Origin: a virus
Lineage: Duplodnaviria; Heunggongvirae; Uroviricota; Caudoviricetes
Direction: 5' to 3' (one strand)
IMG/VR virus record: IMGVR_UViG_2687453454_000003
Location: 1 to 64,000 of that record
Length of the DNA stretch: 64,000 bases
In this document: one piece after another, positions 1 to 64,000 of the stretch
How the letters are laid out: each line of letters starts with the position of its first letter
Position numbering within the stretch: position 1 is the stretch's first letter
Notes under the pieces: model-generated
Told to the model about the DNA's origin: nothing
What the model saw: only the letters and a program-made list of their open reading frames with translations
Database searches by the model: none
Program-made: the position numbers and the translations under genes

Positions 1-282
1 CTACCTTTGCCTCTTGCCGCCATTTAACCGGAAGGCGTTACCGTTCGGTTGCGCTATCCCCATGCGGTGTTGCGTTTCGGTAACAGCTTTATGCAGGTCG
101 CCAAATTCCTCAACCTTCACGGGCGGGCGCTTCACGTTCTCCAGACACGTTTCACGGCGGCGCTTTATCCATTCCCGATCATCGTCCTCGGTGCATAACA
201 GCATGACTTCCATCCATCGTGCGGCAGCTCTCCGGTATAGCCCTTTTGACTCCAGCTCTTCAGCTTTCCTGTCCCTTATCAT
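1..282 (-). CDS. small phage regulatory-type protein, C-terminal end cut by window edge
   Basis: ORF track; motif EELESKGLYRRAA.W near its N-terminus is almost identical to a motif in ORF 56321..56815; adjacent to iteron cluster and AlpA gene. Confidence 0.35.
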   Translation of the reverse strand: MIRDRKAEELESKGLYRRAAARWMEVMLLCTEDDDREWIKRRRETCLENVKRPPVKVEEFGDLHKAVTETQHRMGIAQPNGNAFRLNGGKRQR

Positions 283-317
283 TTCTGCCTCTCAGATTAT
301 ATAGATAAGCAAAAAGG

Positions 318-440
318 TGTTGGTTCAGTTGGTTCAGTTGGTTCAATTTGTAAAGAGTATTGTTTTTAAAAGAATTATTCGCAAAAAGTGAACCAACTCA
401 CCCCATTTTTGAACCAACAAAAAGAGGCCGTGAACCAACA
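318..440. repeat. iteron cluster A: 3 tandem TTGGTTCAG (320-346) plus 3 spaced GAACCAAC (about 389-439)
   Basis: Direct reading of sequence; inverted copy of cluster at 7826..7942. Confidence 0.6.
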
Positions 441-513
441 CGCCGTTTAAAAACCGCTAATTATGAGGGACATCCACCAGCACAGGGCTTGTCTAGTGCT
501 GGTTAGGTGCTGC

Positions 514-732
514 TCACCGCGCACGGAGCGGCGCTGGTTTGCTCCAGCGATATGCGGGGCTGGTCATCATTTCGCGGTACCGCCTGGCTATTACAGGGCC
601 CTCTGCCAGCTGGCGCCTTAATTCCCGCAGTTCTGCCGGGCTGAGCTGGTGGCCGCCATGCTCCAGCTTGGCAATGGTCAGCAGCTCGATTTCTCGTGGT
701 GTCATGGATTCCCCTCTGATGGTGATCGGCAT
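514..732 (-). CDS. hypothetical protein (72 aa)
   Basis: ORF track only; no recognisable motif. Confidence 0.3.
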   Translation of the reverse strand: MPITIRGESMTPREIELLTIAKLEHGGHQLSPAELRELRRQLAEGPVIARRYREMMTSPAYRWSKPAPLRAR

Positions 733-956
733 TATATTGCTAGCCAGGGTGATTCTTCACTGGCCAGAGCCGTTGTGCGTGAAGTCTATGCGTGAACTCC
801 ATATGCTATGTGTTAAGTTACAGCTCAAAATGTCCTGTTCCGGTGGTAACTTTTTGGTAAACAGCGTTTTGGTGGATACCAACATGGATACCTCGCTTTT
901 GGATACCACCCAAAGCCAGATTGTCACTATGCTTAATCTAAAGCAGAGGAGCCTCT

Positions 957-1142
957 ATGCGCCTTATCAAATTAAGCGAAGTCATGCTCAGAACGGGCTT
1001 CAAGAAAACGGCAATCTACTCATGGGTTAAGACGGGCACGTTTCCACAGCCAGTTAAAATTGGTAGATCAGCTAGATGGTCGCTTGAGGAGGTTGAAGCT
1101 TGGATCCAGAACAAACTTGATTCGCGGGCTGGCAACCAATGA
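957..1142 (+). CDS. alpA: AlpA-family phage transcriptional regulator / excisionase-like DNA-binding protein
   Basis: 61 aa; LSEV..RTG.....Y..V..G.FP.PVKIG.R...W...EV..WI pattern typical of AlpA/Vis HTH proteins; paralog of 15197..15394. Confidence 0.7.
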   Translation: MRLIKLSEVMLRTGFKKTAIYSWVKTGTFPQPVKIGRSARWSLEEVEAWIQNKLDSRAGNQ

Positions 1143-1775
1143 TTAGCTTTAATATCGAGTGGTGGATAGTCCATGGACAAGCTGATGGGCGCACTCGACG
1201 AAAACGATGCGCCAGGCGGACTGTGTCGCTCATAAACCGGGAGTTGGCCAGAGGACTTAGTTGTCCTTTGCAATTCTGCAGGTTCGCACGTGAAAGTAGC
1301 CAAAACCCTGCGAACCTGAGTGCAAACCTGCAACTGCGAACCACTGAGGTGGCCTCTCATAGCTGGTGGTCATACTGGATATTAATCAGGCCTGCCACAA
1401 CCATAACAATCCATAACAGACGCATCGCACCAACAATTACTAATAGGTCCGCTCGCAACACTAATTTTGACTAAGCCTGAACGCAATGCTCAGAAAGAAC
1501 GAAGAATGGAATGAATCGTACCATCATGTTGCTCCATGATTTTTACGTTCAAGACAGTTGCTTAATCTCGCCTCGCAATTCAGCCCCCTTGCCGTTATCG
1601 AGAAGTCTTTCTCCTTACGGTTAATGCTATCGGTCTTCATATTACCAGCAGCATACGCCATCCGATTATTTCGATGCTACGCGCGCGTACTTGTCGCAAA
1701 ATACCAGGCAAAGGCCAGATTCAGAACGTCGTGATAACCACCAGTACAACATGAGAGGTCATGTAACGCGATTTA

Positions 1776-2156
1776 TCACACCAGATACATGTGATTGGTG
1801 TACCCGCATAAAACATCGTCATAGCGCGTCCTGTGCGCATATACGCCGATAATCAACACATCACCACCACTCTGTCTCATGTAGAGAACAGTTTTATGGT
1901 ATCCCCCCGCCATCGTGTGCATACTGGTCGGACGTAGTTGCAAAATTTTTTGCAACTGATACCCCTCGCGCGCGTACTTGTCTCGAAATTGGTGTTTTGC
2001 TGTGGCAGTGATATCAGAAAAATCTTCCTGTTTCACATAAAGCGGATATGCGCGTACTGTAACGGCCCCATCAACGGGGATCGGATTTGAAATCCCGACC
2101 CAAGCTATGTACCAAATGCCATGTCTTGGATATATGATGATTGCCATTCTAAACAA
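1776..2156 (-). CDS. hypothetical protein
   Basis: ORF track only; overlaps the start of the opposing membrane-protein ORF. Confidence 0.25.
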   Translation of the reverse strand: MFRMAIIIYPRHGIWYIAWVGISNPIPVDGAVTVRAYPLYVKQEDFSDITATAKHQFRDKYAREGYQLQKILQLRPTSMHTMAGGYHKTVLYMRQSGGDVLIIGVYAHRTRYDDVLCGYTNHMYLV

Positions 2157-2175
2157 AGCTAAAGGGAGGGTTGGT

Positions 2176-2526
2176 GTGAATGCTCAGGCTGTCATCATGG
2201 TTTTCCTTGGTCTGATTGTCGCAAAACTATATCCAGACTGGTGGAAAGGGGCATTAGCAACTGTCGCCATCTATTTGCTTTTATCCGTCGTTAAGCGATC
2301 GTTCGTTAAGACCGTAAATCAAGCAAAACGTTTCTCATTTAAGAATTTAATAAACTATATTACTGGGCTTATTTTTTGCCTTTCAATTTTGATCGCCTCA
2401 GCTTTTTTGCCCGTATCAATAGCTAATTTTTTTGGCGCACCATATGAGGTAGGTTATCTATTCTCTGTTTTTTGTCTTGTTCTTTCCCTTCTTTACCTAT
2501 GGATGAGAGCAAAGAACAAAAATTAG
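2176..2526 (+). CDS. small multi-pass membrane protein
   Basis: GTG start at 2176 preceded by AAGGGAGGG Shine-Dalgarno; hydrophobic stretches consistent with 3-4 TM helices; lies directly after the gp16-like gene. Confidence 0.4.
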   Translation: MNAQAVIMVFLGLIVAKLYPDWWKGALATVAIYLLLSVVKRSFVKTVNQAKRFSFKNLINYITGLIFCLSILIASAFLPVSIANFFGAPYEVGYLFSVFCLVLSLLYLWMRAKNKN

Positions 2527-2544
2527 CCATCCATGGCTAACCAG

Positions 2545-4649
2545 TTATTGAGCTTCTTTTTGTGATGCCTGTGCGACTCTGGTGAGCGATTGTGTGACCG
2601 TACTGATCGCTCTGTCATATGCTGTGCTACCTTTTGGCGTATTTGCCAGACGTAACAAGGCATTTCGTATAACAGGGCTTTCGTATGCCTTCGCTGCTCC
2701 GCCTACGGCACCAGCAGCAGGAACAACAAACGCAGCCGTTTTTAGCATCCCCGCTAATACTGCTGCGTTTATGATGCCACCACCAACTAACAATCCATAA
2801 AGCTGCTGACCATTTAAGTTTTGAACGTTCGCTTTTGCCGCGTGTCTTGTATCGTTGAGGTATTTAATAACGCCGTCCAGTTCCTTTCCATGTACGCCTT
2901 TAAAGAAAGTTGCTGATTGCTTCCTGTTCCGGTGTAACGCATTAATAAACTTCTCAACACTGATATTTCCAGACGGATCAGTCGCCTTATCTACAGCATT
3001 CTGAACTATGGCTGCTCGTGCGTTTTGCCTACCATTGTCATCCAGAAGCCTGTAAAGCTGAGAACGTTCTGATGGGCTTTGGCTAAAAACGAGTTTTGTT
3101 ACATCCTCAGGCGTGGCCTTGCCGCTGGCTATTGCCTTTTGAACGCGCGTTCTTCCCATCATGTCATTGAATTTAGACCATGAGCGATCAACCCTTGCCA
3201 TATTAATGGCTTCGTCTGCTCCAAGATTTTTGGCTACGGCTTTTTTCATATCCGCCGTATATGCCTTGTAGATAATATCGCTGGCTTTCTGGAGCGTATC
3301 TTTATCAACAGTGTCAGATGACGCCATAAATCGCTTTCGAAGATCGGTTCTGTTTTCCCTCGCCAGACGCAGGTCATTTGGTCCGCTGGTGATATCGTCT
3401 TTAAATTGCTGCAAGACTTTTACCGCGGCTCTATCCTGAGATTTGCCCGGGCGGCTTAACACGGCAATCTGATTGTCGATAGCTTTTACCGTGTTTGAGA
3501 GATCGACAGGGGTATCCCCCATAGCGTCAATTATGCGGTTATATCGCTTTCCTGCTGCCTCAATGAATTTTTGTTGCCCTTTAGTCGCAGATTCATAAAG
3601 CTGTTTATCAGAAATGCCACCCAGACCATCGCTAAATGTTCTGACTAAATTTTCTCGTGCTTGTTGTTGATTCAGCCGATTCTTACCGGTTCCAAAAAAA
3701 GAACTCTTTCGCCTAATGTCTGAGCCTGACTCTGCATAAAGGTTTTATCTTTCAGCATGTCACTGGTCATTAACGGCAGATTTCTTTCCGATGCAAAGTC
3801 GACAGCAGCCTTTGCTTCAGGCGACATATCACCACGAACAGCCCTCGAAACCGCACTCGCTGTATTTTCCAGCCCCTTACCAATACCACCAATGCCAGCA
3901 GAAATTACCGTTTGTAACGGATCAATATCTTCTCCACCAGCAAGGCTGGTGGCTCCCTGTAGTGCTAAATCTGTAGCTGCTGATTTTCCTATGGCACCAA
4001 GCACCGTTCCAGCCCTGCCCACTGGTGTAAACGCCAACGCATTAGCAAGAAACGAAGTCAGGTCTTGCGGTGATAAACCCGGCTTGTTCAGGGCATAATC
4101 ACCTGATGGCAGAGAAACGATAGTATTCCCCTTCTCATCCTGCCTTAATGTCGCCCCCATTCCCTGAAGAATCTTTTCCTGAGACGCGTCAGAGCCGAAA
4201 AGTTGAGACCATCCAGCCTTTAGGGCATCCATGCTTAGTGAGTTCAATTCTGGGGCAGAGGTGACATTTTGCAGTCTCTCCATCTCTGGAGTCATTCGGC
4301 TTTCGCCTGTTATAGCATCGCGCATCGCAGCCCCAAGACTGGCTCCCTGTTCTGCTGAACGCTCAAGCCCCTCTCTTTGCTGAGTAGCTAACTTTGCATA
4401 CCCTGACGCAAGAGAATTATCAGATGATGTATGTTGAATATTTTGAGTTGCTGATTGGGATCGGTCTATTTCATTCGTTGATGGTAGTGGATAGGCAGCA
4501 TAAAAAGCCTGCTTAGCCTGCTCTACACTTTCTCCGGCTTGCGGGGCAACGACTTCATTGAAGTATTGCTCCTGAGCCTGCGCTTTTTGTTCTGGTGCTA
4601 ACGCCTGATACTGTGGAGAGGCGATAACATCTTTCCATGCTTTAGCCAT
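2545..4649 (-). pseudogene. P22 gp16-like ejection protein, reading frame broken at an A7/T7 run (3694-3700)
   Basis: Two 325-aa ORFs (2545..3522, 3672..4649); the downstream frame stays open and protein-like upstream through the run (..RRKSSFFGTGKNRLNQQQ..), so one indel joins them into about 700 aa. Confidence 0.5.
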
Positions 4650-6070
4650 TAATCACCCCATAGTGAAGAAAAGTTACTGCTGGCTGCTGGCTGTGATACC
4701 TGCTCAGATTGCGGCAATGTCTGCGACGAAGAAGAAGTTCCTCTGTCAACTGCTGAAATAACCCGCAAAGCATCATAAGCTCGACCAGAAGCAGCTTTCA
4801 GCGAATTGAACTGGTTTTCCATCTTCCGGCGCTTGGTATCAATGGTTTTTGTGGAGTCGCCAGGCTGAGGGAAATACATTTGATAATATTTTGACATTTC
4901 AGCAGGTGCGATAGCTGCCCCTGTTTCCTGACGGAGTATTGCCATTATTGCGTCATTAGCATTAACAACGTATTGCTGCTCTGTTGGGCTGAGCGTTAAG
5001 TTAGCCAGCGTCCCATTACCCAAAGCATTATTAATGATCGCCACTCGCTGTGGGCTAAGCTGGTCTTTCAGTGTATCTATTGAATCAAGAGCATCCCTAA
5101 CCCTGTATGCAAATCCAGCAGCTTTTTTAGCCCCTTCTGGCGACTTTTCCATGATCTTTTGGGCTGTTGGCAAAGCTATTGGACGAAACCCATCTCCAGA
5201 TATTGGCTGGTTTAGTTTTCCCTGCTCTTCACTTCCGTCTGTGTAGTATTTTGTGACAGTGCCATCATCGTTTTCTCTAACACTCATTAATTTTTTGGCG
5301 TTTGTATTAATTCCAGCCGCTGCCGCAAATGCCGCCGCCCCCTCTGGATCCGCCTTTAACATTTGAGCGTACTGATTGTAATTCTGCATTGCTGCTGTTG
5401 GTGCATATGCTGACGTTAACGCATTTGCTCGGCTAATATCCTGCCCTCTCGCCTGAAGTGCTTCGCCAGCCTGATTGCTGCGGATTGTCTCTGCCAACTT
5501 GCCACGCTCAATATCCCGACCTTCCATTTGATCTTTGATATCGAAATACTTCTCATGACCGAGAGAAAACAGTGCCATACTACCAGCAAGCCGCTGGAAT
5601 CCCTGTGGATCATTAACATGCATTTCGGCAACAGACTCAGGAGAAATTCCCAAGCGACGCATTTCATCTTCGTTATCTGCTATGAATTTTCCAAATGCCC
5701 CAGTTCCGAGCGAAGATGCGATTTGAGCACTAGTCGCAAGATGACCAATAGAATTTCTCTGGTCGTCATCAATAAAGCCCATCCCTTTCTGAACGCTTTC
5801 AAATTCTTCTGGATACTCAGAAATAAGACTGCGCATTTTGTTTCTGTCTCCAGACTCAAAAGCCCCGGCATATGCTTTCTGAAACTCTGCTTTACGCTGT
5901 TGTTGACGTGCCTGCTGATTAATCTCAGCAACGCCTCTTAGCCCCTGTAGCGCCATTAAACCTACGTTTGGGTGCTGCTGATACTGCACAGGCTGAGGAA
6001 CGGAAGAACGAGGAGCATTATCATTTTGCGGTGCCATGCTAGGCAGCCCGCCAAGTTGCCATGTCGCCAT
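4649..6070 (-). CDS. P22 gp20-like ejection protein
   Basis: 473 aa (P22 gp20 is about 471 aa) and position between gp7-like and gp16-like genes; assignment from recollection. Confidence 0.5.
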   Translation of the reverse strand: MATWQLGGLPSMAPQNDNAPRSSVPQPVQYQQHPNVGLMALQGLRGVAEINQQARQQQRKAEFQKAYAGAFESGDRNKMRSLISEYPEEFESVQKGMGFIDDDQRNSIGHLATSAQIASSLGTGAFGKFIADNEDEMRRLGISPESVAEMHVNDPQGFQRLAGSMALFSLGHEKYFDIKDQMEGRDIERGKLAETIRSNQAGEALQARGQDISRANALTSAYAPTAAMQNYNQYAQMLKADPEGAAAFAAAAGINTNAKKLMSVRENDDGTVTKYYTDGSEEQGKLNQPISGDGFRPIALPTAQKIMEKSPEGAKKAAGFAYRVRDALDSIDTLKDQLSPQRVAIINNALGNGTLANLTLSPTEQQYVVNANDAIMAILRQETGAAIAPAEMSKYYQMYFPQPGDSTKTIDTKRRKMENQFNSLKAASGRAYDALRVISAVDRGTSSSSQTLPQSEQVSQPAASSNFSSLWGD

Positions 6071-6747
6071 TAGAATCCAAGCCCCCCAACAAGACCAATA
6101 AGCCCACCACCAATAGCCCCGGCGACATTACCTATACCCGGAACAACGGAACCAAGTTGCGCACCCGCTAAAGCGCCTGATGCCGCCCCACCAATACCAC
6201 GCGCAAGACTGGATGGCTGCTGCGCCTGACCTGCACGAATAGCGCCAAGCCCCTGCAAGAGTTGCCCGGTATTATTGGCGTAGTTTTGCCCTGCTGTTGC
6301 CTGCCCTGATGCCGCATTCATCCCGACATTTAGCAGGTTTCCATAATTTTGCATTTGCCCACTGAGCCAATTGTTATAAAGCATGGGCGCAATGGAAGAT
6401 AACTGGTTACTGGTAGCTGTTGAGCCAAGCCCCCCGGTAGCTTCTGCTGAGACAAGGTTCTGATAACGGGCCTGATCTGCCTGTGTTTTATATAAACCAG
6501 AACCAAAGAAATCATTCGCGGCTTTATTCTGCCCTTCCAGAGTCATCAGTCCTTGCAGTTGTTGTAAAGCAGGCAATCCGACTTCTGCATACGGCTTGAG
6601 ATTATTCATCACCGTATTCCACTGCTCGCGCTGCAAATCAATTGCCTGCTGCTGGGCCTTCGCCTGAGCTTTAGAGGCACCACCATCACCGCCTTTTTCG
6701 TATACGGCACGATTGAGATGTTTATGAGCTATATGGGTAATTAACAT
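6070..6747 (-). CDS. P22 gp7-like ejection protein
   Basis: 225 aa (P22 gp7 is about 229 aa); Gln/Ala/Gly-rich with glycine-rich hydrophobic C-terminus; gene order 14-7-20-16 as in P22. Confidence 0.5.
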   Translation of the reverse strand: MLITHIAHKHLNRAVYEKGGDGGASKAQAKAQQQAIDLQREQWNTVMNNLKPYAEVGLPALQQLQGLMTLEGQNKAANDFFGSGLYKTQADQARYQNLVSAEATGGLGSTATSNQLSSIAPMLYNNWLSGQMQNYGNLLNVGMNAASGQATAGQNYANNTGQLLQGLGAIRAGQAQQPSSLARGIGGAASGALAGAQLGSVVPGIGNVAGAIGGGLIGLVGGLGF

Positions 6748-7202
6748 TCGCTGAATTCCTTATATTGTTGCCGAGTTAACTGATAAAGCGTTACGCCGAC
6801 GGGTTTACCACATCTGATATAAGCATCATCAAGGTGACCAACACGGGTAGCGCCAAGCAAACGGATAATTGCCCGTCCATATTTCGTGGTGTCAGGAACC
6901 ATAGTGATGCTGTTAAGGAATGGTGAGTTTTCGAGAAGCCATTTGCAGAATAATCGATGCCCTTGCAGTGCATATTCACCACGGAATCCGGGGTCGTACA
7001 CCGCATGGCATTCAACAACGCTATGCCAGAAGTTACGCACTTCATGAACGCCAGCCAGCACTAATCCTTCGTAGATGCCGAGATATACCGCATCAGGCTT
7101 GATGTAGTACGTGTGCCCCGGCTCAACAATATTTTCGGTATTGCCTGGCTCGTTAAGAAAGGCCTGTAATCGCACAGGGTTATCAATAAATTTTAGTTCC
7201 AT
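6741..7202 (-). CDS. P22 gp14-like protein
   Basis: 153 aa ORF heading the ejection cassette; assignment by position. Confidence 0.4.
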   Translation of the reverse strand: MELKFIDNPVRLQAFLNEPGNTENIVEPGHTYYIKPDAVYLGIYEGLVLAGVHEVRNFWHSVVECHAVYDPGFRGEYALQGHRLFCKWLLENSPFLNSITMVPDTTKYGRAIIRLLGATRVGHLDDAYIRCGKPVGVTLYQLTRQQYKEFSEC

Positions 7203-7218
7203 GCGATGCCATCCATTT

Positions 7219-7380
7219 TCACATACAGCCTGCCAGCGCCTTATCTATTAACCCTCGTGCAATTTCATGCAGAGTTGGCGCTACTCCAATTCCTGATTTT
7301 TTACGCTGCTCTTCCTGAATTTTCTTTATCGCTTCCATTTGCTTCTCACTTATCAATACTGGCTTTACTGAAATAGCCAT
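7219..7380 (-). CDS. small protein (53 aa), possible small regulator
   Basis: Translates to MAISVKPVLISEKQMEAIKKIQEEQRKKSGIGVAPTLHEIARGLIDKALAGCM; AAGGGGG Shine-Dalgarno; LexA-box-like site just upstream; below the 60-aa track cutoff. Confidence 0.35.
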   Translation of the reverse strand: MAISVKPVLISEKQMEAIKKIQEEQRKKSGIGVAPTLHEIARGLIDKALAGCM

Positions 7381-7395
7381 AACGCCCCCTTATAA

Positions 7396-7411
7396 CTGTA
7401 TAAAACAACAG
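7396..7411. promoter_or_regulatory. LexA (SOS) box-like palindrome CTGT-ATAAAACA-ACAG
   Basis: Matches CTGT-N8-ACAG with AT-rich spacer, 16 nt upstream of the ATG at 7380. Confidence 0.4.
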
Positions 7412-7825
7412 TTATTATAGTTTCACAAATCGCAATATTCATCATCGTAATTGCAGAATATGAAACAAATAGCACAAAAAAATGCCACCGCTCAGTAGCT
7501 GGTGGCGTCGTTCTGTGTGTCAGGTTTTGACAGGTTTTTTATGGACTCTAAAAACTATATTTATGGTGTCGCATTACTCTTCACGGCAGGCGCTTTTCAG
7601 TTCTGCCCTTGCTTCTGGCTCCATTGGTAATTTGATTCGCGATCAGCTATGCGGATGGTTTGCTGAACAGGCATAACAACTTCTCAGAGGCTGTTTTTTG
7701 AACTACGAAAATTTCGTAGTGCTCACTTTCAAAAACGTCACGCCCTTGTACACAGGATTTTACGAAAGTCTCGTAAAACACTCTCTGATGCCAGCCAGGT
7801 GTTGTGCGCATCAATTCAGTCACAT

Positions 7826-7942
7826 TGTGTTGGTTCAAAATACCGTGTTGTTGGTTCAGTGTTGGTTCAATAAAAAGAATAAAATCCTTATAAAACAATA
7901 CCCTTTACAAATTGAACCAACTGAACCAACTGAACCAACACC
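7826..7942. repeat. iteron cluster B (putative origin): 3 spaced TTGGTTCA (7829-7870) plus 3 tandem GAACCAAC (7914-7940)
   Basis: Direct reading; immediately downstream of the primase gene, as P4 ori is downstream of alpha. Confidence 0.6.
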
Positions 7943-7964
7943 TTTTCTACGCACATGAAGAAGC

Positions 7965-10724
7965 TCATTCTTCAGATGAGTTATAATCTCCTGGCTGGTA
8001 ATTGAGTACATAAACGTTTATTTGTCGTCCCTGAATACGTGGTGATTTTCTTTGGTATCCACGACCGCTGTTTGGTGGGGTTAGCATCCCGGCTTTTTTC
8101 AACACTTCAGCAAACTGTTTTGCGTTGAAACCACATGCGATCTCCTTTTCAAATGTGGCCGGGAATGTGTAGAAAATCATTGGGCTTTCGTCATGTTCTC
8201 CACGCTGACGGTATCCGGCTAAATCTTTGATGGGCAAATCTGCCGGGCTGTATGGAAATGGTGCAAAACGGCTAAGCCCATAGGCATTAAGAAATGCCTC
8301 CGTTTGTTCAATAATCTGCTGATGTTCTTTGTTACCTGTGCCGAACTCGCGCAACCATGCGTTATAGCTGTGCTGTATCGCATCACGGCATGTCTGAGCA
8401 TCCCAGCCTGTTACAACCTCGCCTAACAGCAATGCGGCCTCCAGAATGGCAAATCGCGCGGCTACACGGTGAACCTGCTCACCATAATCGGATGGGATCA
8501 GGTTTCTCCATCTGCTTTCGCAATCACGAACGGTTTTAATAGCCTGTTGCTGGTGGTCTGCCAGCCATTTAATCCACTCACGCCCGGCTGCGCCGTGGTG
8601 ATGCTGGTAAGCGTCTTTCAGTGCGTCTGCGTGCTGTTTTCCGTTCTGGTAATCGTGAAAGCGTACTGCTTTACTCAACGGAATATTCAGCAGTCGCACC
8701 AGTTGCCCGGCTTTGGTTTTTCGCCCGGAAGTAGCGATAAATGTTTCTAAATCCATTTCTCCGGTGCTGATTGCCACTGTACGCCAGCGTTTTAGATCCC
8801 GGTTTCCACCATCTTTAGCGCCTTGCAGTTTCCCTACACCGTTAAATAACGCATAGGCAGACTGTGAAACGCTGACAGGATCAGCGCCCTGACCAACTTC
8901 ATCAAGCGGCATTAGTCCGTCATTGTGGGCGGCGGCCTCATTTGCCAGCCCCAGCGCGGTTCCGTACCACGTCAGCCGCAGTAAATCAGGGTTGCCGTAT
9001 AAGCTGCTCGCCACGTTTGCCGTGGTGGTCTTACCTGCGCTCGACTGCTCATAGAAATGAATGCCGAACCCGTCAGCGCCCACCAGCCCAATCAATGGCG
9101 CTGCCAGTGCTGCGCCGATCCCGGTCATCATTGAATAGTTACCAAAGGCCAGACGCGCCACGTTATCACGCCAGCTTTTCGCGCTCCCTGAGACGGTATA
9201 TCCGGCTGCGGCTGAGCTTCTCCCGCTGAACAGCACAGGATTTTCAGGTGTTCCGATGATTTCCCCATCAGGCATGATGTACGCTCCGCATTGCCATCCA
9301 GTGGCATGAGCAACACGCCACAATTCACGAGAGCCACTGCGTTGTAGCCAGTCTGCCAGTATTGCTCTGAGGCTGCTTTTGGTCGTGACATTTACCCCAC
9401 CAGCTTTAAGTGTGCGCCATCCTTCACGTTCACCAATATCAGCCAGTGGAATGGCAGCGGTTGTCGGCGTTTCAGAACCAAACGACAGCCAGCGAAGAAT
9501 GAGATACTGGTCTTTATCGTCTCTGCCAGTACCGATAACGCTTAACGGAGAACATAACCAGCTTTCGTTATTGATGATTTCTCCACTCTGGCTGTCAGCT
9601 CTCGGAGATACCCAATAAATACCATCCTCGCGGCTTTCTATTCTTGGTTTCAGTGGGTCGGTATCCATAACCTTAAAATCGCTTCCCTCAATGGTCTGTG
9701 GCTCCTGTTTCACGCCATTACCCTGTGGTTGGTACATTGACTTATTGAACGCTTCTGTGGCGCATTTAATGCCGTGTTTTTGGTGGTAATCATTCCAGTC
9801 TGCTTTGTGATCTGTCGGGGGTAATGCCACCCATCCAGAAACAGATAAAGCTGCTTTTTCTGCTGCTATTCTCCCCGTGTTTTGTCTTCCTTCGCTGTGG
9901 TCGTTATCCGCAGCAATGATGATTTGTGCTGAAGGAAATTTATCCCGCAGTACCTGGGCGACATATAACAGGTTCCCGGCATCAATCGCCGCCACTGTCA
10001 GCGCCTCTGGACGAATTAAATGGGCAGATAATGCCGTTGCCAGCCCTTCTGCGATTAAGATGCTCTGTGTTGTTTCTGGCGCGTTTATGGCGTGATATGC
10101 CCCCCGCTTTGCTGAACCTGTCAGGAGTCTTTTTTCACCATGTGATGTAATAGTCTGTGCTGCTGTGACTGCGCCGGATTTATCCACCAGCGCCAGCAAC
10201 AGAGATCCATCGGGCAACACGGGGAATGTAAAATCACCTACCCCTTTCGCAACCAGATAATCAGATTTGCCGTTTACAGCCTTTCTGCGCATGTCATCAA
10301 ACTGACGGGAAAACGTATCCCGTCTTTGTTGTTCGTCCTTCTCTGCCCTTTTCAGGCGCTCCTGTTCGCGTCGCTGGCGCTCGGTTTCCAGTTGTTCCCG
10401 TTTCTGGCTGGTGGCTTCTGGTGTTTCCGTTGTCCGGTAATCAATACCCAGAACATCAGCGGCAAGAAGCGCCGCCTCTGTTGTGTCGCAGTTATTTACG
10501 CGTTTAATTAAATCCAGCCCATCACCAGCGCCGCACTGATTACAGATGAAGCTACCGCGCCCGTTGTCATCGAACCGGAATCGATCTTTGCCCCCACATG
10601 CAGGGCAGGGAGCATGACGGCGCGGAGAGTCAGGGACATTTATGTTCAGGCAGCCCAGCACATGAGGCCAGTTGTTTTCAGACGCACTGATAACCTGACG
10701 GATAAGATCAATGTTTCGCATCAC
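7965..10724 (-). CDS. P4 alpha-like primase-helicase
   Basis: 919 aa; N-terminal zinc-binding CPACGG..FRFDD...FICNQCG; Walker A-like SSAGKTT and Walker B-like LMPLDEVGQ. Confidence 0.85.
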   Translation of the reverse strand: MMRNIDLIRQVISASENNWPHVLGCLNINVPDSPRRHAPCPACGGKDRFRFDDNGRGSFICNQCGAGDGLDLIKRVNNCDTTEAALLAADVLGIDYRTTETPEATSQKREQLETERQRREQERLKRAEKDEQQRRDTFSRQFDDMRRKAVNGKSDYLVAKGVGDFTFPVLPDGSLLLALVDKSGAVTAAQTITSHGEKRLLTGSAKRGAYHAINAPETTQSILIAEGLATALSAHLIRPEALTVAAIDAGNLLYVAQVLRDKFPSAQIIIAADNDHSEGRQNTGRIAAEKAALSVSGWVALPPTDHKADWNDYHQKHGIKCATEAFNKSMYQPQGNGVKQEPQTIEGSDFKVMDTDPLKPRIESREDGIYWVSPRADSQSGEIINNESWLCSPLSVIGTGRDDKDQYLILRWLSFGSETPTTAAIPLADIGEREGWRTLKAGGVNVTTKSSLRAILADWLQRSGSRELWRVAHATGWQCGAYIMPDGEIIGTPENPVLFSGRSSAAAGYTVSGSAKSWRDNVARLAFGNYSMMTGIGAALAAPLIGLVGADGFGIHFYEQSSAGKTTTANVASSLYGNPDLLRLTWYGTALGLANEAAAHNDGLMPLDEVGQGADPVSVSQSAYALFNGVGKLQGAKDGGNRDLKRWRTVAISTGEMDLETFIATSGRKTKAGQLVRLLNIPLSKAVRFHDYQNGKQHADALKDAYQHHHGAAGREWIKWLADHQQQAIKTVRDCESRWRNLIPSDYGEQVHRVAARFAILEAALLLGEVVTGWDAQTCRDAIQHSYNAWLREFGTGNKEHQQIIEQTEAFLNAYGLSRFAPFPYSPADLPIKDLAGYRQRGEHDESPMIFYTFPATFEKEIACGFNAKQFAEVLKKAGMLTPPNSGRGYQRKSPRIQGRQINVYVLNYQPGDYNSSEE

Positions 10725-11079
10725 CGTACCCCATGTGGTCTATAGCGTTTGCGATATGGCTAACCAGCATCTGCCACTTGGTTATTCCGTAATCAGTCAG
10801 CATGCCATCATTGTTTAGCCACATATCAAATTCAGCGGTTGTCGCAAGTTTCCACTTATCGCCGTGGACAGTCCTCATTGCTGGGTACATGAATGCGCAA
10901 ATCAGATCACAAACATCTGACGGCTTCAGAGATGTAGTAATGGTGCGTCCCTCTGGCGTCTGAATTGCCATTTTCTCTTCACCAGTAGAATGAAGGTTAT
11001 GAATCCACACAGCACCAGCAATCTTTGCCACCTGCTCTCCGATTGCGGAGCTAAGCGCCATTTCTGCATTTTCACGCAT
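10708..11079 (-). CDS. hypothetical protein
   Basis: ORF track; part of a tightly packed minus-strand operon upstream of the primase. Confidence 0.4.
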   Translation of the reverse strand: MRENAEMALSSAIGEQVAKIAGAVWIHNLHSTGEEKMAIQTPEGRTITTSLKPSDVCDLICAFMYPAMRTVHGDKWKLATTAEFDMWLNNDGMLTDYGITKWQMLVSHIANAIDHMGYGDAKH

Positions 11080-11413
11080 GAGAACCTCCCGCTACAGTTG
11101 CGCCCATGTCATTAACCATGCTTTGCCATATCTCACGCCCGACGTCAGTCAATCCGTCCTTAGTGACGCAACGCTCAAGAAGCTCGATCCCCACGGTTTC
11201 CCACTGCGGGTAGAACACTTTCATGGCTGCCAGTGTGTAGCTATCGATCAGGCTGCGAACGCCTTTTACTCCATTAACGATTTCCACACGTACGGCCTCG
11301 CCGTCCGCATCAACCATGAAATAGTCCCCGCCGCTGGTGGAGGTAATGTGGTTATACAGTGCCGACGCATACTTATTTGCCAGCGCATTCAGTCGGAAAT
11401 TTTTAGTAATCAT
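11072..11413 (-). CDS. hypothetical protein
   Basis: ORF track; operon context. Confidence 0.4.
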   Translation of the reverse strand: MITKNFRLNALANKYASALYNHITSTSGGDYFMVDADGEAVRVEIVNGVKGVRSLIDSYTLAAMKVFYPQWETVGIELLERCVTKDGLTDVGREIWQSMVNDMGATVAGGSHA

Positions 11414-11423
11414 GGCTCCATCC

Positions 11424-12026
11424 TCAGTGCGTCACTGGTTCCGCTGGCATGCCGTTTTCATTCAGTTCAGCTATAAAGCTGTTGTGAAGTTCAGCAAGCG
11501 TTTCACGACCAAATGGAGTCAGTGCTCCTTGTTCCACATCCATCATGGCTCTGTAGAAAATGATGGCGCGTTCTGTGCCAGACTCGATGCCAAAACGTTC
11601 TATCATCGCTCCCTCAATGTTGTTTGCCATAGCGAGGCGCTCTGCTACTGGATACAGCGGCATGGCGACGATGCCGTTGGAATAAACAGCCACTTCGGAA
11701 GGATTGCCAGTATCATCAATGATGCTGACAGTGCCGTTTTCCTCTCTCATTTCCAGCATGAATACTGTTGCGATCAGCCATCTCCACATAATGACGTTAT
11801 GCTGTGATGTGTAATCGAAATATCCCTGGTTGCCGCCATCGGCAATAGCGAGATGTATTGACATACCTTCATCTGGTTTATCGTCATAATCCCCGGCATC
11901 CAGACGATTTACGGCATCAATATATGAGACGGCCTCAACGCGTTCTGTCATGCCATCGTTGCTGCGGTACATGATGTTTACGCCGTCAGGCGTTGCTTCT
12001 GTATGGAAAGTTAAGAAATTATTCAT
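11424..12026 (-). CDS. hypothetical protein (start trimmed to internal Met)
   Basis: ORF 11424..12131; internal start MNNFLTFHTE avoids overlap with the upstream gene. Confidence 0.35.
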   Translation of the reverse strand: MNNFLTFHTEATPDGVNIMYRSNDGMTERVEAVSYIDAVNRLDAGDYDDKPDEGMSIHLAIADGGNQGYFDYTSQHNVIMWRWLIATVFMLEMREENGTVSIIDDTGNPSEVAVYSNGIVAMPLYPVAERLAMANNIEGAMIERFGIESGTERAIIFYRAMMDVEQGALTPFGRETLAELHNSFIAELNENGMPAEPVTH

Positions 12027-12240
12027 GTTTCGCCTCGCCTGAATGATTCTGTAACTCATATTTGCCCAACAATTCGTCCGCTTCCTGAATAGCTTCTGGT
12101 ACGCCATTGAGCAGTGACATAACCGCGCCAATCATTAACTTGTCTCTGTTGCTGGGGCTGGCCCCTTCAAGCCAGAACCCTAAAACAGTCTGAACCTGTT
12201 CGATGCGACATTGCGCTTCAATGAGCTGGATGTTGGTCAT
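12019..12240 (-). CDS. hypothetical small protein
   Basis: ORF track. Confidence 0.35.
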   Translation of the reverse strand: MTNIQLIEAQCRIEQVQTVLGFWLEGASPSNRDKLMIGAVMSLLNGVPEAIQEADELLGKYELQNHSGEAKHE

Positions 12241-12500
12241 TTCGCACTCTCCACATCGATTAAACCGATATCTATCAGGGAGGTAACTTTTTGTAGCCAG
12301 CTATTGATTACTGTCGCCTGTTCCCCGCCCACCGAGGGAACAATCTCATTCATCACATGAACCAGACCTGTGCGCGCTCTGGTAAGCCGTTCAGTCGCGC
12401 AATCTGCGGGAGTGAATGTGTCTGGATATGGCTCTTCACGCCCCAGCAATGATTCAATTTCCAGCTCACACGGATGACGATAAATTAAGTTGATATTCAT
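12237..12500 (-). CDS. hypothetical small protein
   Basis: ORF track; start/stop overlaps with neighbours. Confidence 0.4.
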   Translation of the reverse strand: MNINLIYRHPCELEIESLLGREEPYPDTFTPADCATERLTRARTGLVHVMNEIVPSVGGEQATVINSWLQKVTSLIDIGLIDVESAK

Positions 12501-12691
12501 TTTTCACCCCCAAGAATTACCAGCTCGGCACGGGCATCGTTAACCAAAGATGAGCACGCTTTAATCGCATCCACGACATCAGTAGCGTCCATTTCTTCAG
12601 CCGAAAGACTGACAGCAACCAGGACAGCCGCTGCTTGCTCGATTAATTGAAGTGCGGACGTAAGGCGAGGGGTATTAATTGAGTTATTCAT
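12497..12691 (-). CDS. hypothetical small protein
   Basis: ORF 12497..12748 trimmed to internal Met. Confidence 0.35.
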   Translation of the reverse strand: MNNSINTPRLTSALQLIEQAAAVLVAVSLSAEEMDATDVVDAIKACSSLVNDARAELVILGGEK

Positions 12692-12902
12692 TGGTTGCCC
12701 CCGTTTTTCCTGGCATTTCGCCACCTTCCAGCAGGAAATGAACGTCACGAACGGCGAGATCCAATATCGCGAGTAACGCCTTCAGTCTTTCGTCTCGTGA
12801 GGGAGAGTTGCTCACCAGAATGTCGTTAATCACTTCTGTCAGTGTGATGATCTGGCTTGTGCGTTCGAGGGGATCCATATGCACATCGTAGGTTTTAATC
12901 AT
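12684..12902 (-). CDS. hypothetical small protein (72 aa)
   Basis: C-terminal part of the 355-aa six-frame ORF; ATG at 12902 overlaps the stop of the upstream 64-aa gene. Confidence 0.35.
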   Translation of the reverse strand: MIKTYDVHMDPLERTSQIITLTEVINDILVSNSPSRDERLKALLAILDLAVRDVHFLLEGGEMPGKTGATNE

Positions 12903-13089
12903 GTGCCACCTCCATGCGGATACGACCAGCAAAAAAGCAGATGTGATCGCGCACCAGAGAACGGCGAGCATCGCGTTCAGACTCGGCAGCAATATGATGA
13001 ATTTTGGCGGTAATTGTCGGGCAATCGCGGCGAACTGCGGCGATAATCCAGATAAATTGCGGTTTTTGGGTAGGGGTAGTAGCCAGCAT
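12895..13089 (-). CDS. hypothetical small protein (64 aa)
   Basis: ATG at 13089 preceded by AGGAGG (13097-13102) with 7-nt spacing. Confidence 0.4.
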   Translation of the reverse strand: MLATTPTQKPQFIWIIAAVRRDCPTITAKIHHIAAESERDARRSLVRDHICFFAGRIRMEVAHD

Positions 13090-13291
13090 GTGGCAGCCTC
13101 CTTGTACTGGGAGTTCTTCCCACCACCGGAGCTGCGAAACTCGCTGGTGGTGGACTGAACAGAGTTCGCAGTACCGGCGTACAAGGAAACCGGCCAGCCT
13201 TTCGGCTGCCCTGTCCAGCCCACCATAATTTTGCAAGCGACGCGGATTATAACCGCATCACTGAAAAAAGTGTGAGTCTGGCTAACGGCAC

Positions 13292-13313
13292 AAAAAAAGA
13301 CGCTCGGCGCGTC
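13292..13313 (-). terminator. intrinsic terminator-like hairpin GACGC-GCCGA-GCGTC followed by T7
   Basis: Minus-strand stem-loop followed by seven U; sits in the leader upstream of the small-gene operon. Confidence 0.4.
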
Positions 13314-13744
13314 ATGTGTCGCCTCGTACATTTCCGGGCTGCGAAACCCGGCACCCGTTTTATGAGGTGCCTTATAACCATAAACCGTGTTGCCGCATAA
13401 CGGCAAGCTCTTTTTTATGGACTCCGAAAACTCACTATTGGAAGCACCAGATGCACAATACATCGCGCTCATTTCGTTAACGTCGCGCGTGTGGACGAAG
13501 GTTTTTGTGGAGTCACTACGCGAGCAGAGAAAGCCATCTACGACCAGAAATTCTCTGGCGCAGCCGCCGACCTTCTCAACGCTAACACCATCGACCGTAA
13601 TTTCTGACATAGTTAAGGCATCCGCTCCCACCACCAGAAAATGATAAACTTTGCTTGTATCTGCTGTATTAATGCCAGACTTTGCTGTCATATTGCTGGA
13701 TTTTGGCGACATACCAGCCAGTGAAAATATCTTCTTCTGGACGG

Positions 13745-13927
13745 TTAGCATTTGTTAACCTCCGCGAACTCCTTCATGAAGCGCGCCAGCGGTTGTACGC
13801 ATGGCGATTGATACCCGTCGCGATAAAACGTCACTCGGTTGTGAGACACGCTTTCGACAGTAACGAGTGCTCCGTGGGCATCCTTGTAGCGTTTTTGAGG
13901 TTGTGGTGTTCCTGTCGGCTTAAACAT
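13745..13927 (-). CDS. hypothetical small protein
   Basis: ORF 13745..14014 trimmed to Met at 13927, which overlaps the stop of the antirepressor gene. Confidence 0.3.
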   Translation of the reverse strand: MFKPTGTPQPQKRYKDAHGALVTVESVSHNRVTFYRDGYQSPCVQPLARFMKEFAEVNKC

Positions 13928-14753
13928 GGACCACCTCCAGACGCTTAGCGAGCCAGCGTTGCGACAGGCGGGTGAGTTCTCCTTTGCGCTGCTCATATTC
14001 CATGCCCATATCAATTAACGTGATATTGGTGCTTTCGAGATATGAGAGGTGCTCAAGTTGTTCTGCGTTCATATGGTCGCGAGGTTCGCCAGAATAGCCA
14101 TTTATCCGCGCCCACTGCTTAGCAGTTAGCCCACCAAGAACGATACGAGAAATCATATTGCTCTCGTTTGTGTAGTGGTGTTGCTGCGTCGTTTTCCCCT
14201 GCTCGGCACGGGCCATATTCAGCGCATCGCACATTGGCTTAAAGTTGTTTGCGGCACTGATACGGGCTTTTAGCTGGCGACGATAGCGGGCGGCGATTTC
14301 AGGAACGCTACGCTGTAATTCTTCCTCGCACTGGATGAAATAACGGCGGATAGCGCGACCCTGATCATTGCGTTCGATCATTGCCAGTTCTTTCGCCATT
14401 CCGACACTTAACAGATAGTCTTTGCCGGGTCTGCCAGACTGCTTAATCTTTCTGTAAGCCGCGCCATTCGGGCTTTTCCCCAAATTTGGGGAAATAGTTT
14501 TATGGACTGAGTAATCGTGCCCAATGGTGAAGTCATATTCAGAGATGCGATCAGTGATCCATGTAGAGAAGTCTTTTCCCACGCCCAACGCTTTGTGTAA
14601 CGCTTTTGCGCTAACAATATTGGTTTCACGCCCACCGATATGACCAGGAATAACCGGGACAATTGCGGCAAATTCATTACCGTTAATTGTGCTCAGAGAG
14701 GCGTTCAGATGAGGGGCGGCCTCAGAAATTAATCTGCTTTTTTCGATGTTCAT
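13920..14753 (-). CDS. phage antirepressor (Rha/AntA-type N-terminal domain)
   Basis: 277 aa; KALHKALGVGKDFSTWITDRISEYDFTIGHDY matches the DNA-binding domain pattern of Rha/Ant antirepressors. Confidence 0.6.
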   Translation of the reverse strand: MNIEKSRLISEAAPHLNASLSTINGNEFAAIVPVIPGHIGGRETNIVSAKALHKALGVGKDFSTWITDRISEYDFTIGHDYSVHKTISPNLGKSPNGAAYRKIKQSGRPGKDYLLSVGMAKELAMIERNDQGRAIRRYFIQCEEELQRSVPEIAARYRRQLKARISAANNFKPMCDALNMARAEQGKTTQQHHYTNESNMISRIVLGGLTAKQWARINGYSGEPRDHMNAEQLEHLSYLESTNITLIDMGMEYEQRKGELTRLSQRWLAKRLEVVHV

Positions 14754-14765
14754 TTTCAGTCTCCG

Positions 14766-15197
14766 TTAAGCGGCGTTAAACGCGTCCGGGTAGAGTTTCA
14801 GAATGTCGGCAATTTCCTGCTGAGAAAGTCCGTTGTGATCATTTATGTTCGCAAGATGGTTAATATGAGTGATCACTTTCAGAACATCACCACGGCAGGA
14901 GAAACGGTAGCGAAGGTGTGTTCCGATACCATCAGGATTCTTTTCGTCGATACGCTCCAGAGTGATTCCAAGCTGGCGTTCTAACTCTGTTGCATAGTTA
15001 CGACCAGAAGACAGACGGCAGTAGCGAAGAATGTCATTTTCTGTCCATCCCTCTATACCAGTACGCAGCATATAGACTCTGGCACGATGCTTTTTCGGTG
15101 TGCGCTTTGGTGCTTGAAGGGATTTTGTAAGGGGCGTAACATCAGATACGCGAATATCTGAATTAGCCGCCTGTAATGGGCGGTTTTTCTTATTCAT
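14766..15197 (-). CDS. hypothetical protein (143 aa)
   Basis: ORF track; immediately downstream of alpA. Confidence 0.4.
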   Translation of the reverse strand: MNKKNRPLQAANSDIRVSDVTPLTKSLQAPKRTPKKHRARVYMLRTGIEGWTENDILRYCRLSSGRNYATELERQLGITLERIDEKNPDGIGTHLRYRFSCRGDVLKVITHINHLANINDHNGLSQQEIADILKLYPDAFNAA

Positions 15198-15394
15198 TAC
15201 GCTACCTCGCCACGCGACTCAGCGATGCGCTGATTAATCCATTCTTCAATTTCACTTTCAATAAACGCAATTGATCGGCTTCCAATCTTTACAGATTGAG
15301 GGAATCGCTGTTCTTTGATGAGCCGATAAATCCACGCTTTGCTGTAACCAGTACGGCGTTGAACCTCAGAAAGACGAATAAATGATTGAGACAT
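15197..15394 (-). CDS. alpA: AlpA-family phage transcriptional regulator
   Basis: 65 aa; LSEV.RRTGYSK.WIYRLIK...FP..VKIG.RS..F...E...WI pattern. Confidence 0.7.
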   Translation of the reverse strand: MSQSFIRLSEVQRRTGYSKAWIYRLIKEQRFPQSVKIGSRSIAFIESEIEEWINQRIAESRGEVA

Positions 15395-15512
15395 GTTTAC
15401 TCCTATATTCTGTCATCTTCTTTAATGGACATCAGTAGACAGAAAGGAGATTAAACAAACCGGTGAATGGGTGATAGCGGATAAAAATAAAATATTTTTT
15501 TGAGAAGATTAT

Positions 15513-15547
15513 CCGCTTTGAAATACACAGTAGCGTATTCAAAGCGG
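15513..15547 (-). terminator. 10-bp perfect inverted repeat CCGCTTTGAA-N15-TTCAAAGCGG (terminator of the cargo gene or operator of alpA)
   Basis: Direct reading; lies between the stop of 15592..16473 and the alpA start. Confidence 0.3.
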
Positions 15548-15591
15548 AAATCGCGAAATTTACTTAAAACGTTTATGTAGGATTTTGCTTG

Positions 15592-16473
15592 CTATAAATC
15601 TCTACTCATTAAATCAGATATTTTTATCAAGCTCATTTCTCTGTCTTTGTTTACATAAAGCTGAAGCAAGCGGGTGTATCTCTCGCTTATAGATTCAAGT
15701 GCAAAAGGCTTTATTGATTCCTTAATAGCCTGCGTATCTTTCGGATCATCACTAAAAACCAAGGCAGAAATCATCGGATTGCTCACTTCCTTACCTGACT
15801 TCTCACCCCAAATCAGCAGATCAACAATAGGTATCACTCTATTAGATATCAACTTCTGAAGGGTCTTTAATCCAATCCTTTTCTGAGCGACATGCTCTCT
15901 CTCTGGTACTTTTAACTCTTTTCGCCATAGAGGTAGAAGGTGAGTCAGGCTGGTAATAATTTCGTCATCAGTGGCGTCATCTAAATCTATAGAAACGAGT
16001 ATGATGTTAGGGGAACAATTACTTAGGTTTCCAGTAACACTCGCAAGCATAGCGTTTGCCTTGAGGTAGCAATCCTCTTCGTCTCTTTTAAAAAAGCCTT
16101 GATCTATCGATGAGAAAGAGTACATGGCCAGCTCTGAAAATGTTACTGGACTAACCCCCATAGCTGAAGATAATGAGGGAAGATCATCGTACTCATTTCT
16201 TAATGATGGGGCTTCATCATTTACTTTGCGAATAAATTCTTCGACCTCTTCCTCTTCTTCATTGAGAATGGTTAGGTTAGGATCGCCCGAAAAAATCCTT
16301 TCATATTTTATATCGTACTCTTCTTTGAATATAGCAGTGTCATCTTTTGCATGACGCAATAAAAAATCGCGCCACTCTAATTCTTGAATCAAGTCCGGCA
16401 AGGTTAAATCATTTAAAAATTCATAATTACTAATATCAAACCATGCTAAATCTTGTTTTTTGGCTCTCACCAT
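15592..16473 (-). CDS. hypothetical protein (293 aa), AT-rich cargo next to integrase
   Basis: ORF track; visibly lower GC than neighbours; acidic stretch EEEEEVEE; no recognisable motif. Confidence 0.5.
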   Translation of the reverse strand: MVRAKKQDLAWFDISNYEFLNDLTLPDLIQELEWRDFLLRHAKDDTAIFKEEYDIKYERIFSGDPNLTILNEEEEEVEEFIRKVNDEAPSLRNEYDDLPSLSSAMGVSPVTFSELAMYSFSSIDQGFFKRDEEDCYLKANAMLASVTGNLSNCSPNIILVSIDLDDATDDEIITSLTHLLPLWRKELKVPEREHVAQKRIGLKTLQKLISNRVIPIVDLLIWGEKSGKEVSNPMISALVFSDDPKDTQAIKESIKPFALESISERYTRLLQLYVNKDREMSLIKISDLMSRDL

Positions 16474-16615
16474 ACGCCACCCCGCGCCCCTAATTCTGAC
16501 GGCTATGCCAGCCCGTAGGGGTGTACGGGTTTTCGGGGATCAGCCTAGACATAGCCTATTCTTTGTTCGTCTACATAAGTCTACTACCATTGCTTAACAC
16601 GGTCTATTCATACAG

Positions 16616-17830
16616 TTAAGCTCGTTTCCCAAACGAACCATGAACAACGTTCTCCTCCTTCTCCAGCGCATCCATATAGTCGGCATACCATTGAAGCATC
16701 TCCCGCCTTCCATCCAGATATTGCGCATGGTTGTATGTGCCACGAATTGAGTTCTTATCAACGTGAGCGAGCTGCGTTTCTATCCACGCGGTGTTATAGC
16801 CCTGCTCATGCAAAATCGTGCTCATAGTGTGCCGGAACCCATGACCAGTTACACGTCCAGCGTAGCCAATGCGCTTAAACACTTGGTTTATGCTGGCCTC
16901 ACTCATTGTTTTCCTTGGATCATTGCGCCCGGGAAACATAAGAGGGTAATTGCCTGTTATTTCTCTAATCTTCCCAATAAGCGAAAGAGCCTGATCAGAC
17001 AATGGCACAATATGAGGCCGCCGCATTTTCATACGTGAAGCGGGTATCTCCCAGATAGCCTTGTTGAAATCAATTTCATCCCATAATGCGCCACGTAGTT
17101 CGCCAGTCCGCAAGCCGGTGATAATCAGTAGACGAGCCGCCATAACAACCAATGCGCTTCCTGAGTAACTGGACAATGCCTTGAAAAAATCAGGTAATTC
17201 TTTAGCTGTAAGGAAAGGGTAATGATTAGATTCATGGCCTTGCATCGCGCTAGTAAGGTCTGGTGCAGGGTTATACTCTGCGCGACCAGTGACTATTGCA
17301 TAGCGGAAAACTTCCCCGCACCGCTGCCTCACTTTTTTGGCTTTTTCTGTAGCACCGCGCCCCTCGATGCGCCGCAGCACATTCAGAAGTTCAAGTGGTT
17401 TGATTTCGGCGATTGGTTTTTTGCCAATGTAAGGGAACACATCTTTGTTGAAGGCTTCGAGGATGTCTGAAGCATAACCAGCAGACCATTTTTTTAATTT
17501 GCTGCTGTGCCACTCAAGGGCAATATCTTTGAAGGTGTTGTTTAACTGCGTTTCCCGGGCAATCTTTTCCTCTCGTTTCGCTTCCATCGGATCGATACCA
17601 CCAGCGATACCTCTTTTCGCATCTTCACGTTTTGCCCGAGCATCGGCTAGAGTAACCTCAGGATACACACCTAGTGCCAATAGCTTCTCTTTACCAGCTA
17701 CACGATATTTAAGTCGCCAGTATTTACCTCCATTAGGTTTTACCAAGAGATACAAACCGCCACCATCGGCCAGCTTGTAAGCCTTCTCTTTTGGCTTGGC
17801 TGTGTCTATTTGACGGGCATTGAGTTTCAC
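16616..17830 (-). CDS. int: tyrosine integrase, P4 family
   Basis: 404 aa; N-terminal arm-binding pattern (AKPKEKAYKLADGGGLYLLVKP.G.KYWRLKYR) and C-terminal catalytic region with GHGFRHT and YNHAQYLD.RR. Confidence 0.9.
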   Translation of the reverse strand: MKLNARQIDTAKPKEKAYKLADGGGLYLLVKPNGGKYWRLKYRVAGKEKLLALGVYPEVTLADARAKREDAKRGIAGGIDPMEAKREEKIARETQLNNTFKDIALEWHSSKLKKWSAGYASDILEAFNKDVFPYIGKKPIAEIKPLELLNVLRRIEGRGATEKAKKVRQRCGEVFRYAIVTGRAEYNPAPDLTSAMQGHESNHYPFLTAKELPDFFKALSSYSGSALVVMAARLLIITGLRTGELRGALWDEIDFNKAIWEIPASRMKMRRPHIVPLSDQALSLIGKIREITGNYPLMFPGRNDPRKTMSEASINQVFKRIGYAGRVTGHGFRHTMSTILHEQGYNTAWIETQLAHVDKNSIRGTYNHAQYLDGRREMLQWYADYMDALEKEENVVHGSFGKRA

Positions 17831-17902
17831 TTGGGGGTACCTCCACTAAACCGAACAGCAAATACCCCCATAAGTACCCCCATCTGACCGTAGATTTTGA
17901 GG

Positions 17903-17978
17903 GACTTTAGTAGACGTCAAAAGACGAACGGGGCTTTAATACACGGATTATAAGGGGTTTTGAAAGACTTTAGTAGAC
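17903..17978. promoter_or_regulatory. two direct GACTTTAGTAGAC repeats (17903-17915, 17966-17978), putative integrase arm-type sites
   Basis: Direct reading; lie between int and the att core; inverted GTCTAC copies at 16569-16588 on the other side of int. Confidence 0.3.
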
Positions 17979-18000
17979 TTGGGGAGATGTTTGAATGGTG

Positions 18001-18048
18001 CCGATAATAGGAGTCGAACCTACGACCTTCGCATTACGAATTATAAGA
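18001..18048 (-). other. 46-bp att core: 3' portion (positions 31-76) of tRNA-Thr(CGU), not a complete tRNA
   Basis: Minus strand reads ATTCGTAATGCGAAGGTCGTAGGTTCGACTCCTATTATCGGCACCA: anticodon loop with CGT, T-arm GTAGG/TTCGACT/CCTAT, acceptor 3' strand and CCA; flanking sequence cannot form the 5' half. Confidence 0.7.
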
Positions 18049-18464
18049 ATCCGCTTCTAATTCAAAGCATTACCCCATCAACACTGCGCTCACACGCCCC
18101 ACCACATCAAAACATGTAAAGCCTTGCAAGCCATTGTGAGGCCTTATGTGTCTCAGTTTTGTCCCACCTTGTATTATGACTTGCATAGCCACTGAAGATA
18201 AACGTGACGACAAACAGCGCAGCAGTCTTCTTTTCTTTCACACTTTCCCCAATCAGCATACATACCTTCTACCATAACTGTAGTGAATGTCTGTTATGAG
18301 CGAGGGGCGGAAGTTCGGAATGCATACTTACTTCGATGTGTGTTAAGCAATGGGGGCAGGTCGGCAATTTATTGTAAAAGCGATAACACTAACAGCATTA
18401 GTGAAGAGGCTAAAGATTTGTTTAGAACCCGCCCCCTTAAGAGGCGGTATTCTTGGCAAACATT

Positions 18465-21400
18465 TTATTTACTGTTTATCAATTGCAATAATGGGATCTC
18501 AGCTACATCACTAGGAATATAGGGGTCATCTTCTTTTAAATTAACCCCAATACAATCAACATCATTTAACCCAATTTCCCAAGCCCACCTAACATCTAAC
18601 GTACTCATTTCTATCCCTAAACTATCTCTTTGTGGATGCTCAGGAACAATATTTTTTAACATCGCATCACATCCAAGATAGAATTTTCCACAGGCCTGAT
18701 ACGCAGCAAGAAATCTTTCTAAATTGACGTTACTATCAGGAGTCATCGTATTAATTCTACTGATCATTGTCATTCTTTTAGTTAATGGCGTTGTCATCAT
18801 ATTTTCAGATATCAGCACTCTATAATGATTTGGGTTTTTAACTGAAATACCCTTGACAATACAAACCCGTAATCTGGCTTTACTATCTACCAAGCCTACT
18901 GATGATATAAGATCTTTAAAAATATCCTCACCTATATTGGGGTGTTTAAATAATAGATATAACCCTGGATAACACGATTTTAATTGAGCGAAGCCTACTC
19001 CTTGCCAGCGTGTTCTATCCCATAGACGAGGCTTGATTAGACTTTGTATTGAATAATCTTTATGCGTTATATTTTCGGAATTAAGTTCCTCTTCAGGCAT
19101 TATTCCTTTACCAGGTGTTGGAACATTTACATCCTCGATCTCCAACACTTTCGGAAATTCACTATCCCAGGGTTTATCTCTTAAAAGAGGGTAAGTTTTC
19201 TTTTCAGCACTGGTGGAATAAATTTTCTTAATTTGTTGATCAATATCATTTCCAAGAACATTTTCAATAGCTTTGATACAGGCACCGAAACTAATTGCTC
19301 TGTCAAATGCAGCATCTTCGAATATCATTCTTTCAATGTATTCTGTATTTTTTGTAAAAAATAACTCAGGGAGAAGATCAAATACTATTTTCTTGAATTC
19401 ATTAGTAATTTTTTGTTGAGCATCGACTCTAAATGAACTTGTTTCAAAACCATTGCAATTTATAGTAAGGTTTAGTTTTCCATTATTGCTATTTATTTCA
19501 TGTGATAAGGAGAAGTCATCTTCATCATCTGCTATTACTTCAATAATTAAAAATGCTTCTTTCAGATGGATGTTATCAATCGTACAAGTTGCAAAAGCAC
19601 TCTCTAAAAGCGCTAAGATACTAGTTGAAAACTCTATAAATGGTGACCGATTCGGAAAGTTAATTTCTATAGTGCATCCAAAAATAAAAGATGTATATAT
19701 TCCTCGTTTATCATAGTTATCTTTTATTCCTTTACTATTGAATCCAGCATCAAAGTCACGTATTTCTTGCAAGAAATCATTATGATCTTTATCGGCAGTA
19801 ACTTCATACTCATGTTCAAAATTTTCAATATAACCTAAAGCATATTTAAGACATCCAGATGATACAAAAAGACCTAATCTATCGAGTTCATCGGGAATAT
19901 TACTCTGTCGATTTATTCCATTTAGGTCAGTGTTCAAAATGAGTTGACTTATGTAAAAATCAACTTGCTGATTTTCTTTATCGCCGAACGAACTTTCACT
20001 GATATTTTGGTTAATTATTAAAAACAGTTCATACCATAAAAGAGCATGTGCTAATTTCCCTAGTTTTATTTCTGCCAGGCATAAACTATAATAAATCTCA
20101 GCCTGCTTTAATGATATCTCATCATACTTCCAGTAGTTATCTGTAATCAAAGAAGCGGATAGAAGCAAGCATGAACGTGAACTCCATAGCAACCCAATGG
20201 ATTCGTAAGCATAAGCAATAGCTTTTAATGCTAATATAAATTTATCTCGTGATTCCTCTTTATAGAGTGGTATAAATGATTTTCCTAAATACTTGATTGC
20301 CTGATAAGGGTGACCATTTTGAATCCTCTTTATACCTCTTCGTAGATTTAATAATGCCCCTTTAACTTCACCACCTCTAACAGCAGATTGCTCAGTCATA
20401 TAGTCTAATAAATTTTCATATGCATCTACCTCGAAAAAAATGTCATCCAGTTCGTTCAAAAGTTGGAAGTTCTTCTCAAAGGAATAGCCTATTAAATTCC
20501 CACTATTTTTAAAAATTTCATGTAACTCTTCAAATACAACCGAAGCATCTTCTACATCTGAAAACGTTGTCAATTTATAAATAGCTTTGTGAGTTCTCGC
20601 TGTGAGTGCATTACTGGGACGTGATTCATCGTCAGCTATCTCATCTAGTTTAGCAAGCATGTTACGTTCAATATTCTCAATATCGATTGTAGATGTTGCG
20701 TTGTTAAGTCTAATATAACTTTTATGAACGGTTACTAAATTTAAAACTTTCTCCCATTTTGAGGAATTAGTTGATGATGCAATACTTTCATATGCAAATT
20801 GAAGATTTTCTTCAAAGAGATTAAAATCTTCCATCCAAAAATGAGACTTCCAGGCATATTGATAATACGCATCTAGCAATTGTTGATTAGTCCCGAATTT
20901 CTTTGATATTTTTATAGCTCTTTCAAATAGACCTTGTGTTTCAATTAGTGGTTTCTCAAGTTCAGCGCTTAACTCTGCAATTTCTAAAAAAATATCCACC
21001 TGTTCATATGAAATTTCAGCAGGGTTTATTTTCTCTCTAATATACTCGGTTAACTCTTCATATTTTTTATGCTTTTTATAATCATTTTCTCCAAAAATAA
21101 CTTCTCTTTTATATTGCGTTGGAACTGACAATGAATCAATGGCCAATTGCTCAAAATTATTTTTGTAAATTTGATCTAATAGCCAATTAATATCTAATAT
21201 ACGAACATCTATTCCAGTTTTTGTTTTTAGTGTATCCTCAACCTCTGAACGAATATTGGACTTTGCAGACTGGTTCGTTACGCAAAATACTTTAGCATAC
21301 CCACGTTCTGTTTCTTTTATCTTAAGTACATCTTCATGGCATTTTTTCTTCCAGTCTTTACGTGTACTTACCGCAAAGGCCCAGCGTTCTCTATTTGATG

Positions 21401-21716
21401 CTTCATTAACGCCTTCGAACCAAAGAAGCTTATTCTGTTCTGAAACAGGGAATGTTTGTGTGTCAGTTTTACCATCCCCCCCTGCTACAGGGCCAGTTTG
21501 TTCAAGGAGATTAGGGCAAATTATTTTTTCACATATTTTTTTTGCAAAATCTTCGAATTGTAGTTCTTGATTTCTTGTATTTAGCGTAGAGAGGAAGTGT
21601 TCCAGTACAACTCTGTCTAAAGTACCAGTCTCTCTGATTGTTGAATCAGAAAATTTTTCAGGGCGACGGCGCCTTAGAAATTCTTTAGATGAAAATTTGG
21701 TTTTCTGTACATTCAT
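18465..21716 (-). CDS. large orphan protein (1083 aa), AT-rich; possible N-terminal Mrr-like nuclease motif plus long helical region
   Basis: Single uninterrupted ORF with low GC; GGDGKTD...EQNK near residue 80 loosely resembles the Mrr catalytic motif (D...QxK); no Walker A found. Confidence 0.6.
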   Translation of the reverse strand: MNVQKTKFSSKEFLRRRRPEKFSDSTIRETGTLDRVVLEHFLSTLNTRNQELQFEDFAKKICEKIICPNLLEQTGPVAGGDGKTDTQTFPVSEQNKLLWFEGVNEASNRERWAFAVSTRKDWKKKCHEDVLKIKETERGYAKVFCVTNQSAKSNIRSEVEDTLKTKTGIDVRILDINWLLDQIYKNNFEQLAIDSLSVPTQYKREVIFGENDYKKHKKYEELTEYIREKINPAEISYEQVDIFLEIAELSAELEKPLIETQGLFERAIKISKKFGTNQQLLDAYYQYAWKSHFWMEDFNLFEENLQFAYESIASSTNSSKWEKVLNLVTVHKSYIRLNNATSTIDIENIERNMLAKLDEIADDESRPSNALTARTHKAIYKLTTFSDVEDASVVFEELHEIFKNSGNLIGYSFEKNFQLLNELDDIFFEVDAYENLLDYMTEQSAVRGGEVKGALLNLRRGIKRIQNGHPYQAIKYLGKSFIPLYKEESRDKFILALKAIAYAYESIGLLWSSRSCLLLSASLITDNYWKYDEISLKQAEIYYSLCLAEIKLGKLAHALLWYELFLIINQNISESSFGDKENQQVDFYISQLILNTDLNGINRQSNIPDELDRLGLFVSSGCLKYALGYIENFEHEYEVTADKDHNDFLQEIRDFDAGFNSKGIKDNYDKRGIYTSFIFGCTIEINFPNRSPFIEFSTSILALLESAFATCTIDNIHLKEAFLIIEVIADDEDDFSLSHEINSNNGKLNLTINCNGFETSSFRVDAQQKITNEFKKIVFDLLPELFFTKNTEYIERMIFEDAAFDRAISFGACIKAIENVLGNDIDQQIKKIYSTSAEKKTYPLLRDKPWDSEFPKVLEIEDVNVPTPGKGIMPEEELNSENITHKDYSIQSLIKPRLWDRTRWQGVGFAQLKSCYPGLYLLFKHPNIGEDIFKDLISSVGLVDSKARLRVCIVKGISVKNPNHYRVLISENMMTTPLTKRMTMISRINTMTPDSNVNLERFLAAYQACGKFYLGCDAMLKNIVPEHPQRDSLGIEMSTLDVRWAWEIGLNDVDCIGVNLKEDDPYIPSDVAEIPLLQLINSK

Positions 21717-21778
21717 GATTTTGACGCTCCTCTTGCTATCGACAATAAACCTTTGTATGCATCAACTAGATTTATTGT

Positions 21779-22030
21779 TCATACTGCCTTTTTTTGAAGA
21801 AAAAATTGCGGAAGTCTATTTCTAGACAAGCTATCTATGTATTCACTATACCACTGCATCATCTGTTGTCTCCCTTCCAAATACTGTGCATGATTGTAAG
21901 CCCCGAGAATAGCGTTCTTATCCACATGTGCAAGTTGTGTTTCGAAACATGCAGAGTTGAATCCTTCTTCGTGCAGAATGGTACTCATTGTGTGACGAAA
22001 ACCATGCCCCGTCAGCCTTCCTTTTTATCC
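21779..22030 (-). pseudogene. C-terminal remnant of a P4-family integrase
   Basis: Translation GRLTGHGFRHTMSTILHEEGF..LAHVDKNAILGAYNHAQYLEGRQQMMQWY aligns with the last 80 residues of the 404-aa integrase; no N-terminal part upstream. Confidence 0.6.
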
Positions 22031-22348
22031 TAATAGCTCAATTACCTGATTAATGCTTTCCTTTGAGATCGGCTTAGTACGATCATCACGTCCAATGAAT
22101 ACTATCGGATAGATGCACCTAATCTTATAACATCGTGTTTTCTATGTCCGTTCCTGGCACATAGCAGTCCTAGAGACAGTGGCGTAAAGTCATGGAGGAT
22201 CGGTGGGAGGAGGCGCTAATCCTTTCATACAAAAATATGTAAAATCAATAACGGCTGTAAATCATTCAATACTCGCACTATCGGAAGTTCACCAGCCAGC
22301 CGCAGCACGTTATTGCATACAACGTGTATGCGGCGTATCTCAAAACGA

Positions 22349-22933
22349 TTACTCCATTACAGGGACAGCAGGCCACTCAATATCCGGTGCTACTGATGTA
22401 TCAACACGGTTCAGCAATACCCGATACTTTTTCCAGGCTGCCAGCAACGAGATTTCTTCCTCCGTTGCGATTTCCAGATCTACAGCATCCTGAAGTGGCG
22501 CAATATGCTCACTGGCTACCTGCATCAGGCTGTTTTTTGTTTCTTCCGCCTCCCGGATCCGGAACAGTTTTTCTGCTTCTGCATCTTTCACCCAGGCTGT
22601 GCCGTTCCACTTCTGAAACTCCCCTTCCGGCGATAACCAGGTAACATTTTCCGGTAACGGACCGAGTTCAGAAATAAATAACTCGTCTCCTGACGCTACG
22701 TCATAAACCGTTTTACCCCGATGGTCTTCAACGAGATGCCACGATGCCTCATCACTGTTGAAAACAGCCACAAAGCCAGCAGGAATATCTGGTGGTGCAA
22801 TATCGGTACTGTTTGCTGGCAGACCTGTATGAGGCGGAATATATGCATCACCTTCACCAATAAATTCATTAGTTCCGGCCAGCAGATTATAAATTGTTAT
22901 GGTCCGTGGTTGTTCACTCATTCTGAATGCCAT
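22349..22933 (-). CDS. tfa: tail fiber assembly protein
   Basis: 194 aa (lambda Tfa is 194 aa); directly downstream of the side tail fiber gene. Confidence 0.85.
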
Positions 22934-25900
22934 TATGCAAGCCTCACAATATAGTTAAATGCGATGTTTTTGACGGTGTTTTCCGCGTTACCAGCAGCGT
23001 TAACGGTGATGGTGTGTCCATGCGAACCAATCGCAACGGAGTGCGTATGAGCACCAATACCGACAGTATGTGCATGTGCGCCTGCGCTTGCAGCAGTGCC
23101 GGACAGCGAGTGGGTATGAGCACCATCTGATGATGTCTTCCCTGCATTACGAGTCTGGCCACTACCGCTTGTTGTGCTCATAATCCCCGCGCTTAGATTT
23201 GAAATCGCGGTATAACCATTAGGGAAAATGCTCGTGTTCGTGCCACCAAATGCACCGGAACTCTTGTGTTGGTGCGCACCGGCACTATTTGCTGTCCCGC
23301 TAATACTATGGGTATGCGCACCAGTGTTATTCGTGGATTTAGTGCCGTAATCAAACGATGATGTGGTTTTCGTACCCAAATCCGTACTGGATACGCTGGC
23401 GCTGTGGGTGTGCGATTTAATGCCGTCCTGTTCCTGAGACAATACGGCACGACCACTGGCGGGCTTGCCCTTAATCGTCCAGCCACGCATATCAGGGATC
23501 ACGCCTGACGGATAAGCGGCCGCAAGTTTCGGGTAAGCAGATTTGTCAAAAGTCTGCCCCTGCATCAGGGCATAACCAGACGGAACGGTATCTGATGGCC
23601 ACGGGATTGGTGCGCCGACTGGGTAGCTTTCTGGTGGAAGATTTTTCGAGGTATAAACTTCTGCCCAGTCTTCCTCAAAACCATAACCGTCTCTTGAAGA
23701 ACGGTAGAACAGACCACCATTTCTGTAATGCGCCTTCATCTGCAGGGTCCGGCAACTTCCGACTCCGGTATAGAAGTTAACCAGAATATAGCTGTCGCCA
23801 GAGCGGGTGACATTGTAAGCGCCTGATTCGGCATTCCAGGGAACGCCACCATCCGCATCGGCATATGTATCCGTTGCCCTTCTGGCAAAAGCAGCCACAT
23901 GCGCGGCGGTTAAAGTGATATCAGTAGAACCATCAAATGGAACACCGGATATTTTTCTTGCAGTCTGAAGTTTTGTAGCAGTTGCAGCATTACCAGTAGT
24001 GTTCTGATTACCCGTAGTGTTTACACCTGGAAGGTTAATATTTGCAGAACCGTCGAAAACAACTCCACCGATAGATCTTGCCGTCTGCAATTTCGTGGCT
24101 GTACTTGCATTACCATTCAATGAACCAGTTAATCCACCTGTAACAGACAACGGACCTGAAACTGTTCCTCCGGTTGTTGGCAGTGCTCCAATATCTGATG
24201 GTGTAGGTTTCTGATGTGTGCTATACATCGTATAAACAACACCATCGGTAACGCTGGAAGGCTTACTCGCTGAATATGTTGGCGATGTATAAACAGAAAC
24301 TGTCGCATTTGCAGTACAATCCCAATGGATATTTACACGAGTCGCATAATTGCCAATCTCAACGTAAATATCATATGTATCGCCGGATGTGTTGATCCAG
24401 GCGAAATTCGTTAATCCGACGGCTGTACGCTTCCACAAAGCCCCGGTAATTCCTTTGGGGTTTCCATTGCCTGCTCGTAGAACCAGTTCTGAAATGCCTG
24501 CCTGATGTGGGGAACCGACGTTGTAACCAGCGCCACCAATCAATGCGATGTAAACGATGGAACTCGCTTGTGGCATGGTAACCGTAGCCAGTTTGAACCA
24601 CCCAGCCCCGCCAGAGAAAGACATCGTTACTGAATTTAAAGTACCAATATCTTTCGGCGTTAATGTTATATCCGCAGTCAGTGCTTTTCCGTTAACTTTT
24701 CGGTTAGATGGCACCCTGCTATTCGCATTGTCATTGGCTGCTTTAACTGCTTTTGGCGTTGCGGCCAGCGATTCACTGGTGCTATCAACAGCACTGCTAA
24801 GTTTCACAACACCTTTAGTTGTAAGGCTTGCGTCTTCCATCGCAACTGCACCGGCAATCTCTTCAGCACGATCAGCAGCAGCTTCCGCACGGGTCGCAGC
24901 GGATTCAGCAGCAGTTTTGCTCTGAGATGCTGCCGTCGCACTGCCTGCCGCCTCTGTTGCTTTCGTGGATGCCGTCGTGGCGCTGCCCTTCGCTGCTGAC
25001 GCCTGTCTGGTCGCCTCATCTTTTGAAGCAGACGCAGATGATGCCGATGACGCTGCCGAACTGGCGGACGATGCGGCTGCCGTTTTTGAGGATTCTGCAC
25101 GGGTTTCCGACGCTTTCGCATTCGTTTCGGATGTCTTCGCTGCGGAAGCAGACCTCGCTGCTGCGCTGGTCTGTTCAGTGGCTTCGCCAGCCTTCGTTGT
25201 GGCTGTTGAAGCAGACGATGCGGCACTTTCTGCCGATTTTCCGGCGGCGGTGGCACTGGCTGAGGCCTGCCCGGCACTTGTTGACGCTGCACTGGCAGAT
25301 AATGCAGCCGCTGTTTTTGAGCCTGCCGCAGCTGAGGCGCTCTGTCCCGCTGCCGTTTCAGAAGACCTGGCGTTCGTCTCGGACGTTTTTGCCGCCTTCG
25401 CAGAATTTGCTGCCGCCGTTGCCGAGGAAGCGGCACTACTGGCGCTCGAGGCTGCGCTCGTTTCTGATGATTTCGCTGCCTCTTTTGAGGCCGCCGCATC
25501 CCGGGCTGAGGTGGCAGCTTCTGACGCTTTCGTGGTCGCGGTGGATGCAGAAGTGGCTGCAGATTGTTGTGACGCTGCAGCATTCGTTTCTGACGTTTTC
25601 GCCGCACCAGCACTGGTAGCCGCCGCGCTTTTTGAGGACTCTGCAGCGGCAGCACTTTTTGATGCTTCAGTAGCCTTTGTTGATGCCGTTCCTGCGCTGG
25701 AAGACGCTGACTGAGCCGACGTCGCGGCCTGCCCGGCTGATGTGCTGGCTGCACGTGCTGAGCCTGCAGCATCAGCCGCATGGGTTGCCGCCTCACGGGC
25801 TGATGTGCCGGCATCGCTGGCTGACTTCTTCGCGGCTGCCGTGTTCTGTGCCACCGCGGACGCGTTACGCTCCACCTCTTCCACCATCAGTTCAAAACGG

Positions 25901-26217
25901 CGCAGTGCCTCAGGACGGGCATCATCCTCCGTCATGGCACCGAGAAAATCATTCAGCGTACCGGGTCGGGAATCTTCATACACGGTGATGGTCCCGGCAT
26001 GTGACGGCGGGAATCCTTCCACCAACAGAATAACGCTGTACTGACCGTACTCAACGTCCATGCTGTAACGCCCGGCTTCATCCGGATTTTCTGAGGCCAG
26101 CGTGTTTACCACCACCGTGGTGCTGTTACGTTTTGCTTTCAGCTGGATTGTGCAGTTCTGTACCGGTTTTCCTGTGCCGTCTTTCAGTACACCTGAAATC
26201 TTTACTGCCATATTCAC
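22933..26217 (-). CDS. stf: side tail fiber protein
   Basis: 1094 aa; long Ala/Ser/Thr-rich repeat region with recurring AAKTSETNA; position after lom. Confidence 0.85.
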
Positions 26218-26275
26218 CCCACAAAAAAGCCCGCCTGAACCGGCGGGCTGTCATAACACTGTGTTACCTGGCTAA

Positions 26276-26875
26276 TCAGAATTTATAACCGACCCCCATG
26301 ATGAAACCGTCAGTGCGCCAGTCGCCACTGCCGGAGCCTTCATAAGCAATATCAATGGCCACGGATTCGGTCGGGTTAAACTGCACGCCAGCTCCCCACG
26401 CCAGAGACGTGTTGCTGTGGCGACCGTCATCACTTCCGGTCAGCACGTCGTGCGTTTTCCCCTTGTTGTCAGTTACGCGGAGATAATCCCCGGAGAAAGT
26501 CGACACACGGCTGTAAGCCACACCCGCCATCGCATACGCGCTGAACCATTCATTCACGCGCACAGACGGCCCCGCCATCACGCTGAACCAGCGGTTACGA
26601 ACGGAATCTTCATGCCAGCGGGTATCGCTGTAACGGGTAAGCTGGCGATTCTTGTCTCCTGCATAGCTGAATGACGTCACCATCCCCAGTGTGTCCGTAA
26701 ACTCATAACGGTATTTCACGTTAATCCCGTTCAGATCATCACTGCCGGGGACGTTCGTCGAGGCATGAAGATACCCCGCGCTCAGCGTGGACTGATGTTC
26801 AGACGCCCATGCAGGCGCACCGGATACGGCCAGACAAATGGCTGCGGACAAAATTGCTGCACAAACTTTACGCAT
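26276..26875 (-). CDS. lom: Lom/Ail-family outer membrane protein
   Basis: 199 aa with signal peptide and C-terminal GVGYKF; lambda position between J and stf. Confidence 0.85.
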
Positions 26876-26945
26876 AATTACCTCTCGCTTTTCTGCAATA
26901 AAAAAGGCGTCATTCCTGACGCCCTTTATTGGGGTTATAAATATT

Positions 26946-29900
26946 TCAACGAATACTGATGCCGGAAGCGGCTTTTTTGGTCACAATCACCGTACAGTCG
27001 GTGATATTGCCTGCCCCCTGATTGCCTTTCTGGAAAATCTTAAACTCCAGAGTGACGCTTCCCCTGCCACTCGGCATATCAATAACTGCACTGTAACTAC
27101 CGGGAATGGCCCCTTTAGTTTCTCTGGATGCGATTAATACGCCGTTTTTGCGAACTTCAAAACCATAACCCGTGTATCTTGTACCTCCCGGGTTATTACC
27201 ACTTCCCGGATCGCTATACGCTATTCCGTTAAAGATAATGGGCGGAATAATGATTTGACGGTCAAAGTTATGATCATCGCTGATGGTGACTGTAACCGTC
27301 CCGTTTGGTGTTTCCGTATTACCCCACGTACCAGCCTGTTTCGGGAATGATTTGGATACAGCTTTAACGAAGTCACCTCTGACCTGAGTCGCCTCCAGCA
27401 TGCCCTTAATCGTACAGTTTTCATTTACCGTGACATTGTTGAGCGTCCCGGCGTTCGCATTCACACTGCCACTGATATCCGCATTTTTAGCGGTCAGCTT
27501 TCCGTCCGGTGTCAGGGAAAATGCCGGCGGATTTCCACCGCTGGTAATGGTGGGAGCCGTCAGGCGTTTCAGGAACACGTCATTCATGAATATCTGATCA
27601 CCCTGACCAACAAACATCGGTTTTGTGTTGCCATTTGCAGGATTAATCATCGCAATCCTGTCCGCCGCCAGCAGCACCTGACTCTGCATGCCGTCAGGGG
27701 TGTTCTCAATACCGGCACCGATACCCGCAATATAAAGGCGTCCGTCCTGCATCTGCTGCAGCTTCACTGCCCACATGCTGTTCAGGTTATTATTTGTATC
27801 AACCTGAACCTTCTGTATCTGCTGGATCGCTGCACTCTGGTCTTCCAGTTTCTTATTGACGGTCTGTGTTATTTCATTGCTGACATCCGTTATGGACGTC
27901 CTGATTTCAGTCAGGTCAGGCGCAAGCTGACCGTTATCAATCTGCGTCCACAGCTCCTGAGCCAGATGGGTTTTCCCTATCTCGCCTTTGAAAAAATCCA
28001 GATAGCCTGATGCATCATCACTCGGCTGACCGACAGCCTCCACGAATGCCGATTTGCCAACGGTGTTCACACTGCGAACGTAAAAATAATAATCATGGCC
28101 CGGTTTGATATTGATACTGGCGGCTATCCAGTACAGTGCCGTACCAAGATAACGCGCGCTGGTTTCAACCTGCCTGATATCCGCAATCCGTTTTTCCGAG
28201 AACCAGAACTCAAACTGTACCGTCGGGTCATAAACCGCAAGATGCGGCGTGGCGGTTATCTGAAAATAGCCCGGCGTCAGCTCAATCCGCGACGGCGCTG
28301 CCGGTGCGGCAATCCGGAACGATACCGACGCCGGATCGCCCTGCTGCCCCCACGCATTTACTGCCCGGACTGTCAGCCTGTAGTTCCCCAGAGCCAGTTG
28401 TGTGAAGCGGTAAGTGGTTTCCGTCGTCCGGGCCGTGCTGACCAGCCGCTCACTGCCGTCATCCGCTGCCACGGTCAGGCGAAGCAGGAAGCTCACGCCC
28501 TTCACCACCTTCGGCGTGTCCCAGCGCGCCAGCACCTGATATTCCCCGCTGTCTGCGGTGACTTCGGCGGTCAGGTGCTGCACCGCTGGCGGCGTGACAC
28601 CATTCACCGTGCCGCTCTGGTCGCCGTCAAAGTGCGCCCCGTTATCCACGATGGCTTCTTTTTCCGGTACATGCTGCACGGCAGTGATGGCATACGTGCC
28701 GTCATCGTTCTCACGGATACTCACACAGCGGAACAGGCGCTGGCGCAGCGTCGGCAGCTTCAGCCCCCACACACTGTATTCTGCAACGCCGTCAGGAACC
28801 CGGTTCACTTTCACCTTAAGTCCGTCGGTGACGGACTGAACCTCCACGCTGACCGGATTACCACTTCCGTCAACCAGGCTTATCAGCGTGGTACCGGAGG
28901 ATGGCAGCGTGATTTCACGGTCGAGCGTCAGCGTCCGGGTCTGGCTGTTCACCGCCAGCACGCGACCACCGGTGCTGATACCGGCATAGTCATCATCGCA
29001 GATTTCAATGACATCGCCCGGTACATGGCGAAGCCCTTCAGCACCCACGCTGAAATCCACGGTCTGCGTCTCCAGCAGTTCCGTTTTAATCAGCCACAGC
29101 CCGGCGCGGTGTGCCTGCCCCCGGCTGGTACAGCCAAAGGCATCCATCTTCGTGACATTACGACCGTAACGGGCAATGGCCTGCGTATCTTCAACAAGCT
29201 CTGTCGCCGTCTCCCAGCCGTTGTCCGGGTCAATCCAGTTCACCTCAACGGCATTATGGCGGTCCTTCAGGGCGCTGAAGCTGTAGCGGAACGGCGCGCC
29301 ATCATCCGGCATCACCACATTACTGCGGTTATAGGTCCACACCTTATCCGACGGTCGGTCCTGCACGAACGTCAGCGTCTGCCCGTTCCATACCGGCATA
29401 CAGCGCATCGCCGAGCAGAAATCACTGAGCACATCCCACGCCTTGCGCTGTGTGGTCAGGTACGCATTACAGGTGATGCGCGGCTCCGTGCCGCCAAAGC
29501 CGTCCGGCACTGACTGGTCGCAGTACTGGCCGATGACATACAGCGCCCATTTGTCCACATCCGCCGCACCAAGACGTTTCCCCATGCCGTAGCGTGGATG
29601 GGTCAGCATATCCCACAGACACCAGGCCATGTTATTGCTGTATGCTGGCTTAAACGTTCCGTCCCAGATACCGCTGTATTGCCGCGTCTGCGGGTTATAG
29701 TTCGACGGCACCTGCAGAATACGCCCGCGCAGATGATAATTACGGCTCACCTGCTGGCTGCCGAACTGCTCCGAATCCACCTGTACGCCGACCAGTGCCG
29801 TGTTCGGGTAGCACTGTTTCACATCGATGATTTCGGTGTATGACGACCAGAGCGTTTTGTTCTGCAGCTGGTCTGTGGTGCTGTCCGGCGTCATCCTGCG

Positions 29901-30443
29901 CATCCGGATATTGAACGGGCGCGGCGGCAGGTTACCCACCACCACCGAGGCCAGATACTGTGAGGTGGTTTTGCCTTTAATGGTGATGTCTTTTTCCGTC
30001 ACCCAGCCACCATTACGCTGTATCTGAACCAGCAGGCGGACTTCCGACGGATTCCGGTCTCCCTTTGAGGTGGTTTCCACCAGTGCCTGCACACCGAAGG
30101 TAAAGCGCAGACGGTCGATGTTTGCCGACGTGATGGTCCGGGTAATCGGCGTGTCGTACTTCACTTCCGTACCCAGCACCGTCTCGGAGCCGGAGGATTC
30201 AAATCCCTCCGGCGGTGTCTGCTCCTGCTCACCGGCCCGGAACACCACCGTGACGCCGGATATATTGGTATTCCCCTCACTGTCCAGCACCGGCGTACTG
30301 TTCAGCAGCACGCTTTTTAATCCATCCACCGGACCTTCAACCGGCCCTTCGCTGATGGCATCGATCACACTCAGCAGCTGCGTGGACTTCAGGTTGTCCT
30401 TCGCTTCGCGCGGGGTATGCCCCTTACTGCTGCCTTTACCCAT
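26946..30443 (-). CDS. tail tip host-specificity protein (lambda J-like)
   Basis: 1165 aa; size and position after I. Confidence 0.9.
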
Positions 30444-30503
30444 TCGTCATGCTCCATAAACGATAAAACCGCCCGGAGGCGGTTTCACATAAAACATTTT
30501 GCA

Positions 30504-31145
30504 TCAGCGACCAATCACCACAACCTGACCACCATCCCCTTCGTCTGCCGTGCTGATCTCCTGAGAAACCACGCGTGACCCCACGCGCATTTCACCGTAC
30601 AGAACCGGCAGAACATTGCCCTGGGCAACCATGTTATCCAGTGAAGAAAAATAGGTATTCTGTTTGCCGTTATCCGTTGTCTGTGCGCGGGGGGTTTTGG
30701 GTTTAGGGGCCAGCATCTGTGCAACACCGCCAAGCGTCATACTGGCACCGAGAGAAAACAGCAGATTACTCGCCATAATTCCTACCCCCGGCATCCATAT
30801 AGCAACCGCCATAACAGCCGCCCCAAGCACCACCTGAAACACACCGCCACTTTTAGCTCCCGCCAGACGCGGCACGATGTGGATCACGGCACCATTTGCC
30901 AGCGGCTCATTAAGACGGGCAGATAATTCATTTTCGCCTGCATCACGCCCGGCAATGCGCACCTGATACCAGCCCTCATTCAGTTTCTGACGAAACACCG
31001 GGAGCTGTGTGGCCAGTGCCCGGATGGCTTCAGCCCCCGTTTTCACACGAAGGTCGATACGGCGACCAAATCGTTGCAAATCCCCGTAAAGGCAGATGCG
31101 TGCCATGCCCGGTGACGCCAGAGGGAGTGTGTGCGTCGCTGCCAT
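30504..31145 (-). CDS. tail assembly protein I-like
   Basis: 213 aa; position between K and J. Confidence 0.8.
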   Translation of the reverse strand: MAATHTLPLASPGMARICLYGDLQRFGRRIDLRVKTGAEAIRALATQLPVFRQKLNEGWYQVRIAGRDAGENELSARLNEPLANGAVIHIVPRLAGAKSGGVFQVVLGAAVMAVAIWMPGVGIMASNLLFSLGASMTLGGVAQMLAPKPKTPRAQTTDNGKQNTYFSSLDNMVAQGNVLPVLYGEMRVGSRVVSQEISTADEGDGGQVVVIGR

Positions 31146-31786
31146 TTGTCGGTATACCTCTCTCGTTTACTCAGTTGTTCAGGAATATGGTGCAGCAGCT
31201 CGCCGTCGCCACAGTAAATGGCGGCATGATTCGGCACCGATGAACCAAAACAGCACAGCAGCACGTCGCCAGGCTGCGCCTCTGTCAGTGGGACACGGTA
31301 AAAACCCGTTGCCTCCATATTGTCAAGATAGAGATTCTGGCCGTGACGCCACCAGTCATCCCCGCGATGAAAATCCGGCATCTCAATTCCCGCCAGATGG
31401 TAAGCGTCCCGGAACAGCGTGTAACAGTCCGTCACCCCGTGCTCAAAGCGCCGCCCGGTAAGATGTGGCACACAGCGGAATTTATGAATCGCCCCCCGGC
31501 AGACCAGCCACCACGGCAAATCACTCTGCACCTGCAGCCGCCGGTCGGCCTCACTCAGCCAGGGCAGACCACCGGGGTGGCTGTGGACCAGTGCCACAAT
31601 CTCACCCTGCATCTCTGCCTGCAGCCAGTCTTCCGGCGACATACGGAAATACGCCTCCGGCTCACCGGAGATATTCACGCAGGGAAAATATCTTTCCCCC
31701 TCCGGTGTTCTCACCACGAAGCCGCACGACTCCGCTGGCGCACATCGCCGGGCGTGCGCCAGAATCGCTGATTCTGTCTGTGTCAT
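31043..31786 (-). CDS. tail assembly protein K-like (JAMM/MPN plus NlpC/P60)
   Basis: 247 aa; HSHP..........SE.D JAMM motif; position after L. Confidence 0.8.
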   Translation of the reverse strand: MTQTESAILAHARRCAPAESCGFVVRTPEGERYFPCVNISGEPEAYFRMSPEDWLQAEMQGEIVALVHSHPGGLPWLSEADRRLQVQSDLPWWLVCRGAIHKFRCVPHLTGRRFEHGVTDCYTLFRDAYHLAGIEMPDFHRGDDWWRHGQNLYLDNMEATGFYRVPLTEAQPGDVLLCCFGSSVPNHAAIYCGDGELLHHIPEQLSKRERYTDKWQRRTHSLWRHRAWHASAFTGICNDLVAVSTFV

Positions 31787-31791
31787 GGGAT

Positions 31792-32490
31792 TTACTGCGA
31801 AAGTTTGTTAATGGAAAGGAAGCCGCCAAAGTTGCCGACGTTATTGCGGAACTTACAGCCGCTCAGGCATTTGCTGCATTTATCCTTCGTGATATCGGAC
31901 GTCGGCTGGTCATATTCATCCGCGACAGCCGGACCGTGATAACCGCACTCATCACCGCGATAGGTCCAGGTGCAGGTGTTGGCCAGCATGATACGTCCCG
32001 GAAAAACAGCGCCATCCGTTTCCGTCGGCGTGGACAGTACAAAAGAAGCACTGACCGCACTCAGTTCACTGCACTGCTCGATGCGCCAGCGGCTGATCAC
32101 CTCCTGCTCCGGGTCGGCATCACTGTTTCCGTTGACGAAGTTCACCGCATCCAGAAAACGGGCGTAAACCTTACGCCGGACCACCGTTCCGCCGACCAGA
32201 CTCTGCAGATCTTCCGCCATACCGGTGACCATGCCGTGCAGGTTAGAAACCGTCAGTGTCGGACGGGCAGCACTGCCCTTGCCGTTCAGTTCAAATCCTG
32301 TCCCCTGAATGGGGTATGCCTGATACTGCCGCCCCTGCCAGGTGACCGGCTCACCTTTTTCGTTCTGCTCATTACAGAAAAAATAACGTTCACCACCGAC
32401 CTCTGTCAGATCGATTTCCCAGAGCACCACCTGGGCTGACTGAGTGAGGCGTGTCGTCTCATGATGTGTTTCCTGTGGAATATCCTGCAT
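31792..32490 (-). CDS. minor tail protein L-like
   Basis: 232 aa (lambda L is 232 aa); position. Confidence 0.85.
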   Translation of the reverse strand: MQDIPQETHHETTRLTQSAQVVLWEIDLTEVGGERYFFCNEQNEKGEPVTWQGRQYQAYPIQGTGFELNGKGSAARPTLTVSNLHGMVTGMAEDLQSLVGGTVVRRKVYARFLDAVNFVNGNSDADPEQEVISRWRIEQCSELSAVSASFVLSTPTETDGAVFPGRIMLANTCTWTYRGDECGYHGPAVADEYDQPTSDITKDKCSKCLSGCKFRNNVGNFGGFLSINKLSQ

Positions 32491-32499
32491 CAGAGCCTC

Positions 32500-32829
32500 C
32501 TATGCCACGACCTGTTCAAAATCTGCCGTTATGGTTACCCACAGCGCCCCCACGCTTGCCGACCATTTACGACAAACCACCCTGATCGGCTTCCAGTCAT
32601 AAGGTGGCGTCCACTGAAATGCGCGGACGCCACCGTGCCGTTCCAGAAAGGCTTTTAAAGATGGGTGTTCACATTTACGAACACGTATCGTCACGCTGTA
32701 AATCGACAACTGGTTATTCAGTCCCGCCGCACGACGCTGTTCATAACCATCGCCCAGCTTCACTGTCACCACTTTCGGCTCTGATACCACATTCATATCC
32801 GGGCGCACTTTCCAGTGAAACGTCTCCAT
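32500..32829 (-). CDS. minor tail protein M-like
   Basis: 109 aa (lambda M is 109 aa); position. Confidence 0.85.
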   Translation of the reverse strand: METFHWKVRPDMNVVSEPKVVTVKLGDGYEQRRAAGLNNQLSIYSVTIRVRKCEHPSLKAFLERHGGVRAFQWTPPYDWKPIRVVCRKWSASVGALWVTITADFEQVVA

Positions 32830-35800
32830 TACCGATATGCTCCACTTAACCGACCACCATCACGGGCCTGCTGTTGCATAAAGTCCGCTGCCGCTTTTTT
32901 CCCGAGGTCATAAACCACCTTCAGGGCAGCCGGACCTATCTGCCCGTTCGTGCCATCGTTATTGATCTCGATGTTGTACTGCGGGGCAAACATCGCCATA
33001 CCTGAACCACCAATATCCGCCACAACCCCCAGCTTACCGTCAGCACCACGACGCAGTGGCAGAATGGCTTCAGGTCCCGCTTCCCCCATCACACCCGCGC
33101 CTTTTGCAAAAGCAAAAAACGTCGGACGGTTAACCACCGTGCCACTGTAACGACTCAAATCAGCAGACTGATAAATCCCCCCATTGGCATTCAGGGAAAG
33201 GCTGCTGAGATCAAATCCCAGTACACTGCCAATCCCTTTTATCGATTTCATCATGGTTGCCTGCGCCAGGATTTTCGCCATATCTGACAGCACAGAAGAG
33301 GTGAAGGATTTGAAATTGAGTTTGCCGGTAGTGACAAAAGTTGCCAGGCCATTTCCCATGTTGCTGAAGGCTGACGAGAACACCTGTTCTGCTGTTCCTG
33401 CCGTATTATCTGCATCCACGGTAAAATCCTGAAATGCACGCAGGACTCCGTTTTTCCAGTTACCCTGCACAACTTCAAGCTGTTGCCAGTAACGGCGATT
33501 CTCATTCAGTTGTCGGTTCAGGCTCTCCGTCAGCGCCTGCTCGGCCTTTCTGTAGTCATCCGTGTTATATGTTCCTTTCTGCTCACTATCCCGCCTCAAC
33601 TGCTCCAGCTGTTGCTGGTATTTCTGGCGAAGACTCAGTTGTACCTGATATCGCTGCCGCTGCTGATCACCCATACCCACCGTGGCGATATCCAGGTCAT
33701 GTTGCTGACGCTGAGCGCGCTCTTCTTCAGCCAGTTGACTGGTCAGCTGAATTGTTTTTTTCTTCAGCTCGTTGAGTGCCGTCTGTTTCTGAAGCTCCTG
33801 CTGTTTTACATCCAGCAGCGTCAGTGCCTGAATCAGTTCATCTTTACGGGCCAGCACACTCTTTTCATCTGCCGTCAGTTTTTTCCCGTCCAGGTCGCTG
33901 ATGCGCTGCTGCAGAGCCAGAAGCTGTTTATGCGCTTCTGTCATCCTTTCCGTGGCAATGCCTGCTGACTGTCTGGCAGCAGCAATCTGTCCTTCCACCT
34001 GTGCCTGTTGCTGACTGTACTGCAGCAATAACCGGGTGGCCTCATCATTACGGGTTTCGCGTGTTTTTTTCTTACCGGATGCCAGGGCTTTCTCGTAACG
34101 TTCATTTTCACGTTGTATCGCCGCATCCCTGACAGCCTGATCGGCGTACTGCATGGCATTAATACGCGCAATTTCACGCTGATGTCGTGCAGCTTCCGTT
34201 TCATTCATCCGGTTCAGTGCAGCATTTTCAGCATTACGGCGTTTCTGTTGCTCCTGATAATTCCGCTCTGCCTGCTCTTTTGCATCCTGCAAATCCTTCT
34301 GGCGTTTTTTCTCCTGAAGCTCGTTAAGACGCTGCTGATCGTATTCAACCTGAGAAGATGATGCCGTCCAGGGGAGTCTTTTCGCCCGCGACACTTTCTC
34401 CTGTAAAGCGGCAATCTGTTCATCCAGCGAGTCTTCACGACCAATATTCATGGCCGCATCCCAGAAACGACTCCATAAATCAGACAGATACTTCAGCGTA
34501 CTGCCCAGCGCATTGAGGTTATTATCAATATCCGCAGTACGCCGACCGGTTTCCTCTGCCAGTGCAGACATGGCTATCCGTGCAGCATCACTGGACCGTC
34601 CCTGATCCCCAAGGACACGTATCTGCTCAAGCTGAGTGGCAGTAAGAAAATGCAGCTCATTGTCCAGAGCCTTCGCGGCATTTACAGGATCATCCTTCAG
34701 CCGCTTAAACTGATTTATGGTATCGCTGACCGACTGGCCAACAGATCGCTCCATCTGTGCGGCAGCTCTCGCCACCATACCGATATCGTTTCCACGAAAT
34801 GCACCACTCCCCACCACCTGAGCCAGCGCACCGGCTGCAGCATGTTGCGTGATACCATTCCCGGAAATAGCACGACTGAGCGTCCACAGCTGCCCGGCAG
34901 TGACTCCGGCATAATGCCCCGTCAGCGACAGCTGGCGGTTAAATTCTTCCCCCTCCTTCTGACCGTCATACCAGGCTTTACCCAGACCATAGACAGCCGC
35001 GGCAATACCGCCAATAACCCCGCCAAGCATCATGCCTTTCGGTGACATCAGTGTGTCTATCCACCCGGCACGGTTAGCCAGCGTTATTCCGGATCCCCTC
35101 AGCGCACCTAAATTTCCGCGGGCCAGTTCACCTATCAGAACGCCTATCTCCTGACGGGCCGCTGCACTTTTCAGACCCAGCGAATGCGTGGCTTTTCCTG
35201 CCTGCTCCATTTTGCGGATATACACTTCTGCAGCACTGCTTACCCCCAGCTGGGCAGCCTTAGCACGAAGCAACTCAGAAGAAGAAAGATTCTGGCGGGT
35301 TGCCTGCTCTTTAAGCTGACGGATAAACGCCACTTTCTGTCGGGTAGCCTCTTCCTCAGCCTGTGTAAGAACACGGGTTTTCGCCGTAACCTCAGAAATC
35401 AGCGCCAGATAATCCTGCTGACCAATCCCGCCACTGCTTCTGGCCTGTCGGATCTGCTGCTGAATACGCTGTAATTCCTGCAGCCCCGCACTGGCCTGTT
35501 TCACACTGTCAATCTGACGATAAAACGCAGCAGCCGCTTTATCCTGAGCCTCCGCCAGAGCCATGGCCTGCGCCTGTTCCTCGCGCATTTTCTGGCTCAG
35601 CGCCTCCATGCGCTGGCGGGTTTTCTCCACCTCGCGGGCCATGCGTTCATGAGCCTGTGCGTTCTTCTCCACTGTCTGCGCATGGACGGATGCGGCTGTT
35701 GCAGCCGAAGACGCCGCCTGCGTTGTCTGCCGGGCGGCCTGAGTCTGACGCTCCATAAAACGCTGCATACGGGCAGAAGACCGTTCTGCATCGCTGGCTG

Positions 35801-35924
35801 CACCATTCAGAAGGTTTTTGATACGGGGAATTTCATTTTTAAACTCTGCCGCATCAATCCCCAAATCAATGACCAGGTTGGCTATCTGGTCCATAACGCA
35901 CACCTCCGGAAATACCTTCCCCAA
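32829..35924 (-). CDS. tail length tape measure protein (lambda H-like)
   Basis: 1031 aa, coiled-coil-rich N-terminal two thirds; position between G/T and M. Confidence 0.85.
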   Translation of the reverse strand: MGKVFPEVCVMDQIANLVIDLGIDAAEFKNEIPRIKNLLNGAASDAERSSARMQRFMERQTQAARQTTQAASSAATAASVHAQTVEKNAQAHERMAREVEKTRQRMEALSQKMREEQAQAMALAEAQDKAAAAFYRQIDSVKQASAGLQELQRIQQQIRQARSSGGIGQQDYLALISEVTAKTRVLTQAEEEATRQKVAFIRQLKEQATRQNLSSSELLRAKAAQLGVSSAAEVYIRKMEQAGKATHSLGLKSAAARQEIGVLIGELARGNLGALRGSGITLANRAGWIDTLMSPKGMMLGGVIGGIAAAVYGLGKAWYDGQKEGEEFNRQLSLTGHYAGVTAGQLWTLSRAISGNGITQHAAAGALAQVVGSGAFRGNDIGMVARAAAQMERSVGQSVSDTINQFKRLKDDPVNAAKALDNELHFLTATQLEQIRVLGDQGRSSDAARIAMSALAEETGRRTADIDNNLNALGSTLKYLSDLWSRFWDAAMNIGREDSLDEQIAALQEKVSRAKRLPWTASSSQVEYDQQRLNELQEKKRQKDLQDAKEQAERNYQEQQKRRNAENAALNRMNETEAARHQREIARINAMQYADQAVRDAAIQRENERYEKALASGKKKTRETRNDEATRLLLQYSQQQAQVEGQIAAARQSAGIATERMTEAHKQLLALQQRISDLDGKKLTADEKSVLARKDELIQALTLLDVKQQELQKQTALNELKKKTIQLTSQLAEEERAQRQQHDLDIATVGMGDQQRQRYQVQLSLRQKYQQQLEQLRRDSEQKGTYNTDDYRKAEQALTESLNRQLNENRRYWQQLEVVQGNWKNGVLRAFQDFTVDADNTAGTAEQVFSSAFSNMGNGLATFVTTGKLNFKSFTSSVLSDMAKILAQATMMKSIKGIGSVLGFDLSSLSLNANGGIYQSADLSRYSGTVVNRPTFFAFAKGAGVMGEAGPEAILPLRRGADGKLGVVADIGGSGMAMFAPQYNIEINNDGTNGQIGPAALKVVYDLGKKAAADFMQQQARDGGRLSGAYR

Positions 35925-36195
35925 GATGCATCAGTTCTTCGTCCGTTCGCTCCGGTATCCCGTTCTCTTCCGGTAAAAGGCTGAAATCAGCCACCGCAGC
36001 ATCACTGCTGCCGGACACCATTCTCACGATCAATGCCTTCAGCGAGGCAAACTGCGCATCCATCCACACATCACTGAAGCTCTGCATCCGGAAATAATCG
36101 CCCCACTCACCAAGCTCAGTGGCCGACATTTCCGACAGCATCCGCCGCCAGTCTGCCCGCCGGAACTCCCGGGCAAGCCGCATGACAAACTGCAT
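35866..36195 (-). CDS. tail assembly protein T-like (expected as G-T fusion by -1 frameshift)
   Basis: 109-aa ORF directly after G in a shifted frame, as lambda G/GT. Confidence 0.6.
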   Translation of the reverse strand: MQFVMRLAREFRRADWRRMLSEMSATELGEWGDYFRMQSFSDVWMDAQFASLKALIVRMVSGSSDAAVADFSLLPEENGIPERTDEELMHLGEGISGGVRYGPDSQPGH

Positions 36196-36203
36196 TTCCC
36201 GCG

Positions 36204-36632
36204 TCAGGACTTTTCCGGCGTCAGCACCTCATGCTCCAAATCCCCGGCATTATCAATGGCCCCCATACCGCTCAGCGACAGAACCATCTCCGCCCCCGCA
36301 CCCAGGGCATCATACGACCATGTTGTAATAACGGATGCGTAAAGCGTCTCAACATCCTGAGACTGTTCCGCATTCCACAGTGAGCGGGAAACCAGCCAGG
36401 CATTGATATCCATCCCCATCCGCAGAAAAGCAATCTGTCGTTCAGCCTCCGGCAGTTCTCCCTCTTCGGCATCAAACTTTGCCGTTCGCTGCTGAACAAA
36501 CGCCAGATATTCAATTCTCTGCAGCCCGGACAGCTCACTGAGCACCACGGACTGCTTTTCATAATTAAACGTGCCCTGTTTCAGAAACATCATGTTCTCC
36601 ACCTGCAAAAAAGCCCCGGATAACCGGGGCAA
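36204..36632 (-). CDS. tail assembly chaperone G-like
   Basis: 142 aa (lambda G is 140 aa); position between V and T. Confidence 0.7.
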   Translation of the reverse strand: MPRLSGAFLQVENMMFLKQGTFNYEKQSVVLSELSGLQRIEYLAFVQQRTAKFDAEEGELPEAERQIAFLRMGMDINAWLVSRSLWNAEQSQDVETLYASVITTWSYDALGAGAEMVLSLSGMGAIDNAGDLEHEVLTPEKS

Positions 36633-36650
36633 ATGATGAGTATCGTCCTG

Positions 36651-37400
36651 TTAACCTGCGGCGCTGACAGCCACCGCAGCCACTGCCACAAAATCGCCGT
36701 CAGAAGTCATGCCCACAATGCTGACACTGCCCTGCTTCACGCCTTTCACCGTGGCCACAAGCCCGTTCAGGGTCACCGTGGCAGTCTGTGGATCTGTCGA
36801 ATGCACACTGATCGCTTTGTCACTGGCTCCGTCAGGTTTTACTGTAAAGGTCAGCGTGGTGGTTGCTCCCACTTTTACACTGGCAGATGCCGGTGCCACC
36901 GTCAGCCCGGTAACGCTCACGGTTTCAGTGCCTTCCTCTGCCAGATACGGACGCCCCACACCGCTGATTTTCACTGTGCGGGTCATCACGTCTTTTGAGG
37001 CAATGGTTTTACCCAGTGAGCTCAGCCAGCCACGGAAAACATCAACAGTGCCGTTGGGATATTTGATACGAAACGCGCAGACTTCACCGGAGTCGAACAA
37101 CTGAACCAGTTTTTTCTGCCCGCTGTCACCCGGACGCCAGGCCAGCGTCGCCGAAGTATCACCGACGGATTTCTGCCCCTGGGTTGTCGTTTTCCAGTCT
37201 GCATCTTCATCATCGAGATAAGTGTCATCTTCTGCATCAGCGGTCATTTCGCCAGGTTGCAGATCCTTCACCATCGCAAGACGCAGCCAGTCAGTGTCCG
37301 ATAAAGGGTTCGCAAACGCATCGCCCTTGCCGGTGTACATCCAGAACGTCGTTCCCGCACCTTTCGTTTTTGCCAGTGGATTTGGTGTGGTCATTGCCAC
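36651..37400 (-). CDS. major tail protein V-like with C-terminal Ig-like domain
   Basis: 249 aa (lambda V is 246 aa); Thr/Val-rich C-terminal segment typical of Big_2 domains. Confidence 0.8.
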   Translation of the reverse strand: MAMTTPNPLAKTKGAGTTFWMYTGKGDAFANPLSDTDWLRLAMVKDLQPGEMTADAEDDTYLDDEDADWKTTTQGQKSVGDTSATLAWRPGDSGQKKLVQLFDSGEVCAFRIKYPNGTVDVFRGWLSSLGKTIASKDVMTRTVKISGVGRPYLAEEGTETVSVTGLTVAPASASVKVGATTTLTFTVKPDGASDKAISVHSTDPQTATVTLNGLVATVKGVKQGSVSIVGMTSDGDFVAVAAVAVSAAG

Positions 37401-37405
37401 CTCCT

Positions 37406-37819
37406 TTAATTCGTGTACGTGATCTGGTACGTGATTTCCGCCATCGCCCAGGTGGCCATCTCATTATCACGTTGATAGTTAAAACCGAGTGGGATCAGGG
37501 TGTCGATGAGTCCGGAAAGTGCCGGTATATCATTCAGAGCCGGGAAAATGGTGCTCTCCATCCACATATCCAGCTCTGAATCCGGTGCCTGTGCCCGGAT
37601 GAAGACAGCAATATGCAGAACAGCCTGCCAGTCATCTTCATCCGTCATTTTTCCGGTGTACTGAGCATCACTCAGCCACACCGCCACGGCAGGCAGTTCC
37701 TGCGCATCAATAAATGCCGGAAGCCCGTCAAAAAACGTGGCGCTGTCTCCACACTGTTCCCGAAGGCGTGCCAGTACGGCCTGGCGGATTTGTGTATGTC
37801 GGTTCATCGGGTCAGCCAT
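37406..37819 (-). CDS. tail terminator protein U-like
   Basis: 137 aa; position between Z and V. Confidence 0.75.
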   Translation of the reverse strand: MADPMNRHTQIRQAVLARLREQCGDSATFFDGLPAFIDAQELPAVAVWLSDAQYTGKMTDEDDWQAVLHIAVFIRAQAPDSELDMWMESTIFPALNDIPALSGLIDTLIPLGFNYQRDNEMATWAMAEITYQITYTN

Positions 37820-38382
37820 AACCTCAGTTGTTGTTTCAGTGCATACCCCAGCTGTTTCGGCATTTCCGCAGCAATAATGCGGTCGCGGGCATCTTCAAAT
37901 GCCTGTGTCAGCGGTCCGGACAGCGGGACTTTCACCACATCAATGGGGTAACGATTTTTGCCATCAATACGCCGCATCACATGCCAGCGACCATTCGCCA
38001 GTTGCTGAATAAACGCATCCCGGAAAAGATATTTACCCACCTTCAGCACACTGCCACGGTACTGCAGTTTTCCACCACGCCGGGCCAGTCTGACCCGGGC
38101 TGTCCCCAGCTTAATAGCGGGCAGATTGCCCCGGTTAACGCGGATCCTGGCCGTCATTTTTCCTGACGGACTGGCTTTAAACACCCGGACACGCTGACGT
38201 ACCAGTTTCAGGGTGATCCCTTTCACCTGGTTATCTCCCGCAACGGTATTCCCGGCAACCTGCCGGGTGGCGACCGAGACCGCTTTCTGTGCCACACGGT
38301 TTATCGCCCATGCGCTGGCCTGTGGCACCATACGGGTATCAAGGCTGTTCAGATTACGGATGGCATTCTCAAGCCCCTTCAT
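37804..38382 (-). CDS. tail completion protein Z-like
   Basis: 192 aa (lambda Z is 192 aa); position. Confidence 0.7.
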   Translation of the reverse strand: MKGLENAIRNLNSLDTRMVPQASAWAINRVAQKAVSVATRQVAGNTVAGDNQVKGITLKLVRQRVRVFKASPSGKMTARIRVNRGNLPAIKLGTARVRLARRGGKLQYRGSVLKVGKYLFRDAFIQQLANGRWHVMRRIDGKNRYPIDVVKVPLSGPLTQAFEDARDRIIAAEMPKQLGYALKQQLRLWLTR

Positions 38383-38393
38383 CCCACACCTCT

Positions 38394-38669
38394 TTACTCA
38401 ATAAAGATCATTGGCTTACCGTTAAAACGTTCATGCCGTGTGACCGTCCATTGTTGTCCGTCATAAACAACGCGATCCCCGCGCCGTGGGCGGTATCCCG
38501 AAGAAAACACCACCAGAGAGACCGCAGGTCCGGACAGAGCATTCAGCTCTGCCAGTGTTTCTCCCGGGATCACAGTCATATCGGCATCATTAATCGAGGC
38601 TGTCTTTCCCATCTTTCTGACCGTGATCGCATCCATACGCGCTGCCAGCCGGGAAAAGGGATCAGACAT
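38394..38669 (-). CDS. head-tail joining protein (FII-like)
   Basis: 91 aa; RRGD...W.V.R pattern recalls lambda FII; position upstream of Z. Confidence 0.5.
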   Translation of the reverse strand: MSDPFSRLAARMDAITVRKMGKTASINDADMTVIPGETLAELNALSGPAVSLVVFSSGYRPRRGDRVVYDGQQWTVTRHERFNGKPMIFIE

Positions 38670-39030
38670 TGAGTTTTACCGGCACTTCTTCTGCACTGGT
38701 TCCGGCATCTGCCCAGACAACCCCGACCAGCGGATCAGAGCCGCTGTTAGTCAGCTGAACTTTTCCGGACTTCAGATAAACCTTCTTACCCGTTTTCATG
38801 TCATCCGTTTTCAGCTTAGGCAGCATAAACACACCTTCGGTCATGCCGTCGCCTGTTTCACCCTGTGGAATATCGGTCAGCGCCACCGCAAAAACATCAC
38901 CCACCTGCACCAGATCTCCGCTGCTGATGGCTGCACTGGCAACAATCGCCACCGTTTTTCCTTCTTCTACAAAATTCTTTGCCATAACTGTCTCCGCACA
39001 GCCCCGTTCAGGGGCTGATTTCAGGTACAA
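38662..39030 (-). CDS. head-associated protein (122 aa), function unclear
   Basis: ORF track; lies between capsid and FII-like genes. Confidence 0.4.
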   Translation of the reverse strand: MYLKSAPERGCAETVMAKNFVEEGKTVAIVASAAISSGDLVQVGDVFAVALTDIPQGETGDGMTEGVFMLPKLKTDDMKTGKKVYLKSGKVQLTNSGSDPLVGVVWADAGTSAEEVPVKLNV

Positions 39031-39071
39031 AAAAAGCCCTTACGGGCCATCAGAGTTGTTGTCTGCGACGT

Positions 39072-41030
39072 TTACGCCGTACATTTCACCAGACCGCGGT
39101 GATCAACTGGCGCGACACCGGCGTCAATACGCACTTTCGTTGTCACGCCATCCACACTGAAGCCCTCCATCTGATCAATATATGGCGTATCCACACCGTT
39201 GAGATAAGCCACTTCAATCGTATCGGAGCCTTTTGACGCAGCCAGGTAGAAGGTGGTCTGGCTGTTATCATCAAGACGAGGCTCTGCAATAACGGTCGCA
39301 AAATCTTTCACCGGGTTAATAATACCGGCGTTAATGTCAGCCCCCTTGACACTTGAGGAGCGAATGACCTGGTTAGCAACAGACTCCATCGCCGTCGGTA
39401 CCAGTACGAACGCAGGACGAATATTCAGATGACGCTCCCCCTCTTTCTGAACGCGCATCAACTGGCGGGCTTTATCCAGCGATGCCACGTCCATTGCAGC
39501 GCTCTCCAGTACGTTTGCATGTTTCGCTTTATCGAACAGACTTACATTATCTGTGGAGATTTTCGGGTTAGACGTCAGAATGGCATAAACCAGATCGGCA
39601 ATAGTGGATTTCGCCGCACGGCCCAGTTTCATCGGGACATCGGTCAGCATATTCAGATCATCATTGATAATGGCCTGACGGGTGATACTGAACAGCTCGC
39701 CATAGGTCGCCAGTGCAATAGTGGCCTGTTTATCTCCGGTGGTGACGTATTTATATTCCACCCCTTCACGCACCTGACGCAGAGCACTGAAGCCACCCAT
39801 ACCCACACGATGGGCAATTTTAAAATCAGACAACTGACCTTTCCGCGTCCACTGTTCATAGGTTTCAGGGGCATCTTCCCAGCCCTGCAGAATGGCTTTG
39901 TTCGCAACATCCAGCAGAATATTACCGAAGTCAGACGTACTGTGTGTGAACGCCGCACCGACCATCTGCATCGGGTTATAACTGGAAACCCCAATACCCC
40001 GTTCAGTCAGTGACATACGGGCATATTCACGCAGGGTCATCCCGTTGTAGACATTATCACGTTCGGTTTTTTCAAATCCGGCACGCGCCATCAGCGCCTG
40101 GCGGATCCCGTCCCCCACAAAATTACCGTTACCGGCATAAATATGAGCCGGGGTATTTTTATTGGATGGCGTGGACTCGCGCCCCATCTCGTTCAACAGC
40201 TTTTCGCGGGCCTGCTCCAGCGAACATTCAGGATCGGCAAAACACTGAGCCTGCAGCGTCTGATAACGCCCGCCAAACATGGCAAACAGATCATTAATAC
40301 CGTTTACACGCGCTTTTTGCTCTGCCAGTACCTGCGCACGGATGCTGTTTTCATCCACCACGGGTGCTGCTGCCTGCACTGGCGTCCGGGAGGCTTCAGG
40401 TTCATTATCCTGTACGCGTGGAGCACTGTTGCGTGGCGGAGTAATCATGTTTCGAATGGATTCCGGCATCTTTTTAAATTCCTCTGTACGTTTTGACTGA
40501 ATACATGCCATTGCCTTAACGGCTGGCGTTACCTGATCAGCAAATCCATGTGCCAGACATTCGGCACCGGACATCCAGGTCTCATCCGCCAGCATGGCAG
40601 CAATTTCATCGGTGGTTTTCCCGGTTTTCTGTGCATAAGCGGGTAACAGAACCGCCTCAACTTTATCGAGCAGGTCGGCATAGGTGCGCATGTCCTCCGC
40701 ATCACCGCCCGTAAAGCCAAATGGTTTATGAATCATCATGAAGGTGTTTTCCGGCATAATGACCGGGTTTCCCACCATCGCAATGACCGACGCCATTGAC
40801 GCCGCCACACCGTCGACATAAACGGTAATGGACGCACCATGTGTTTTCAGCGCATTAAAAATGGCGATGCCTTCAAAGACATCGCCACCCGGTGAATTAA
40901 TATGGAGATTAATGTGGGTGATATCGCCCAGTGCATTCAGATCACTGATAAACTGCTTCGCTGTAACACCCCAGAAACCAATCTCGTCATAAATATAAAT
41001 ATCCGCGTCACTCTGGTGACCAGCCTGCAT
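39072..41030 (-). CDS. prohead protease (ClpP/S49-like) fused to major capsid protein
   Basis: N-terminal YIYDEIGFWGV...INSPGGDVFEGIAIFNAL protease pattern followed by about 400 aa capsid-like region; start trimmed to Met after the portal stop. Confidence 0.7.
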   Translation of the reverse strand: MQAGHQSDADIYIYDEIGFWGVTAKQFISDLNALGDITHINLHINSPGGDVFEGIAIFNALKTHGASITVYVDGVAASMASVIAMVGNPVIMPENTFMMIHKPFGFTGGDAEDMRTYADLLDKVEAVLLPAYAQKTGKTTDEIAAMLADETWMSGAECLAHGFADQVTPAVKAMACIQSKRTEEFKKMPESIRNMITPPRNSAPRVQDNEPEASRTPVQAAAPVVDENSIRAQVLAEQKARVNGINDLFAMFGGRYQTLQAQCFADPECSLEQAREKLLNEMGRESTPSNKNTPAHIYAGNGNFVGDGIRQALMARAGFEKTERDNVYNGMTLREYARMSLTERGIGVSSYNPMQMVGAAFTHSTSDFGNILLDVANKAILQGWEDAPETYEQWTRKGQLSDFKIAHRVGMGGFSALRQVREGVEYKYVTTGDKQATIALATYGELFSITRQAIINDDLNMLTDVPMKLGRAAKSTIADLVYAILTSNPKISTDNVSLFDKAKHANVLESAAMDVASLDKARQLMRVQKEGERHLNIRPAFVLVPTAMESVANQVIRSSSVKGADINAGIINPVKDFATVIAEPRLDDNSQTTFYLAASKGSDTIEVAYLNGVDTPYIDQMEGFSVDGVTTKVRIDAGVAPVDHRGLVKCTA

Positions 41031-41043
41031 CCTGAACCAGGAA

Positions 41044-42552
41044 TTATTCTTCGGACTGGTCGTCGGTGTGCTGCGGCTCCTGTCGTTTCGTTGCGGCACT
41101 GCTGCCTCCTTTATCACTGGCCGGATCGGTATCAAATACCAGATCCAGTTTGCGGTTTTCATCAATTTCGGCCTTGCGCCGACGTTTGACATCATCCGGA
41201 TTACGACCACCAGCACGTACCCAGTCTGATTCTGTCGCCGCTCCACCACGAATCTGGATTTTCCAGGCCTCAGCCTCCTTAACAGGGTCAATCCACGGCA
41301 TCACCGGTCCGGAATACACCGCGGTATACAGTGAAGAACGGTCAAGATCGCGGGGTAGCCTGATAACACCGGATGCCACAGCCTGTTTCAGCCAGGCACG
41401 ATACATCGGACGGGTGACGGCACCAATAAACCAGTCCTGCAGGATCAGGTAGCCATCAGTGGATTCAACCAGCTCCTGACGCTGGGCGCTGTAAGTGCCG
41501 TTATAGTTGCGCGCTGTACTGGAAAAACTCAGACGACTGCCCGCCGCCACGGCACGCAACTGACCATTACGAAAAGTTTCAAGGTTAGGATTGGGGCGAT
41601 CCGACTTCACCATTCCGATTTCTTCGCCGGGTTTCAGATCATCGTAAATAATGCCTGGCTGAATGGTAAGCTCGCGTTCCTTATCCTTGCTGCCATTACC
41701 ATCCGCTTCATAGCTCTGCCCGTCGCCTTTCCGGATGTACATCCCCAGAGCAGCGGCGATCCTTGCTGCAGTCAGCTCAGAATCTTCATACTCTTTCAGG
41801 GCACTGAGGCGGATCAGCACACCGGACAATAAAGACGTCCCGCGCATCTGGTGCAGACGGCGAACAAATTTAAGATGCAGCATTCGCTCTGCATCCACTT
41901 CTTTGGTTTCCATCTGCCGTCCGGATACGGGACGGCTTTTATACACCAGATATTTTTCGGGACGCCCCCAGTCATCAACAAACACGCCCTGATTCAGCCT
42001 GTTGCTCTCATCACTGGTCATGGGAATAAAGTCCGGCTCGAGCGCCTCCAGCCAGAAATGAACACCGGCAGAAGGCGTCAGGCTGTTTATGCGCCCGGAA
42101 ACCATCTGGGCAAACACCTCACCATCGCGCAGCCAGGTACGCAGCATCAGACGTTCCAGCATCGGACGGGTAAACTGCCCGGTGACTTCCGGGCTGACAG
42201 ACCATTCACTCCATCGGGTGCGAATCTCCGCAGCCAGATCACGGGCAATGGCCCCATTGCGTAATACCGGATGTGGCTCGACAATAATCCCGTTTTTCCC
42301 CACCACCCGTTCTTCCAGCTTGTCAAATACACCAATGACCAGATCGTGGTTGTTATCAAGGTAACGGGCCTGCTCACGTAACGACACGGCCCCGTACTGG
42401 CTTAACTGGTCGGCAGTTCGGTTTTCCCGCCGGGCTTTGTGTGTCCGCGTCGTTTTTACGGCCTCATAAGCCTGGATCACCGCCCGGGAACGCAGCCTTG
42501 CCGCTTTCCATCCTGGTGAAAAAACGCCAATCACATCATCAAGAATTGCCAT
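41044..42552 (-). CDS. portal protein (lambda B-like)
   Basis: About 500 aa from MAILDDV; position between W-like and protease-capsid genes. Confidence 0.8.
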   Translation of the reverse strand: MAILDDVIGVFSPGWKAARLRSRAVIQAYEAVKTTRTHKARRENRTADQLSQYGAVSLREQARYLDNNHDLVIGVFDKLEERVVGKNGIIVEPHPVLRNGAIARDLAAEIRTRWSEWSVSPEVTGQFTRPMLERLMLRTWLRDGEVFAQMVSGRINSLTPSAGVHFWLEALEPDFIPMTSDESNRLNQGVFVDDWGRPEKYLVYKSRPVSGRQMETKEVDAERMLHLKFVRRLHQMRGTSLLSGVLIRLSALKEYEDSELTAARIAAALGMYIRKGDGQSYEADGNGSKDKERELTIQPGIIYDDLKPGEEIGMVKSDRPNPNLETFRNGQLRAVAAGSRLSFSSTARNYNGTYSAQRQELVESTDGYLILQDWFIGAVTRPMYRAWLKQAVASGVIRLPRDLDRSSLYTAVYSGPVMPWIDPVKEAEAWKIQIRGGAATESDWVRAGGRNPDDVKRRRKAEIDENRKLDLVFDTDPASDKGGSSAATKRQEPQHTDDQSEE

Positions 42553-42770
42553 CAGAACCTCGCCAGCCGGTACCCGGGATGCCCCCGTCGTCGTGTAATC
42601 AGAGCCGCAAGGCGGCGCTCCCACTCCTGCCGTCCCTGCCGGATCTCAGATAAGTTTTCCATGGTCATCTGCTGACCATTAAAGGTGACGGATTTTCCGT
42701 CCAGCACCGCCATTTCAGCTTCCGTATAACGCTGAATCATGGCTTCGATATCATTCTGGTTCATAACCAT
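42552..42770 (-). CDS. head-tail joining protein W-like
   Basis: 72 aa (lambda W is 68 aa), RRRG near C-terminus; between terminase and portal. Confidence 0.55.
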   Translation of the reverse strand: MVMNQNDIEAMIQRYTEAEMAVLDGKSVTFNGQQMTMENLSEIRQGRQEWERRLAALITRRRGHPGYRLARF

Positions 42771-44863
42771 CCTCCGGAAGTCAGCCAGGGGTTAACATCG
42801 TCAGTTACTGTTTTCTTCCGTTTTTGTTTTTTAACAGGCGTGGATACCGGTTCCGGTGTGGGTGACGGTTCGGTACTGTCCGGGACACACTCCAGCCAGG
42901 TTTCCCGGCTCGCCCACTCCGGTGCATCCGGCCAGCGGATCTTTTCGTATCCATGCAGAATGACCAGAGCCTCGGCATACACCATCAGGTCAAAAGCTTC
43001 GTTGGCACCGCGACCCGGCTTACTCCATTTCCCGTCACTGCTCCGCTCTTCATACGTCAGTTCGTCGTAAAACCAGCTCCCCAGCCAGTCAGGGAAATGC
43101 ACATAGCCGGGACCTGGCGAGTCACGCCATAACGCGTTATTCACCCGGTCTTTCAGGGCATCCGTCTGAAGAAGCCAGAGCGGCACATCACCTGCGGCCT
43201 GCGCCCGTCGGCCCGTTCGTCCGGTGTTATCAGGGAATGTACGGGTGATCAGTTTTGCGCGCCGGATGCTGTCGCCCTTAAACAGGTAAATACGTTTACC
43301 AAGGCCATCACGACGGCAACGACGCCAGAATTTATAGGCATTATCAGTGACCCCGTCTTCACCGCCGGAGTCCACCGCCATTGCCATCAGTCGCATTTGT
43401 TGAGAAGGATCGGAGGCCAGCGGCCAGCTTTTATGAAAAACATCCGTCAGCAGGACATCCCAGTCTTCCGGATAGCTGGCCGGATCAATTCGCTGGCTCT
43501 CCCCGTCGCTGTCACCGCGCAATGACTGCGTGATGTTGTAACGTTCAATAATCCAGCGTTCGCCACGGCTGCCATAGCCCGTTACCTGAACCACAAAACG
43601 GCGATGACGTCCCGCCTGCACATCCACTGTCGCCACAAGGAAATTAACGCCATCCGGCACACTGCGGGAAGGAACTGGCTCTGCCCGCTGCTCAAGCAGT
43701 TCACTTTTTCGTTGCTCCATGCTGGCGCGGGGAAGATAAGGTAATCCCCAGTCGGTATTGATAACCGTCTTGAGTGTTTCTTCACTTCCGGTTGTCTCGT
43801 ATTCCTGTTCTGCAGTAAGCAGTTTGTAAACGAGTTGCGAGAGTGTCTGGTAAGCAGCTGCCGGACCCTCCATCCAGAATGACGCAATACGTGAGCGTCG
43901 GGGATCACCATAACGACTACCATCCGCATTGATGGATTCACCATCCCGCAACCAGACCCCACGTCCGTTCAGCTCACGTTTTTGTTCAGGCATAATCCGT
44001 CCTGAACAGGAAGGACACTGAATATAAGCCGCCTCACTTGCCAGCACGGGATCGGCAATATCACGGAAACCAGCAACCACATCGCCGCAGGGCTGAAAAT
44101 ACTCACCACAGTGTGGACAGGGCCAGTACCAGCGACGGCGATCGCCACGGTTATAGAGCGACAGTATCCCCGTGGTTGGTGGAGCCTCATGCGGTGAAGT
44201 CCGTCGCCATTTCACATCCTTCACATCCCTGCCGGGGGAACTCTCCACCAGCGTCATACCACTGGACATAAATGTTGTGGTACGTTTTGAGGCAAGAGAG
44301 AAAGCATCCCCCTCGCCATCAATATCTTCCGGAAAACGGTCATAATCCGTCAGCGCGACGCATTTATAATCTGATGAGGACATGATATTGACTGACGGCC
44401 AGCCGATTTTCAGGTAGTTACCAGCAAGGAATGTTCTGTCATAAACGTTGTTGTCATTTTTGTTCGGACTCAGGCGACTGACCACTTCCGGGCTGACGCG
44501 AAACGTTCTGGCAAGTCGTTTTTTGGAGTGTTCGCGGGCTTTTTCCTCCGTCATCTGAATGATCAGCATATCCGCAGGATCGCAAATCACGTTGTAAATC
44601 ACCCAGCCGTCAATCAGGCCGATAGTCTTGCCGGTTCGTGCCGGGCCAACAAATATCACTGCGTCGTATTCACGCGAGGCCAGGCAGTTCATCGGCTCAA
44701 TAACATACGGTGCCACCAGCGGATCCCACGGGACTGAGTTCCCGGCCCCCATGGGCACCCGCATATATTGAGCAACGGCATCAGCAACCTGCATTCGTCT
44801 CGGTGCGCGAAGGATATAACCTGAATCGGTTCGTGCTGCCTTTGCGGTTTCCTGATTCAGCAT
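42761..44863 (-). CDS. terminase large subunit
   Basis: 700 aa; position and size (lambda A is 641 aa); Walker A candidate FVGPARTGKT. Confidence 0.9.
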   Translation of the reverse strand: MLNQETAKAARTDSGYILRAPRRMQVADAVAQYMRVPMGAGNSVPWDPLVAPYVIEPMNCLASREYDAVIFVGPARTGKTIGLIDGWVIYNVICDPADMLIIQMTEEKAREHSKKRLARTFRVSPEVVSRLSPNKNDNNVYDRTFLAGNYLKIGWPSVNIMSSSDYKCVALTDYDRFPEDIDGEGDAFSLASKRTTTFMSSGMTLVESSPGRDVKDVKWRRTSPHEAPPTTGILSLYNRGDRRRWYWPCPHCGEYFQPCGDVVAGFRDIADPVLASEAAYIQCPSCSGRIMPEQKRELNGRGVWLRDGESINADGSRYGDPRRSRIASFWMEGPAAAYQTLSQLVYKLLTAEQEYETTGSEETLKTVINTDWGLPYLPRASMEQRKSELLEQRAEPVPSRSVPDGVNFLVATVDVQAGRHRRFVVQVTGYGSRGERWIIERYNITQSLRGDSDGESQRIDPASYPEDWDVLLTDVFHKSWPLASDPSQQMRLMAMAVDSGGEDGVTDNAYKFWRRCRRDGLGKRIYLFKGDSIRRAKLITRTFPDNTGRTGRRAQAAGDVPLWLLQTDALKDRVNNALWRDSPGPGYVHFPDWLGSWFYDELTYEERSSDGKWSKPGRGANEAFDLMVYAEALVILHGYEKIRWPDAPEWASRETWLECVPDSTEPSPTPEPVSTPVKKQKRKKTVTDDVNPWLTSGGWL

Positions 44864-45357
44864 TACTCCTCCTGCTGTAATTCCTCCTCATCATCCGCAC
44901 CTGCTTCGGTCACCCGCAGGGCTATCTGATCGCGCAGATCATCAATAATGGACTGAACACGGCTCACAGCGGCAGGCTGCAGACCGCAGTCACGTTCCAG
45001 AATATCCGGTAATGTCTCCAGCACCTGCACGACCGCTTTTGCCCAGATGGCAAACTCCCGTCTGACATCACTGGCCGGAATGAGTTGCGCCGTTTCCTGT
45101 TCGAACTTAAGACGCTCACGTTCAGACTGATACCAGGCTTTGCGCTCATGCGCGTCCATTTCGCCTTCTGCAACCGGCGGTGGTAATGCCAGAAATGCCG
45201 ACACAATATCAACCACCCGATAAAGCTTGAGGTTGCTTTCATGCCCCCCTGCAACGGGTAGATTTTGCAGCCTTGCCGCAGCAGTCTGGCGATGTACACC
45301 TGACAGTGCCGCCAGTTGACTGATATTCAGCGTCAGATTTTTCAACTCTCGATCCAT
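44863..45357 (-). CDS. terminase small subunit (HTH-containing)
   Basis: 164 aa with N-terminal HTH-like LNISQLAALSGVHRQTAAARL; immediately upstream of terL. Confidence 0.6.
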   Translation of the reverse strand: MDRELKNLTLNISQLAALSGVHRQTAAARLQNLPVAGGHESNLKLYRVVDIVSAFLALPPPVAEGEMDAHERKAWYQSERERLKFEQETAQLIPASDVRREFAIWAKAVVQVLETLPDILERDCGLQPAAVSRVQSIIDDLRDQIALRVTEAGADDEEELQQEE

Positions 45358-45714
45358 ACCCGCTCCAGAATGTTTTAAACATGCATCTTGCGAACAACTT
45401 TAGGCAAACGGTGTTAGTGATGAACAAAAAACAATCAAAATCGACACCATAAAAATAAAAACACTGTAATATCAATCCATTAAAGTATTGGTGATGACGA
45501 ATGAAATTTCAAAAACTAGCCTTTTTCCGCGACGCTCCCGCCCCGTGGCAGGCCACCCCACCGGGAGGACCCGTCAGCCTGACAGCCATGACGAACGTCT
45601 GATACAGCGCCTTGCATGAATGGCATCGGGATAATCCAGAAAGGAATAGCATCGTGCCCACAAGAATCTGTGTGAGTATCCTGTTTCTTCCACCCCCGCA
45701 CAGGACTGGCGAGC

Positions 45715-45891
45715 ATGAGCGACAAACCCGCGAACCATAAACGCGGTAAAAACCCGGTGTGCATCGTTTTTGATTATTCCCGCACACTCTCGCAGAAGGA
45801 GTTCCCCGTCGGGCTACGGTCTCTGTTAATACGGGAATACGGCGACGATACAGCGCATGATGTGTCAGGCTTGAATACCTTTATCCGTTAA
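45715..45891 (+). CDS. small hypothetical protein (58 aa) in the cos region
   Basis: Protein-like composition (MSDKPANHKRGKNPVCIVFDYSRTL..); followed by hairpins; just below the track cutoff. Confidence 0.25.
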   Translation: MSDKPANHKRGKNPVCIVFDYSRTLSQKEFPVGLRSLLIREYGDDTAHDVSGLNTFIR

Positions 45892-45939
45892 AAGGGATAT
45901 CAGTTAAGCTATCCCGTGTAGGGTATAAGCCATTATCAA

Positions 45940-45965
45940 AGCCACTCTGTAGGGAGTGGCTTTTG
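45940..45965 (+). terminator. hairpin GCCACTC-tgtagg-GAGTGGC followed by TTTTG
   Basis: Direct reading; downstream of the small plus-strand ORF. Confidence 0.3.
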
Positions 45966-46172
45966 TAATGGCAATAAAAAGCCCCGCGAATGCGAGGCTA
46001 AATCCTGGTATTTGTAATGACTGGCTCTTATCTCAACGCAGCCCCTTACCGCGCGCAAGATGCTCAATATCAAGCATCAGCAATGAGATGTTTAATCTGG
46101 ATTCACTCCAGAAGTGATCACCATCCTGTCTACAGAGCCAGATGTGAAGGATGATGAGTAAAATTATCGCTA

Positions 46173-46652
46173 TCATCGAAGGCATTGCGTCCTGATGTAT
46201 TCCTGAAGCGTTCTCAGTGCTGTTTGGTCGCGGATAATTCCGTCCCGGATACCGAGAACGTTTCGTCCAGCAACTGGAGAGAGTTCGACGGTGGCATCAT
46301 TGCCCATGCCGGAGGCGCTGGAGGTTTCGGCTGAGGATGGCACAGGGCATTTTCCTTTGACGAACACCCGACCACCATTATCAAGCTTGCGCCGAAGAGC
46401 ATCATTTTCAGCTTTCGCATCAGCTAACTCCTTCGTGTATTTAGCATCGAGTGCATCAGCAGAACGCTGGCGCTGCTGCATGTCAGTAATGGTGGCGGTC
46501 GCCTGCTTCAGCTCACTGACTTTTTTATCTCGCTGTTCTTTGTAGGCGATGGCGTTATCACGGTAATGATTGACCGCCCACGACAGGCAGACGATGATGC
46601 AGATAACCAGAGCGGAGATAATCGCGGTTACTCTGCTCATTGTTGCCCCCAC
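46173..46652 (-). CDS. i-spanin (Rz-like)
   Basis: 159 aa, N-terminal TM helix, coiled-coil middle; downstream of endolysin. Confidence 0.75.
46214..46420 (-). CDS. o-spanin lipoprotein (Rz1-like) embedded in Rz in another frame
   Basis: 68 aa; lipobox MVVGCSS and Pro-rich [16 protein letters not shown]; entirely inside the Rz ORF. Confidence 0.6.
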
Positions 46653-47134
46653 AAACAGACTTCACGCTCAATCTCACGACGAGTCATCAGGCCTTTCCAT
46701 TGCTTACCGCCAGCATATGTCCAGCGACGTAGCTGATCACATGCGCCTTTGATATCGCCCTGGTTTATTTTGCGAAGAAGCGTCGATGTTCTGAAATTGC
46801 CAGCACCCACGTTGTAGACGAACGAGTACAGAGCGCCGCGCGTTGTTTCCGGTATATCGACTTTGATGTACGGGTTAATTTGTCTGGCAACCGTGGCAAG
46901 GTCTTTATTCAGGAGGGCTTTGCATTCTGCTTCGGTATACGTTTTACCGAGCATGATGTCTTTTCCGGTGTGTCCGTGACATACAGTCCATACGCCAACG
47001 ATATCTTTGTATGGTATGTAGCTGACACCTTCCAGGCCATCGTCACCACTTGGGCCAGTGATTAACACTGATGCTATAGCAATTGCTCCGCCACCAATAG
47101 CAGCAGCAACTGCTTTTCGTAATGATGGAGGCAT
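46637..47134 (-). CDS. SAR endolysin (T4-type lysozyme, phage 21 R-like)
   Basis: 165 aa; Gly/Ala-rich N-terminal signal-anchor-release segment [16 protein letters not shown] followed by lysozyme domain. Confidence 0.85.
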
Positions 47135-47412
47135 TATTCACCTCTCGCAGCCTTGCGCTTATCTTCTTTAATCTTGAAATAAAGGTTTGTCAGGTACGTC
47201 AGCAGGCCAAATACCAGACTACCCAGCACACCTATTGCCGCCCACTGTGAGGGCGTGACTTTATCGAGCAACTGTAAAAACCAGTACCCGGCACTACCTG
47301 CTGAGGTGCCATAGGCGACACCCGTTGTTAACTTATCCATGGATTTCATAACCCCACCTCGCAGATGCGGGTGCTGTGTAATGGAAATAAAAAGGCCACC
47401 TGACGTGGCCAC
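47134..47412 (-). CDS. holin (phage 21 S-like pinholin; true start may be an internal Met)
   Basis: Two TM segments and charged C-terminus; MKSMDK internal start resembles the S21 dual-start motif. Confidence 0.7.
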
Positions 47413-47416
47413 CAGA

Positions 47417-48469
47417 TTATTTCCCCACCAGCTCGTTTATCTCTTTCACTGTCTGATTAAACCGCTCTGACTCAAGCTCAACACCTAAGGCCCGACGCCC
47501 CAGCGCCATTGCTGCTTTTATTGTGGAACCGGATCCCATAAAAAAATCAGCAACCAGATCACCTGGTCGACTACTGGCATTGATTATTTGCCTGAGCATA
47601 TCCGCCGGTTTCTCACACGGATGTTTACCCGGGTAGAACTGAACGGGTTTATGCATCCAGACATCGGTATAAGGCACGGAGACTGATACGGAGAAATAGC
47701 GCCGGAGAGATTTAAACTCATCCAGCAATTCAGAATATTTACGATTCAGTGAATCATAAGATGCCACCAGCTGGTGGTGCGGTTGTTCCAGTTGTTGTTC
47801 CTGAAACTTCTCTGCCGCTATACGGGAAAACAGTGCCTGTAACTTCCGATAGTCAGCCTCATTCGGCAACTGCCACTGACTGGCACCAAACCAGTGGGAA
47901 ACCATATTTTTCTTACCTGTGGCTTTGGCAATTTGTTTTGCCGTTATACCCAGTTCGGCACGAGCATCCCTGAAATACGATATCAGCGGTGCCATTATGT
48001 GCTGTTTGAGTTCCCTTTCTTTTGCTGCATAGCCGTCACTTTTGCCGCGATATGGCCCCTGGTAATGTTCAGCAAACAGAACTCGCTCTGTGGCAGGAAA
48101 ATATGCACGCAGACTTTCTTTATTACACCCATTCCAACGTCCGGACGGCTTCGCCCAGATGATATGGTTAAGCACGTTGAAACGTTCACGCATCATGATC
48201 TCAATATCAGATGCCAGGCGATGCCCACAGAACAGGTAAAGGCTTCCGGCAGGTTTTAACACCCGCCAGAACTGGGCCAGACAGTGGTCCAGCCACTTAA
48301 GGTAATCTTCGTCCCCTTTCCACTGATTGTCCCAGCCGTTGGGTTTCACCTTGAAGTACGGCGGATCGGTAACAATCAGGTCAATGGAATCATCAGGCAG
48401 GGACTGAATAAAATGCAGGCAATCAGCGTTGATTAAATCAACACTGTTTATTTTTACAGTATTTTTCAT
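47417..48469 (-). CDS. DNA N6-adenine/N4-cytosine methyltransferase, orphan
   Basis: 350 aa; motif IVTDPPY; no adjacent restriction endonuclease. Confidence 0.8.
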
Positions 48470-48618
48470 GGATCAGTAAGCGTAACTCTGGTAGGCTCAC
48501 TCTGCTTTTGCGCTAAAGCAGTGGGCCGTGGTTCGCTTGTGACCAGTAAGCATGAGCGAATGGCTGGCAGGTGCTACCAACACCCGCCAGCCGCCCATTT
48601 TCACAAATTAAAAGTCCT

Positions 48619-48837
48619 TCATTGCTGAAGGCGTCTGTAACAGCCGAACTGGTAATCTGCCAGCCCCGCCATAACCAACTGGGTCAGTATTAACTGACAG
48701 CGTTCGCGTGAAAGATATGTGTTTTGTGCAATCTCCCCGACTGTTGCCGGTTCGATGCTTAATTCATTAAAAACAACTTTCGCCGTTTCTGTCATATCTT
48801 GCTGTTTTAGCATGTCTTTTTTCCTTCTGGTTAACAT
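48619..48837 (-). CDS. hypothetical protein (72 aa)
   Basis: ORF track. Confidence 0.35.
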   Translation of the reverse strand: MLTRRKKDMLKQQDMTETAKVVFNELSIEPATVGEIAQNTYLSRERCQLILTQLVMAGLADYQFGCYRRLQQ

Positions 48838-49103
48838 GACATACCAATAACTCTTGTCTAAAAAGCCAGCAAGATAAAAAGTCAGTATTCACGACCACCA
48901 GCGTGTTTACTGTACTGCACCAAGTTTACAGGTACAAAAAAACCGCTCAGCGGCGGGTTTAAGTTGTGTGGCGAAGTAACCACTCTTAACACGATACAAT
49001 ACTTTTTGCGTACGCGTTAAGATTTTTTTATAATTACTTACCTTTCTCACACCAAATGTAAAAGCAATATTTTTTGATAATCCTGTTGTTTAAAGGGAAT
49101 AGC

Positions 49104-52100
49104 ATGAAATCAATTGTACACTTATCCGACTTACACTTATCAGACTCAAAAAAATATGGTTTTCACTGGAAGAAAGCCAAAGAACTGGTCACAGTATTAG
49201 TTAATGATATACATTCATTAAGTAAAGAAAACAACCTCCAGATAGATGCCATTTTTTTTACTGGGGATTTAACGTTTTCTGGAACCAAAGAGCAATTTCA
49301 ACTATTTGATGAACATTTCCTCTCTCCACTTATTCAAAAGCTGAACATCAGTAAAAAAAACATTTTTATAACCCCAGGCAATCATGATGTGGACAGAAGT
49401 AAAGTTCATCCACTTGAAAAACAACTGCGAACTGGTTCGGACGAAAATTTCATATCATCATACTTTGATATGATAAATAATGGAGAGTATTCATGGGAAC
49501 GTCTCTACGAGTACTGTGAATATAATAAAACAATATTAGATCATCATTCTGATGTTGAACAATCTGGACGCATGATTACATGCTTTAAAGTAACAAACAA
49601 ATTATACGTCGTTAGCGTAAATAGCGCATGGTTAGCTATGGATGATAATGATATTGGTAACTTACGAATTACCCAAAAGCAAATTGATTTTATCAATCGT
49701 GCCAAAATACCTTCTGATGCAAAAATAATATTATTATGCCATCATCCTTTAGATTGGTTGAATAAGAATGATCGTGACATTTTTTCAACATTTATTGAAA
49801 AAAAAGTTTCAATGTTCTTTTTTGGTCATATGCATGATTTTAAACAAAAACTAGAATCTAGTTTTTGTGAAAACATCACCCTCTTTTTGCAAGCAGGAAC
49901 TTTGGATACTAGTGAAAATGTATCAGGCTATTCATTAATAAATTTTAATAGTTCAAATGTCATATCAGACGGAAGAATTTTTTATAGAAAATATAATAAA
50001 GAAAAAACATGCTATGAACCATGGGAAGAAAGAGGAAATGGTGGTGTTTTTGATTTCACCACTGAGAAAACTCTAACTTTTGACTCTGAAAAATTTGCAA
50101 CATTATCTAATGAGATTCTAGAGAAAACTGATAAGGATTTATTAATTAACATTGGAATCTCTGATGAAAAGAAAAAAAGTCTAAGAACCCTATTTACTGA
50201 ACCAAATTTCCTTGAATTTGCTCTTGGAGCCATGCCTTCTATGGAGATTAAGTCCACACAAGAATTACTAGAAGGACGAAACAACCTTGTGATTGTAGGA
50301 AACCATAGCTCAGGTAAAACATCTCTTTTAAAATACTTATTCATTAAGAGTCTAGAAAAACAGGCCAGCAAAGACTTCAGTAACTTTGCATTTTTCTTAG
50401 ATTTAAATGCAATTGAATTAAATAGCTTAAATACAATTGTAAGCGCATTATGTACACAATATTTCAATGCAGATTCGACCACATCTTTTGAAGAAAAAAT
50501 TAAAAAAATGTTACATGAGGGAAGATGTGTTATATATATTGATAATCTGGACAATATAAATACAAAAGAACAATGTGTAATTTCTGATTTTTTTATAAAA
50601 TTCAAAGAATGTAGATTTATCGTAACTGCTGGCTATAATAATTCAGATCTGGTAGTTAAAATATTATCAGATGAAAGCAAAGCTAAATTTCATGCAATTG
50701 CTATAGGTTCATTACGCAGATCTAATGTTCGCGATATTGTATCAAGATGGCACGACACAACATCACAAAATATAATATATAAAGAAATCACGCGAACAAT
50801 CAACAATTCGCAACTTCCTCATAATTATTTTACATACTCAATGCTTTTAGCTATTTATGAAGTTGATCATGACGTTAAAGGAATATTAAGTGAGTCTGAT
50901 ATTATAGAAAACTTCATAGAAATTTTGCTTCGTAAACATTTTATGGATACTCCGCCTAATAAGCCACAATTTAAAGAACTTCGACATTTTCTTGGATATT
51001 TAGGATTTACATTATTCAAAAACAAATGTAATTTTATTTCAAATAATGAACTTCTGCAGACTGCAATAATTTTCAATAGAGATACCATGCATGATTATCA
51101 AGTAGAAGACTATATAAAACCATTAAAAGAATGTGGAATATTGAAAGAAGAGCTATGTAATGTGATTTTCTCGCAGCCTTGCTTTTTATACTATTCCATC
51201 GCTTATTTCATGAAGCATAACGAAGAGCTAAAGAAAGAAATTTTATCCGATAATAATTACCTACATCTACATAAAGTTATTGAATACTATTCATCGCAGA
51301 ACTCATCTAGTCTTGATTTATTATACTTACTTAAAAAGAAGACTAATGCAATCAAATCTTCTTTATCTGAACGAATGCTCGAAGATAAGGGAATAAATAT
51401 TGAAGATATAAAGATTGAAGACTCTAATACTTTCTCTATTTTAGATATGGTATCAACCCAAGATGATTTCGAAAAAAAGATAGAATCACTCCGTGCAGAT
51501 AGAGAAAAAGATGACGCGCGACTAGATGAATTATCACCTTTATCTGATAAAGATAAAAAAGCTAATATATCAAATGTTAGAGCTGAAGGTAATAATAATC
51601 TGTTACATGATCTTATTAACACTTTATCTCTTTATGCAAGGGTATTCCGTAGTACTGAATTATCTATGGAAAGAGAAAATATATTAAATATATTTAATGA
51701 CCTTGTAAAGGGTTATGTTTTTTACATGAAAGCGTCACTAGTACTAATGGATGATTCATTTGTTCTTCCAGTAATACTCCCTGCATTAGAAAAGAAAATG
51801 CAAGAGGATAAATTAACCGATAACGAAAGGCAACGAGTTTTTGAAATGTTTAAACTAGTATTGTCTTTAGTTCGCTCAATGATCCCAAATAACATACAGT
51901 TTATTATGAGCAATGACTTAAGCTCGAAAAAACCACGTATTGCAAACATTATTACTGAATCAAAAGACTCAAATAGCAATCCTGTAGAAAAGGCTATTTT
52001 AACTTTCACCTTAATGGATATTAAAGATGAAATGGTTATACAATTAGCTAACGATTTAGCAAAGATACAAAACAAAGTTGTTCAAGAATCTCTTTTCTTC

Positions 52101-52256
52101 AAGATTAATCAAATTATAACAAGTAACTATGATTTAAAAAGAACTGAAGAAGAAGCATTGAAAGAGTTAGCAAAAAACATTGGCATTAAAAGAAAATTAA
52201 TTCTCACACCCAAGATTAGTGATGCCTTTAATACGTTAAACCGCATAGGACATTAA
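49104..52256 (+). CDS. metallophosphoesterase / P-loop NTPase fusion protein (1050 aa), AT-rich moron
   Basis: ATG at 49104 after AAGGGA; calcineurin-like motifs LSDLHL, FTGDLTF, GNHD, CHHP, GHMH; Walker A GNHSSGKTSLL near residue 400; Walker B VIYIDNLDN; about 500 aa helical C-terminus. Confidence 0.7.
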   Translation: MKSIVHLSDLHLSDSKKYGFHWKKAKELVTVLVNDIHSLSKENNLQIDAIFFTGDLTFSGTKEQFQLFDEHFLSPLIQKLNISKKNIFITPGNHDVDRSKVHPLEKQLRTGSDENFISSYFDMINNGEYSWERLYEYCEYNKTILDHHSDVEQSGRMITCFKVTNKLYVVSVNSAWLAMDDNDIGNLRITQKQIDFINRAKIPSDAKIILLCHHPLDWLNKNDRDIFSTFIEKKVSMFFFGHMHDFKQKLESSFCENITLFLQAGTLDTSENVSGYSLINFNSSNVISDGRIFYRKYNKEKTCYEPWEERGNGGVFDFTTEKTLTFDSEKFATLSNEILEKTDKDLLINIGISDEKKKSLRTLFTEPNFLEFALGAMPSMEIKSTQELLEGRNNLVIVGNHSSGKTSLLKYLFIKSLEKQASKDFSNFAFFLDLNAIELNSLNTIVSALCTQYFNADSTTSFEEKIKKMLHEGRCVIYIDNLDNINTKEQCVISDFFIKFKECRFIVTAGYNNSDLVVKILSDESKAKFHAIAIGSLRRSNVRDIVSRWHDTTSQNIIYKEITRTINNSQLPHNYFTYSMLLAIYEVDHDVKGILSESDIIENFIEILLRKHFMDTPPNKPQFKELRHFLGYLGFTLFKNKCNFISNNELLQTAIIFNRDTMHDYQVEDYIKPLKECGILKEELCNVIFSQPCFLYYSIAYFMKHNEELKKEILSDNNYLHLHKVIEYYSSQNSSSLDLLYLLKKKTNAIKSSLSERMLEDKGINIEDIKIEDSNTFSILDMVSTQDDFEKKIESLRADREKDDARLDELSPLSDKDKKANISNVRAEGNNNLLHDLINTLSLYARVFRSTELSMERENILNIFNDLVKGYVFYMKASLVLMDDSFVLPVILPALEKKMQEDKLTDNERQRVFEMFKLVLSLVRSMIPNNIQFIMSNDLSSKKPRIANIITESKDSNSNPVEKAILTFTLMDIKDEMVIQLANDLAKIQNKVVQESLFFKINQIITSNYDLKRTEEEALKELAKNIGIKRKLILTPKISDAFNTLNRIGH

Positions 52257-52273
52257 AATGCCACTTTTTTGAT

Positions 52274-52293
52274 ATAATTAAAAACCACCCGTA
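52274..52293 (+). terminator. hairpin ACCACCC-gtaaca-GGGTGGT after the phosphoesterase-NTPase gene
   Basis: 7-bp stem directly after the stop codon; weak U-tract. Confidence 0.35.
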
Positions 52294-52359
52294 ACAGGGT
52301 GGTTCTCTACCTCTGCTGCAATATATCTCAAATAATTAAAACGAGCAGGAATTTACCTA

Positions 52360-52539
52360 TCAAAAAACTTGACTACCGGAATTCGAATTTAAAACCCCAT
52401 TAGTATTTTTAGGTTTTGTCATTTTCAAATTAGCTTTCATACTACATGCCATAAAATATTGGGTAAGAAAAATGGTATTTAAATGATTCCAAGAAGTAGT
52501 TTTATCATAAAAATAATTAATTCTTTGTTTCTTATTCAT
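52360..52539 (-). CDS. small hypothetical protein (59 aa) in the AT-rich island
   Basis: ATG at 52539 preceded by AAGGAG with 5-nt spacing; convergent with the large gene. Confidence 0.3.
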   Translation of the reverse strand: MNKKQRINYFYDKTTSWNHLNTIFLTQYFMACSMKANLKMTKPKNTNGVLNSNSGSQVF

Positions 52540-52771
52540 GCACACTCCTTAGTAAAATATAGAAATAAAAGACAAATCACTTATAAATGTCATGTTAAAA
52601 AAAATTCTCATCATGATTATTGATGAGTGATTTTATATTATCAAAAAATTATATTATTAACAACTCTTGTTTATTACTCAACCAATACCAAAATCATTAG
52701 CCACGCATATATATTTTCAAACATATAAAAACAACACACAATATAAAATCCAGCCACAAAAACTCGCACTT

Positions 52772-53131
52772 CTATTTTATGAAATAAAAACACCCTTCAA
52801 TAAAACCTAAAGCAGTTTGCAATTCCTTTCTAATCGTACCGTCCGAACATTTTCGCCTCTTCGCAATAGTTCTAAGCGAAATACCAATAACAAAATGAGC
52901 TATAATTAGCTCATATTCCTCTGGTTTATACTTACACAGGCGGGCAACACAGCCGTCTATCATGATGCCTTCATCATCATCACACTGAAGGCGTATTTTT
53001 TTACCATGAGGTAAAAGCCCCTTAAAGCCTGCTGCTATCGGCTGCCAGTCCACACCACTGTTATCTGCTGCAGCCCATGCTCCCCAGCGGTCCAAAACTT
53101 CATACATATCACGCATCAACTTTCTCCACAA
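52772..53131 (-). CDS. late-gene antiterminator Q-like protein
   Basis: 119 aa; C-terminal HTH-like GISLRTIAKRRKCSDGTIRKEL; position upstream of late region; family from recollection. Confidence 0.45.
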   Translation of the reverse strand: MWRKLMRDMYEVLDRWGAWAAADNSGVDWQPIAAGFKGLLPHGKKIRLQCDDDEGIMIDGCVARLCKYKPEEYELIIAHFVIGISLRTIAKRRKCSDGTIRKELQTALGFIEGCFYFIK

Positions 53132-53133
53132 AA

Positions 53134-54129
53134 TCAGGCCAGCACACCAATTGCCAGTGCACGATCGATAAAACGAAATATCAGCTCCAGCTGGGAGCCA
53201 TACTTCTCTTCAAATGCCACGGTATCCGCATGCAGCTCGTCGTGATGCTTTCTGCACAAAGGCAACACAAAGAGGTCATGCGCTTTTGTACCCATTCCCC
53301 CCTGACCGTGGCCTATCAGGTGGTGGGGATCATCAGCGGGCTTTCCACAACATGCACACGGCTGTGTCTTAACCCAGCGCGTGTACTTCTCATTAACCCA
53401 GCGGCGACGTTTTGGGCGTAACATAAAAGACTCCGGCGACTCCGGATCCACTTTCAGCGCCAGCACCTTTTTTGCCTTATCCTGGATGATGCTGGTGGCA
53501 GGAACCGAAGGCACAAGGTCACTTTCCCGGGTGACAGACGGCACAACAGGCTTTGGTAATCTCAGTGCCTTACGGGCTGCACTTTCCGGTAAGGCATCCG
53601 CTAGGTCATTACGAATCAGCCACCAGCACAGTTCCGGCATTGTCACAACGTGACTATCATCAAAACCGAGATCCCGACGCACAACAGACAACACCCAGCG
53701 GGCACAGTTATCCGTTGCCATTGATTCCAGCCGTTCCGTGAACTGATCGCGCAGCTGGTTATCACAGTGCCAGCACAGACGGATTGCGCCCGGAGCGTGT
53801 CGCATTGTGGTCATGTTCTCGCTGTGCCAGTCGGAATGAGGCCACTGGCAGCCTTTTTCACGAAGTAACCAGCTTTCAAGACATTTCACGCCACCAGCAC
53901 GACGGATCACTGCCTCATTGCGGAACACGGCCCGAACAGCAGGATCATCCGCCAGCGGTTGTGATGCCGCGGGAACGGCACCACTGGCGAAAGATGAATA
54001 ACGTTCCGGCTCAGGCTCCAGCAGTACACGCCCCTGCATAAACAGGGGCATCAGCTCTGAACCTGGTCTGAACAATACGATCCCCATACGCGGGGCAATT
54101 TCAGGAGTCAGTAGTGCTCTCACGGTCAC
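53134..54129 (-). CDS. DUF968-like protein with C-terminal HNH-like Cys/His cluster
   Basis: 331 aa; C-terminal CACCGKPADDPHHLIGHGQ...CRKHHDELH. Confidence 0.55.
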   Translation of the reverse strand: MTVRALLTPEIAPRMGIVLFRPGSELMPLFMQGRVLLEPEPERYSSFASGAVPAASQPLADDPAVRAVFRNEAVIRRAGGVKCLESWLLREKGCQWPHSDWHSENMTTMRHAPGAIRLCWHCDNQLRDQFTERLESMATDNCARWVLSVVRRDLGFDDSHVVTMPELCWWLIRNDLADALPESAARKALRLPKPVVPSVTRESDLVPSVPATSIIQDKAKKVLALKVDPESPESFMLRPKRRRWVNEKYTRWVKTQPCACCGKPADDPHHLIGHGQGGMGTKAHDLFVLPLCRKHHDELHADTVAFEEKYGSQLELIFRFIDRALAIGVLA

Positions 54130-54130
54130 C

Positions 54131-54940
54131 TCAATGAACGGTATCGAGCAGCTTTAACAGCTCAGTGAATCGGGATTCGAAGAAATGCGGCTGCGTCTCG
54201 CGCGGATTTGCAGGACTGGTGATGTTCTTGCCGAACATGCAGCCTTTCGCCGTCAGCGACCAGAATTTTTTGATGTTGTTAATCGCTGTACGGCTGTATC
54301 GTTCGCGCTGTTCGACGATCCCCAGCTTCGCCATCTGGTGATATGCCTGATTAGCCGTCAGGCGGATACCATACTGCTTCAGCAGTGCACTCAGTGACAG
54401 CGTGGGGCGGCTTGAGCCATCAGGCGCGTCAGCAGGAGCATCAATGGCATAACGCGGTGCCAGATTCGGTAAGCCAACAGCCTCCTGGAGTTTCTGACAG
54501 GCCCCAAGCACAGATGAGTTAGACAGATTTAACTCCCGGCGCATAAAGTCCAGCAGAATCACGCCAGCCTGCATCTTGTCAGCAGCCTGTCCGGATAACT
54601 TTTCCGGCGCGCTGGTTACCATATCGAAAGTACGGATCACCTTCAGATGGAATGACGGGCTGATCCACATTGCATAGGCATACACCAGTTCCTTACAGAC
54701 ATACGTTCCCCGTTCATTTCCCCCATGAATCACACTCACCGGGTCAACACCCAAATTCTGGGTGTTGATTAATTCATGAACAAGATCAATAGTTTGTTGG
54801 CTGGAAAGAAACTTTCCTGGCTCCTTGGTTCTGGCATTTGCACCAGATGCTACTGCTGCGCGATGCAGATCGTTCAGGCTGTAACGCTCATAAGCATCAC
54901 GACGAACTTCAATACCATCAATGACCATCAGATTATTCAT
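54131..54940 (-). CDS. KilA-N domain protein
   Basis: N-terminal pattern VRRDAYERYSLNDLHRA...VIHGGNERGTYVCKELVYAYAMWISP. Confidence 0.7.
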   Translation of the reverse strand: MNNLMVIDGIEVRRDAYERYSLNDLHRAAVASGANARTKEPGKFLSSQQTIDLVHELINTQNLGVDPVSVIHGGNERGTYVCKELVYAYAMWISPSFHLKVIRTFDMVTSAPEKLSGQAADKMQAGVILLDFMRRELNLSNSSVLGACQKLQEAVGLPNLAPRYAIDAPADAPDGSSRPTLSLSALLKQYGIRLTANQAYHQMAKLGIVEQRERYSRTAINNIKKFWSLTAKGCMFGKNITSPANPRETQPHFFESRFTELLKLLDTVH

Positions 54941-54959
54941 ACTTCGTTTCTCCTCTTAA

Positions 54960-55348
54960 TCAGGCAGCTGCACCCGCCGTTTTCTCGTACTTACTGATAG
55001 TGATCTCGACCTTTCCTTCCGGGATAACCGGTCCCCACTCCACCAGCATTCTTTTCACCTGACTGTCGTCTTCCCACACCCCGCGTGGGTCAGGGCGTCA
55101 AACAGCGCCTTGTTATAGTTGTCCAGATCGCGGATCCTGTTATCCGGAGGAAACAACACGATCTCCACTGAAGCAGGTGCCGACGTTGGTTTCGGCAGAC
55201 GACGTAACTGCTCAACTATTGCTGCGCACGCCGCGCTCTGGAATTTTCGCCCCGCCGCGCTTATCAGGCTCTTACCAGCAAACGCCCCTTTGTTGGGGTG
55301 TCGCCAGTACGTGTTCACGCTGGGCGGAAAAGGCAGGATCAGCTTCAT
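54960..55348 (-). pseudogene. rusA: RusA-family Holliday junction resolvase with apparent 1-nt indel in a C/G run (55079-55082)
   Basis: ORF ends ..DALTHAGCGKTTVR; the other frame continues VWEDDSQVKRMLVEWGPVIPEGKVEITISKYE.. to a stop at 54960. Confidence 0.65.
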
Positions 55349-55671
55349 ACTTTCAGGCCCCTCTCATGTAACCAGTGGGTTGCACGCAGCCTTGCGTTTT
55401 CCTCACCGGCAAGCAGTGAGCGGATAATCCCGACCGCCTCGCTGTCGTCGTCCTTCACCGCGGTATGAAGCGTGATGCCCCGGGCCACGCCACGCTTTAT
55501 CGTGATGACGCCTTTTTTCTCCAGTGCGCGAAGATGCTCCACCGCTGCATTCACTGAACGGTATCCCAGCATGGTTGCCACCTCCTGATTGGTTGGCGGG
55601 AAGCCACGTTCTTTCTGATAAGAAATCAGCATATCCAGCACCTGCTGCTGGCATTGAGTTAACGTCGTCAT
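55345..55671 (-). CDS. LexA N-terminal DNA-binding-domain-like protein
   Basis: 108 aa; LTQCQQQVLDMLISYQKERGFPPTNQEVATMLGYRSVNAAVEHLRALEKKGVI parallels the LexA wHTH. Confidence 0.5.
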   Translation of the reverse strand: MTTLTQCQQQVLDMLISYQKERGFPPTNQEVATMLGYRSVNAAVEHLRALEKKGVITIKRGVARGITLHTAVKDDDSEAVGIIRSLLAGEENARLRATHWLHERGLKV

Positions 55672-56321
55672 GCCGCCATCTCCCTGACCAGTTTTTCTGC
55701 CTGCTGGCGAACCTGCGCCAGAAAGGCCTCACCACATGCCTCAAGTTCATAGCGCCCGATGTAGCTGATTGCCGGTCCCTTCCAGGTCTTGTCGAAAACA
55801 GCAATAGCACCAGCGAAGAAAGCGCCTGTCGGCACCTGCTTCTCATCCTTCGGGATAAACCAGGCAGGCAGTTCAAAACCAATACGCCCGCGAATAAAAG
55901 CAATATGATCTGCATCTTCCGGCCACCACACTTCGCTGGTGGCAGCTTTGATCAGGAAAACATAGCGCCCGCCTTTATCACGCATGGCACTGGCATGCTT
56001 CATGATGTAACGCATGCCGGTGATGTATTGCCCCTCATGCTGACTGGCGCGGCTGTATGGGGGATTACCAAAGGCAGCACCTTTAAGCTCCGCAAGGCGT
56101 TCTGACCAGTCATGCGCCAGCGCGTTGTCTTCCGCCGTGTAATACGCAGCACATTTGGCGTTATCACCGTCAGTAAACAGATCCAGAACAAACGGGCCAA
56201 ACAGAGTGTTAATTCCCCAGAAAATGTTGTCCGGCGTGCGCCACTGATCGCCCACTTCCTTCAGTTCATGGGCTGGTTTGTTCCGCAGTTCCGCCAGCGC
56301 CTGGCAATATTTATTACTCAT
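55668..56321 (-). CDS. phage N6-adenine DNA methyltransferase (Dam-like), orphan
   Basis: Motif FGNPPYS; start trimmed to MSNKYCQ overlapping the upstream stop. Confidence 0.75.
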   Translation of the reverse strand: MSNKYCQALAELRNKPAHELKEVGDQWRTPDNIFWGINTLFGPFVLDLFTDGDNAKCAAYYTAEDNALAHDWSERLAELKGAAFGNPPYSRASQHEGQYITGMRYIMKHASAMRDKGGRYVFLIKAATSEVWWPEDADHIAFIRGRIGFELPAWFIPKDEKQVPTGAFFAGAIAVFDKTWKGPAISYIGRYELEACGEAFLAQVRQQAEKLVREMAA

Positions 56322-56815
56322 TAAGCCCCCACGTAATTCCCTGAGAGATACCACTCTTCACCTGATGCAGCCCGCTTACTGCTTTTCCGTAAACACCGTT
56401 CACGACGCGCCAGAAAATTGTTTCGTTCTGGCTGGGAGTGGCTTTCACGGAATGCCGCCATCCACACCGTTGCAGCACGACGGTATAAGCCCCTGGACTC
56501 CAGTTCTTCCGCCTGGCGGGTCAGGCACAAAATCACCCGCGGGTCGTTAGTGCCGACATAGAAATTGCGCACAGGTCTGGTTTCACGAACTGGTTGTGGT
56601 TCCGGATCCTGCGCTCTCTCAGTCAGGCGCGGGAAATGTCTGTGTGTATCTCCTTCACAACGGTGAGCCACACGCCCACTCTGACGTAACTTGCTTGCTG
56701 ACTGCAGAACGCGCTGCCGTGAGTAACCTGCAAAAGCATCCGCAATGTCTCCGGAAGTACAGCCCGGATGGGCTTCAATGAATTTCTGAACGTCATTCAA
56801 AAGACTCATGATCAC
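56321..56815 (-). CDS. hypothetical regulatory-type protein sharing a motif with ORF 1..282
   Basis: 164 aa; EELESRGLYRRAATVWMAA. Confidence 0.4.
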   Translation of the reverse strand: MIMSLLNDVQKFIEAHPGCTSGDIADAFAGYSRQRVLQSASKLRQSGRVAHRCEGDTHRHFPRLTERAQDPEPQPVRETRPVRNFYVGTNDPRVILCLTRQAEELESRGLYRRAATVWMAAFRESHSQPERNNFLARRERCLRKSSKRAASGEEWYLSGNYVGA

Positions 56816-57753
56816 CCCCTGAATCCTGCCGGGATCTGGCTGTAGTCCACGTTGTCGTAACTGGCTTTGAAGTACGGGTCTTCACGTTTTTCTGTGTGCG
56901 TGCTGACGGACGGCGATAAGCGCAGGGAAAGCTCATCCCATTTTTCCCGCAACTTCGACGGGCTGAGCACGTTACGGCACCAGAACGGATCGCGGCTGAC
57001 GCGGCTGTACATCTCGCAGATTTGTTTGTGAGTACGACCATCCTGCACACACATCAGGCGAATTTCGTTTGCCCAGGCTGTCCAGTTCGGTTCTTTGGGA
57101 CGAACCACCTCGCCGTCACATTCGGCGGCCTGCTCGTACAGGGCAATGATTTTTTTCCAGAGCCACTGTGCGCAGGTCAAATCATCCTGCGTTCCCCACT
57201 GGCGCTTTTTAGGGCTGAATACAACCGCATCAGGATGGCGAGTTAAAAAATCCTGTTCAGCCGTCTGCGTGTCCGGTTGCGAAGCGTCCGGACGAGAAGG
57301 TTTTTTATCTGACGGATCATGTTTTGATTTTACTGACGGATCCCCGCCAGATTCTGACGGGTGAAAACCCGCTTTTTTGCCAGATTTCGACGCATCAAAT
57401 TTTGACGTGTCAGATTTTGATACGTCAGATTTTGACGGGTCAGAATCTGACAGTTGAGAAAATGCCGCTGCCTGAAGCTTCGCAACGTTAAGCTGATAAA
57501 CATTCGACGCATTGCGGTTACCCTGGCGACGCGCCTTACGCGTTAACCAGCCTTCTGCTTCCAGCCGTGCGATAGCCGTTCTGACGGTACTCATCCCCGC
57601 GCCAATCTGACGGGCAATAGTTTCAATTGATGGCCAGCACACACCTTCGTCATTACTGAAATCAGCCAGGCGGGCCATAATTGCCACGCTGGATAATTTC
57701 ATGCCTGACGCAGCGCAACCATCCCATACATAGCCGGTTAATTTAGTGCTCAT
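56812..57753 (-). CDS. replication initiation protein (lambda O-like role) with origin iterons inside the coding sequence
   Basis: 313 aa; N-terminal wHTH-like region; central SDSDPSKSDVSKSDTSKFDASKS encoded by the DNA iterons. Confidence 0.6.
   Translation of the reverse strand: MSTKLTGYVWDGCAASGMKLSSVAIMARLADFSNDEGVCWPSIETIARQIGAGMSTVRTAIARLEAEGWLTRKARRQGNRNASNVYQLNVAKLQAAAFSQLSDSDPSKSDVSKSDTSKFDASKSGKKAGFHPSESGGDPSVKSKHDPSDKKPSRPDASQPDTQTAEQDFLTRHPDAVVFSPKKRQWGTQDDLTCAQWLWKKIIALYEQAAECDGEVVRPKEPNWTAWANEIRLMCVQDGRTHKQICEMYSRVSRDPFWCRNVLSPSKLREKWDELSLRLSPSVSTHTEKREDPYFKASYDNVDYSQIPAGFRG
57380..57455. repeat. 4-5 iterons of about 15 bp (TCAGATTTTGACG-like), putative replication origin
   Basis: Direct reading: cagatttcgacgcatc / aaattttgacgtgtcag / attttgatacgtcag / attttgacgggtcag / aatctgacag. 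Confidence 0.45.
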
Positions 57754-58101
57754 GACCGACCTCTATTTCCCTGAATTTACGACGAAACTGTTCGAGCGGG
57801 CTGAAGCACTCATGCTCATAGCCTTCACGGAGGTAGATAACCCGTTGTGTTTCCGGCTCCCAACGAATGACTCTGACGGGCACTCCGTAGTGATCTTTGA
57901 ACCAGCGGTTAACTTATCGCAAAGGACTGTCTCCTTCTGCCGGTTGAAATCCCCCACAGCCCACTCAGCAAAGCTGTGGGTTACAATTTCCCTGTCACCT
58001 GGTACATTTACTGCATAGCAATACTCCACCTTCGCTTTTCCACCCGGTACAGGAAGCGCAATCAGTTGCGAGCGACGGTAGTGTGTTGTTAAACTGTTCA
58101 T
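57743..58101 (-). CDS. hypothetical early protein, apparent 1-nt frameshift near 57907-57913
   Basis: N-terminal 70 residues in the ORF-track frame; C-terminal 50 residues protein-like only in the adjacent frame (..[46 protein letters not shown]..). Confidence 0.3.
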
Positions 58102-58655
58102 GCGTTAGTTTCTCCACAACCAGAAGCAATCGACGCCACGACGCCCGGAGCTGCACACTCGCGGGCGTCATTACTTTCTGAAACGCAAAAAATTTTGTAG
58201 ACAAGTGCTGCATGCTCCTGCAGCTTCGAAATTGAGAGGTACAGCTCGTCGTTAATTGCTGTCTTCTCATGCGGTTCCACTACACCGTCTTCGATTGCCG
58301 AACGAATCTGTTTTGAATAACTGCCGATCTGTTCAATGACTTCCAGTAAACGCTGGTTAATATCGGCATTGTCCACATCCTCGACGTCAGGAAGAGACAC
58401 AAAGACGCCATTTGCAGACTGCGCCACAGCGTCGGCAATGAAGTGAGTGCCACCAGCACGTTGTAAAATCATTGCCCATCCCAGCGGGAAAATCTGATCG
58501 CCATCGGCACGAAGGCGGTTAAATAATGCGTTCTCTGTTACATCCAGCCACTCAGCAGCTTCAGCGTAACCCCCCGGCAACGCCGCGATAGTTTTTCTGA
58601 CAGCTTTCACGTACCACTCAGGCTGTTTTTCCACTTTCCAGTGATGATTACCCAC
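58098..58655 (-). CDS. CII-position regulatory protein (YdaT-like)
   Basis: 185 aa directly downstream of the Cro-like gene; family from recollection. Confidence 0.4.
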
Positions 58656-58908
58656 GGCTTACCTCCTGTTCCTGTGGTTTAAACCCATTCTGGTTTTGGC
58701 TAGATTGAAAACGTGCCGGATAAAGAATCTGCATTTCGCTGATTTCACCCTTAAAAAAATTGGCCAGACGTTCTGCAAGATCGATAGATGGAATTTGTTC
58801 CAGTCTTTCAATACGACTCAGCGTCGCTGGATTGACCTGAACGCCAGCAGCAACATGCTGCAAAGTAAATCCGTGCGCCTTACGCACATTCCGTAATGGT
58901 GATTGCAT
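58648..58908 (-). CDS. Cro-like HTH regulator
   Basis: 86 aa; HTH LQHVAAGVQVNPATLSRIER; divergent from the CI-like repressor. Confidence 0.6.
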   Translation of the reverse strand: MQSPLRNVRKAHGFTLQHVAAGVQVNPATLSRIERLEQIPSIDLAERLANFFKGEISEMQILYPARFQSSQNQNGFKPQEQEVSRG

Positions 58909-59005
58909 ATAACCTCCACATATTGCGTGATGAGCATATTATTTCACGCAAATATTTTGCGCAAGTTGATTTGCTTAACGCGCAATAAAGAAATGTAATA
59001 AACGC
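58909..59005. promoter_or_regulatory. divergent promoter/operator region between cro-like and cI-like genes
   Basis: Repeated half-sites TTGCGTGA / TCACGCAA (58924-58950), TTGCGCAA (58956-58963), CGCGCAA (58980-58986). Confidence 0.5.
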
Positions 59006-59698
59006 ATGAACATAGGAAACCGAGTCAGACAACTTCGCCAGGCGAAGAACATGAAAATCGCCGATCTCGCTGAAGCAATAGGAGTGGATGCGGCGAATAT
59101 CTCACGCCTGGAAACAGGTAAGCAGAAACAATTCACTGAACAAGCCCTGAGTAATATTGCCAGGAGCTTAGGTGTTGATATTGCTGATCTCTTTACCTCA
59201 GACGTCAAAAGTAATACTGTATGTAAAAACAGTATTAGTGAGGATGTTGCGCAGGTGAAGGATGTATTCCGTATTGAAATGCTGGATGTCAGTGCCAGTG
59301 CGGGAAATGGCCTTATCCAGGGCGGTGATGTCATTGATGTGATTCATGCCATTGAATACAGAACTGATAATGCTGTATCGATGTTTGGCGGACGGCCAGC
59401 CAATCACATTAAAGTTATCAACGTTCGTGGGGACAGTATGTGTCCAACCATTGAGCCAGGAGATCTCATCTTCGTTGATGTCAGTATCAATCAGTTTGAT
59501 GGAGATGGTATCTATGTATTTGGTTTTGATGATAAAATTTATGTCAAACGACTGCAAATGATACCTGACAAACTACTGGTGATTTCTGATAACCAGATTT
59601 ACCGTGAATGGGGAATTACCAGCGAAAATGAACACCGGTTTATGGTCTTTGGAAAGGTCTTAATCAGCCAGTCACAAACCCTTAAGCGACACAATTAA
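59006..59698 (+). CDS. CI-like repressor (HTH plus S24 LexA-like peptidase domain)
   Basis: 230 aa; N-terminal HTH NRVRQLRQAKNMKIADLAEAIGV; C-terminal VRGDSMCPTIEPGDLIFVD ... KR catalytic Ser/Lys pattern. Confidence 0.85.
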   Translation: MNIGNRVRQLRQAKNMKIADLAEAIGVDAANISRLETGKQKQFTEQALSNIARSLGVDIADLFTSDVKSNTVCKNSISEDVAQVKDVFRIEMLDVSASAGNGLIQGGDVIDVIHAIEYRTDNAVSMFGGRPANHIKVINVRGDSMCPTIEPGDLIFVDVSINQFDGDGIYVFGFDDKIYVKRLQMIPDKLLVISDNQIYREWGITSENEHRFMVFGKVLISQSQTLKRHN

Positions 59699-60400
59699 CC
59701 CTTACCTCCTCATCAATTAGCCACCCAAAGGTGGCTTTTCATCACCCTTTAAATTGCATACCTCGCAACAAAAACACTTGCATAATGCGCAACTTCATTT
59801 TATCTTTCTTTCCAGACAAACAAACAAGGTACTAACAAAATTTGGTTGTAACACGGCGTATGGCACATGCGTCGTTAGCGGTCTGGGGACGTTAAAGGGG
59901 ACAATCCACTCCTTGCTCGGGCAAACAAACCAGGTAGCCGGAATGTGCAAGTCAATGATGATGCTGATAAGACGCCTAACCAGCGTGGCGATTCGGTTTG
60001 ACGCCTGGGAAGAGACCAGGGTGCAACGATGAGGGCATTTATGGAGCCGCGACAAAGTGTGGTGCCGTAACTGGCTAAGTGCTCTCAGCGTTGTGGTAAT
60101 CCGCGAAATGGCGCGGCGGTAAGTATGGCGGGGTTACTCTTTCCCCGTTGAGGACACCGGATTGTCAGGTTGACCATACGCCTGAGTGACAACCCCACCA
60201 CAACAGCCACTGCTTTGGCGGTACCAGCTTGTATCCTTGCTTCCGGCTGGTACCGTCCTTTTTACAAAACAGAGAAGAGCATCACCGGACGACGGGCTCA
60301 TAACCCAATCCATCCGGGCGGCTGCCACCGCAGGTGTTCTTCTCTGTTTTGTGGAGAAACCAACCGACTTTGCAGGGTCGATATGATGAGGAGCAGCAAA

Positions 60401-60763
60401 ATGGCTAGCGAACGCAGTACTGATGTGCAGGCATTTATCGGGGAGCTGGACGGCGGCGTATTTGAAACCAAAATCGGCGCAGTTCTCAGTGAAGTCGCTT
60501 CCGGTGTGATGAACACGAAAACCAAAGGGAAGGTCTCACTCAACCTGGAAATCGAACCATTTGATGAGAACCGTGTGAAAATCAAACACAAACTCTCATA
60601 TGTTCGCCCGACTAACCGCGGGAAAATTTCCGAAGAAGACACCACCGAAACGCCGATGTATGTCAATCGCGGTGGTCGCCTGACTATTCTGCAGGAAGAC
60701 CAGGGACAATTACTGACTCTTGCCGGTGAACCTGACGGAAAACTCCGCGCAGCAGGTCATTAA
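60401..60763 (+). CDS. hypothetical early-left protein (120 aa; resembles CPS-53 YfdP by recollection)
   Basis: ATG at 60401 preceded by GAGGAG; the longer six-frame ORF from 60170 runs through a hairpin-rich leader. Confidence 0.5.
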   Translation: MASERSTDVQAFIGELDGGVFETKIGAVLSEVASGVMNTKTKGKVSLNLEIEPFDENRVKIKHKLSYVRPTNRGKISEEDTTETPMYVNRGGRLTILQEDQGQLLTLAGEPDGKLRAAGH

Positions 60764-60827
60764 TACGTTATTAATAAACTGATTATTTATCTCATCACTG
60801 AATATCTTTATATAGTGAGGACTTATT

Positions 60828-61652
60828 ATGTCTCAGAACTTAGACGCAACCGCAATTAATCAAATCCATGCCCTTATTTCTGCTCAGGGTGTTAATGAAA
60901 TTATCAGTAAGATTGGTGCCGATGCTGTGGCATTGCCTGAGAATTTCCGCATTCATGATCTGGAAAAATTTAATTTAAATCGCTTCCGTTTCCGTGGTGC
61001 GCTTTCCACTGCCAGCATCGATGACTTTACCCGTTATTCTAAAGATCTTGCAGATGAAGGCACCCGCTGCTTTATCGATGCTGATAATATGCGTGCCGTC
61101 AGTGTGCTTAACCTGGGTACTATTGATGAACCAGGTCACGCAGATAACACCGCCACTCTCAAACTGAAAAAGACAGCACCGTTCTCTGCACTGTTGTCTG
61201 TTAACGGCGAGCGTAACTCCCAGAAGTCTCTGGCAGAATGGATTGAAGACTGGGCCGACTACCTTGTGGGCTTTGATGCTAATGGTGATGCCATTCAGGC
61301 AACAAAAGCGGCTGCGGCGGTCCGTAAAATCACGATTGAAGCAAACCAGACCGCTGATTTTGAAGATAATGACTTCAGCGGCAAACGCTCCCTGATGGAG
61401 TCTGTCGAAGCGAAGACCAAAGACATTATGCCAGTGGCATTTGAGTTTAAATGCGTTCCGTTTGAAGGTCTGAAAGAACGTCCGTTTAAATTACGCCTCA
61501 GCATTATCACTGGCGATCGTCCGGTACTGGTTCTGCGCATTATTCAGCTGGAAGCGGTGCAGGAAGATATGGCTAACGAATTTCGTGATCTGCTTGTTGA
61601 GAAATTCAAGGACAGCAAAGTAGAAACCTTTATTGGGACTTTCACCGCCTGA
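60828..61652 (+). CDS. DUF2303-type protein (274 aa; resembles CPS-53 YfdQ by recollection)
   Basis: ORF track; size and operon neighbours. Confidence 0.55.
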
Positions 61653-61779
61653 TTTCATTACTGCAAATGCCCCTGCGGGGGCATTTATGGAAATGTAATT
61701 GACTCAATAATCGCCGGACGGTGAGGGCTTCCTTTTACCCGAATTCAGCGCGGTGCAGCGCATATACGTGGAGAACAAA

Positions 61780-62316
61780 ATGTCATTTATTAAAACTTTT
61801 TCCGGGAAGCATTTTTATTATGACAGGATAAATAAAGACGACATCGATATTAACGATATCGCAGTTTCCCTTTCAAATATCTGTCGCTTTGCCGGTCATC
61901 TTTCGCACTTCTACAGCGTCGCCCAACATGCGGTTCTTTGCAGCCAGCTGGTGCCGCAGGAATTTGCTTTTGAAGCGTTAATGCATGATGCAACAGAAGC
62001 GTATTGCCAGGACATTCCCGCACCACTGAAACGCCTTCTTCCTGACTATAAACAAATGGAAGAAAAAATAGACGCCGTAATCCGTGAGAAATACGGGTTA
62101 CCCCCAGTTATGAGTACGCCCGTGAAATATGCCGATCTCATCATGCTGGCAACCGAACGCCGCGATCTCGGGCTTGATGATGGCTCTTTCTGGCCTGTAC
62201 TGGAAGGTATCCCGGCAACAGAGATGTTCAACGTGATTCCACTGGCACCGGGCCATGCCTACGGGATGTTTATGGAACGCTTTAACGAGTTATCGGAGTT
62301 ACGCAAATGCGCATGA
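61780..62316 (+). CDS. HD-domain phosphohydrolase
   Basis: ATG at 61780 after GGAGAA; motif H..........HD...E (..SVAQHAVLC...MHDATEAY). Confidence 0.65.
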   Translation: MSFIKTFSGKHFYYDRINKDDIDINDIAVSLSNICRFAGHLSHFYSVAQHAVLCSQLVPQEFAFEALMHDATEAYCQDIPAPLKRLLPDYKQMEEKIDAVIREKYGLPPVMSTPVKYADLIMLATERRDLGLDDGSFWPVLEGIPATEMFNVIPLAPGHAYGMFMERFNELSELRKCA

Positions 62317-62669
62317 ATGTTTTCGAAATGGAAGGGTTTCTTCGTGGGAGATGTGTACCGCGAGATCTGAAAGTAAATGAAACAGATGCTGAATACCTGG
62401 TACGTAAATTCGATGCGCTTGAAGCTAAATGTGCAGCACAGGAAAACAAAGTAATACCAGTGTCAACTGAACTGCCACCAGCAAATGAAAGTGTTTTGTT
62501 ATTCGATGCTAACGGAGAAGGCTGGCTAATTGGCTGGCGTTCTCTCTGGTACACCTGGGGACAAAAAGAAACCGGAGAATGGCAGTGGACATTTCAGGTC
62601 GGGGACCTTGAAAACGTCAATATCACTCCCTGGGCAGTAATGCCAAAAGCACCGGAGGCTGGAGCATAA
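62307..62669 (+). CDS. hypothetical protein (120 aa)
   Basis: ORF track; operon continuity. Confidence 0.5.
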   Translation: MRMNVFEMEGFLRGRCVPRDLKVNETDAEYLVRKFDALEAKCAAQENKVIPVSTELPPANESVLLFDANGEGWLIGWRSLWYTWGQKETGEWQWTFQVGDLENVNITPWAVMPKAPEAGA

Positions 62670-62974
62670 TGACCACTTTTACCGACAAAGAACTGATTAA
62701 AGAAATTAAAGAGCGTATCAGCAGCCTTGACGTGCGAGACGATATTGAGCGCCGTGCTTATGAAATCGCACTCCTATCTCTAGAAGTAGAACCAGATGAA
62801 CGCGAAGCTTATGAATTATTCATGGAAAAGCGTTTCGGTGACTTAGTAGATCGTCGGAGAGCAAAAAACGGCGATAACGAATACATGGCATGGGATATGA
62901 CTCTCGGTTGGATCGTCTGGCAGCAACGAGCTGGTATCCATTTTTCAACAATGTCACAGCAAGAGGTGAAATAA
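62669..62974 (+). CDS. hypothetical protein (101 aa)
   Basis: ORF track; start overlaps previous stop. Confidence 0.5.
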   Translation: MTTFTDKELIKEIKERISSLDVRDDIERRAYEIALLSLEVEPDEREAYELFMEKRFGDLVDRRRAKNGDNEYMAWDMTLGWIVWQQRAGIHFSTMSQQEVK

Positions 62975-63324
62975 TGGAGCCATACAGCCTCACACTCGAT
63001 GAGGCCTGTCATTTTCTCAAGATATCCAGACCGACTGCCATTAACTGGATACGCACAGGGCGTCTTCAGGCAACACGCAAAGATCCCACTAAGAATAAAT
63101 CTCCTTACCTCACAACACGACAAGCCTGCATTGCGGCTCTTCAGTCTCCGCTGCATACTGTCCAGGTGAGCGCGGGTGATGGCATAACAGAGGAAAGAAA
63201 ATGTCACTCTTCCGCAGAGGTGAAATATGGTACGCCAGTTTCACATTGCCGAACGGTAAAAGATTTAAACAGTCTCTTGGAACAAAGGACAAAAGGCAGG
63301 CGACAGAACTCCATGACAAGCTAA
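62974..63324 (+). CDS. xis: excisionase (P22 Xis-like), overlapping the integrase start
   Basis: ATG at 62974 after AAGAGGTG; 116 aa; HTH-like [26 protein letters not shown]. Confidence 0.55.
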
Positions 63325-64000
63325 AGGCTGAAGCATGGCGGGTCAGCAAACTTGGTGAAATACCTGATATAACGTTCGAGGAAGCGTGTGTCAGGTGGCT
63401 TGAAGAGAAAGCACATAAAAAATCACTGGACGATGACAAAAGCCGGATCGGATTCTGGCTTCAACATTTCGCAGGAATGCAACTAAGAGACATTACTGAA
63501 TCAAAAATTTATTCAGCAATGCAGAAAATGACGAACCGGCGTCATGAGGAAAACTGGAAACTTAGGGCAGAAGCATGCAGAAAAAAAGGGAAACCTGTTC
63601 CAGAATACACGCCAAAACCAGCGTCCGTTGCAACGAAGGCTACGCATCTTTCATTTATAAAGGCCCTACTAAGAGCCGCAGAGCGTGAATGGAAAATGCT
63701 GGATAAGGCACCAATTATTAAAGTGCCTCAACCAAAGAATAAACGGATCCGCTGGCTGGAGCCCCATGAAGCACAAAGGCTGATTGATGAATGTCCGGAG
63801 CCATTAAAGTCTGTTGTTGAATTTGCACTGGCAACAGGCTTAAGACGCTCGAACATCATCAACCTTGAATGGCAACAAATAGATATGCAGCGCCGGGTGG
63901 CATGGATAAATCCGGAAGAGAGTAAATCAAACCGCGCAATCGGCGTTGCGCTGAATGATACTGCATGTCGCGTTTTGAAAAAACAAATCGGGAATCATCA
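63201..64000 (+). CDS. int: tyrosine integrase, P22 type, 3' end beyond window
   Basis: Own translation from ATG 63201: [41 protein letters not shown].., matching the P22-type integrase N-terminus as I recall it; not in ORF track because no stop in window. Confidence 0.85.

Follow-up and report, generated by a model that had tools for sequence, protein, structure and literature searches.

The described satellites closest to the locus studied here are the Gram-negative PICIs, for which a four-zone plan has been published (PMC10111431), and in particular EcCIMP1, an Escherichia coli PICI that resides at tRNA-Thr and is mobilised by the P22-like phage Kapi1 (PMC11773190). The att core given for EcCIMP1 is TCCTATTATC, and the element, which has a small ORF in the slot between int and alpA, depends on int and alpA for its excision and its transduction (PMC11773190). 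A second point of comparison is offered by the Vibrio PICMI satellites, where 25 of 35 subfamilies possess a gene placed between int and alpA, these genes belonging to 13 unrelated families, and such a gene is missing from three subfamilies (PMC10803314). One such gene, iolg, overlaps int by ATGA; in PICMI115 it is reported to be necessary for helper-induced excision, and its deletion was complemented only by int and iolg supplied jointly (PMC10803314). The published defence hotspot of P4 lies between int and psu, as Rousset et al. (2022) are cited in PMC10803314, and Gram-positive and Gram-negative PICIs have been contrasted (PMC6092414). How the Gram-negative islands are silenced, and how a helper phage activates their alpA, is an open question (PMC6092414, PMC10803314).

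The window analysed here is the whole stretch of 64,000 nucleotides, within which the locus comprises the following features.

17996..18047, minus strand: 3' fragment of tRNA-Thr bearing the att core at 18003-18012, the int-proximal end of the PICI.
16616..17830, minus strand: P4-family tyrosine integrase of 404 amino acids, with Arm-DNA-bind_3, Phage_int_M and Phage_integrase domains.
16488..16555, minus strand: int-alpA RNA motif (Rfam RF02996, cmscan), in the spacer between int and DUF6387.
15592..16473, minus strand: DUF6387 family gene, an ORF with an ATG start encoding 293 amino acids (Pfam PF19924), the same protein as RefSeq WP_000251023.1.
15395..15591, minus strand: DUF6387-alpA intergenic region, 33.5% GC, with a hairpin, a second inverted repeat and an AAAATC motif.
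15508..15552, minus strand: hairpin just 3' of the DUF6387 stop, a putative terminator-like insulator before alpA, without a U tract.
15197..15394, minus strand: alpA, 65 amino acids, Phage_AlpA (Pfam PF05930, E 8.9e-20).

Read from its attachment end, the element begins with the tRNA-Thr 3' fragment, int, the int-alpA RNA, DUF6387, alpA and a gene for a 143-residue protein, and continues with an AntA antirepressor, DUF4222, an 'ash family' ORF containing the C4 and isrK RNAs, and small ORFs. The distal part holds a TOPRIM-DUF927 primase, DUF2824 and P22-type ejection genes, with an IS66 element interrupting; PerC and, on the other strand, a second alpA-like gene are also present. This order was compiled from the RefSeq annotation of identical DNA (L001), Pfam scans and Rfam. 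The window has a single copy of the att core, which sits within the tRNA-Thr 3' fragment. Across the 64,000 nucleotides no complete tRNA was called, and the other end of the island lies beyond window position 1.

The layout fits the published four-zone plan, with an int-alpA zone, a Bro/AntA zone with C4 and isrK, a primase, a late zone and a tRNA-Thr site. Its integration site and att core are those of EcCIMP1, and int, alpA, the antirepressor, the primase, DUF2824/DNA-transfer genes, PerC and the second alpA-like gene are common to both elements. The two differ in the int-alpA interval, which in EcCIMP1 holds only the small ORF EcCIMP1_002, whereas the window element bears DUF6387, the int-alpA RNA and an alpA allele of its own (75% protein identity to the empty-slot type). 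Judged by gene content, the element is an EcCIMP1-like PICI and not a classic P4. The label 'P4-like satellite' given in the first-pass annotation is therefore only loosely right: a phage satellite it is, and the label is apt for the integrase and the immunity RNAs, but the gene set is that of an EcCIMP1-like PICI, and neither psu nor sid nor delta is listed in the RefSeq annotation of the identical DNA. The slot likewise resembles the P4 hotspot as an integrase-proximal polymorphic interval accompanied by a P4-family integrase and P4-type C4/isrK immunity RNAs. It differs in belonging to an element without annotated psu, sid or delta, and in having only three observed states in E. coli, with occupants in deep synteny with alpA and not an assortment of known defence systems.

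The gene between int and alpA had been described as an AT-rich orphan of 293 residues without a recognisable motif, directly downstream of a P4-family integrase. Its composition and position are as described: GC content is 38.0% (GC3 36%), the integrase gene having 47.6% and the window as a whole 48.4%, and the integrase, with its three-domain architecture, ends 142 nt upstream in the same orientation (int stop at 16616, DUF6387 start at 16473). An orphan it is not. Hmmscan gives a PF19924 (DUF6387) match of 132 bits (E 3.7e-38; gathering cut-off 28.9 bits) in which residues 5-269 align to profile positions 6-256 of 258, close to full length, and PHROG 23422, a family without assigned function, also matches. 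At E <= 1e-3, a profile search of 1.84 billion representative proteins returned 511 DUF6387 clusters (50% identity), nearly all of them single-domain proteins of 250-330 residues. When a homologue search was repeated with a broad profile, the proteins recovered were nearly all the same as before. A scan of contigs with back-translated patterns, which were narrow, gave only 6 loci.

The locus DNA is 100% identical in E. coli EC26 and is present in 96 of 5,426 complete E. coli genomes, and WP_000251023.1 is already annotated as 'DUF6387 family protein' in genomes of E. coli and E. albertii. Close homologues, with identities of 59-92%, were found in Yersinia, Pantoea, Pectobacterium, Enterobacter, Salmonella, Klebsiella, Providencia, Xenorhabdus and Morganella, and all close homologues carry PF19924. 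Among 50,697 phage records there was a single match, to a bacterial contig. Records labelled as plasmids gave only 5 matches, and the 4 examined comprised three island-like contexts and one short linear contig, the 3.7-kb OX345049.1, which was set aside. In the literature searched, DUF6387 is mentioned by only two papers, each time as a gene-table line, for ICEKp258.2 and a Serratia island. Gene and family are already catalogued, without an assigned function.

Structure prediction and remote homology, suggested as a check in the first-pass annotation, gave a confident model but no match to a solved fold. The AlphaFold2 model, built on a diverse 56-sequence alignment, is all-alpha (pLDDT 91.9, pTM 0.85). 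A sequence profile search of the PDB gave no match at E <= 10, and Foldseek of the model against viral structures gave none below E 0.9. Pfam and fold searches detected neither a helix-turn-helix (HTH) nor any other DNA-binding domain, searches of Pfam, NCBIfam, profiles and folds revealed no known effector domain and no catalytic one, there was no NCBIfam match, and no family of PADLOC-DB 2.0 matched at E <= 0.1. The protein has a pI of 4.6, its N-terminal two thirds being acidic and its C-terminal third basic (pI 9.0). Invariance across the broad family is confined to Y17 and R184, with W11, F12, R35, D169, L180, D218 and T253 nearly invariant, and these residues do not form an obvious catalytic set. 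The gene product is predicted to be a soluble all-alpha protein, and we conclude that its fold is without a solved relative and lacks any recognisable enzymatic or DNA-binding module.

What distinguishes the family is its neighbour. In the window the DUF6387 ORF lies 197 nt upstream of alpA (start at 15394) on the same strand, and a co-oriented alpA follows the DUF6387 stop at 76-204 nt in all 18 loci that have downstream sequence. The same order recurs in further loci of Klebsiella aerogenes, Morganella, Pantoea and Enterobacter, and the published gene tables of ICEKp258.2 and the Serratia island give the same pair. In all, the two genes were neighbours, with no exception, in about 20 distinct contexts that span Escherichia to Psychrobacter. 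It includes homologues 28% identical in Gilliamella and in Salmonella houtenae, homologues 24-27% identical in RepL/H-NS-type islands of Klebsiella and E. coli, and Psychrobacter satellites with Toprim_3, DUF3987 and Terminase_2 genes. The replication modules that accompany the pair differ, being TOPRIM-DUF927, Toprim_3 with DUF3987, or D5_N/DUF5906, or those of the RepL/H-NS islands. This strict linkage appears undescribed.

The upstream side varies more. A co-oriented P4-family int precedes DUF6387 in most loci at gaps of -4 to 332 nt: the Klebsiella homologue of L014 overlaps the int stop by 4 nt, the four Psychrobacter loci L016-L019 have gaps of 25-50 nt, and two islands (L013 and L015) have no co-oriented integrase ahead of DUF6387. 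Extra DNA separates int from DUF6387 in two loci. In Gilliamella the products of this insert are a gp3-like packaging protein and the toxin-antitoxin pair RnlA/RnlB, and DUF6387 still adjoins alpA despite this cargo; the Gilliamella cargo site lies upstream of DUF6387, and for this element family the evidence points to the interval between int and DUF6387 as the site of real cargo.

This pattern, taken with the absence of the family from phage genomes and of any PADLOC match, fits a component of an integration/regulation module, not a shuffled defence gene. The reading we prefer is that DUF6387 is an accessory component of the Int-AlpA integration/regulation module of AlpA-type satellites and related islands and not exchangeable defence cargo, and to this we give an even chance. 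Low GC and presence/absence polymorphism are also typical of accessory cargo and count against it.

The slot does vary, though in a restricted way. At a coverage of at least 80%, the backbone of alpA, the 143-residue gene and antA is found in 612 E. coli genomes and the integrase type of the window in 505. The int-alpA slot holds DUF6387 in 96 genomes, an unrelated protein of about 293 residues ('family B') in 24, and, most commonly, a 427-bp non-coding spacer in 281. These three states were the only ones among the 5,426 E. coli genomes. The spacer also occurs in a longer, repeat-containing form. The first-pass annotation had set conservation as a core gene in all related elements against its proposal of variable cargo, and DUF6387 is missing from many related E. 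coli elements; it is not a universal core gene of these elements. EcCIMP1 is experimentally functional without it, so that DUF6387 is dispensable for the basic PICI cycle. This counts against the accessory-component reading, as do the empty slot being the commonest state and the lack of any visible interaction or DNA-binding domain.

To the first-pass annotation the position next to the integrase of a P4-like satellite had suggested a hotspot for variable defence cargo, and one rival reading accordingly makes DUF6387 a single-gene anti-phage, anti-satellite or superinfection-exclusion cargo of an integrase-proximal hotspot. The variable slot itself is well founded: it is polymorphic among near-identical backbones, its gene is AT-rich relative to its neighbours, and it can carry an unrelated protein of like size. 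Satellites are known carriers of defence genes (PMC10803314), and EcCIMP1-type PICIs give superinfection immunity without a recognisable defence system (PMC11773190), although in EcCIMP1 this immunity occurs in an element without DUF6387. The defence function itself finds no support, as the gene is locked to alpA, matches nothing in PADLOC, has no catalytic or known effector domain and is absent from phage genomes. Turnover, with reappearance elsewhere, is typical of hotspot cargo. DUF6387 was never found away from alpA in its roughly 20 contexts, with synteny holding down to 24-28% identity, and the varied contexts and many replacing systems of a defence hotspot were not what we found. Where recognisable cargo does occur, as the toxin-antitoxin pair of Gilliamella, it sits beside DUF6387 and not in its place. 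We consider defence cargo unlikely.

Comparison of individual loci shows what moves together with the gene. The window differs from an empty-slot locus (L009) over 15386-16639, a segment that runs from the final bases of int through the RNA motif, DUF6387 and the entire region upstream of alpA into the first bases of alpA, so that the alpA upstream region has been swapped along with DUF6387. A second locus, L010 from strain CX04, has a backbone of the 143-residue gene and antA that is 98.6% identical to that of the window, but its int and slot gene are different, and so is its AlpA (28% identical). Counted from the alpA stop (15197), the breakpoint lies 10 nt into the gene, at about 15207; a single block of int, slot gene and alpA has therefore been exchanged.

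The region that travels with DUF6387, and which presumably contains the alpA promoter (15395..15591), includes the hairpin. The perfect 10-bp inverted repeat reported here by the first-pass annotation exists and is slightly longer than claimed, with arms of 11 nt at 15512-15522 and 15538-15548 that are 100% complementary and separated by 15 nt. Folded as coding-strand RNA, it becomes a longer, bulged stem of roughly 20 bp whose dG is -24.9 kcal/mol (z = -6.5 against dinucleotide shuffles, 0 of 200 of which folded as well). The window hairpin is followed by UAAUCUUCUC, with no U tract, and the terminator scan made no intrinsic-terminator call; a canonical terminator is not upheld here. T7 runs do follow the orthologous hairpins of Salmonella (L021), which has the stem CGCTTTGAA in common with the window hairpin, and of Yokenella (L006). 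Hairpins of differing sequence recur at the same place after the DUF6387 stop in other loci, which is consistent with a role in shielding alpA from read-through. A second inverted repeat, AGCGGATAA/TTATCCGCT, lies at 15476-15484 and 15509-15517. Just after the DUF6387 stop codon of the window there is an AAAATC motif; of 13 non-redundant loci, 7 have it within 60 nt after the stop, where 0.89 would be expected. Similar hairpin and AAAATC-like sequences are found after the unrelated family-B gene too, and for this reason such cis elements may belong to the alpA control region rather than to DUF6387.

In a more specific form of the regulatory reading, DUF6387 would be an Stl-like master repressor or helper-phage sensor that binds operators between DUF6387 and alpA and silences alpA until a helper-phage protein inactivates it. 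Stl repressors of SaPIs, the pathogenicity islands of Gram-positive bacteria, are diverse, highly variable between islands, helical, and adjoin the switch region. DUF6387 is likewise an integrase-adjacent protein of roughly 250-300 residues, directly upstream of alpA, and its C-terminal third is basic; the sequence ahead of alpA moves together with the gene, the intergenic region contains inverted repeats and the over-represented AAAATC motif, and the non-homologous alternatives in the slot recall the diversity of Stl. It has, however, no HTH or other DNA-binding domain detectable by Pfam or fold search, it is dispensable in relatives, and it is co-oriented with alpA, whereas stl is divergent. 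The cis elements, being found after the family-B gene as well, are perhaps alpA's own, and PICIs with an empty slot still hold alpA off and are phage-inducible (PMC11773190). On balance an Stl-like role seems improbable.

On the integrase side the int-alpA RNA motif matches RF02996 over model positions 1-71 of 71 with a cmscan score of 46.7 bits (gathering 35.8). A gap of 14 nt separates its 3' end from the ATG of DUF6387, and in each of 12 matches among the loci compared it ends 13-20 nt upstream of the start codon of the slot gene. The motif precedes both unrelated slot families, DUF6387 and family B, and was absent from the empty-slot loci compared; some DUF6387 loci have no match above threshold. 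Given this spacing and the absence from empty slots, the int-alpA RNA looks like a 5' leader of the slot gene. The minimum free energy fold of the leader region is no stabler than shuffles (z = 0.06), so that support for the RNA motif comes from the Rfam covariance model and not from folding energy. A scan called no minus-strand promoter-like or terminator-like site in the spacer (16474-16615), and int and DUF6387 are probably co-transcribed.

Family B has no Pfam match. The 293-residue slot protein of L010 was considered as a divergent DUF6387 and rejected: BLASTP found nothing, and the profile-profile probability between family B and DUF6387 is 0.3%. YfjH, encoded between intA and alpA of the K-12 prophage CP4-57, was also rejected as a homologue (hhalign 0.4%, no Pfam family, opposite strand). 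In Yersinia and in Neptunomonas (25% identity) family B shows the order int, B, about 105 nt, alpA. The AlpAs found beside family B form a clade of their own, 17-28% identical to the window AlpA. Those beside DUF6387 mostly cluster, with the empty-slot AlpAs (75% identical) nested among them. That AlpA clades follow the slot gene suggests that slot protein and AlpA type co-vary, and the nesting of the empty-slot AlpAs within the DUF6387-type clade suggests that empty slots arose by loss. A non-homologous slot alternative with its own AlpA clade, and the int-alpA RNA as a leader, appear undescribed.

That DUF6387 is a host-adaptive or selfish passenger hitch-hiking in a permissive int-operon site would accord with its dispensability in close relatives and with a sequence and fold that give no functional clue, but co-variation with the AlpA clade would be unexpected for a passenger, as would an exact position and orientation to alpA kept across Enterobacterales, Orbaceae and Moraxellaceae as the flanking modules change, and we judge this reading improbable too.

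If DUF6387 is an accessory component of the Int-AlpA module, its action might be pictured as follows. In the quiescent island DUF6387 would be transcribed together with int, on a message whose leader contains the int-alpA RNA, and the strong hairpin would stop or insulate this transcript ahead of the helper-phage-inducible alpA promoter. The DUF6387 protein would then act on the AlpA-dependent switch, in the version we prefer as a third partner of Int and AlpA at excision; in an alternative version it would be a gatekeeper of alpA expression or AlpA activity. The excision-partner version follows the role proposed for the positionally equivalent iolg of Vibrio PICMI, a precedent that is not airtight, since the complementation was obtained with int and iolg jointly.

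DUF6387 occupies the position that defines the iolg/icg (integrase-overlapping or integrase-contiguous) genes of PICMI satellites, which encode proteins of unassigned function, share the orientation of the int and alpA that flank them, and adjoin or overlap int. Family B repeats this pattern along with DUF6387, in Enterobacterales and beyond. Like the PICMI genes, DUF6387 is found in only part of the related elements, in a position filled by several unrelated families, and its Klebsiella homologue has a 4-nt overlap with int. The likeness is one of position. A difference is that the window DUF6387 is separated from int by 142 nt with a structured RNA motif between, and another is that its constant neighbour is alpA rather than int, as L013 and L015 illustrate. 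Extending the Int-AlpA module reading, DUF6387 and family B might be alternative, non-homologous AlpA partners in a helper-phage-responsive excision/induction switch of Gram-negative satellites and related islands, with the int-alpA RNA serving in cis as their 5' leader and not as an sRNA in its own right; this wider proposal we put forward tentatively and regard as doubtful.

The locus would not startle a specialist. It does carry a lesson for annotation, in that AT-rich genes of unassigned function adjacent to the integrase of a satellite should not be presumed to be defence genes, although, were the defence reading to prove right, DUF6387 would be a new single-gene defence system. As a protein locked to alpA across gammaproteobacterial orders, DUF6387 is a concrete and cheaply testable candidate for the PICI switch, and its family-B stand-in and the conserved leader RNA motif are candidates likewise. 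If the AlpA-partner reading is true, missing parts of the PICI switch would have been identified.

The interval between int and alpA, which holds the DUF6387 gene in the window satellite (PICI), carries a catalogued RNA motif ahead of its gene and, in other elements, a second family of coding sequence:

Window 16488-16555, minus strand: int-alpA RNA motif (Rfam RF02996, typed 'sRNA')
L010 (E. coli CX04) 8602-9483, minus strand: family B gene
L024 4001-4876: family B gene
L026 4001-4996: family B gene

Family B comprises Pfam-less proteins of approximately 291-331 amino acids, encoded in a position identical to that of DUF6387; 24 E. coli genomes carry the family, as do many Enterobacterales. 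No relationship between DUF6387 and family B was detectable, and the AlpA partners of family B form a separate AlpA clade. The RF02996 motif is also present in comparison loci L002-L005, L010, L020, L024, L026, L028, L030 and L031, and in loci with the motif the start codon of the ~290-residue gene lies, without exception, 13-20 nt past its 3' end. This spacing holds whichever of the two unrelated families supplies the gene, and in hosts ranging from E. coli to Neptunomonas. The motif was absent from those comparison loci in which the interval is non-coding. RF02996 may function as a leader in cis and not as a free sRNA.

Two such 'empty' spacers are built of repeats:

L009 8482-8908: int-alpA spacer, E. 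coli element
L011 8469-9119: int-alpA spacer

Each is made up of several copies of one unit, a short hairpin with a (G/T)CTCTTTAA-like sequence after it, and the copy number is higher in L011 than in L009. The repeats are candidate binding sites or a candidate miniature repeat. A recurrent short motif lies on the alpA side of DUF6387:

Window 15476-15591, minus strand: AAAATC-motif region, with equivalents in L003, L004, L006, L014, L016, L019 and L020

An AAAATC-containing motif lies within 60 nt past the DUF6387 stop codon in 7 of 13 loci (0.89 expected) and often belongs to a short palindrome (AAAATC-CA-GATTTT in L020). The window also has a second inverted repeat here, AGCGGATAA/TTATCCGCT (15476-15484 / 15509-15517), part of which falls within the hairpin. 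Motif and repeat are possible operators of the alpA control region.

In Gilliamella the int-proximal side of the gene is itself occupied:

L007 (Gilliamella sp. Choc4-2) 2673-5806: int-to-DUF6387 interval

This interval encodes a gp3-like DNA-packaging protein, a 123-residue ORF and an RnlA/RnlB toxin-antitoxin pair, which identifies the junction between int and DUF6387 as the true site of cargo insertion in that element.

Elsewhere in the window PICI are the following:

1-7202: late zone, with P22-type DNA-ejection/injection genes and a DUF2824 gene
12684-13751, minus strand: 355-residue ORF annotated 'ash family protein'
13143-13230, minus strand: C4 antisense RNA
13293-13370, minus strand: isrK RNA

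The late zone is split by an IS66-family element (RefSeq annotation of identical DNA). Its gene content is consistent with a P22-like helper, as for EcCIMP1. Because both RNAs (P4 CI/seqA-type immunity RNAs) are nested in the 'ash family' ORF, some of its annotation may be spurious or dual-use, by analogy with P4 eta/kil.

At the int-proximal end of the PICI and beyond it lie the following:

17996-18047, minus strand: tRNA-Thr 3' part, from the anticodon loop onward, adjoining int
18465-21716, minus strand: very AT-rich 1083-residue ORF (33% GC, GC3 24%)
22392-22590, minus strand: Rfam IS009 RNA (full-length match, 222 bits)

The IS009 match overlaps a tail-fibre-assembly gene of the neighbouring lambdoid prophage. 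The att core TCCTATTATC (18003-18012) lies within the tRNA-Thr sequence. As only the 3' part of this tRNA stands beside int, and an ARAGORN scan of the window called none, the PICI appears to lie among islands and a prophage arranged in tandem, not directly at the intact thrW gene. The 1083-residue ORF, flanked by the PICI-terminating tRNA-Thr fragment and a truncated integrase (21779-22111), is a remnant of an adjacent island. It had no credible match in Pfam, PADLOC, PHROG or NCBIfam, and, compared with the DUF6387 gene, makes a stronger unknown-cargo candidate.

Follow-up and report, generated by a model that had tools for sequence, protein, structure and literature searches.

The tRNA-Thr(CGU) gene thrW is among the most often used integration hotspots in E. 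coli (PMC7545054). The phages SfI, SfII, SfV, SfX and P22 integrate in thrW beside proA, and one and the same 46-base string has been described as the att core of SfI, SfII, SfV, SfX and P22 (PMC3636060). For SfIV, a 46-bp att site has been found at both prophage ends (PMC3851460). Two elements can occupy the gene in a row: in an experiment, SfI integrated in tandem at the attL of a resident SfX (PMC3306764). In the satellite P4 (NC_001609), the core consists of the 3'-terminal 20 nt of a tRNA-Leu gene. The annotated order of sites in P4 is a repeat at the start of int, a tandem pair, 112 nt, the 20-bp core, ~53 nt and another tandem pair. More generally, the tDNA subsites used by islands fall into two classes, one centred on the anticodon and one at the T-stem/junction (PMC4383910).

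Here we describe a locus that combines both kinds of system. The window, that is the whole stretch of 64,000 nucleotides that was analysed, contains a block of 46 nt with an integrase gene of the P4 family on one side and a lambdoid prophage on the other. We are highly confident that the two elements form a tandem array at thrW and that this site is the junction in its middle; most likely the island came first and the prophage second. Followed in the sense of the tRNA, which runs from right to left, the array starts with the intact thrW, followed by the 46.3-kb prophage, the 46-nt fragment and an island of ~19.7 kb; past the island, beyond the left edge, come a decayed 16-nt fragment of thrW and then native chromosome (yagP'/paoD). 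The tandem integration at a tRNA-Thr(CGU) site, which an earlier sequence-only reading of the window had proposed, is what we find, with prophage and P4-type island adjoining at a thrW fragment.

For the comparison with complete genomes we used window positions 15500-19500, which match three complete E. coli chromosomes (EC26, XJW9B263 and BN01) over the full length with 99.9-100% identity. The intact thrW and the far junction of the island lie outside the window; we took them from genomes whose shared part is 99.98-100% identical to it. Relative to the window, EC26 has an extra IS66 at position 4436-4443 and single-base indels. A further strain, EM03-18-08, carries the same island with the same protein accessions, adjoining an intact thrW, and no prophage.

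A fragment of thrW at the end of a lambdoid prophage

The 46-mer TGGTGCCGATAATAGGAGTCGAACCTACGACCTTCGCATTACGAAT lies at 17996..18041 on the + strand, with the tRNA sense on the - strand. It occurs as a single copy in the window, even if up to three mismatches are allowed, and none of 100 shuffles of the window gave a match. Its reverse complement agrees in 46 of 46 positions with nt 31-76 of the intact thrW in the closest genome; likewise, thrW 31-76 compared with the EC26 locus by blastn-short gave 100% identity over 46 nt. The fragment takes in the final base on the 5' side of the anticodon stem, the anticodon loop with CGT and, further 3', the variable loop, T arm, 3' strand of the acceptor stem and CCA. 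The earlier reading had assigned the block to nt 31-76 of tRNA-Thr(CGU) correctly. The block itself is real, but the coordinates given for it, 18001..18048, are off by 5-7 nt and moreover span 48 nt.

We see no tRNA gene at this position. The 30 nt at 18042..18071 (TATAAGAATCCGCTTC...) have no resemblance to the 5' part of thrW. ARAGORN found 0 tRNA genes in the whole window, and Rfam reported no tRNA at the gathering score in the window; with relaxed thresholds, the Rfam tRNA model reached only 14.2 bits, compared to a gathering score of 29 (E = 5.7). In this respect the earlier reading was right on all points: it had noted that the flank lacks a 5' half, had taken the block for an att core and not for a tRNA gene, and had predicted that a tRNA finder would call no full tRNA here. 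Judged by its sequence, 17996..18041 is an att core, namely an orphan 3' fragment of thrW (nt 31-76) that forms a hybrid att site, and is not a tRNA gene. In the strains that have only the island, identity to the window stops exactly at 18041. Among the strains listed, more than 18 match the window without a difference from 15500 through 18041 and then continue with the 5' part of thrW. The 46-mer thus has two roles: for the lambdoid prophage it is the int-distal junction, and for the P4-type island the int-proximal one. A third copy of the core, searched in full or half length (25-26-mers with up to three mismatches), was not found in the window or in the 45-kb EC26 locus. Note that the island has a decayed copy of 16 nt at its far end, which is detected by blastn-short only.

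The prophage begins at 18042, fills the window up to 64000 and runs past the right edge. According to the annotation of EC26 it is complete and lambda-like, with genes for tail fibre, J, tape measure, head, portal, terminase, lysis, Q, replication and repressor, and with xis and int closing it at the right end. This annotation of a near-identical genome also places the int-distal end of a lambdoid prophage to the right of the core, in line with the earlier reading. The integrase gene (63201..64000, + strand; tblastn and Pfam Phage_integrase) is cut by the edge after 266 of 387 codons, and window positions 63246-63998 are 100% identical to the EC26 integrase (tblastn). The full protein is 99.7% identical to the integrase of Shigella phage SfIV, 89.5% identical to that of P22 (over 372 aa) and 100% identical to the known part of the SfII integrase, so that the description of the gene at the right edge as a P22-type integrase holds. 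The excisionase (62890..63324, + strand) is identical to that of SfIV in 144 of 144 amino acids. In EC26 and XJW9B263, an intact 76-nt thrW follows 14 bp past the int stop codon and is itself followed by proA. This intact gene contains the second copy of the 46-mer, ~380 bp past the right edge of the window in the three near-identical genomes, just where the earlier reading had expected a second core.

We then compared both junctions with the attP of free SfIV, which runs after int as ...CTTATTGATTTTAA, the 46-mer and then TATAAGAATCCGATTCTAATTCAAAGCATTACCCC... Its left flank recurs in EC26, where it separates int from the intact thrW. Its other arm is found at 18042..18164 (+ strand) as the int-distal arm of a P22/SfIV-type attP, ~123 nt long and with 2 mismatches to SfIV. 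Since the SfIV attP flanks match both junctions, the junctions of the prophage are an SfIV-type attP that has been cut within the 46-mer. On the - strand the 46-mer exactly matches the published core ATTCGTAATGCGAAGGTCGTAGGTTCGACTCCTATTATCGGCACCA (PMC3636060). The core of P22 was taken from the same paper; the P22 record L06296 ends inside int. The expectation that P22-type modules target thrW with a core of about this length is borne out by the exact 46-base core in the literature (PMC3636060, PMC3851460). A simple repeat search recognised no arm-type repeats in the SfIV-type attP arms. With two perfect 46-mers and intact int and xis genes, the prophage should be capable of precise excision, which would restore the junction between thrW and the island.

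In summary, the int-xis-attP module is that of SfI, SfII, SfIV, SfV and P22: the core is the same, Int and Xis are nearly or fully those of SfIV, both attP arms of SfIV are near-identical here, and the integration is beside proA as in the P22/Sf phages. On the other hand, the phage body differs from these phages, being that of a lambda-like siphovirus with lambda-type tail genes. The cargo differs as well. Where the Shigella phages have gtrABC in the slot adjacent to attP, we find a gene of low GC content (18465-21716, 32-35% GC) that codes for a protein of 1083 aa.

A search of this protein against Pfam, NCBIfam, PADLOC, PHROGs and the PDB gave no match. Its family comprises at least 760 clusters, in which the 120 best hits are nearly all ~1085 aa long, the named members come from many Gammaproteobacteria and an N-terminal motif is invariant. 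A confident structural model (pLDDT 84) predicts an N-terminal alpha/beta part, a long TPR solenoid and C-terminal alpha/beta domains, and its structural matches are generic TPR proteins only. In Citrobacter, homologues are found in a context that resembles a defence island, and in Pectobacterium they are located at the end of an integrase/AlpA/DUF6387 island. A second large gene of the prophage (49074-52256) codes for a metallophosphoesterase of 1060 aa, which matches the PADLOC candidate system PDC-S60 (E 2.6e-97).

We also considered whether there is a third small element at 18042-22110, since the EC26 annotation (PGAP) contains an integrase pseudogene at ~21778-22110. This was rejected: the pseudogene shows no recognisable similarity to integrases, there is no flanking copy of the core, and 18042-18164 is the arm of the SfIV attP.

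The P4-integrase island and its nested core

The island occupies 1..17995 (- strand) and extends past the left edge, where its far junction lies at a distance of ~1.7 kb. Its tyrosine integrase of 404 aa is encoded at 16616..17830 on the - strand, exactly the open reading frame named in the earlier reading. The assignment to the P4 family is likewise confirmed by three Pfam domains (the N-terminal, arm-binding Arm-DNA-bind_3 or DUF4102, the central, SAM-like Phage_int_M and the catalytic Phage_integrase) and by 42% identity to P4 Int over the full length (E 5e-116). The catalytic residues R241, H330-x-x-R333, H356 and Y366 align with identical residues of P4 Int. As a further candidate relative we considered IntF of the cryptic prophage CP4-6 from K-12, which shows no meaningful similarity and was rejected.

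Next to int there are three copies of the repeat TGGGGGTAY, at 17832-17840 (+), 17862-17870 (-) and 17874-17882 (-), which are the only ones in the window. In the 45-kb EC26 locus we find five copies where 0.38 are expected, all of them at the two ends of the island; the remaining two form a tandem pair at the far end. When the island ends are joined in silico and aligned to the P4 attP, the five repeats and the core are in register. The reconstructed order is a repeat at the start of int, a tandem pair, 112 nt, the core, ~55-60 nt and a tandem pair, and the 112 nt between tandem pair and core are found in P4 and in the island alike. The five repeats of P4, TGGGGGCA, are almost the same in sequence as those of the island, TGGGGGTA, and have the same order and orientation. 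Note that P4 has a sixth annotated copy of the arm repeat inside int, and that it is the five intergenic ones that match the island. From this alignment we conclude that the arm-type repeats of the island are real and homologous to those of P4; the earlier reading, which had placed arm-type repeats beside the left integrase, is upheld by their P4-like layout.

Between the arm repeats and the core there are two direct repeats of 21 nt, TTTTGARRGACTTTAGTAGAC (17895-17915 and 17958-17978, + strand), and weaker inverted copies of them are found downstream of the island int at 16569-16581. Possibly these are sites for accessory proteins such as AlpA/Vis or IHF, which is a guess. A small helix-turn-helix protein of the AlpA/Vis type is encoded at 15197..15394 on the - strand (Pfam Phage_AlpA, E 8.9e-20) and is likely the excision and regulatory factor of the island. 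Rfam reports an int-alpA motif at 16488-16555. We were not able to find a sigma-70-like site for the island int in a promoter scan of 16400-18500.

P4 and the island have in common the AlpA/Vis-type factor, a C4/CI-type antisense RNA and a primase with a Toprim domain. In contrast, no counterparts of P4 psu, sid and delta were found: the Psu, Sid and Ogr/Delta families are absent from the Pfam-searched ORFs of the island, which include part of its small ORFs, and from the PGAP annotation of the record. For this reason we filed the element as an island with a P4-family integrase and not as a P4 satellite. Unlike P4, the island carries genes for P22-like ejection proteins. These are strongly diverged P22-type gp14/gp7/gp20/gp16-like genes for head completion and ejection at 2545-7202, inside the P4-type att boundaries of the island; for the gp20-like protein, the best phage match (53%) is to APSE phages, and the P22-like gene block beside the primase gene is conserved in 180 genomes. 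Besides the int-alpA motif and the C4/CI-type antisense RNA, the Rfam matches of the island include isrK.

How much of the thrW fragment belongs to the island? The sub-core of the P4-family integrase, which is in register with the 20-bp core of P4, lies at 17996..18012 (- strand) and corresponds to thrW nt 60-76, that is, from the T loop to the CCA. At the far junction, the tRNA strand reads TCCTATTATCG-CACCA (EC26 and EM03-18-08; L001 14999-15014 and L005 2782-2803). Compared with thrW nt 60-76 one G is missing here, and 16 of 17 nt are kept; the deletion point is TGGTGC-GATAATAGGA in both EC26 and EM03-18-08. On one side of the far core lie the tandem arm repeats. On the other side begins TTAAAATCAAAGAGTTACCCC..., which is the same chromosomal sequence as past the far junction of CP4-6 in K-12.

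The P4-type island therefore shares only the last ~17 nt of thrW, and the length of 46 nt belongs to the P22/Sf-type module; the two cores are therefore nested and not identical. Here the earlier reading has to be modified. It had assumed one core for two elements, which is correct as to the position, but the P4-type element uses only the 3'-terminal ~17-20 nt. The nested cores match the two described classes of subsites, anticodon-centred and T-stem/junction (PMC4383910). Today, the block is the distal att of the prophage (46 bp plus the arm 18042-18164) and an att of the island at once, the latter int-proximal att consisting of the last ~17 nt and the arm repeats at 17832-17882. Due to the deletion of one nucleotide in the far core, the island may no longer excise.

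Several described systems are close to this arrangement. In S. flexneri serotype 1d, the lysogens of SfI and SfX likewise have two elements at thrW with one att core between them, and the newcomer has the intact tRNA gene on one side and the resident on the other, as it does here (PMC3306764). The difference is that SfI and SfX both have the same type of 46-bp core, whereas the resident here has a P4-family integrase that uses ~17 nt. In the tandem arrays of the Islander collection, every member comes with an integrase and a tDNA fragment of its own (PMC4383910), again as here; in terms of the Islander subsites, the array has one A (anticodon-centred) and one J (T-stem/junction) member, and we see no substantive difference. 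Compared to P4, the target gene is that of tRNA-Thr(CGU) instead of tRNA-Leu. Finally, CP4-6 of K-12 is located in the same slot between thrW and yagP/paoD, and the chromosomal flank past its far junction is identical. It differs in having unrelated content, an unrelated IntF and a longer far repeat (at least 48 nt).

Order of integration and rival readings

How could the array have arisen? Most likely the island came first. Its attP contained the 3'-terminal ~17-20 nt of thrW, and the tRNA gene would have been rebuilt through recombination in the T-loop/acceptor part. Later, the attP of the phage, which carries thrW nt 31-76, would have recombined with the intact thrW through the P22/SfIV-type integrase, and we infer a crossover that was probably within the region of the anticodon loop. 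In this step an SfIV-type integrase and host factors would recombine the 46-bp attP core with thrW by the established mechanism of tyrosine integrases. The phage copy would now complete a functional thrW beside int, and the displaced original 46 nt would have stayed joined to the island as the orphan fragment. The substrates of the island integrase, for its part, would be the 3'-terminal ~17 nt of the orphan fragment with the arm repeats, and the decayed far core, where the missing base may hinder excision.

The states of the site in the population bear on this order. Among 5426 complete E. coli genomes, the arm of the island is joined to an intact thrW in 692, and 143 have the hybrid junction, that is, the island arm, the 46-mer and an arm of the P22/Sf type. 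The junction with the cargo of this prophage occurs in 3 genomes. The ETEC strain H10407, for example, is one of the 143 and has a different prophage in the slot.

Our argument for the order is one of population parsimony only, since the reverse order gives the same structure. The phage could have entered thrW first and the island later, into the orphaned 46-nt fragment; the final structures would be indistinguishable, and the orphan fragment does hold a complete sub-core of the P4 type. Nevertheless, we regard this course of events as very improbable. The identical island, with the same deletion of one nucleotide in the far core, is found at an intact thrW in the 692 genomes, which come from many lineages, as opposed to only 3 genomes with the junction of this prophage, and other strains have different prophages with P22/Sf integrases in the slot. 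Also, in the one experimental case the newcomer took the intact tRNA at the attL of the resident (PMC3306764). The most parsimonious history is therefore that of an island first and then a phage that takes the intact tRNA gene, as with SfI on an SfX lysogen (PMC3306764). Even less can be said for the idea that the 46-mer is a decayed duplicate of a tRNA gene, or a chance similarity, and has nothing to do with site-specific recombination. All that speaks for it is the missing 5' half. We consider it refuted by the exact match of 46 of 46 positions, for which the chance expectation is zero, and by the boundaries, which coincide with those of the SfIV attP core and with the breakpoint of the island-only strains.

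While the site was thus, in our preferred reading, used by an island and then by a phage, the sharing could be only historical, such that the island is a fixed fossil and the 46-mer now serves the lambdoid prophage only. This is a possibility to be taken seriously, although we rather doubt it. In its favour, the far core lacks one base in both EC26 and EM03-18-08, and the gp16-like gene is frameshifted in the window and split by the IS66 in EC26. Against it, Int and AlpA are intact, as are the five arm repeats, the island occurs in hundreds of genomes from diverse lineages, and the missing base might fall outside the region of strand exchange. One can also go further in the opposite direction and suppose that the island is an active, satellite-like element and not a decaying relic, and that its pairing with prophages that have a P22/Sf integrase is one of satellite and helper. 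We think this very unlikely; if it were true, the tandem placement at thrW in 143 genomes would be a functional pairing beyond the sharing of a hotspot.

Meaning of the site

The core, the target gene, the integrase family, the tandem occupation of thrW and the P4-type att architecture have all been published already or can be found in reference records. What we report is thus the correct reading of an ordinary and already understood structure, which means little beyond correct annotation; a possible wider interest lies only in the cargo genes. It marks where exactly a 46-kb prophage and an island of ~20 kb end. In practice, it can be used for delimiting prophages and for designing PCR assays for excision. 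For the biology of the site, it means that two families of integrases stack at one tRNA gene by means of nested cores, one of 46 bp at the anticodon loop and one of ~17 bp from the T loop to the acceptor, and that thrW itself stays intact.

Possible cargo genes of the prophage

In the lambdoid prophage, the cargo slot next to attP, which is occupied by gtrABC in the Shigella Sf phages, holds a gene for a protein of 1083 aa (window 18465-21716, minus strand) with a low GC content of 32-35%. The protein had no match in Pfam, NCBIfam, PADLOC, PHROGs or PDB. Its family comprises at least 760 clusters and is spread across many Gammaproteobacteria; the length is about 1085 aa in nearly all of the best matches, and an N-terminal motif, GPVAGGDGKTDTQTFPV...WAFAVST, is invariant. 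In an AF2 model (pLDDT 84), the protein has an a/b domain at its N-terminus, then a TPR solenoid, and further a/b domains at its C-terminus; the fold matches of this model were to TPR only.

We also looked at the neighbours of the homologues. In Citrobacter they are adjoined by TerB, BrxCD-like and DEAD helicase genes, and a homologue in Pectobacterium lies next to DUF6387, AlpA and integrase genes. Possibly, the 1083-aa gene is an uncharacterised defence or cargo gene.

Between this gene and the tail-fibre assembly gene, the PGAP annotation of EC26, an E. coli genome with the same tandem, places a short integrase pseudogene fragment (window about 21778-22110, minus strand), in which we could not recognise any similarity to integrases. 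Rfam gave a match of 222 bits to the IS009 sRNA (22392-22590, minus strand), which overlaps the region of tail-fibre assembly.

Another gene of the prophage (49074-52256, plus strand), which has the Q antiterminator on one side and the lysis genes on the other, codes for a metallophosphoesterase of 1060 aa. This protein has matches to PDC-S60 (E = 2.6e-97), a candidate defence system in PADLOC, and to an endonuclease effector model. The metallophosphoesterase gene is adjoined by one for a type II-like DNA methyltransferase (47417-48469).

Att sites and putative regulatory elements of the island

Three Rfam matches were found on the minus strand of the P4-int island, namely the C4 antisense RNA, which belongs to the P4 CI-type immunity RNA family (13143-13230), isrK (13293-13370) and the int-alpA RNA motif (16488-16555). 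All three fit a P4-like regulatory backbone. A DUF6387 gene (15592-16473, minus strand; 38% GC) lies between int and alpA, and we note that the pair of DUF6387 and AlpA is present both here and in the Pectobacterium island, beside the 1083-aa homologue.

In the stretch that separates the P4-type arm repeats from the core, there are two direct repeats of 21 nt, TTTTGARRGACTTTAGTAGAC (17895-17915 and 17958-17978, plus strand). Weaker, inverted copies occur downstream of int (16569-16581); at the far end of the island the repeats were not found. Possibly, these repeats are binding sites for AlpA/Vis or IHF.

The far att core lies about 1.7 kb to the left of the window (14999-15014 in the EC26 locus, L001, and 2786-2801 in L005, the locus of EM03-18-08, where the island sits directly at an intact thrW). 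In both of the strains examined it lacks one base compared to thrW (TGGTGC-GATAATAGGA), a loss that might impair the excision of the island.

P22-type genes within the island

Directly after its primase gene, and within its att boundaries, the island carries a block of P22-type genes (2545-7202, minus strand), consisting of gp14 (head completion) and genes for gp7-, gp20- and gp16-like ejection proteins. In the window, the gp16-like gene occupies two separate frames (2545-3522 and 3672-4649, minus strand). It is whole (701 aa) in EM03-18-08 and in XJW9B263, which like EC26 is one of the genomes near-identical to the window; in EC26 itself an element of the IS66 family, with a target duplication of 8 bp (window 4436-4443), interrupts it. 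The frameshift in the window may be real or may be a sequencing error.

No sequenced phage has a protein more than 53% identical to the gp20-like one, the top match being APSE, and the block from primase to gp16 is kept in 180 of the 5426 complete E. coli genomes searched. The P22-type genes could be what remains of an older tandem partner, or they could have a function within a satellite-like island.

Follow-up and report, generated by a model that had tools for sequence, protein, structure and literature searches.

A gene encoding a 1083-aa protein was characterised in a 64,000-nucleotide stretch of viral-record DNA (IMGVR_UViG_2687453454_000003, henceforth the window). Because the protein combines a domain resembling restriction enzymes with a sensor region of the repeat type and is carried by mobile elements among anti-phage genes, the gene is a good but unproven candidate for a single-gene phage-defence system. 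The interpretation we prefer, with confidence about evenly balanced, is that of a stand-alone, three-part sensor-nuclease protein of the immunity type, independent of an NTPase and carried as cargo of mobile islands.

The gene and its locus

The earlier note had described a single long ORF of low GC content, and this was confirmed: one ORF with an ATG start spans the whole interval, with a GC content of 0.32–0.35 along its length (about 0.33) vs 0.45–0.52 in the flanks and a GC3 of 0.24 vs 0.45–0.46 in the neighbouring int and tail-fibre genes. A 100% identical CDS, WP_039268304.1 from E. coli strain 6409, is annotated as "hypothetical protein", and 100% identity was observed across unrelated isolates. 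The dN/dS ratio was 0.147 for the whole gene against its selC-island ortholog and 0.09 for the N-terminal domain. The ORF is intact, has a good Shine-Dalgarno sequence and is under purifying selection. A scan for promoters and terminators gave no useful signal, promoter-like sites being fewer than in shuffled sequences. Coordinates of all features are provided in Table 1.

Table 1. Features of the gene, its product and the surrounding locus (window coordinates).
Feature	Position	Strand	Basis
Intact 1083-aa gene	18465..21716	-	ORF list and 100% identical annotated CDS
Shine-Dalgarno sequence GAGGAG	21727..21732	-	10 nt upstream of ATG, direct sequence reading
N-terminal domain, residues 1-210, PD-(D/E)xK Mrr/FokI-type fold, best-conserved part of the protein	21087..21716	-	
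Near-invariant segment, residues 62-98, CEKIICPNLLEQTGPVAGGDGKTDTQTFPVSEQNKLL, holding D81, K83, D85 and Q87	21423..21533	-	alignments
TPR-like alpha-helical solenoid, residues 211-654, putative sensor or protein-binding region	19755..21086	-	
Two-lobed alpha/beta C-terminal region, residues 655-1083	18465..19754	-	secondary structure and pLDDT
P4-type tyrosine integrase remnant, selC-island type, one internal stop	21779..22126	-	tblastn and RefSeq pseudogene annotation
3.7-kb block: truncated int, gene and 47 bp	18418..22111	-	colinear with selC island, integrase intact there
att core, 46-nt copy of tRNA-Thr (thrW) 3' end	17996..18041	-	single exact match in window, 0 expected by chance

A truncated P4-family integrase had previously been placed at 21779..22030. 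A C-terminal P4-type fragment is indeed present but extends further, to about 22126; by tblastn it shares 63% identity with residues 287–391 of the intact integrase (404 aa). The DNA of this remnant is 92.7% identical to the 3' end of the intact int gene beside tRNA-SeC in the selC-island locus L020, where the order is tRNA-SeC, int (391 aa) and the gene. By blastn, window positions 18418-22111 matched L020 positions 11300-7606, likewise at 92.7%. Since the intact relative is found at selC with a P4-type integrase immediately before it, the block in the window is a 3.7-kb fragment of that island type. The identities above favoured a selC-island origin for the remnant, and its derivation by decay from the integrase of a thrW satellite was rejected. 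The locus shows that a gene next in line after a P4-type integrase can persist as a stranded piece when the rest of its island is gone.

The thrW core marks the distal side of the gene-bearing block, 424 bp from the end of the ORF (about 400 bp in the earlier note). It matches the tRNA-Thr annotated in strain EC21Z-063 exactly, tRNA-Thr identity extending over 48 nt, and no complete tRNA was detected in the window by ARAGORN. The adjoining satellite, which is intact (int 16616-17830) and carries int, DUF6387, an AlpA-type HTH, Ash and a DUF927 primase, uses the same core; the gene is positioned outside this element, beyond its att core. The neighbourhood of tfa was also as described, this gene being found immediately past the integrase remnant. 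In P4-like satellites, a defence hotspot carries cargo between psu and int with P4 core genes present (Rousset et al. 2022, PMC9122126). The gene differs from such cargo in that it follows a P4-type integrase but without psu, delta or sid, none of which is annotated in the window island or the L020 island.

Domain architecture of the protein

The nuclease-like fold suspected at the N-terminus was present: the domain displays a restriction-endonuclease-like alpha-beta-beta-beta-alpha-beta core. Its structural matches are PD-(D/E)xK nucleases, including the Avs4 effector domain, and the best are type IV and IIS restriction nucleases. The AlphaFold model of the protein is confident overall, with a pLDDT of 83 and a pTM of 0.72, but has pLDDT < 50 at residues 74–97, within the segment bearing the invariant Asp residues. 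Residues 61–100 form the most conserved stretch of the protein (mean column identity 0.88–0.94). In a diverse full-length set of 134, made up of 133 representatives and the 1083-aa protein itself, D81, D85, S117 and D129 occur in all 134, K125 in 133 and K83 in 132, and E55 is invariant alongside D81 and D85. In the Mrr-like motif proposed earlier, GGDGKTD...EQNK, invariance holds for D81, K83 and D85 but not for K96, which is Lys in only 99 of 246 N-terminal domains and 8 of the 134 diverse sequences.

Two further positions set the present protein apart. Position 87 is Glu in 124/134 diverse sequences and position 119 is Lys in 105/134, yet the 1083-aa protein has Q87 and R119. The two positions covary across the 246 N-terminal domains, as (E,K) in 85, (Q,Q) in 91, (Q,R) in 52 and (Q,N) in 6. 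By manual mapping of the superfamily constellation, D ... (D/E/Q)xK plus a helix-1 Glu, in the low-confidence modelled segment, the putative catalytic residues of the family would include E87 and S117-x-K119, as opposed to Q87 and S117-T-R119 here. Because E87 and K119 have been replaced, the catalytic chemistry of this branch may be altered or weakened.

At the sequence level, no match to Pfam PF04471 (Mrr_cat) was obtained with the whole protein (E ≤ 1) or with isolated N-terminal domains of three members (E ≤ 10). Alignment of the N-domain profile to an Mrr profile by hhalign gave an E-value of 0.37 with both profiles low in diversity, the Mrr profile being shallow in that the homolog search used to build it returned only close relatives (≥72% identical). 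Alignments to single Mrr sequences were not significant, and a homolog search with the N-domain profile did not lead to any annotated Mrr_cat protein, every sequence recovered being a fragment from this family.

The stretch linking the nuclease domain to the C-terminal half is all-helical in the model and consists of tandem helix-turn-helix repeats forming a TPR-like solenoid. The remaining 900 aa had been described as helical; this applies to the ~440-aa repeat region, but the last ~420 aa are mixed alpha/beta in the structure model. The isolated C-terminal region gave no Pfam match and contains polar residues conserved family-wide (E705, T710, R806, H885, D944, Y965, R987 and N998). The earlier statement that no P-loop is present holds in substance. 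The only Walker-A-like string, A473-x4-G-K-S, fits [AG]xxxxGK[ST] in 23 of 36 members, but a P-loop at 473-480 was rejected as the string lies inside a TPR helix and position 479 is mostly Arg in the wider family. No STAND or other P-loop NTPase family was matched in Pfam, NCBIfam or PADLOC, and the protein gave no sign of a DNA-reader domain, whether SRA, winged-helix or another kind.

Family, genomic neighbourhoods and known systems

The gene had been called an orphan, which was contradicted by homolog searches. At least 760 homologs were recovered at E ≤ 1e-3 in a 90%-clustered database, and the family is matched by 2,482 cluster representatives at 50% identity, drawn from several phyla; among the best 150 of these, nearly all are single full-length matches of 1,050–1,140 aa. 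The family reaches Alpha- and Betaproteobacteria, Cyanobacteria and Bacillota, where it is found on plasmids. The bacterial family is large, with an architecture conserved end to end, and has no name in current annotation resources. Some sources label homologs "tetratricopeptide repeat protein". Scans against Pfam, NCBIfam, PADLOC and PHROGs returned nothing above noise, and the same was true of PDB sequences, whether queried with the protein alone or with a profile of the family. A check with a defence-system predictor, suggested earlier, was negative: PADLOC gave 0 matches to known defence models for the gene product and likewise for distant family members. In the searchable literature, neither the accession nor the locus tags were mentioned.

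The full gene is present in 23 of 5,426 complete E. coli genomes (0.4%). Several E. coli copies are IS-broken, frameshifted or truncated, and the gene is therefore dispensable. The idea of a phage-borne gene was rejected, since the phage collection yielded a single match, on a faecal scaffold that is unverified and bears markers of Bacteroides conjugative transposons.

In other genomes, the neighbours are mostly defence genes, an association judged by eye at about a dozen loci. They include Gabija-like genes, Mrr, AbiH (twice), SIR2, RES, AbiEii, NACHT and AIPR, and one neighbourhood features a BrxC/D-like, TerB and helicase cluster. Homologs lie on or beside mobile DNA, namely integrase islands, GMT-like trio elements and plasmids, sometimes near parAB. 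A conserved partner gene was rejected, as no gene is constant beside the homologs. Ser/Thr kinases occur at three loci but are barely related and lie on differing sides, and neither AbiH (two loci) nor an S8-peptidase and AAA pair (two loci) is constant.

The architecture was compared with known systems. Avs4 (PDB 8dgf) is an antiviral STAND NTPase with an N-terminal Mrr-like nuclease and a C-terminal TPR-like sensor. The 1083-aa protein lacks the STAND/P-loop NTPase module between nuclease and repeats, has an extra ~420-aa alpha/beta C-terminal half and shows no sequence similarity to the Avs models in PADLOC. Upx (PDB 9wuf) is a single-protein PD-(D/E)xK defence system reported to sense phage terminase (PMC13099982; bioRxiv 10.64898/2026.04.30.721860). 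It is similar in size (~1,100–1,270 aa) and in pairing a sensor with a PD-(D/E)xK nuclease without an NTPase, but its canonical nuclease is C-terminal and its sensor N-terminal. Identity with Upx was rejected on this domain order and on the lack of homology to the Upx model. GAPS1 (bioRxiv 10.1101/2023.03.28.534373) is a PD-(D/E)xK system made of one protein, encoded on GMT islands and activated by phage capsid protein. It too is a single gene with a PD-(D/E)xK effector on gammaproteobacterial mobile islands, and homologs of the present gene adjoin GMT-like recombinase trios. Its nuclease domain lies toward the C-terminus (D313, K328) and the protein is much smaller; identity with GAPS1-13 was rejected on this difference in architecture and on the finding that no synthesised GAPS2-13 gene starts like the family. 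From the type IV/IIS restriction nucleases of the Mrr-FokI clade (Mrr, MspJI, AspBHI, LlaBIII, FokI), the 1083-aa protein differs in the QxK motif, which is S117-x-K119 in its family and S-T-R in the protein itself, and in having no DNA-reader domain; a significant sequence match to Pfam Mrr_cat is also lacking.

Proposed mechanism and alternative explanations

What senses, what acts, what triggers the response and how it ends are inferred as follows. The N-terminal Mrr/FokI-type PD-(D/E)xK domain would be the likely effector, and the TPR-like solenoid with the alpha/beta C-terminal half the likely sensor or regulator, with neither an NTPase nor an obligatory partner gene needed. The TPR and C-terminal regions would keep the nuclease domain off until a phage or foreign-element protein is bound, whereupon release or oligomerisation would switch on nucleic-acid cleavage. 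The infection would then be halted, either abortively or because phage DNA is attacked directly. The scheme would share its logic with Avs4, Upx and GAPS1 while dispensing with a STAND ATPase. The gene is cargo of mobile islands, and its intact form sits at selC immediately after a P4-type integrase; all that survives in the window is the 3.7-kb piece, with the tfa end of a lambdoid prophage on one side and, on the other, the thrW core that a P4-like satellite uses.

It is possible, although rather unlikely, that the nuclease-fold domain is catalytically dead in this enterobacterial branch and has a regulatory function or one in binding nucleic acids or ligands, in which case the effector would lie elsewhere (e.g. 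the C-terminal E705/R806/H885/D944/Y965/R987/N998 set) or the target would be sequestered and not cut. The covariation of positions 87 and 119, the departure of Q87/R119 from the family consensus and the near-invariant polar residues that the C-terminal half has of its own are consistent with such a domain. However, D81, K83, D85, K125 and D129 stay invariant in this branch, and both the conservation of residues 61–100 and the low N-domain dN/dS fit an active site still in use. PD-(D/E)xK enzymes such as BamHI and BglII also accommodate a Lys or second acid that has been replaced or has migrated.

That the mobile element, rather than the host, benefits from the gene, through addiction, exclusion or interference with rival phages, satellites or plasmids, or that it is a passively retained stranded fragment without a current role, is considered doubtful. 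Homologs are always on or beside mobile DNA, the gene's own integrase is destroyed in the window and E. coli relatives are disrupted, all of which point this way. Yet the explanation overlaps heavily with the defence reading because most defence systems are mobile-element cargo, a small antitoxin-like partner gene is absent, and the gene is intact and identical between unrelated isolates. Least probable, and improbable outright, are a housekeeping or regulatory TPR scaffold and a type IV modification-dependent restriction enzyme that reads modified DNA like Mrr, MspJI and AspBHI, with the TPR and C-terminal parts replacing the DNA-reader. The structural matches of the N-terminal domain to type IV/IIS nucleases and the naming of homologs as tetratricopeptide repeat proteins favour these. 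A housekeeping role is disfavoured because the gene is sporadic and horizontally transferred, and a type IV enzyme by the missing DNA-reader domain and by the general preference of TPR solenoids for protein or peptide partners.

Should the sensor-nuclease interpretation be correct, the Avs4-type design of an Mrr-like nuclease plus TPR sensor would work without the STAND ATPase thought to drive activation, providing a simpler model of how trigger binding turns a nuclease on. If protection against phage is real, the catalogue of single-gene defence would gain a large multi-phylum family. A bolder and unlikely extension is that the protein is the founding example of a widespread family of NTPase-independent immune sensors whose enterobacterial branch rewired its PD-(D/E)xK centre (E87/K119 to Q87/Q,R,N119), while a near-frozen 35-residue loop was kept and a second conserved polar site resides in the C-terminal half. 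This would represent an effector chemistry or activation mechanism new to sensor-nuclease defence proteins, and the natural split between E87/K119 and Q87/R119 is a ready-made active-site experiment. For annotation, ~2,500 clusters of "hypothetical proteins" gain a defined architecture.

The gene, its flanks and its origin

The 1083-aa open reading frame, the truncated P4-type integrase beside it and the tRNA-Thr (thrW) core near its end were all located as the earlier note had placed them, and its positional description is therefore correct. The low GC it had remarked on was likewise observed, at 0.32–0.35 across the gene versus about 0.45–0.52 in both flanks, with a GC3 of 0.24 compared with 0.45–0.46 in the integrase and tail-fibre genes next to it. 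The integrase remnant, labelled a pseudogene in RefSeq, corresponds to residues 287–391 of the intact 404-aa integrase (16616–17830) at 63% identity and contains one internal stop. The thrW copy is an exact match to the annotated thrW of another strain, EC21Z-063, and no complete tRNA was found within the 64-kb window.

Features of the gene, its product and the adjoining elements, in window coordinates or residues of the product
Feature	Position	Strand	Remarks
The gene	18465..21716	-	1083 aa, ATG start
Shine-Dalgarno GAGGAG	10 nt 5' of the ATG	-	read from sequence
P4-type integrase remnant (C-terminal)	about 21779–22126	-	5' of the gene by transcription direction
46-nt copy of thrW 3' end	17996–18041	-	424 bp past the stop codon
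N-terminal alpha/beta domain	residues 1 to about 210		AlphaFold2 model
All-helical repeat region	residues about 211–654		AlphaFold2 model
Two-lobed alpha/beta C-terminal half	residues about 655–1083 (18465–19754)		AlphaFold2 model
Type-defining residues 62, 87, 118, 119, 126	about 21339–21533		
50-aa ORF with hydrophobic stretch	18107–18259	-	between thrW core and gene
Rfam IS009 (RF02111)	22392–22590	-	222 bits, full length; within tail fibre assembly gene tfa
int-alpA RNA (Rfam RF02996)	16488–16555	-	46.7 bits, gathering score 35.8; between intact satellite integrase and DUF6387
Direct repeats TTTTGA(G/A)(G/A)GACTTTAGTAGAC	17895–17915, 17958–17978		between intact integrase start and thrW core
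Weaker third repeat copy	15420–15440		5' of the AlpA-type HTH gene

The window is matched at 100% identity by E. coli strain 6409. Along its minus strand, a lambdoid prophage tail (tape measure, L, C40 peptidase, tail assembly, J, lom, stf, tfa) is followed by the integrase remnant, the gene and the thrW core, then by an intact element (int, DUF6387, AlpA-type HTH, antirepressor, Ash, TOPRIM/DUF927 primase) and finally by P22-like ejection genes. The region is a pile-up of elements at thrW, since a complete thrW gene sits beyond the prophage's own integrase in a related strain. By position the gene occupies the slot from tfa to the att core, the "b region" to which it had been assigned. The direct repeats listed in the table probably serve the satellite integrase as arm-type binding sites. 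An Rfam scan found no int-alpA RNA between the integrase remnant and the gene.

The window contains a 3.7-kb fragment of what, by alignment, is a selC-type island, because positions 18418–22111 match contig L020, which carries such an island, at 92.7% identity. On L020, tRNA-SeC is followed after 162 bp by an intact 391-aa P4-type integrase and, 101 bp further, by an ortholog of the gene (94% amino acid identity), then by unknown genes, a YfjJ-like gene and AlpA; the integrase in the window lacks about 286 codons from its 5' end. This match rules out a thrW-type element as the source of the block, the history that the earlier note had proposed. The segment 18042–18417, carrying the 50-aa ORF, lies outside the homology block. 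Comparison with the L020 ortholog gave a dN/dS of 0.147, and the gene has therefore been under purifying selection.

In E. coli NWU strains the same module adjoins mscS and still includes the thrW core. There the integrase remnant is cut, 40 bp before the corresponding point in the window, by a putative IS3-type terminal sequence (L003 16086–16160); the NWU arrangement is a secondary rearrangement. In EC21Z-063 a deletion has brought the gene up against a truncated primase.

Family size and domain architecture

The gene had been described as an orphan, a label that did not survive database searching. At least 760 homologs were scored at E ≤ 1e-3 among candidates from a 90%-clustered protein collection. 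The best 120 of these, from Serratia, Aeromonas, Vibrio, Shewanella, Pseudoalteromonas, Halomonas, Acinetobacter and others, are nearly all 1,071–1,102 aa long, align over 98–100% of the query at identities down to 42%, and are all labelled "hypothetical" or "tetratricopeptide repeat protein". When 1.84 billion 50%-cluster representatives were searched exhaustively with a profile, 2,482 proteins came up at E ≤ 1e-3, of which 923 also passed E ≤ 1e-30; nearly every one of the best 150 is 1,050–1,140 aa long and matches in a single alignment from end to end. Full-length plasmid matches at 27–30% identity were obtained by tblastn from Agrobacterium, Pseudosulfitobacter, Sphingobium, Burkholderia, Cupriavidus, Nostoc and Cohnella. 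No match to the product was found among Pfam, NCBIfam, PADLOC and PHROGs models or by PDB sequence search. The gene is rare in E. coli: among 5,426 complete genomes, 23 carry it in full, with at least 99.5% identity in every case. IS1 or IS903B insertions, frameshifts or truncations have broken several copies.

The sole phage-collection match, a homolog of 1062 aa, came from a faecal scaffold recorded as "UNVERIFIED Bacteriophage sp." (L025, MT836254.1, 3390–6578). Its neighbours (DUF4099/DUF3945, MutS_I, DUF1848, UvrD-like helicase) resemble a Bacteroides conjugative-transposon region instead, and a phage origin was rejected. Proteins of 220–260 aa consisting of the N-terminal domain only (P0121, P0141, P0189), on megabase contigs of Psychromonas and Rheinheimera, could be pseudogene fragments or free-standing nuclease-fold domains.

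A confident AlphaFold2 model built on 36 family members (mean pLDDT 83, pTM 0.72) divided the product into the three parts listed in the table. The single Walker-A-like string (residues 473–480) sits within a TPR helix and was rejected as a P-loop, in agreement with the earlier reading that none is present.

Conserved residues and proposed function

The N-terminal domain, modelled with a nuclease fold, is the most conserved part of the protein (mean column identity 0.88–0.94 over residues 61–100). The earlier note had proposed an Mrr-like motif, GGDGKTD...EQNK; its first half, which resembles GDGGID of E. coli Mrr, is borne out by D81 and D85 in all 134 diverse full-length sequences (133 representatives plus the window protein) and K83 in 132. 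The nuclease suggestion is supported for the fold, though not for the proposed residues; the "EQNK" lysine, K96, lacks conservation, being a lysine in 99/246 N-terminal domains and 8/134 diverse sequences. Further family-wide invariants are E55 in the first long helix, S117 in the strand preceding helix 2, and K125 and D129 in helix 2, while E87 and K119 occur in 124/134 and 105/134. From these alignments, E55, D81/D85, E87 and S117-x-K119 form a plausible catalytic set, which is likely complete in the family. The residues were mapped onto the Mrr D...QxK manually, and hhalign followed the same path (GGDGKTD with GDGGID, STRKDW with QAKRW) at a non-significant E of 0.37. Residues 74–97 have an AlphaFold pLDDT below 50.

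Positions 87 and 119 covary almost perfectly among the 246 N-terminal domains: (E,K) 85, (Q,Q) 91, (Q,R) 52 and (Q,N) 6. Two types can be distinguished, E87/K119 with A118 and mostly A62/V126, versus Q87/(Q,R,N)119 with T118 and C62/C126. The window protein is Q87/R119, belonging to a minority branch in which both E87 and K119 are replaced.

The best-supported reading of the gene, whose fold, architecture, conservation, mobility and neighbourhoods were established here, is a candidate single-polypeptide sensor–effector immunity protein. Recognition of a foreign protein, probably from a phage, would fall to the TPR solenoid and C-terminal half, which would control the N-terminal nuclease domain without an NTPase. 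Trigger, target and outcome are proposed by analogy: Avs4 has an effector and repeat sensor of the same kind, Upx is a reported terminase sensor that works without an NTPase (PMC13099982; bioRxiv 10.64898/2026.04.30.721860), and GAPS1 is reported as triggered by capsid protein (bioRxiv 10.1101/2023.03.28.534373).

In the main rival reading, the Q87/R119 branch would have a non-catalytic nuclease fold and would act by other means, possibly through the C-terminal half. The latter carries its own near-invariant E705 and Y965 (133/134 each), R806 (132/134), R987 (126/134), H885 and D944 (125/134 each) and N998 (119/134); because these polar residues are conserved across phyla, they suggest a second functional site within residues 655–1083. 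The acidic ADDEDD run (residues 729–734; family consensus ADDDDE) and the following SHE are features of the enterobacterial branch, not of the whole family. Less weight is given to a function benefiting the mobile element only, or to a type IV-like restriction enzyme. The gene belongs to a large, unannotated candidate defence family of conserved architecture and familiar components, with an active-site puzzle built in.

Genomic neighbourhoods

Members were found beside a Gabija-like pair, Mrr_cat, AbiH and a Cap4/AAA_22/SEC-C protein in Aeromonas; between SIR2 upstream and AbiH directly downstream in V. parahaemolyticus; preceded by TerB, a BrxC/D-like gene and a DEAD helicase and followed by a kinase in Citrobacter; and behind a 996-aa DEAD/ResIII helicase in Acinetobacter. 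In Microbulbifer the gene lies within an element (int, DUF6387, AlpA, primase, kinase, gene) and close to a RES toxin, in Pectobacterium it adjoins DUF6387, AlpA and two recombinases, and in a metagenomic lineage it lies between PAAR-DUF4225 effectors and an AIPR protein. Plasmid copies adjoin AbiEii and NACHT (Nostoc), DUF3800, PP2C and a kinase (Agrobacterium), or an S8 peptidase and AAA ATPase (Burkholderia). No neighbour is constant, and the pattern, judged by eye over about a dozen loci, is that of a self-contained gene travelling in defence islands.

Ser/Thr kinase genes (about 340–390 aa) adjoin members in Citrobacter (L008 11376–12401) and Microbulbifer (L009 6839–7855); another lies on the Agrobacterium plasmid (L013 3698–4858), where its 986-aa neighbour shares the N-terminal domain only. 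A fixed kinase partner was rejected, as the three are barely related (E 3e-4) and lie on differing sides. An S8-family peptidase and an AAA/ATP-binding protein occur within a few kb of members in Agrobacterium pusense (L013 1–3299) and Burkholderia plantarii (L018 185–3883), and on these two unrelated plasmids possibly represent an independent two-gene defence module. In several types of element DUF6387 accompanies int and AlpA, behaving like a backbone gene rather than variable cargo. At L003 7718–10458 and beyond, and at L010 1852–7458, DUF6387 and an AlpA-type HTH precede two tyrosine recombinases and an about 550-aa DNA-binding protein, an arrangement resembling Gamma-Mobile-Trio (GMT) islands (bioRxiv 10.1101/2023.03.28.534373).

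Follow-up and report, generated by a model that had tools for sequence, protein, structure and literature searches.

In the textbook lambdoid layout, the antiterminator gene Q adjoins its promoter. In the prophage analysed here, contained in a stretch of viral DNA of 64,000 nucleotides (hereafter the window), a long AT-rich segment begins at the very end of Q, raising the question of what this DNA is and whether it obstructs transcription of the late genes. The first-pass annotation described it as an insertion of about 3.9 kb separating Q from its late operon, such that late transcripts from a promoter next to Q would have to read through the antisense of the inserted island. We consider it likely that the island is a defence cargo ("moron") lodged in a recombination hotspot of the lambdoid prophage, outside the late operon. 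Features considered are collected in Table 1.

Table 1. Location of the features discussed, as positions in the window, with the evidence for each.
Feature	Position	Strand	Evidence
Lysis cassette: holin, RrrD-type lysozyme, Rz-type	46173..47412	-	ORFs; RefSeq annotation of EC26
DNA methyltransferase, late transcription unit	47417..48469	-	Pfam N6_N4_Mtase E 1.9e-42; annotation in relatives
orf47-like gene, first after putative tR'	48619..48813	-	phrog_331 E 4.5e-35; RefSeq coordinates
Intrinsic terminator, putative tR'	48934..48960	-	Terminator scan; annotation in phages SfV and Ayreon
Conserved block, putative Q-dependent pR'	48976..49020	-	Cross-locus conservation; cargo-less allele
Candidate defence-gene promoter	49006..49034	+	Read from sequence; geometry enriched across loci
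AT-rich cargo island	49035..52789	none	Composition; allele alignments; cargo-less allele; genome survey
1050-aa defence-type gene	49104..52256	+	Pfam; PADLOC; NCBIfam; motif conservation; AF2; Foldseek
GC-rich hairpin	52274..52293	none	Between convergent defence gene and 59-aa ORF; folding
59-aa ORF	52360..52539	-	ORF list; Shine-Dalgarno; Rahnella counterpart
Weak hairpin followed by U8	52607..52627	-	Terminator scan; lies between Q stop and 59-aa ORF
Q antiterminator gene	52772..53116	-	Pfam; structure match; RefSeq

An AT-rich island of accessory DNA

The AT richness of the region is confirmed. Composition across it is far from uniform, with a GC fraction of 0.296 over the 3,755 bp of the island against 0.490 and 0.531 in its left (45000-48837) and right (52790-56600) flanks, that is, 29.6% versus 49-53%. 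Plotted per 500 bp, values of 0.29-0.32 extend from ~48,850 to ~52,800, with 0.46-0.58 on both sides, and the island value is the minimum among all sliding windows of 3,755 bp in the 64 kb, the remainder averaging 0.498 (sd 0.052). Its description as an insertion also held up, the segment being accessory, missing from most relatives and present at full length in 15 of 5,426 complete E. coli genomes.

Alignment of the alleles with one another and with a cargo-less allele, which does exist among the relatives lacking the insert, set the left junction at 49035. The limits first proposed (48840-52771) had therefore to be corrected on the left, as 48840-49034 belongs to the conserved backbone of the phage and recurs in over 1,400 E. 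coli genomes. On the right, homology between alleles stops at ~52789, within the last 5-6 codons of Q; these codons and the stop are island-derived, and the C-terminal tails of Q vary between cargo alleles. The Q protein (114 aa from its ATG) matches Phage_antitermQ (PF06530, Q21/933W-type) with an E value of 1.6e-44 and, distantly, the Q21 structures 6jnx and 6p18 (E 0.0035). Beyond the opposite end of the island, the orf47-like product has 64 aa, or 72 aa from an upstream ATG, and its gene is the same as SfV orf47. In strain EC26, whose prophage is identical, rusA carries a frameshift; this copy may not be fully functional.

A metallophosphatase-NACHT gene as cargo

The large plus-strand gene reported within the island is present, its ORF spanning 49074-52256; the ATG at 49104, which is the start in RefSeq and in homologues, yields 1050 aa. 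The protein comprises an N-terminal calcineurin-like metallophosphatase, a central NACHT/STAND NTPase with a winged helix, and a C-terminal helical domain (~residues 700-1050). Pfam detects Metallophos (E 1.3e-11), NACHT (E 1.6e-06; 28.5 bits, above the gathering score of 26.7) and nSTAND_NTPase4 (E 1.2e-05; 25.7 bits for the winged helix, slightly under the cut-off of 27). The metal-binding residues of the metallophosphatase (D9, H11, G54-D55, G92-N93-H94, H213-H214, G241-H242 and H244) are invariant among 54 homologues, as are G404 in the Walker A region and D480 in the Walker B region, with G399, also in the Walker A region, nearly so; Walker A reads GNHSSGKTS in the translation. When the AF2 model (pLDDT 85.7) was submitted to Foldseek, NLRC4, NLRP3, NOD2 and NAIP5 were retrieved with probability 1.0 and E values of 1e-10 to 1e-7.

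The protein aligns with PADLOC PDC-S60 (E 2.6e-97, residues 14-1039 to profile positions 3-1001 of 1027) and with NCBIfam DS8_antiphage (E 2.8e-50, residues 6-992 to positions 1-962 of 994), and none of the PADLOC Avs and bNACHT models scored better than PDC-S60. Its DS8_antiphage score of 171 bits lies far under the equivalog cut-off of 790 bits; judged by these profiles, it is a distant member of the DS-8 family and not an equivalog, so that the activity and phage range of DS-8 are not transferable to it by assumption. Homologues with 57-64% identity occupy the same slot in Citrobacter, Enterobacter and Rahnella, and others reside in different cargo sites of mobile elements, including beside integrases and near toxin-antitoxin genes. 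The domain content, fold and homology point to an NLR-like single-protein sensor-effector related to DS-8 and PDC-S60, with a predicted role in anti-phage defence.

A slot shared by alternative defence cargos

Between the same flanks, at least six distinct cargo alleles are found in E. coli, all of them antisense. In other species, all 18 Enterobacterales loci with sufficient upstream sequence have a Q homologue before the conserved block described below and on its strand; the gaps between the two, of 283-2,897 bp, are AT-rich and have their main ORFs antisense in 17/18. Among the cargos there are matches to PD-Lambda-5_A (E 1.5e-164), DS-1-like, PDC-M53 and an NsnB/AriA-like ATPase, to which RefSeq annotation adds KwaB-like and TIR proteins, and isolated phages also carry cargo in the slot. 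Conserved flanks enclosing many alternative, defence-enriched cargos are thus seen both in the E. coli alleles and in the 18 loci of other species, and by this anatomy the slot between Q and the block is a defence hotspot, of which no description was found in the searchable literature.

A conserved promoter-like block at the late-gene side

The block, which occurs once in the window, is made up on the minus strand of a -35-like TTAACG (49020-49015), an invariant TAACGCGTACGCAAAA that includes the palindrome GCGTACGC, a -10 hexamer TATCGT (48996-48991) and a conserved TTAAGAGTGGTTAC. It belongs to a cassette of the form (C/T)TAACG-N18-TAnnnT, short leader and terminator (49020-48942 in the window). 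The two hexamers with their 18-bp spacer are present in 32/32 loci, the middle bases of TAnnnT being free, and 25 of them have a hairpin and T-run 23-65 nt past the block. In the cargo-less allele the block begins 15 nt after the Q stop, matching the sequence at 49020 in the window. The hairpin with a minus-strand T7 tail noticed earlier at this end of the region was recovered by the terminator scan, with its stem at 48954-48942 following a leader of ~30-40 nt, and a terminator is annotated at the same position in phages SfV and Ayreon, consistent with its being tR'. In GPEC617, the holin comes almost directly after it.

This block is retained with the small-Q type in the E. coli alleles and in 23 Enterobacterales loci, whatever the cargo or the downstream genes, and it is the only non-coding element (49020-48976) that travels with this type of Q. 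Phages with a different, 250-aa Q have only the terminator and downstream DNA in common with the window, and SfV, of this latter type, displays its own TTGCAT-N17-TAAGAT at the position equivalent to the block. Considering this conservation together with the canonical layout of Q cassettes, from which the start site and Q binding are likewise deduced, we infer that the block is the Q-dependent late promoter pR'. Its -35 agrees with consensus at only 3-4/6 positions and the -10 of the window at 4/6, and the block was not among the sites listed by a consensus promoter scan. The block can also be read a second way, in which TGnTAAGAG would be an extended -10 or else a sigma-dependent pause element, and the invariant TAACGCGTACGCAAAA with its palindrome is only a candidate for the Q-binding element.

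On the opposite strand, a candidate cargo promoter consists of TTGCGT (49006-49011), a 17-bp spacer and TATAAT (49029-49034), and is a hybrid with its -35 in conserved backbone and its -10 in island DNA. Of 32 loci, whose cargos are unrelated, 20 have the geometry TTGCGT-N16-18-TAnnnT on the cargo strand, where shuffling predicts 4.3; it is absent from the cargo-less allele. Each cargo appears to complete such a hybrid outward promoter.

The region between the defence gene and Q

The convergent 59-aa ORF and its strong Shine-Dalgarno (AAGGAG, 5 nt upstream of the ATG) are present as first described. Located on the Q strand and converging on the defence gene, this ORF has 42% amino acid identity with an equivalently placed one of Rahnella (codon-position identity 0.52/0.56/0.38), and small ORFs with a strong Shine-Dalgarno occupy the equivalent position in Citrobacter and Enterobacter. 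It accompanies the defence gene only where that gene occupies the Q slot. Profile searches in Pfam, PADLOC, phrog and NCBIfam gave no family match, and in a large protein database search it was an orphan.

The hairpin reported at 52274-52293 is also present, with folding energies of -17 kcal/mol (z = -3.7) on the minus strand and -14.4 kcal/mol on the plus strand, and a U-run follows the stem on the minus strand only. Rahnella and Enterobacter contain an equivalent hairpin between the defence gene and the small ORF. The weaker hairpin near Q (-7.6 kcal/mol, z = -2.1) is of uncertain function. As a separate observation, read from the alignment only, other cargo alleles show a hairpin directly after the Q stop.

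Start of late transcription and nature of the cargo

The island does lie between the Q gene and the lysis and late genes, as had been claimed, but it does not part the putative late promoter from them: the promoter-like cassette stands at the end of the island that faces the late genes, and with the island placed between Q and the putative pR' antisense read-through is not required. A late promoter situated directly after Q, in AT-rich DNA, would have Q-modified polymerase read the whole island antisense, through its hairpins and the 48954-48942 terminator, and the resulting interference would silence the defence gene in lytic growth. Minus-strand hexamer pairs at 52720-52693, 52681-52653 and 52644-52616 would suit such a start, the hairpins at 52627-52607 (weak, U8) and 52293-52274 (strong) could be Q-suppressed terminators, and phi80 offers a precedent in tai, which lies antisense inside a Q-controlled operon and whose Tai protein is reduced by Q expression (PMC11364771). 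Nonetheless, promoter-like sites are no commoner there than in shuffled sequences (16 found, 21.4 expected), and the DNA concerned is cargo-specific. Where this Q type is found with other cargo, only 0-25 bp lie between the Q stop and the end of the convergent cargo gene, or the two overlap, leaving no room for a Q-adjacent promoter, whereas the one non-coding element kept with this Q, the block, stands beside Q in the cargo-less allele. Moreover, as is established for lambdoid Q proteins, Q is loaded onto a polymerase that still contains sigma and has paused close to its promoter, a situation that would not obtain 3.7 kb downstream. A start adjacent to Q is, in our judgement, improbable.

We regard as distinctly improbable that the block is mainly a promoter or operator of the cargo, with the true late promoter elsewhere (e.g., upstream of the holin) or the prophage defective. 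In all occupied alleles the cargo does have the block next to its 5' end, TTGCGT-N17-TAnnnT is enriched on the cargo strand (20/32 vs 4.3 expected), and the rusA frameshift of the EC26 prophage would fit a defective element. However, the block stands unchanged in the cargo-less allele, 15 nt past Q, where there is no divergent gene to drive, its late-strand TAnnnT is invariant in 32/32 loci and precedes leader and terminator, and in GPEC617 the holin comes almost directly behind the terminator; both functions can, besides, coexist as a divergent promoter pair. Regarding the cargo itself, RefSeq names the 1050-aa protein merely 'metallophosphoesterase' and its score is under the DS-8 equivalog cut-off, as would suit a housekeeping- or virulence-type phosphoesterase, i.e., an ordinary lysogenic-conversion gene unrelated to defence. 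This is highly improbable in view of an architecture matching DS-8 and PDC-S60 along the full length, the STAND/NACHT core with its NLR-like fold, the known or candidate defence systems that fill the slot in other genomes, and the presence of homologues in other mobile-element cargo sites, including some next to integrases and near toxin-antitoxin genes.

Proposed organisation and function of the locus

In the explanation that we favour, a defence cargo outside the late operon, the slot would extend from the end of the Q reading frame to the pR'-leader-tR' cassette, with the late genes on the minus strand and the cargo placed antisense to Q. In the lysogen, the defence gene would be transcribed from the outward hybrid promoter formed by TTGCGT of the backbone and TATAAT of the island. 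The C-terminal helical domain may sense a phage-derived cue, upon which the NACHT NTPase would drive oligomerisation and turn on the N-terminal metallophosphatase; cleavage of a phosphoester (nucleotide, cyclic nucleotide or nucleic acid) by the latter would then halt infection by other phages. Early transcription through Q would cover the 59-aa ORF and is expected to end at the hairpin before the antisense of the defence gene, while late transcription would begin at ~48985, downstream of the island and heading away from it, with Q working in trans over 3.75 kb. Such a start would leave the late operon uninterrupted, and the island probably does not block late transcription. That the split falls between the regulator gene and its promoter would explain how a foreign gene of 3-4 kb is tolerated beside the late regulator.

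A more speculative extension, on balance unlikely, is that the slot does not merely receive insertions but works as a switch built into the prophage. The 16-mer TAACGCGTACGCAAAA, with the palindrome GCGTACGC, would be midway between the divergent pR' and cargo promoter, overlapping both -35 elements. If it binds Q, Q loading at pR' on induction would occlude the cargo promoter, and the prophage would shut off its own defence gene while turning on its late genes. The 59-aa ORF, which is part of the transcription unit of Q, could confer self-immunity coupled to induction by keeping the NLR-like sensor from firing on the late proteins of the prophage.

A search for this locus can take as its two markers a small PF06530 Q gene and the motif TAACGCGTACGC-N23-AGTGGTYAC; in the interval that they enclose, lambdoid prophages of many Enterobacterales exchange defence genes. 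Several of the cargos belong to no known family, which makes the slot a possible source of new systems, and the conserved prophage context and candidate partner ORF may help to find the trigger and self-protection mechanism of metallophosphatase-NACHT systems.

Comparison with known systems

The canonical Q cassette (Q21/933W, PF06530) has its parallel here in a PF06530 Q, a promoter-like element, a short leader and a terminator before the late genes, but Q and the promoter-like element are split by 3.75 kb of cargo. Toxin genes of the stx type, like the ArtAB-like ones in the cargo-less allele, are oriented in the late sense and come after pR' and tR'; the cargo described here is instead antisense and upstream of the putative pR', between it and the Q frame. 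As in the P2/P4 hotspots of temperate phages and their satellites, and as with lambdoid morons such as stx downstream of Q, a fixed site with conserved flanks receives many alternative AT-rich, horizontally exchanged defence cargos. In the 'noncontiguous operon' of phi80 TaiEcA/AtiEcA, late transcripts run over a defence gene that interrupts a Q-dependent operon (PMC11364771). Both loci have a defence gene antisense to Q-controlled genes and an adjoining small phage-sense gene, although here the former is upstream of the putative late promoter and the small ORF belongs to the early unit, that of Q.

The effector domains listed for bacterial NACHT proteins include calcineurin-like phosphoesterases (bioRxiv 10.1101/2022.07.19.500537). 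With bNACHT and Avs/AVAST proteins, the 1050-aa protein shares the succession of effector, STAND NTPase and C-terminal sensor, and a fold matching animal NLR NACHT modules, whereas it ends in an uncharacterised helical domain and is matched by no Avs or bNACHT model of PADLOC better than by PDC-S60. DS-8 (DefensePredictor system 8; NCBIfam NF053861) protects E. coli experimentally and needs its metallophosphatase catalytic residues and NACHT ATPase (PMC13092281). Like DS-8 and PDC-S60, the cargo protein is a single chain of ~1,000 aa with metallophosphatase and NACHT domains that aligns over the full length, its catalytic motifs being intact, and it differs in being distant from DS-8 and in its pairing with a small convergent ORF and a specific prophage slot. 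The island of the Q slot adds, in this way, a distant DS-8 relative to a known kind of element, the defence cargo of prophage hotspots.

Composition and Borders of the Island

Prophage genes run from right to left across the window, with Q and the late genes on the minus strand. Sliding-window composition drops to 29-32% GC at about 48,850-52,800, compared with 46-58% on either side, and the first-pass annotation was right to read this stretch, which it delimited as 48840-52771, as an AT-rich insertion: the whole segment is carried by 15 of the 5,426 complete E. coli genomes (the EC26 copy being 100% identical), and an allele without cargo exists. The first 195 bases of that interval, 48840-49034, belong to sequence conserved across more than 1,400 genomes and lie outside the island, while on the right side homology between alleles ends at ~52789, within the last 5-6 codons of Q, whose C-terminal tails vary between alleles. 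The conserved backbone on the left and the loss of allele homology on the right thus place the island at about 49035-52789. Its GC content (29.6%, versus 49.0% and 53.1% in the flanks) is the minimum among equal-size windows of the 64 kb, the remainder having a mean of 49.8% (sd 5.2%).

The elements that had been described in this region are also present, namely the large plus-strand ORF, the convergent 59-aa ORF with its strong Shine-Dalgarno sequence (AAGGAG, 5 nt 5' of the ATG), the minus-strand hairpin with a T7 tail close to the left border, and the right-hand hairpin (-17 kcal/mol, z = -3.7), whose U-run is confined to the minus strand. Neither Rfam (no matches at E up to 0.1 across 46-56 kb) nor a tRNA scan of the entire window returned anything, and there is no known RNA gene within the island.

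Coordinates of the features discussed (window positions unless a comparison locus, L, or protein residues are indicated)
Feature	Position	Strand	Remarks
Integrase	16616-17830
Second AT-rich island	18000-22000		GC 0.34-0.36
1083-aa ORF	18465-21716	-
Tail-fibre assembly and tail-fibre genes	22349-26217
Holin, lysozyme, Rz-type genes	46173-47412	-
DNA methyltransferase	47417-48469	-
64-aa orf47-like gene	48619-48813	-	phrog_331
Terminator stem (hairpin with T7 tail)	48954-48942	-
-10 TATCGT	48996-48991	-
-35-like hexamer	49020-49015	-
TTGCGT, in the conserved block	49006-49011	+
TATAAT, in the island	49029-49034	+
1050-aa gene, start codon	49104	+
Calcineurin-like metallophosphatase	residues 13-255		Pfam
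NACHT domain	residues 405-561		Pfam
nSTAND4 winged helix	residues 654-707		Pfam
Strong hairpin	52293-52274	-
59-aa ORF	52360-52539	-
Weak hairpin and U8	52627-52607	-
Q antiterminator	52772-53116	-	Pfam Phage_antitermQ, E 1.6e-44
RusA-type resolvase ORF	55055-55348	-	97 aa
ArtAB-like toxin genes, E. coli Combat2C1	L010 2070-3356	late sense
No-family two-gene cargos, 87+246 aa and 308+182 aa	L007 780-1780; L008 780-2241 / L004 3255-4650
No-family single ORFs of 427 and 425 aa; two-gene cargo of 186+348 aa	L035, L042, L044		348-aa ORF searched

Q is distantly related to Q21, whose structure is solved (E 0.0035), and was assigned to the Q21/933W family following bioRxiv 10.1101/651190. Elsewhere in the prophage, the RusA-type resolvase ORF is just 97 aa long, and the annotation of the identical EC26 prophage lists this gene as a pseudogene with a frameshift; the prophage may be slightly decayed. 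A second AT-rich island, holding one 1083-aa ORF that matched nothing in Pfam-A or PADLOC, lies between the integrase and the tail-fibre assembly and tail-fibre genes, and is an integrase-proximal cargo slot with an uncharacterised large gene.

Probable Position of the Late Promoter

The first-pass annotation had also proposed that late transcripts, starting at a promoter adjacent to Q, must cross the island antisense. This is most likely wrong. A conserved block at 49020-48976 (minus strand), between the island and the late genes, reads CTAACGCGTACGCAAAAAGTATTGTATCGTGTTAAGAGTGGTTAC on the late strand and then continues to the terminator. An alignment from the orf47-like gene to the cargo indicates that the block is kept among alleles of the same Q type whatever cargo they carry, and it is also kept where the DNA behind the terminator differs, as in strain GPEC617, with a holin next. 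SfV and Ayreon, which have an unrelated 250-aa Q, have in common just the terminator with the DNA beyond it; at the equivalent position SfV has its own TTGCAT-N17-TAAGAT. A cargo-less allele was found by means of a synthetic junction query, in which the block was joined to Q and which gave one contiguous match in 13 E. coli genomes. In one of them, Combat2C1, block and terminator start 15 nt past the Q stop codon and are followed on the same strand by ArtAB-like toxin genes and then by lysis genes, which is the textbook order of Q, promoter, terminator and late genes.

Conservation extends across species. Scanning one genome per species with the pattern TAACGCGTACGC-N23-AGTGGTYAC yielded 24 loci. 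By sequence content 23 are enterobacterial, three of these carrying a non-enterobacterial MAG bin label; the remaining locus, from an alphaproteobacterial bin, matched by chance. Wherever the available sequence reaches far enough upstream, which is the case in 18 loci, it contains a co-oriented homologue of the window's Q at a distance of 283-2,897 bp. Over 32 loci, the block consists of (C/T)TAACG (GTAACG in one), an 18-bp spacer and TAnnnT (32/32), the three middle bases of the latter varying freely and its positions falling outside the search pattern; a conserved G-TTAAGAGTGGT(T/C)AC comes after TAnnnT, and a hairpin with a T-run is found 23-65 nt beyond the block in 25 of the 32 under a strict rule. 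TATTGT (49001-48996) was considered as the -10 element and dropped, its second-position A being unconserved across species while the neighbouring TAnnnT (48996-48991) is invariant.

A duplicate of the block beside Q was considered and rejected, since the 44-mer is single-copy in the window. Other cargos have a convergent gene whose end lies 0-25 bp from the Q stop codon or overlaps it by 8 bp, which leaves no space for a conserved promoter beside Q; a hairpin-forming inverted repeat at the Q stop was read by eye from the alignment of these alleles. The slot between Q and the block is also filled with cargo in phages that have been isolated, vB_EcoS-569R4 and mEp460_4F5, so that its occupancy is compatible with lytic growth. 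The retention of the block with Q type, its Q-adjacent position in the cargo-less allele and its conservation across species together make it most likely that the late promoter cassette sits on the late-gene side of the island, and that the island parts the Q gene from the promoter, not the promoter from the late genes.

A Predicted Shared Divergent Promoter Core

On the cargo strand, the block provides TTGCGT and the island a perfect TATAAT, 17 bp apart, the latter 70 nt 5' of the ATG of the large gene. TTGCGT-N16-18-TAnnnT appears in 20 of the 32 loci, with unrelated cargo, versus 4.3 expected when the variable part is shuffled, and is absent from the cargo-less allele. This excess, together with its absence without cargo, suggests a hybrid outward promoter that would be completed by each cargo. 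The predicted late and cargo start sites are ~58 bp apart. The motif TAACGCGTACGC, at 49008-49019 and in the 32 related loci (with an AAAA extension in most of them), holds a perfect 8-bp palindrome, GCGTACGC, midway between the two divergent predicted starts and overlapping both -35 elements. TAACGCGTACGC/GCGTACGC is a candidate site at which Q or some other regulator could bind. No description of the TAACGCGTACGC motif turned up in the searchable literature, and AACGCGTACGC occurs in papers solely as cloning-primer sequence.

The Island Cargo

The start codon adopted for the large gene, giving 1050 aa, is that of RefSeq and is consistent with the N-termini of homologues. The protein aligns end to end with the PADLOC candidate system PDC-S60 (E 2.6e-97) and with NCBIfam DS8_antiphage (E 2.8e-50); at 171 bits versus an equivalog cut-off of 790, it is a distant DS-8 relative and not the same protein. 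Among 54 aligned homologues, the five metallophosphatase motifs show little or no variation, and the same holds for two glycines of the Walker A region and an aspartate of the Walker B region. A direct PDB sequence search gave zero matches, while the AlphaFold2 model built from that alignment (mean pLDDT 85.7) has as its top PDB fold match the YydB-type metallophosphatase model 9a6c_B (E 7e-14), followed by the NACHT modules of NLRC4, NLRP3, NOD2 and NAIP5. Judged by its sequence, the gene is a new putative member of the DS-8/PDC-S60 kind. Searches for literature on PDC-S60, nSTAND4 or anti-phage proteins combining metallophosphoesterase and NACHT found nothing useful, and a preprint on bacterial STAND receptors (PMC12803255) does not mention metallophosphatases.

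Prophages of Citrobacter, Enterobacter and Rahnella have homologues at just 57-64% identity in this slot, oriented as in the window, and remoter ones are found in other cargo sites (beside integrases, in the interval from replication to nin-region genes, and close to toxin-antitoxin genes). The 59-aa ORF is annotated in RefSeq and is 42% identical to an uncalled Rahnella ORF at the same place, with codon-position conservation of 0.52/0.56/0.38, lowest at the third. Small ORFs with strong ribosome-binding sites are also present there in Citrobacter and Enterobacter, sharing just an N-terminal R-I-x-x-x-Y-F-like motif. No family was found for the 59-aa ORF in Pfam, PADLOC, PHROGs or NCBIfam, its own cluster alone was matched among 5.8 billion proteins, and no small-ORF homologue was found beside the more distant defence-gene homologues outside the Q slot. 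The ORF is likely to be a genuine gene that evolves fast and is tied to the defence cargo in this slot. Transcription coming from Q would meet, in this order, the weak hairpin with its U8, the 59-aa ORF and the strong hairpin; as the U-run of the latter is on the Q-side strand, it should limit convergent transcription into the defence gene.

The Slot as a Defence Hotspot

Other E. coli cargos lying between the same flanks include a YejK-like protein and partner related to the validated DS-1 (NF053868, NF053869), PDC-M53A/B, KwaB-like, TIR-domain and DUF6731 proteins (RefSeq annotation), and two two-gene cargos of no known family. In other species, the gaps between Q and the block have 32-41% GC versus 46-54% in their flanks, 17 of 18 loci have their main ORFs on the strand opposite to Q, and the cargos include PD-Lambda-5_A (E 1.5e-164), an NsnB/AriA-like ATPase, PDC-M53A and a RelA/SpoT-type protein. 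The slot is a hotspot for defence genes. Several of its cargos have no match in Pfam, PADLOC or NCBIfam, and these are candidate undescribed defence systems. The searchable literature, which is incomplete for directly relevant work, yielded no account of this slot with its predicted shared promoter core.

Comparison with Known Systems

The ArtAB-like genes of Combat2C1, which encode a scabin-related ADP-ribosyltransferase and a subtilase-family AB5 binding subunit, lie directly downstream of the predicted late promoter and terminator, in late sense. This is the placement of stx in Stx phages. In two Enterobacter loci (L014 and L015), the raw sequence contains ~1.3-2 kb with tRNA-like sequences between the predicted late promoter block and the lysis (holin) genes, an arrangement resembling the way in which tRNA genes follow pR' in Stx phages.

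DS-8, which consists of one protein, has been validated in E. coli, and its protection is lost when metallophosphatase catalytic residues or the NACHT ATPase are mutated (PMC13092281). On the model of DS-8 and further NLR-like proteins of bacteria, the C-terminal helical domain of the 1050-aa protein would sense a phage cue, the NTPase would drive assembly and the metallophosphatase would act as the effector. A defence gene crossed antisense by late transcripts does exist elsewhere, in the phi80 Tai system (PMC11364771); unlike that case, the evidence presented here points to a slot located upstream of the late promoter.
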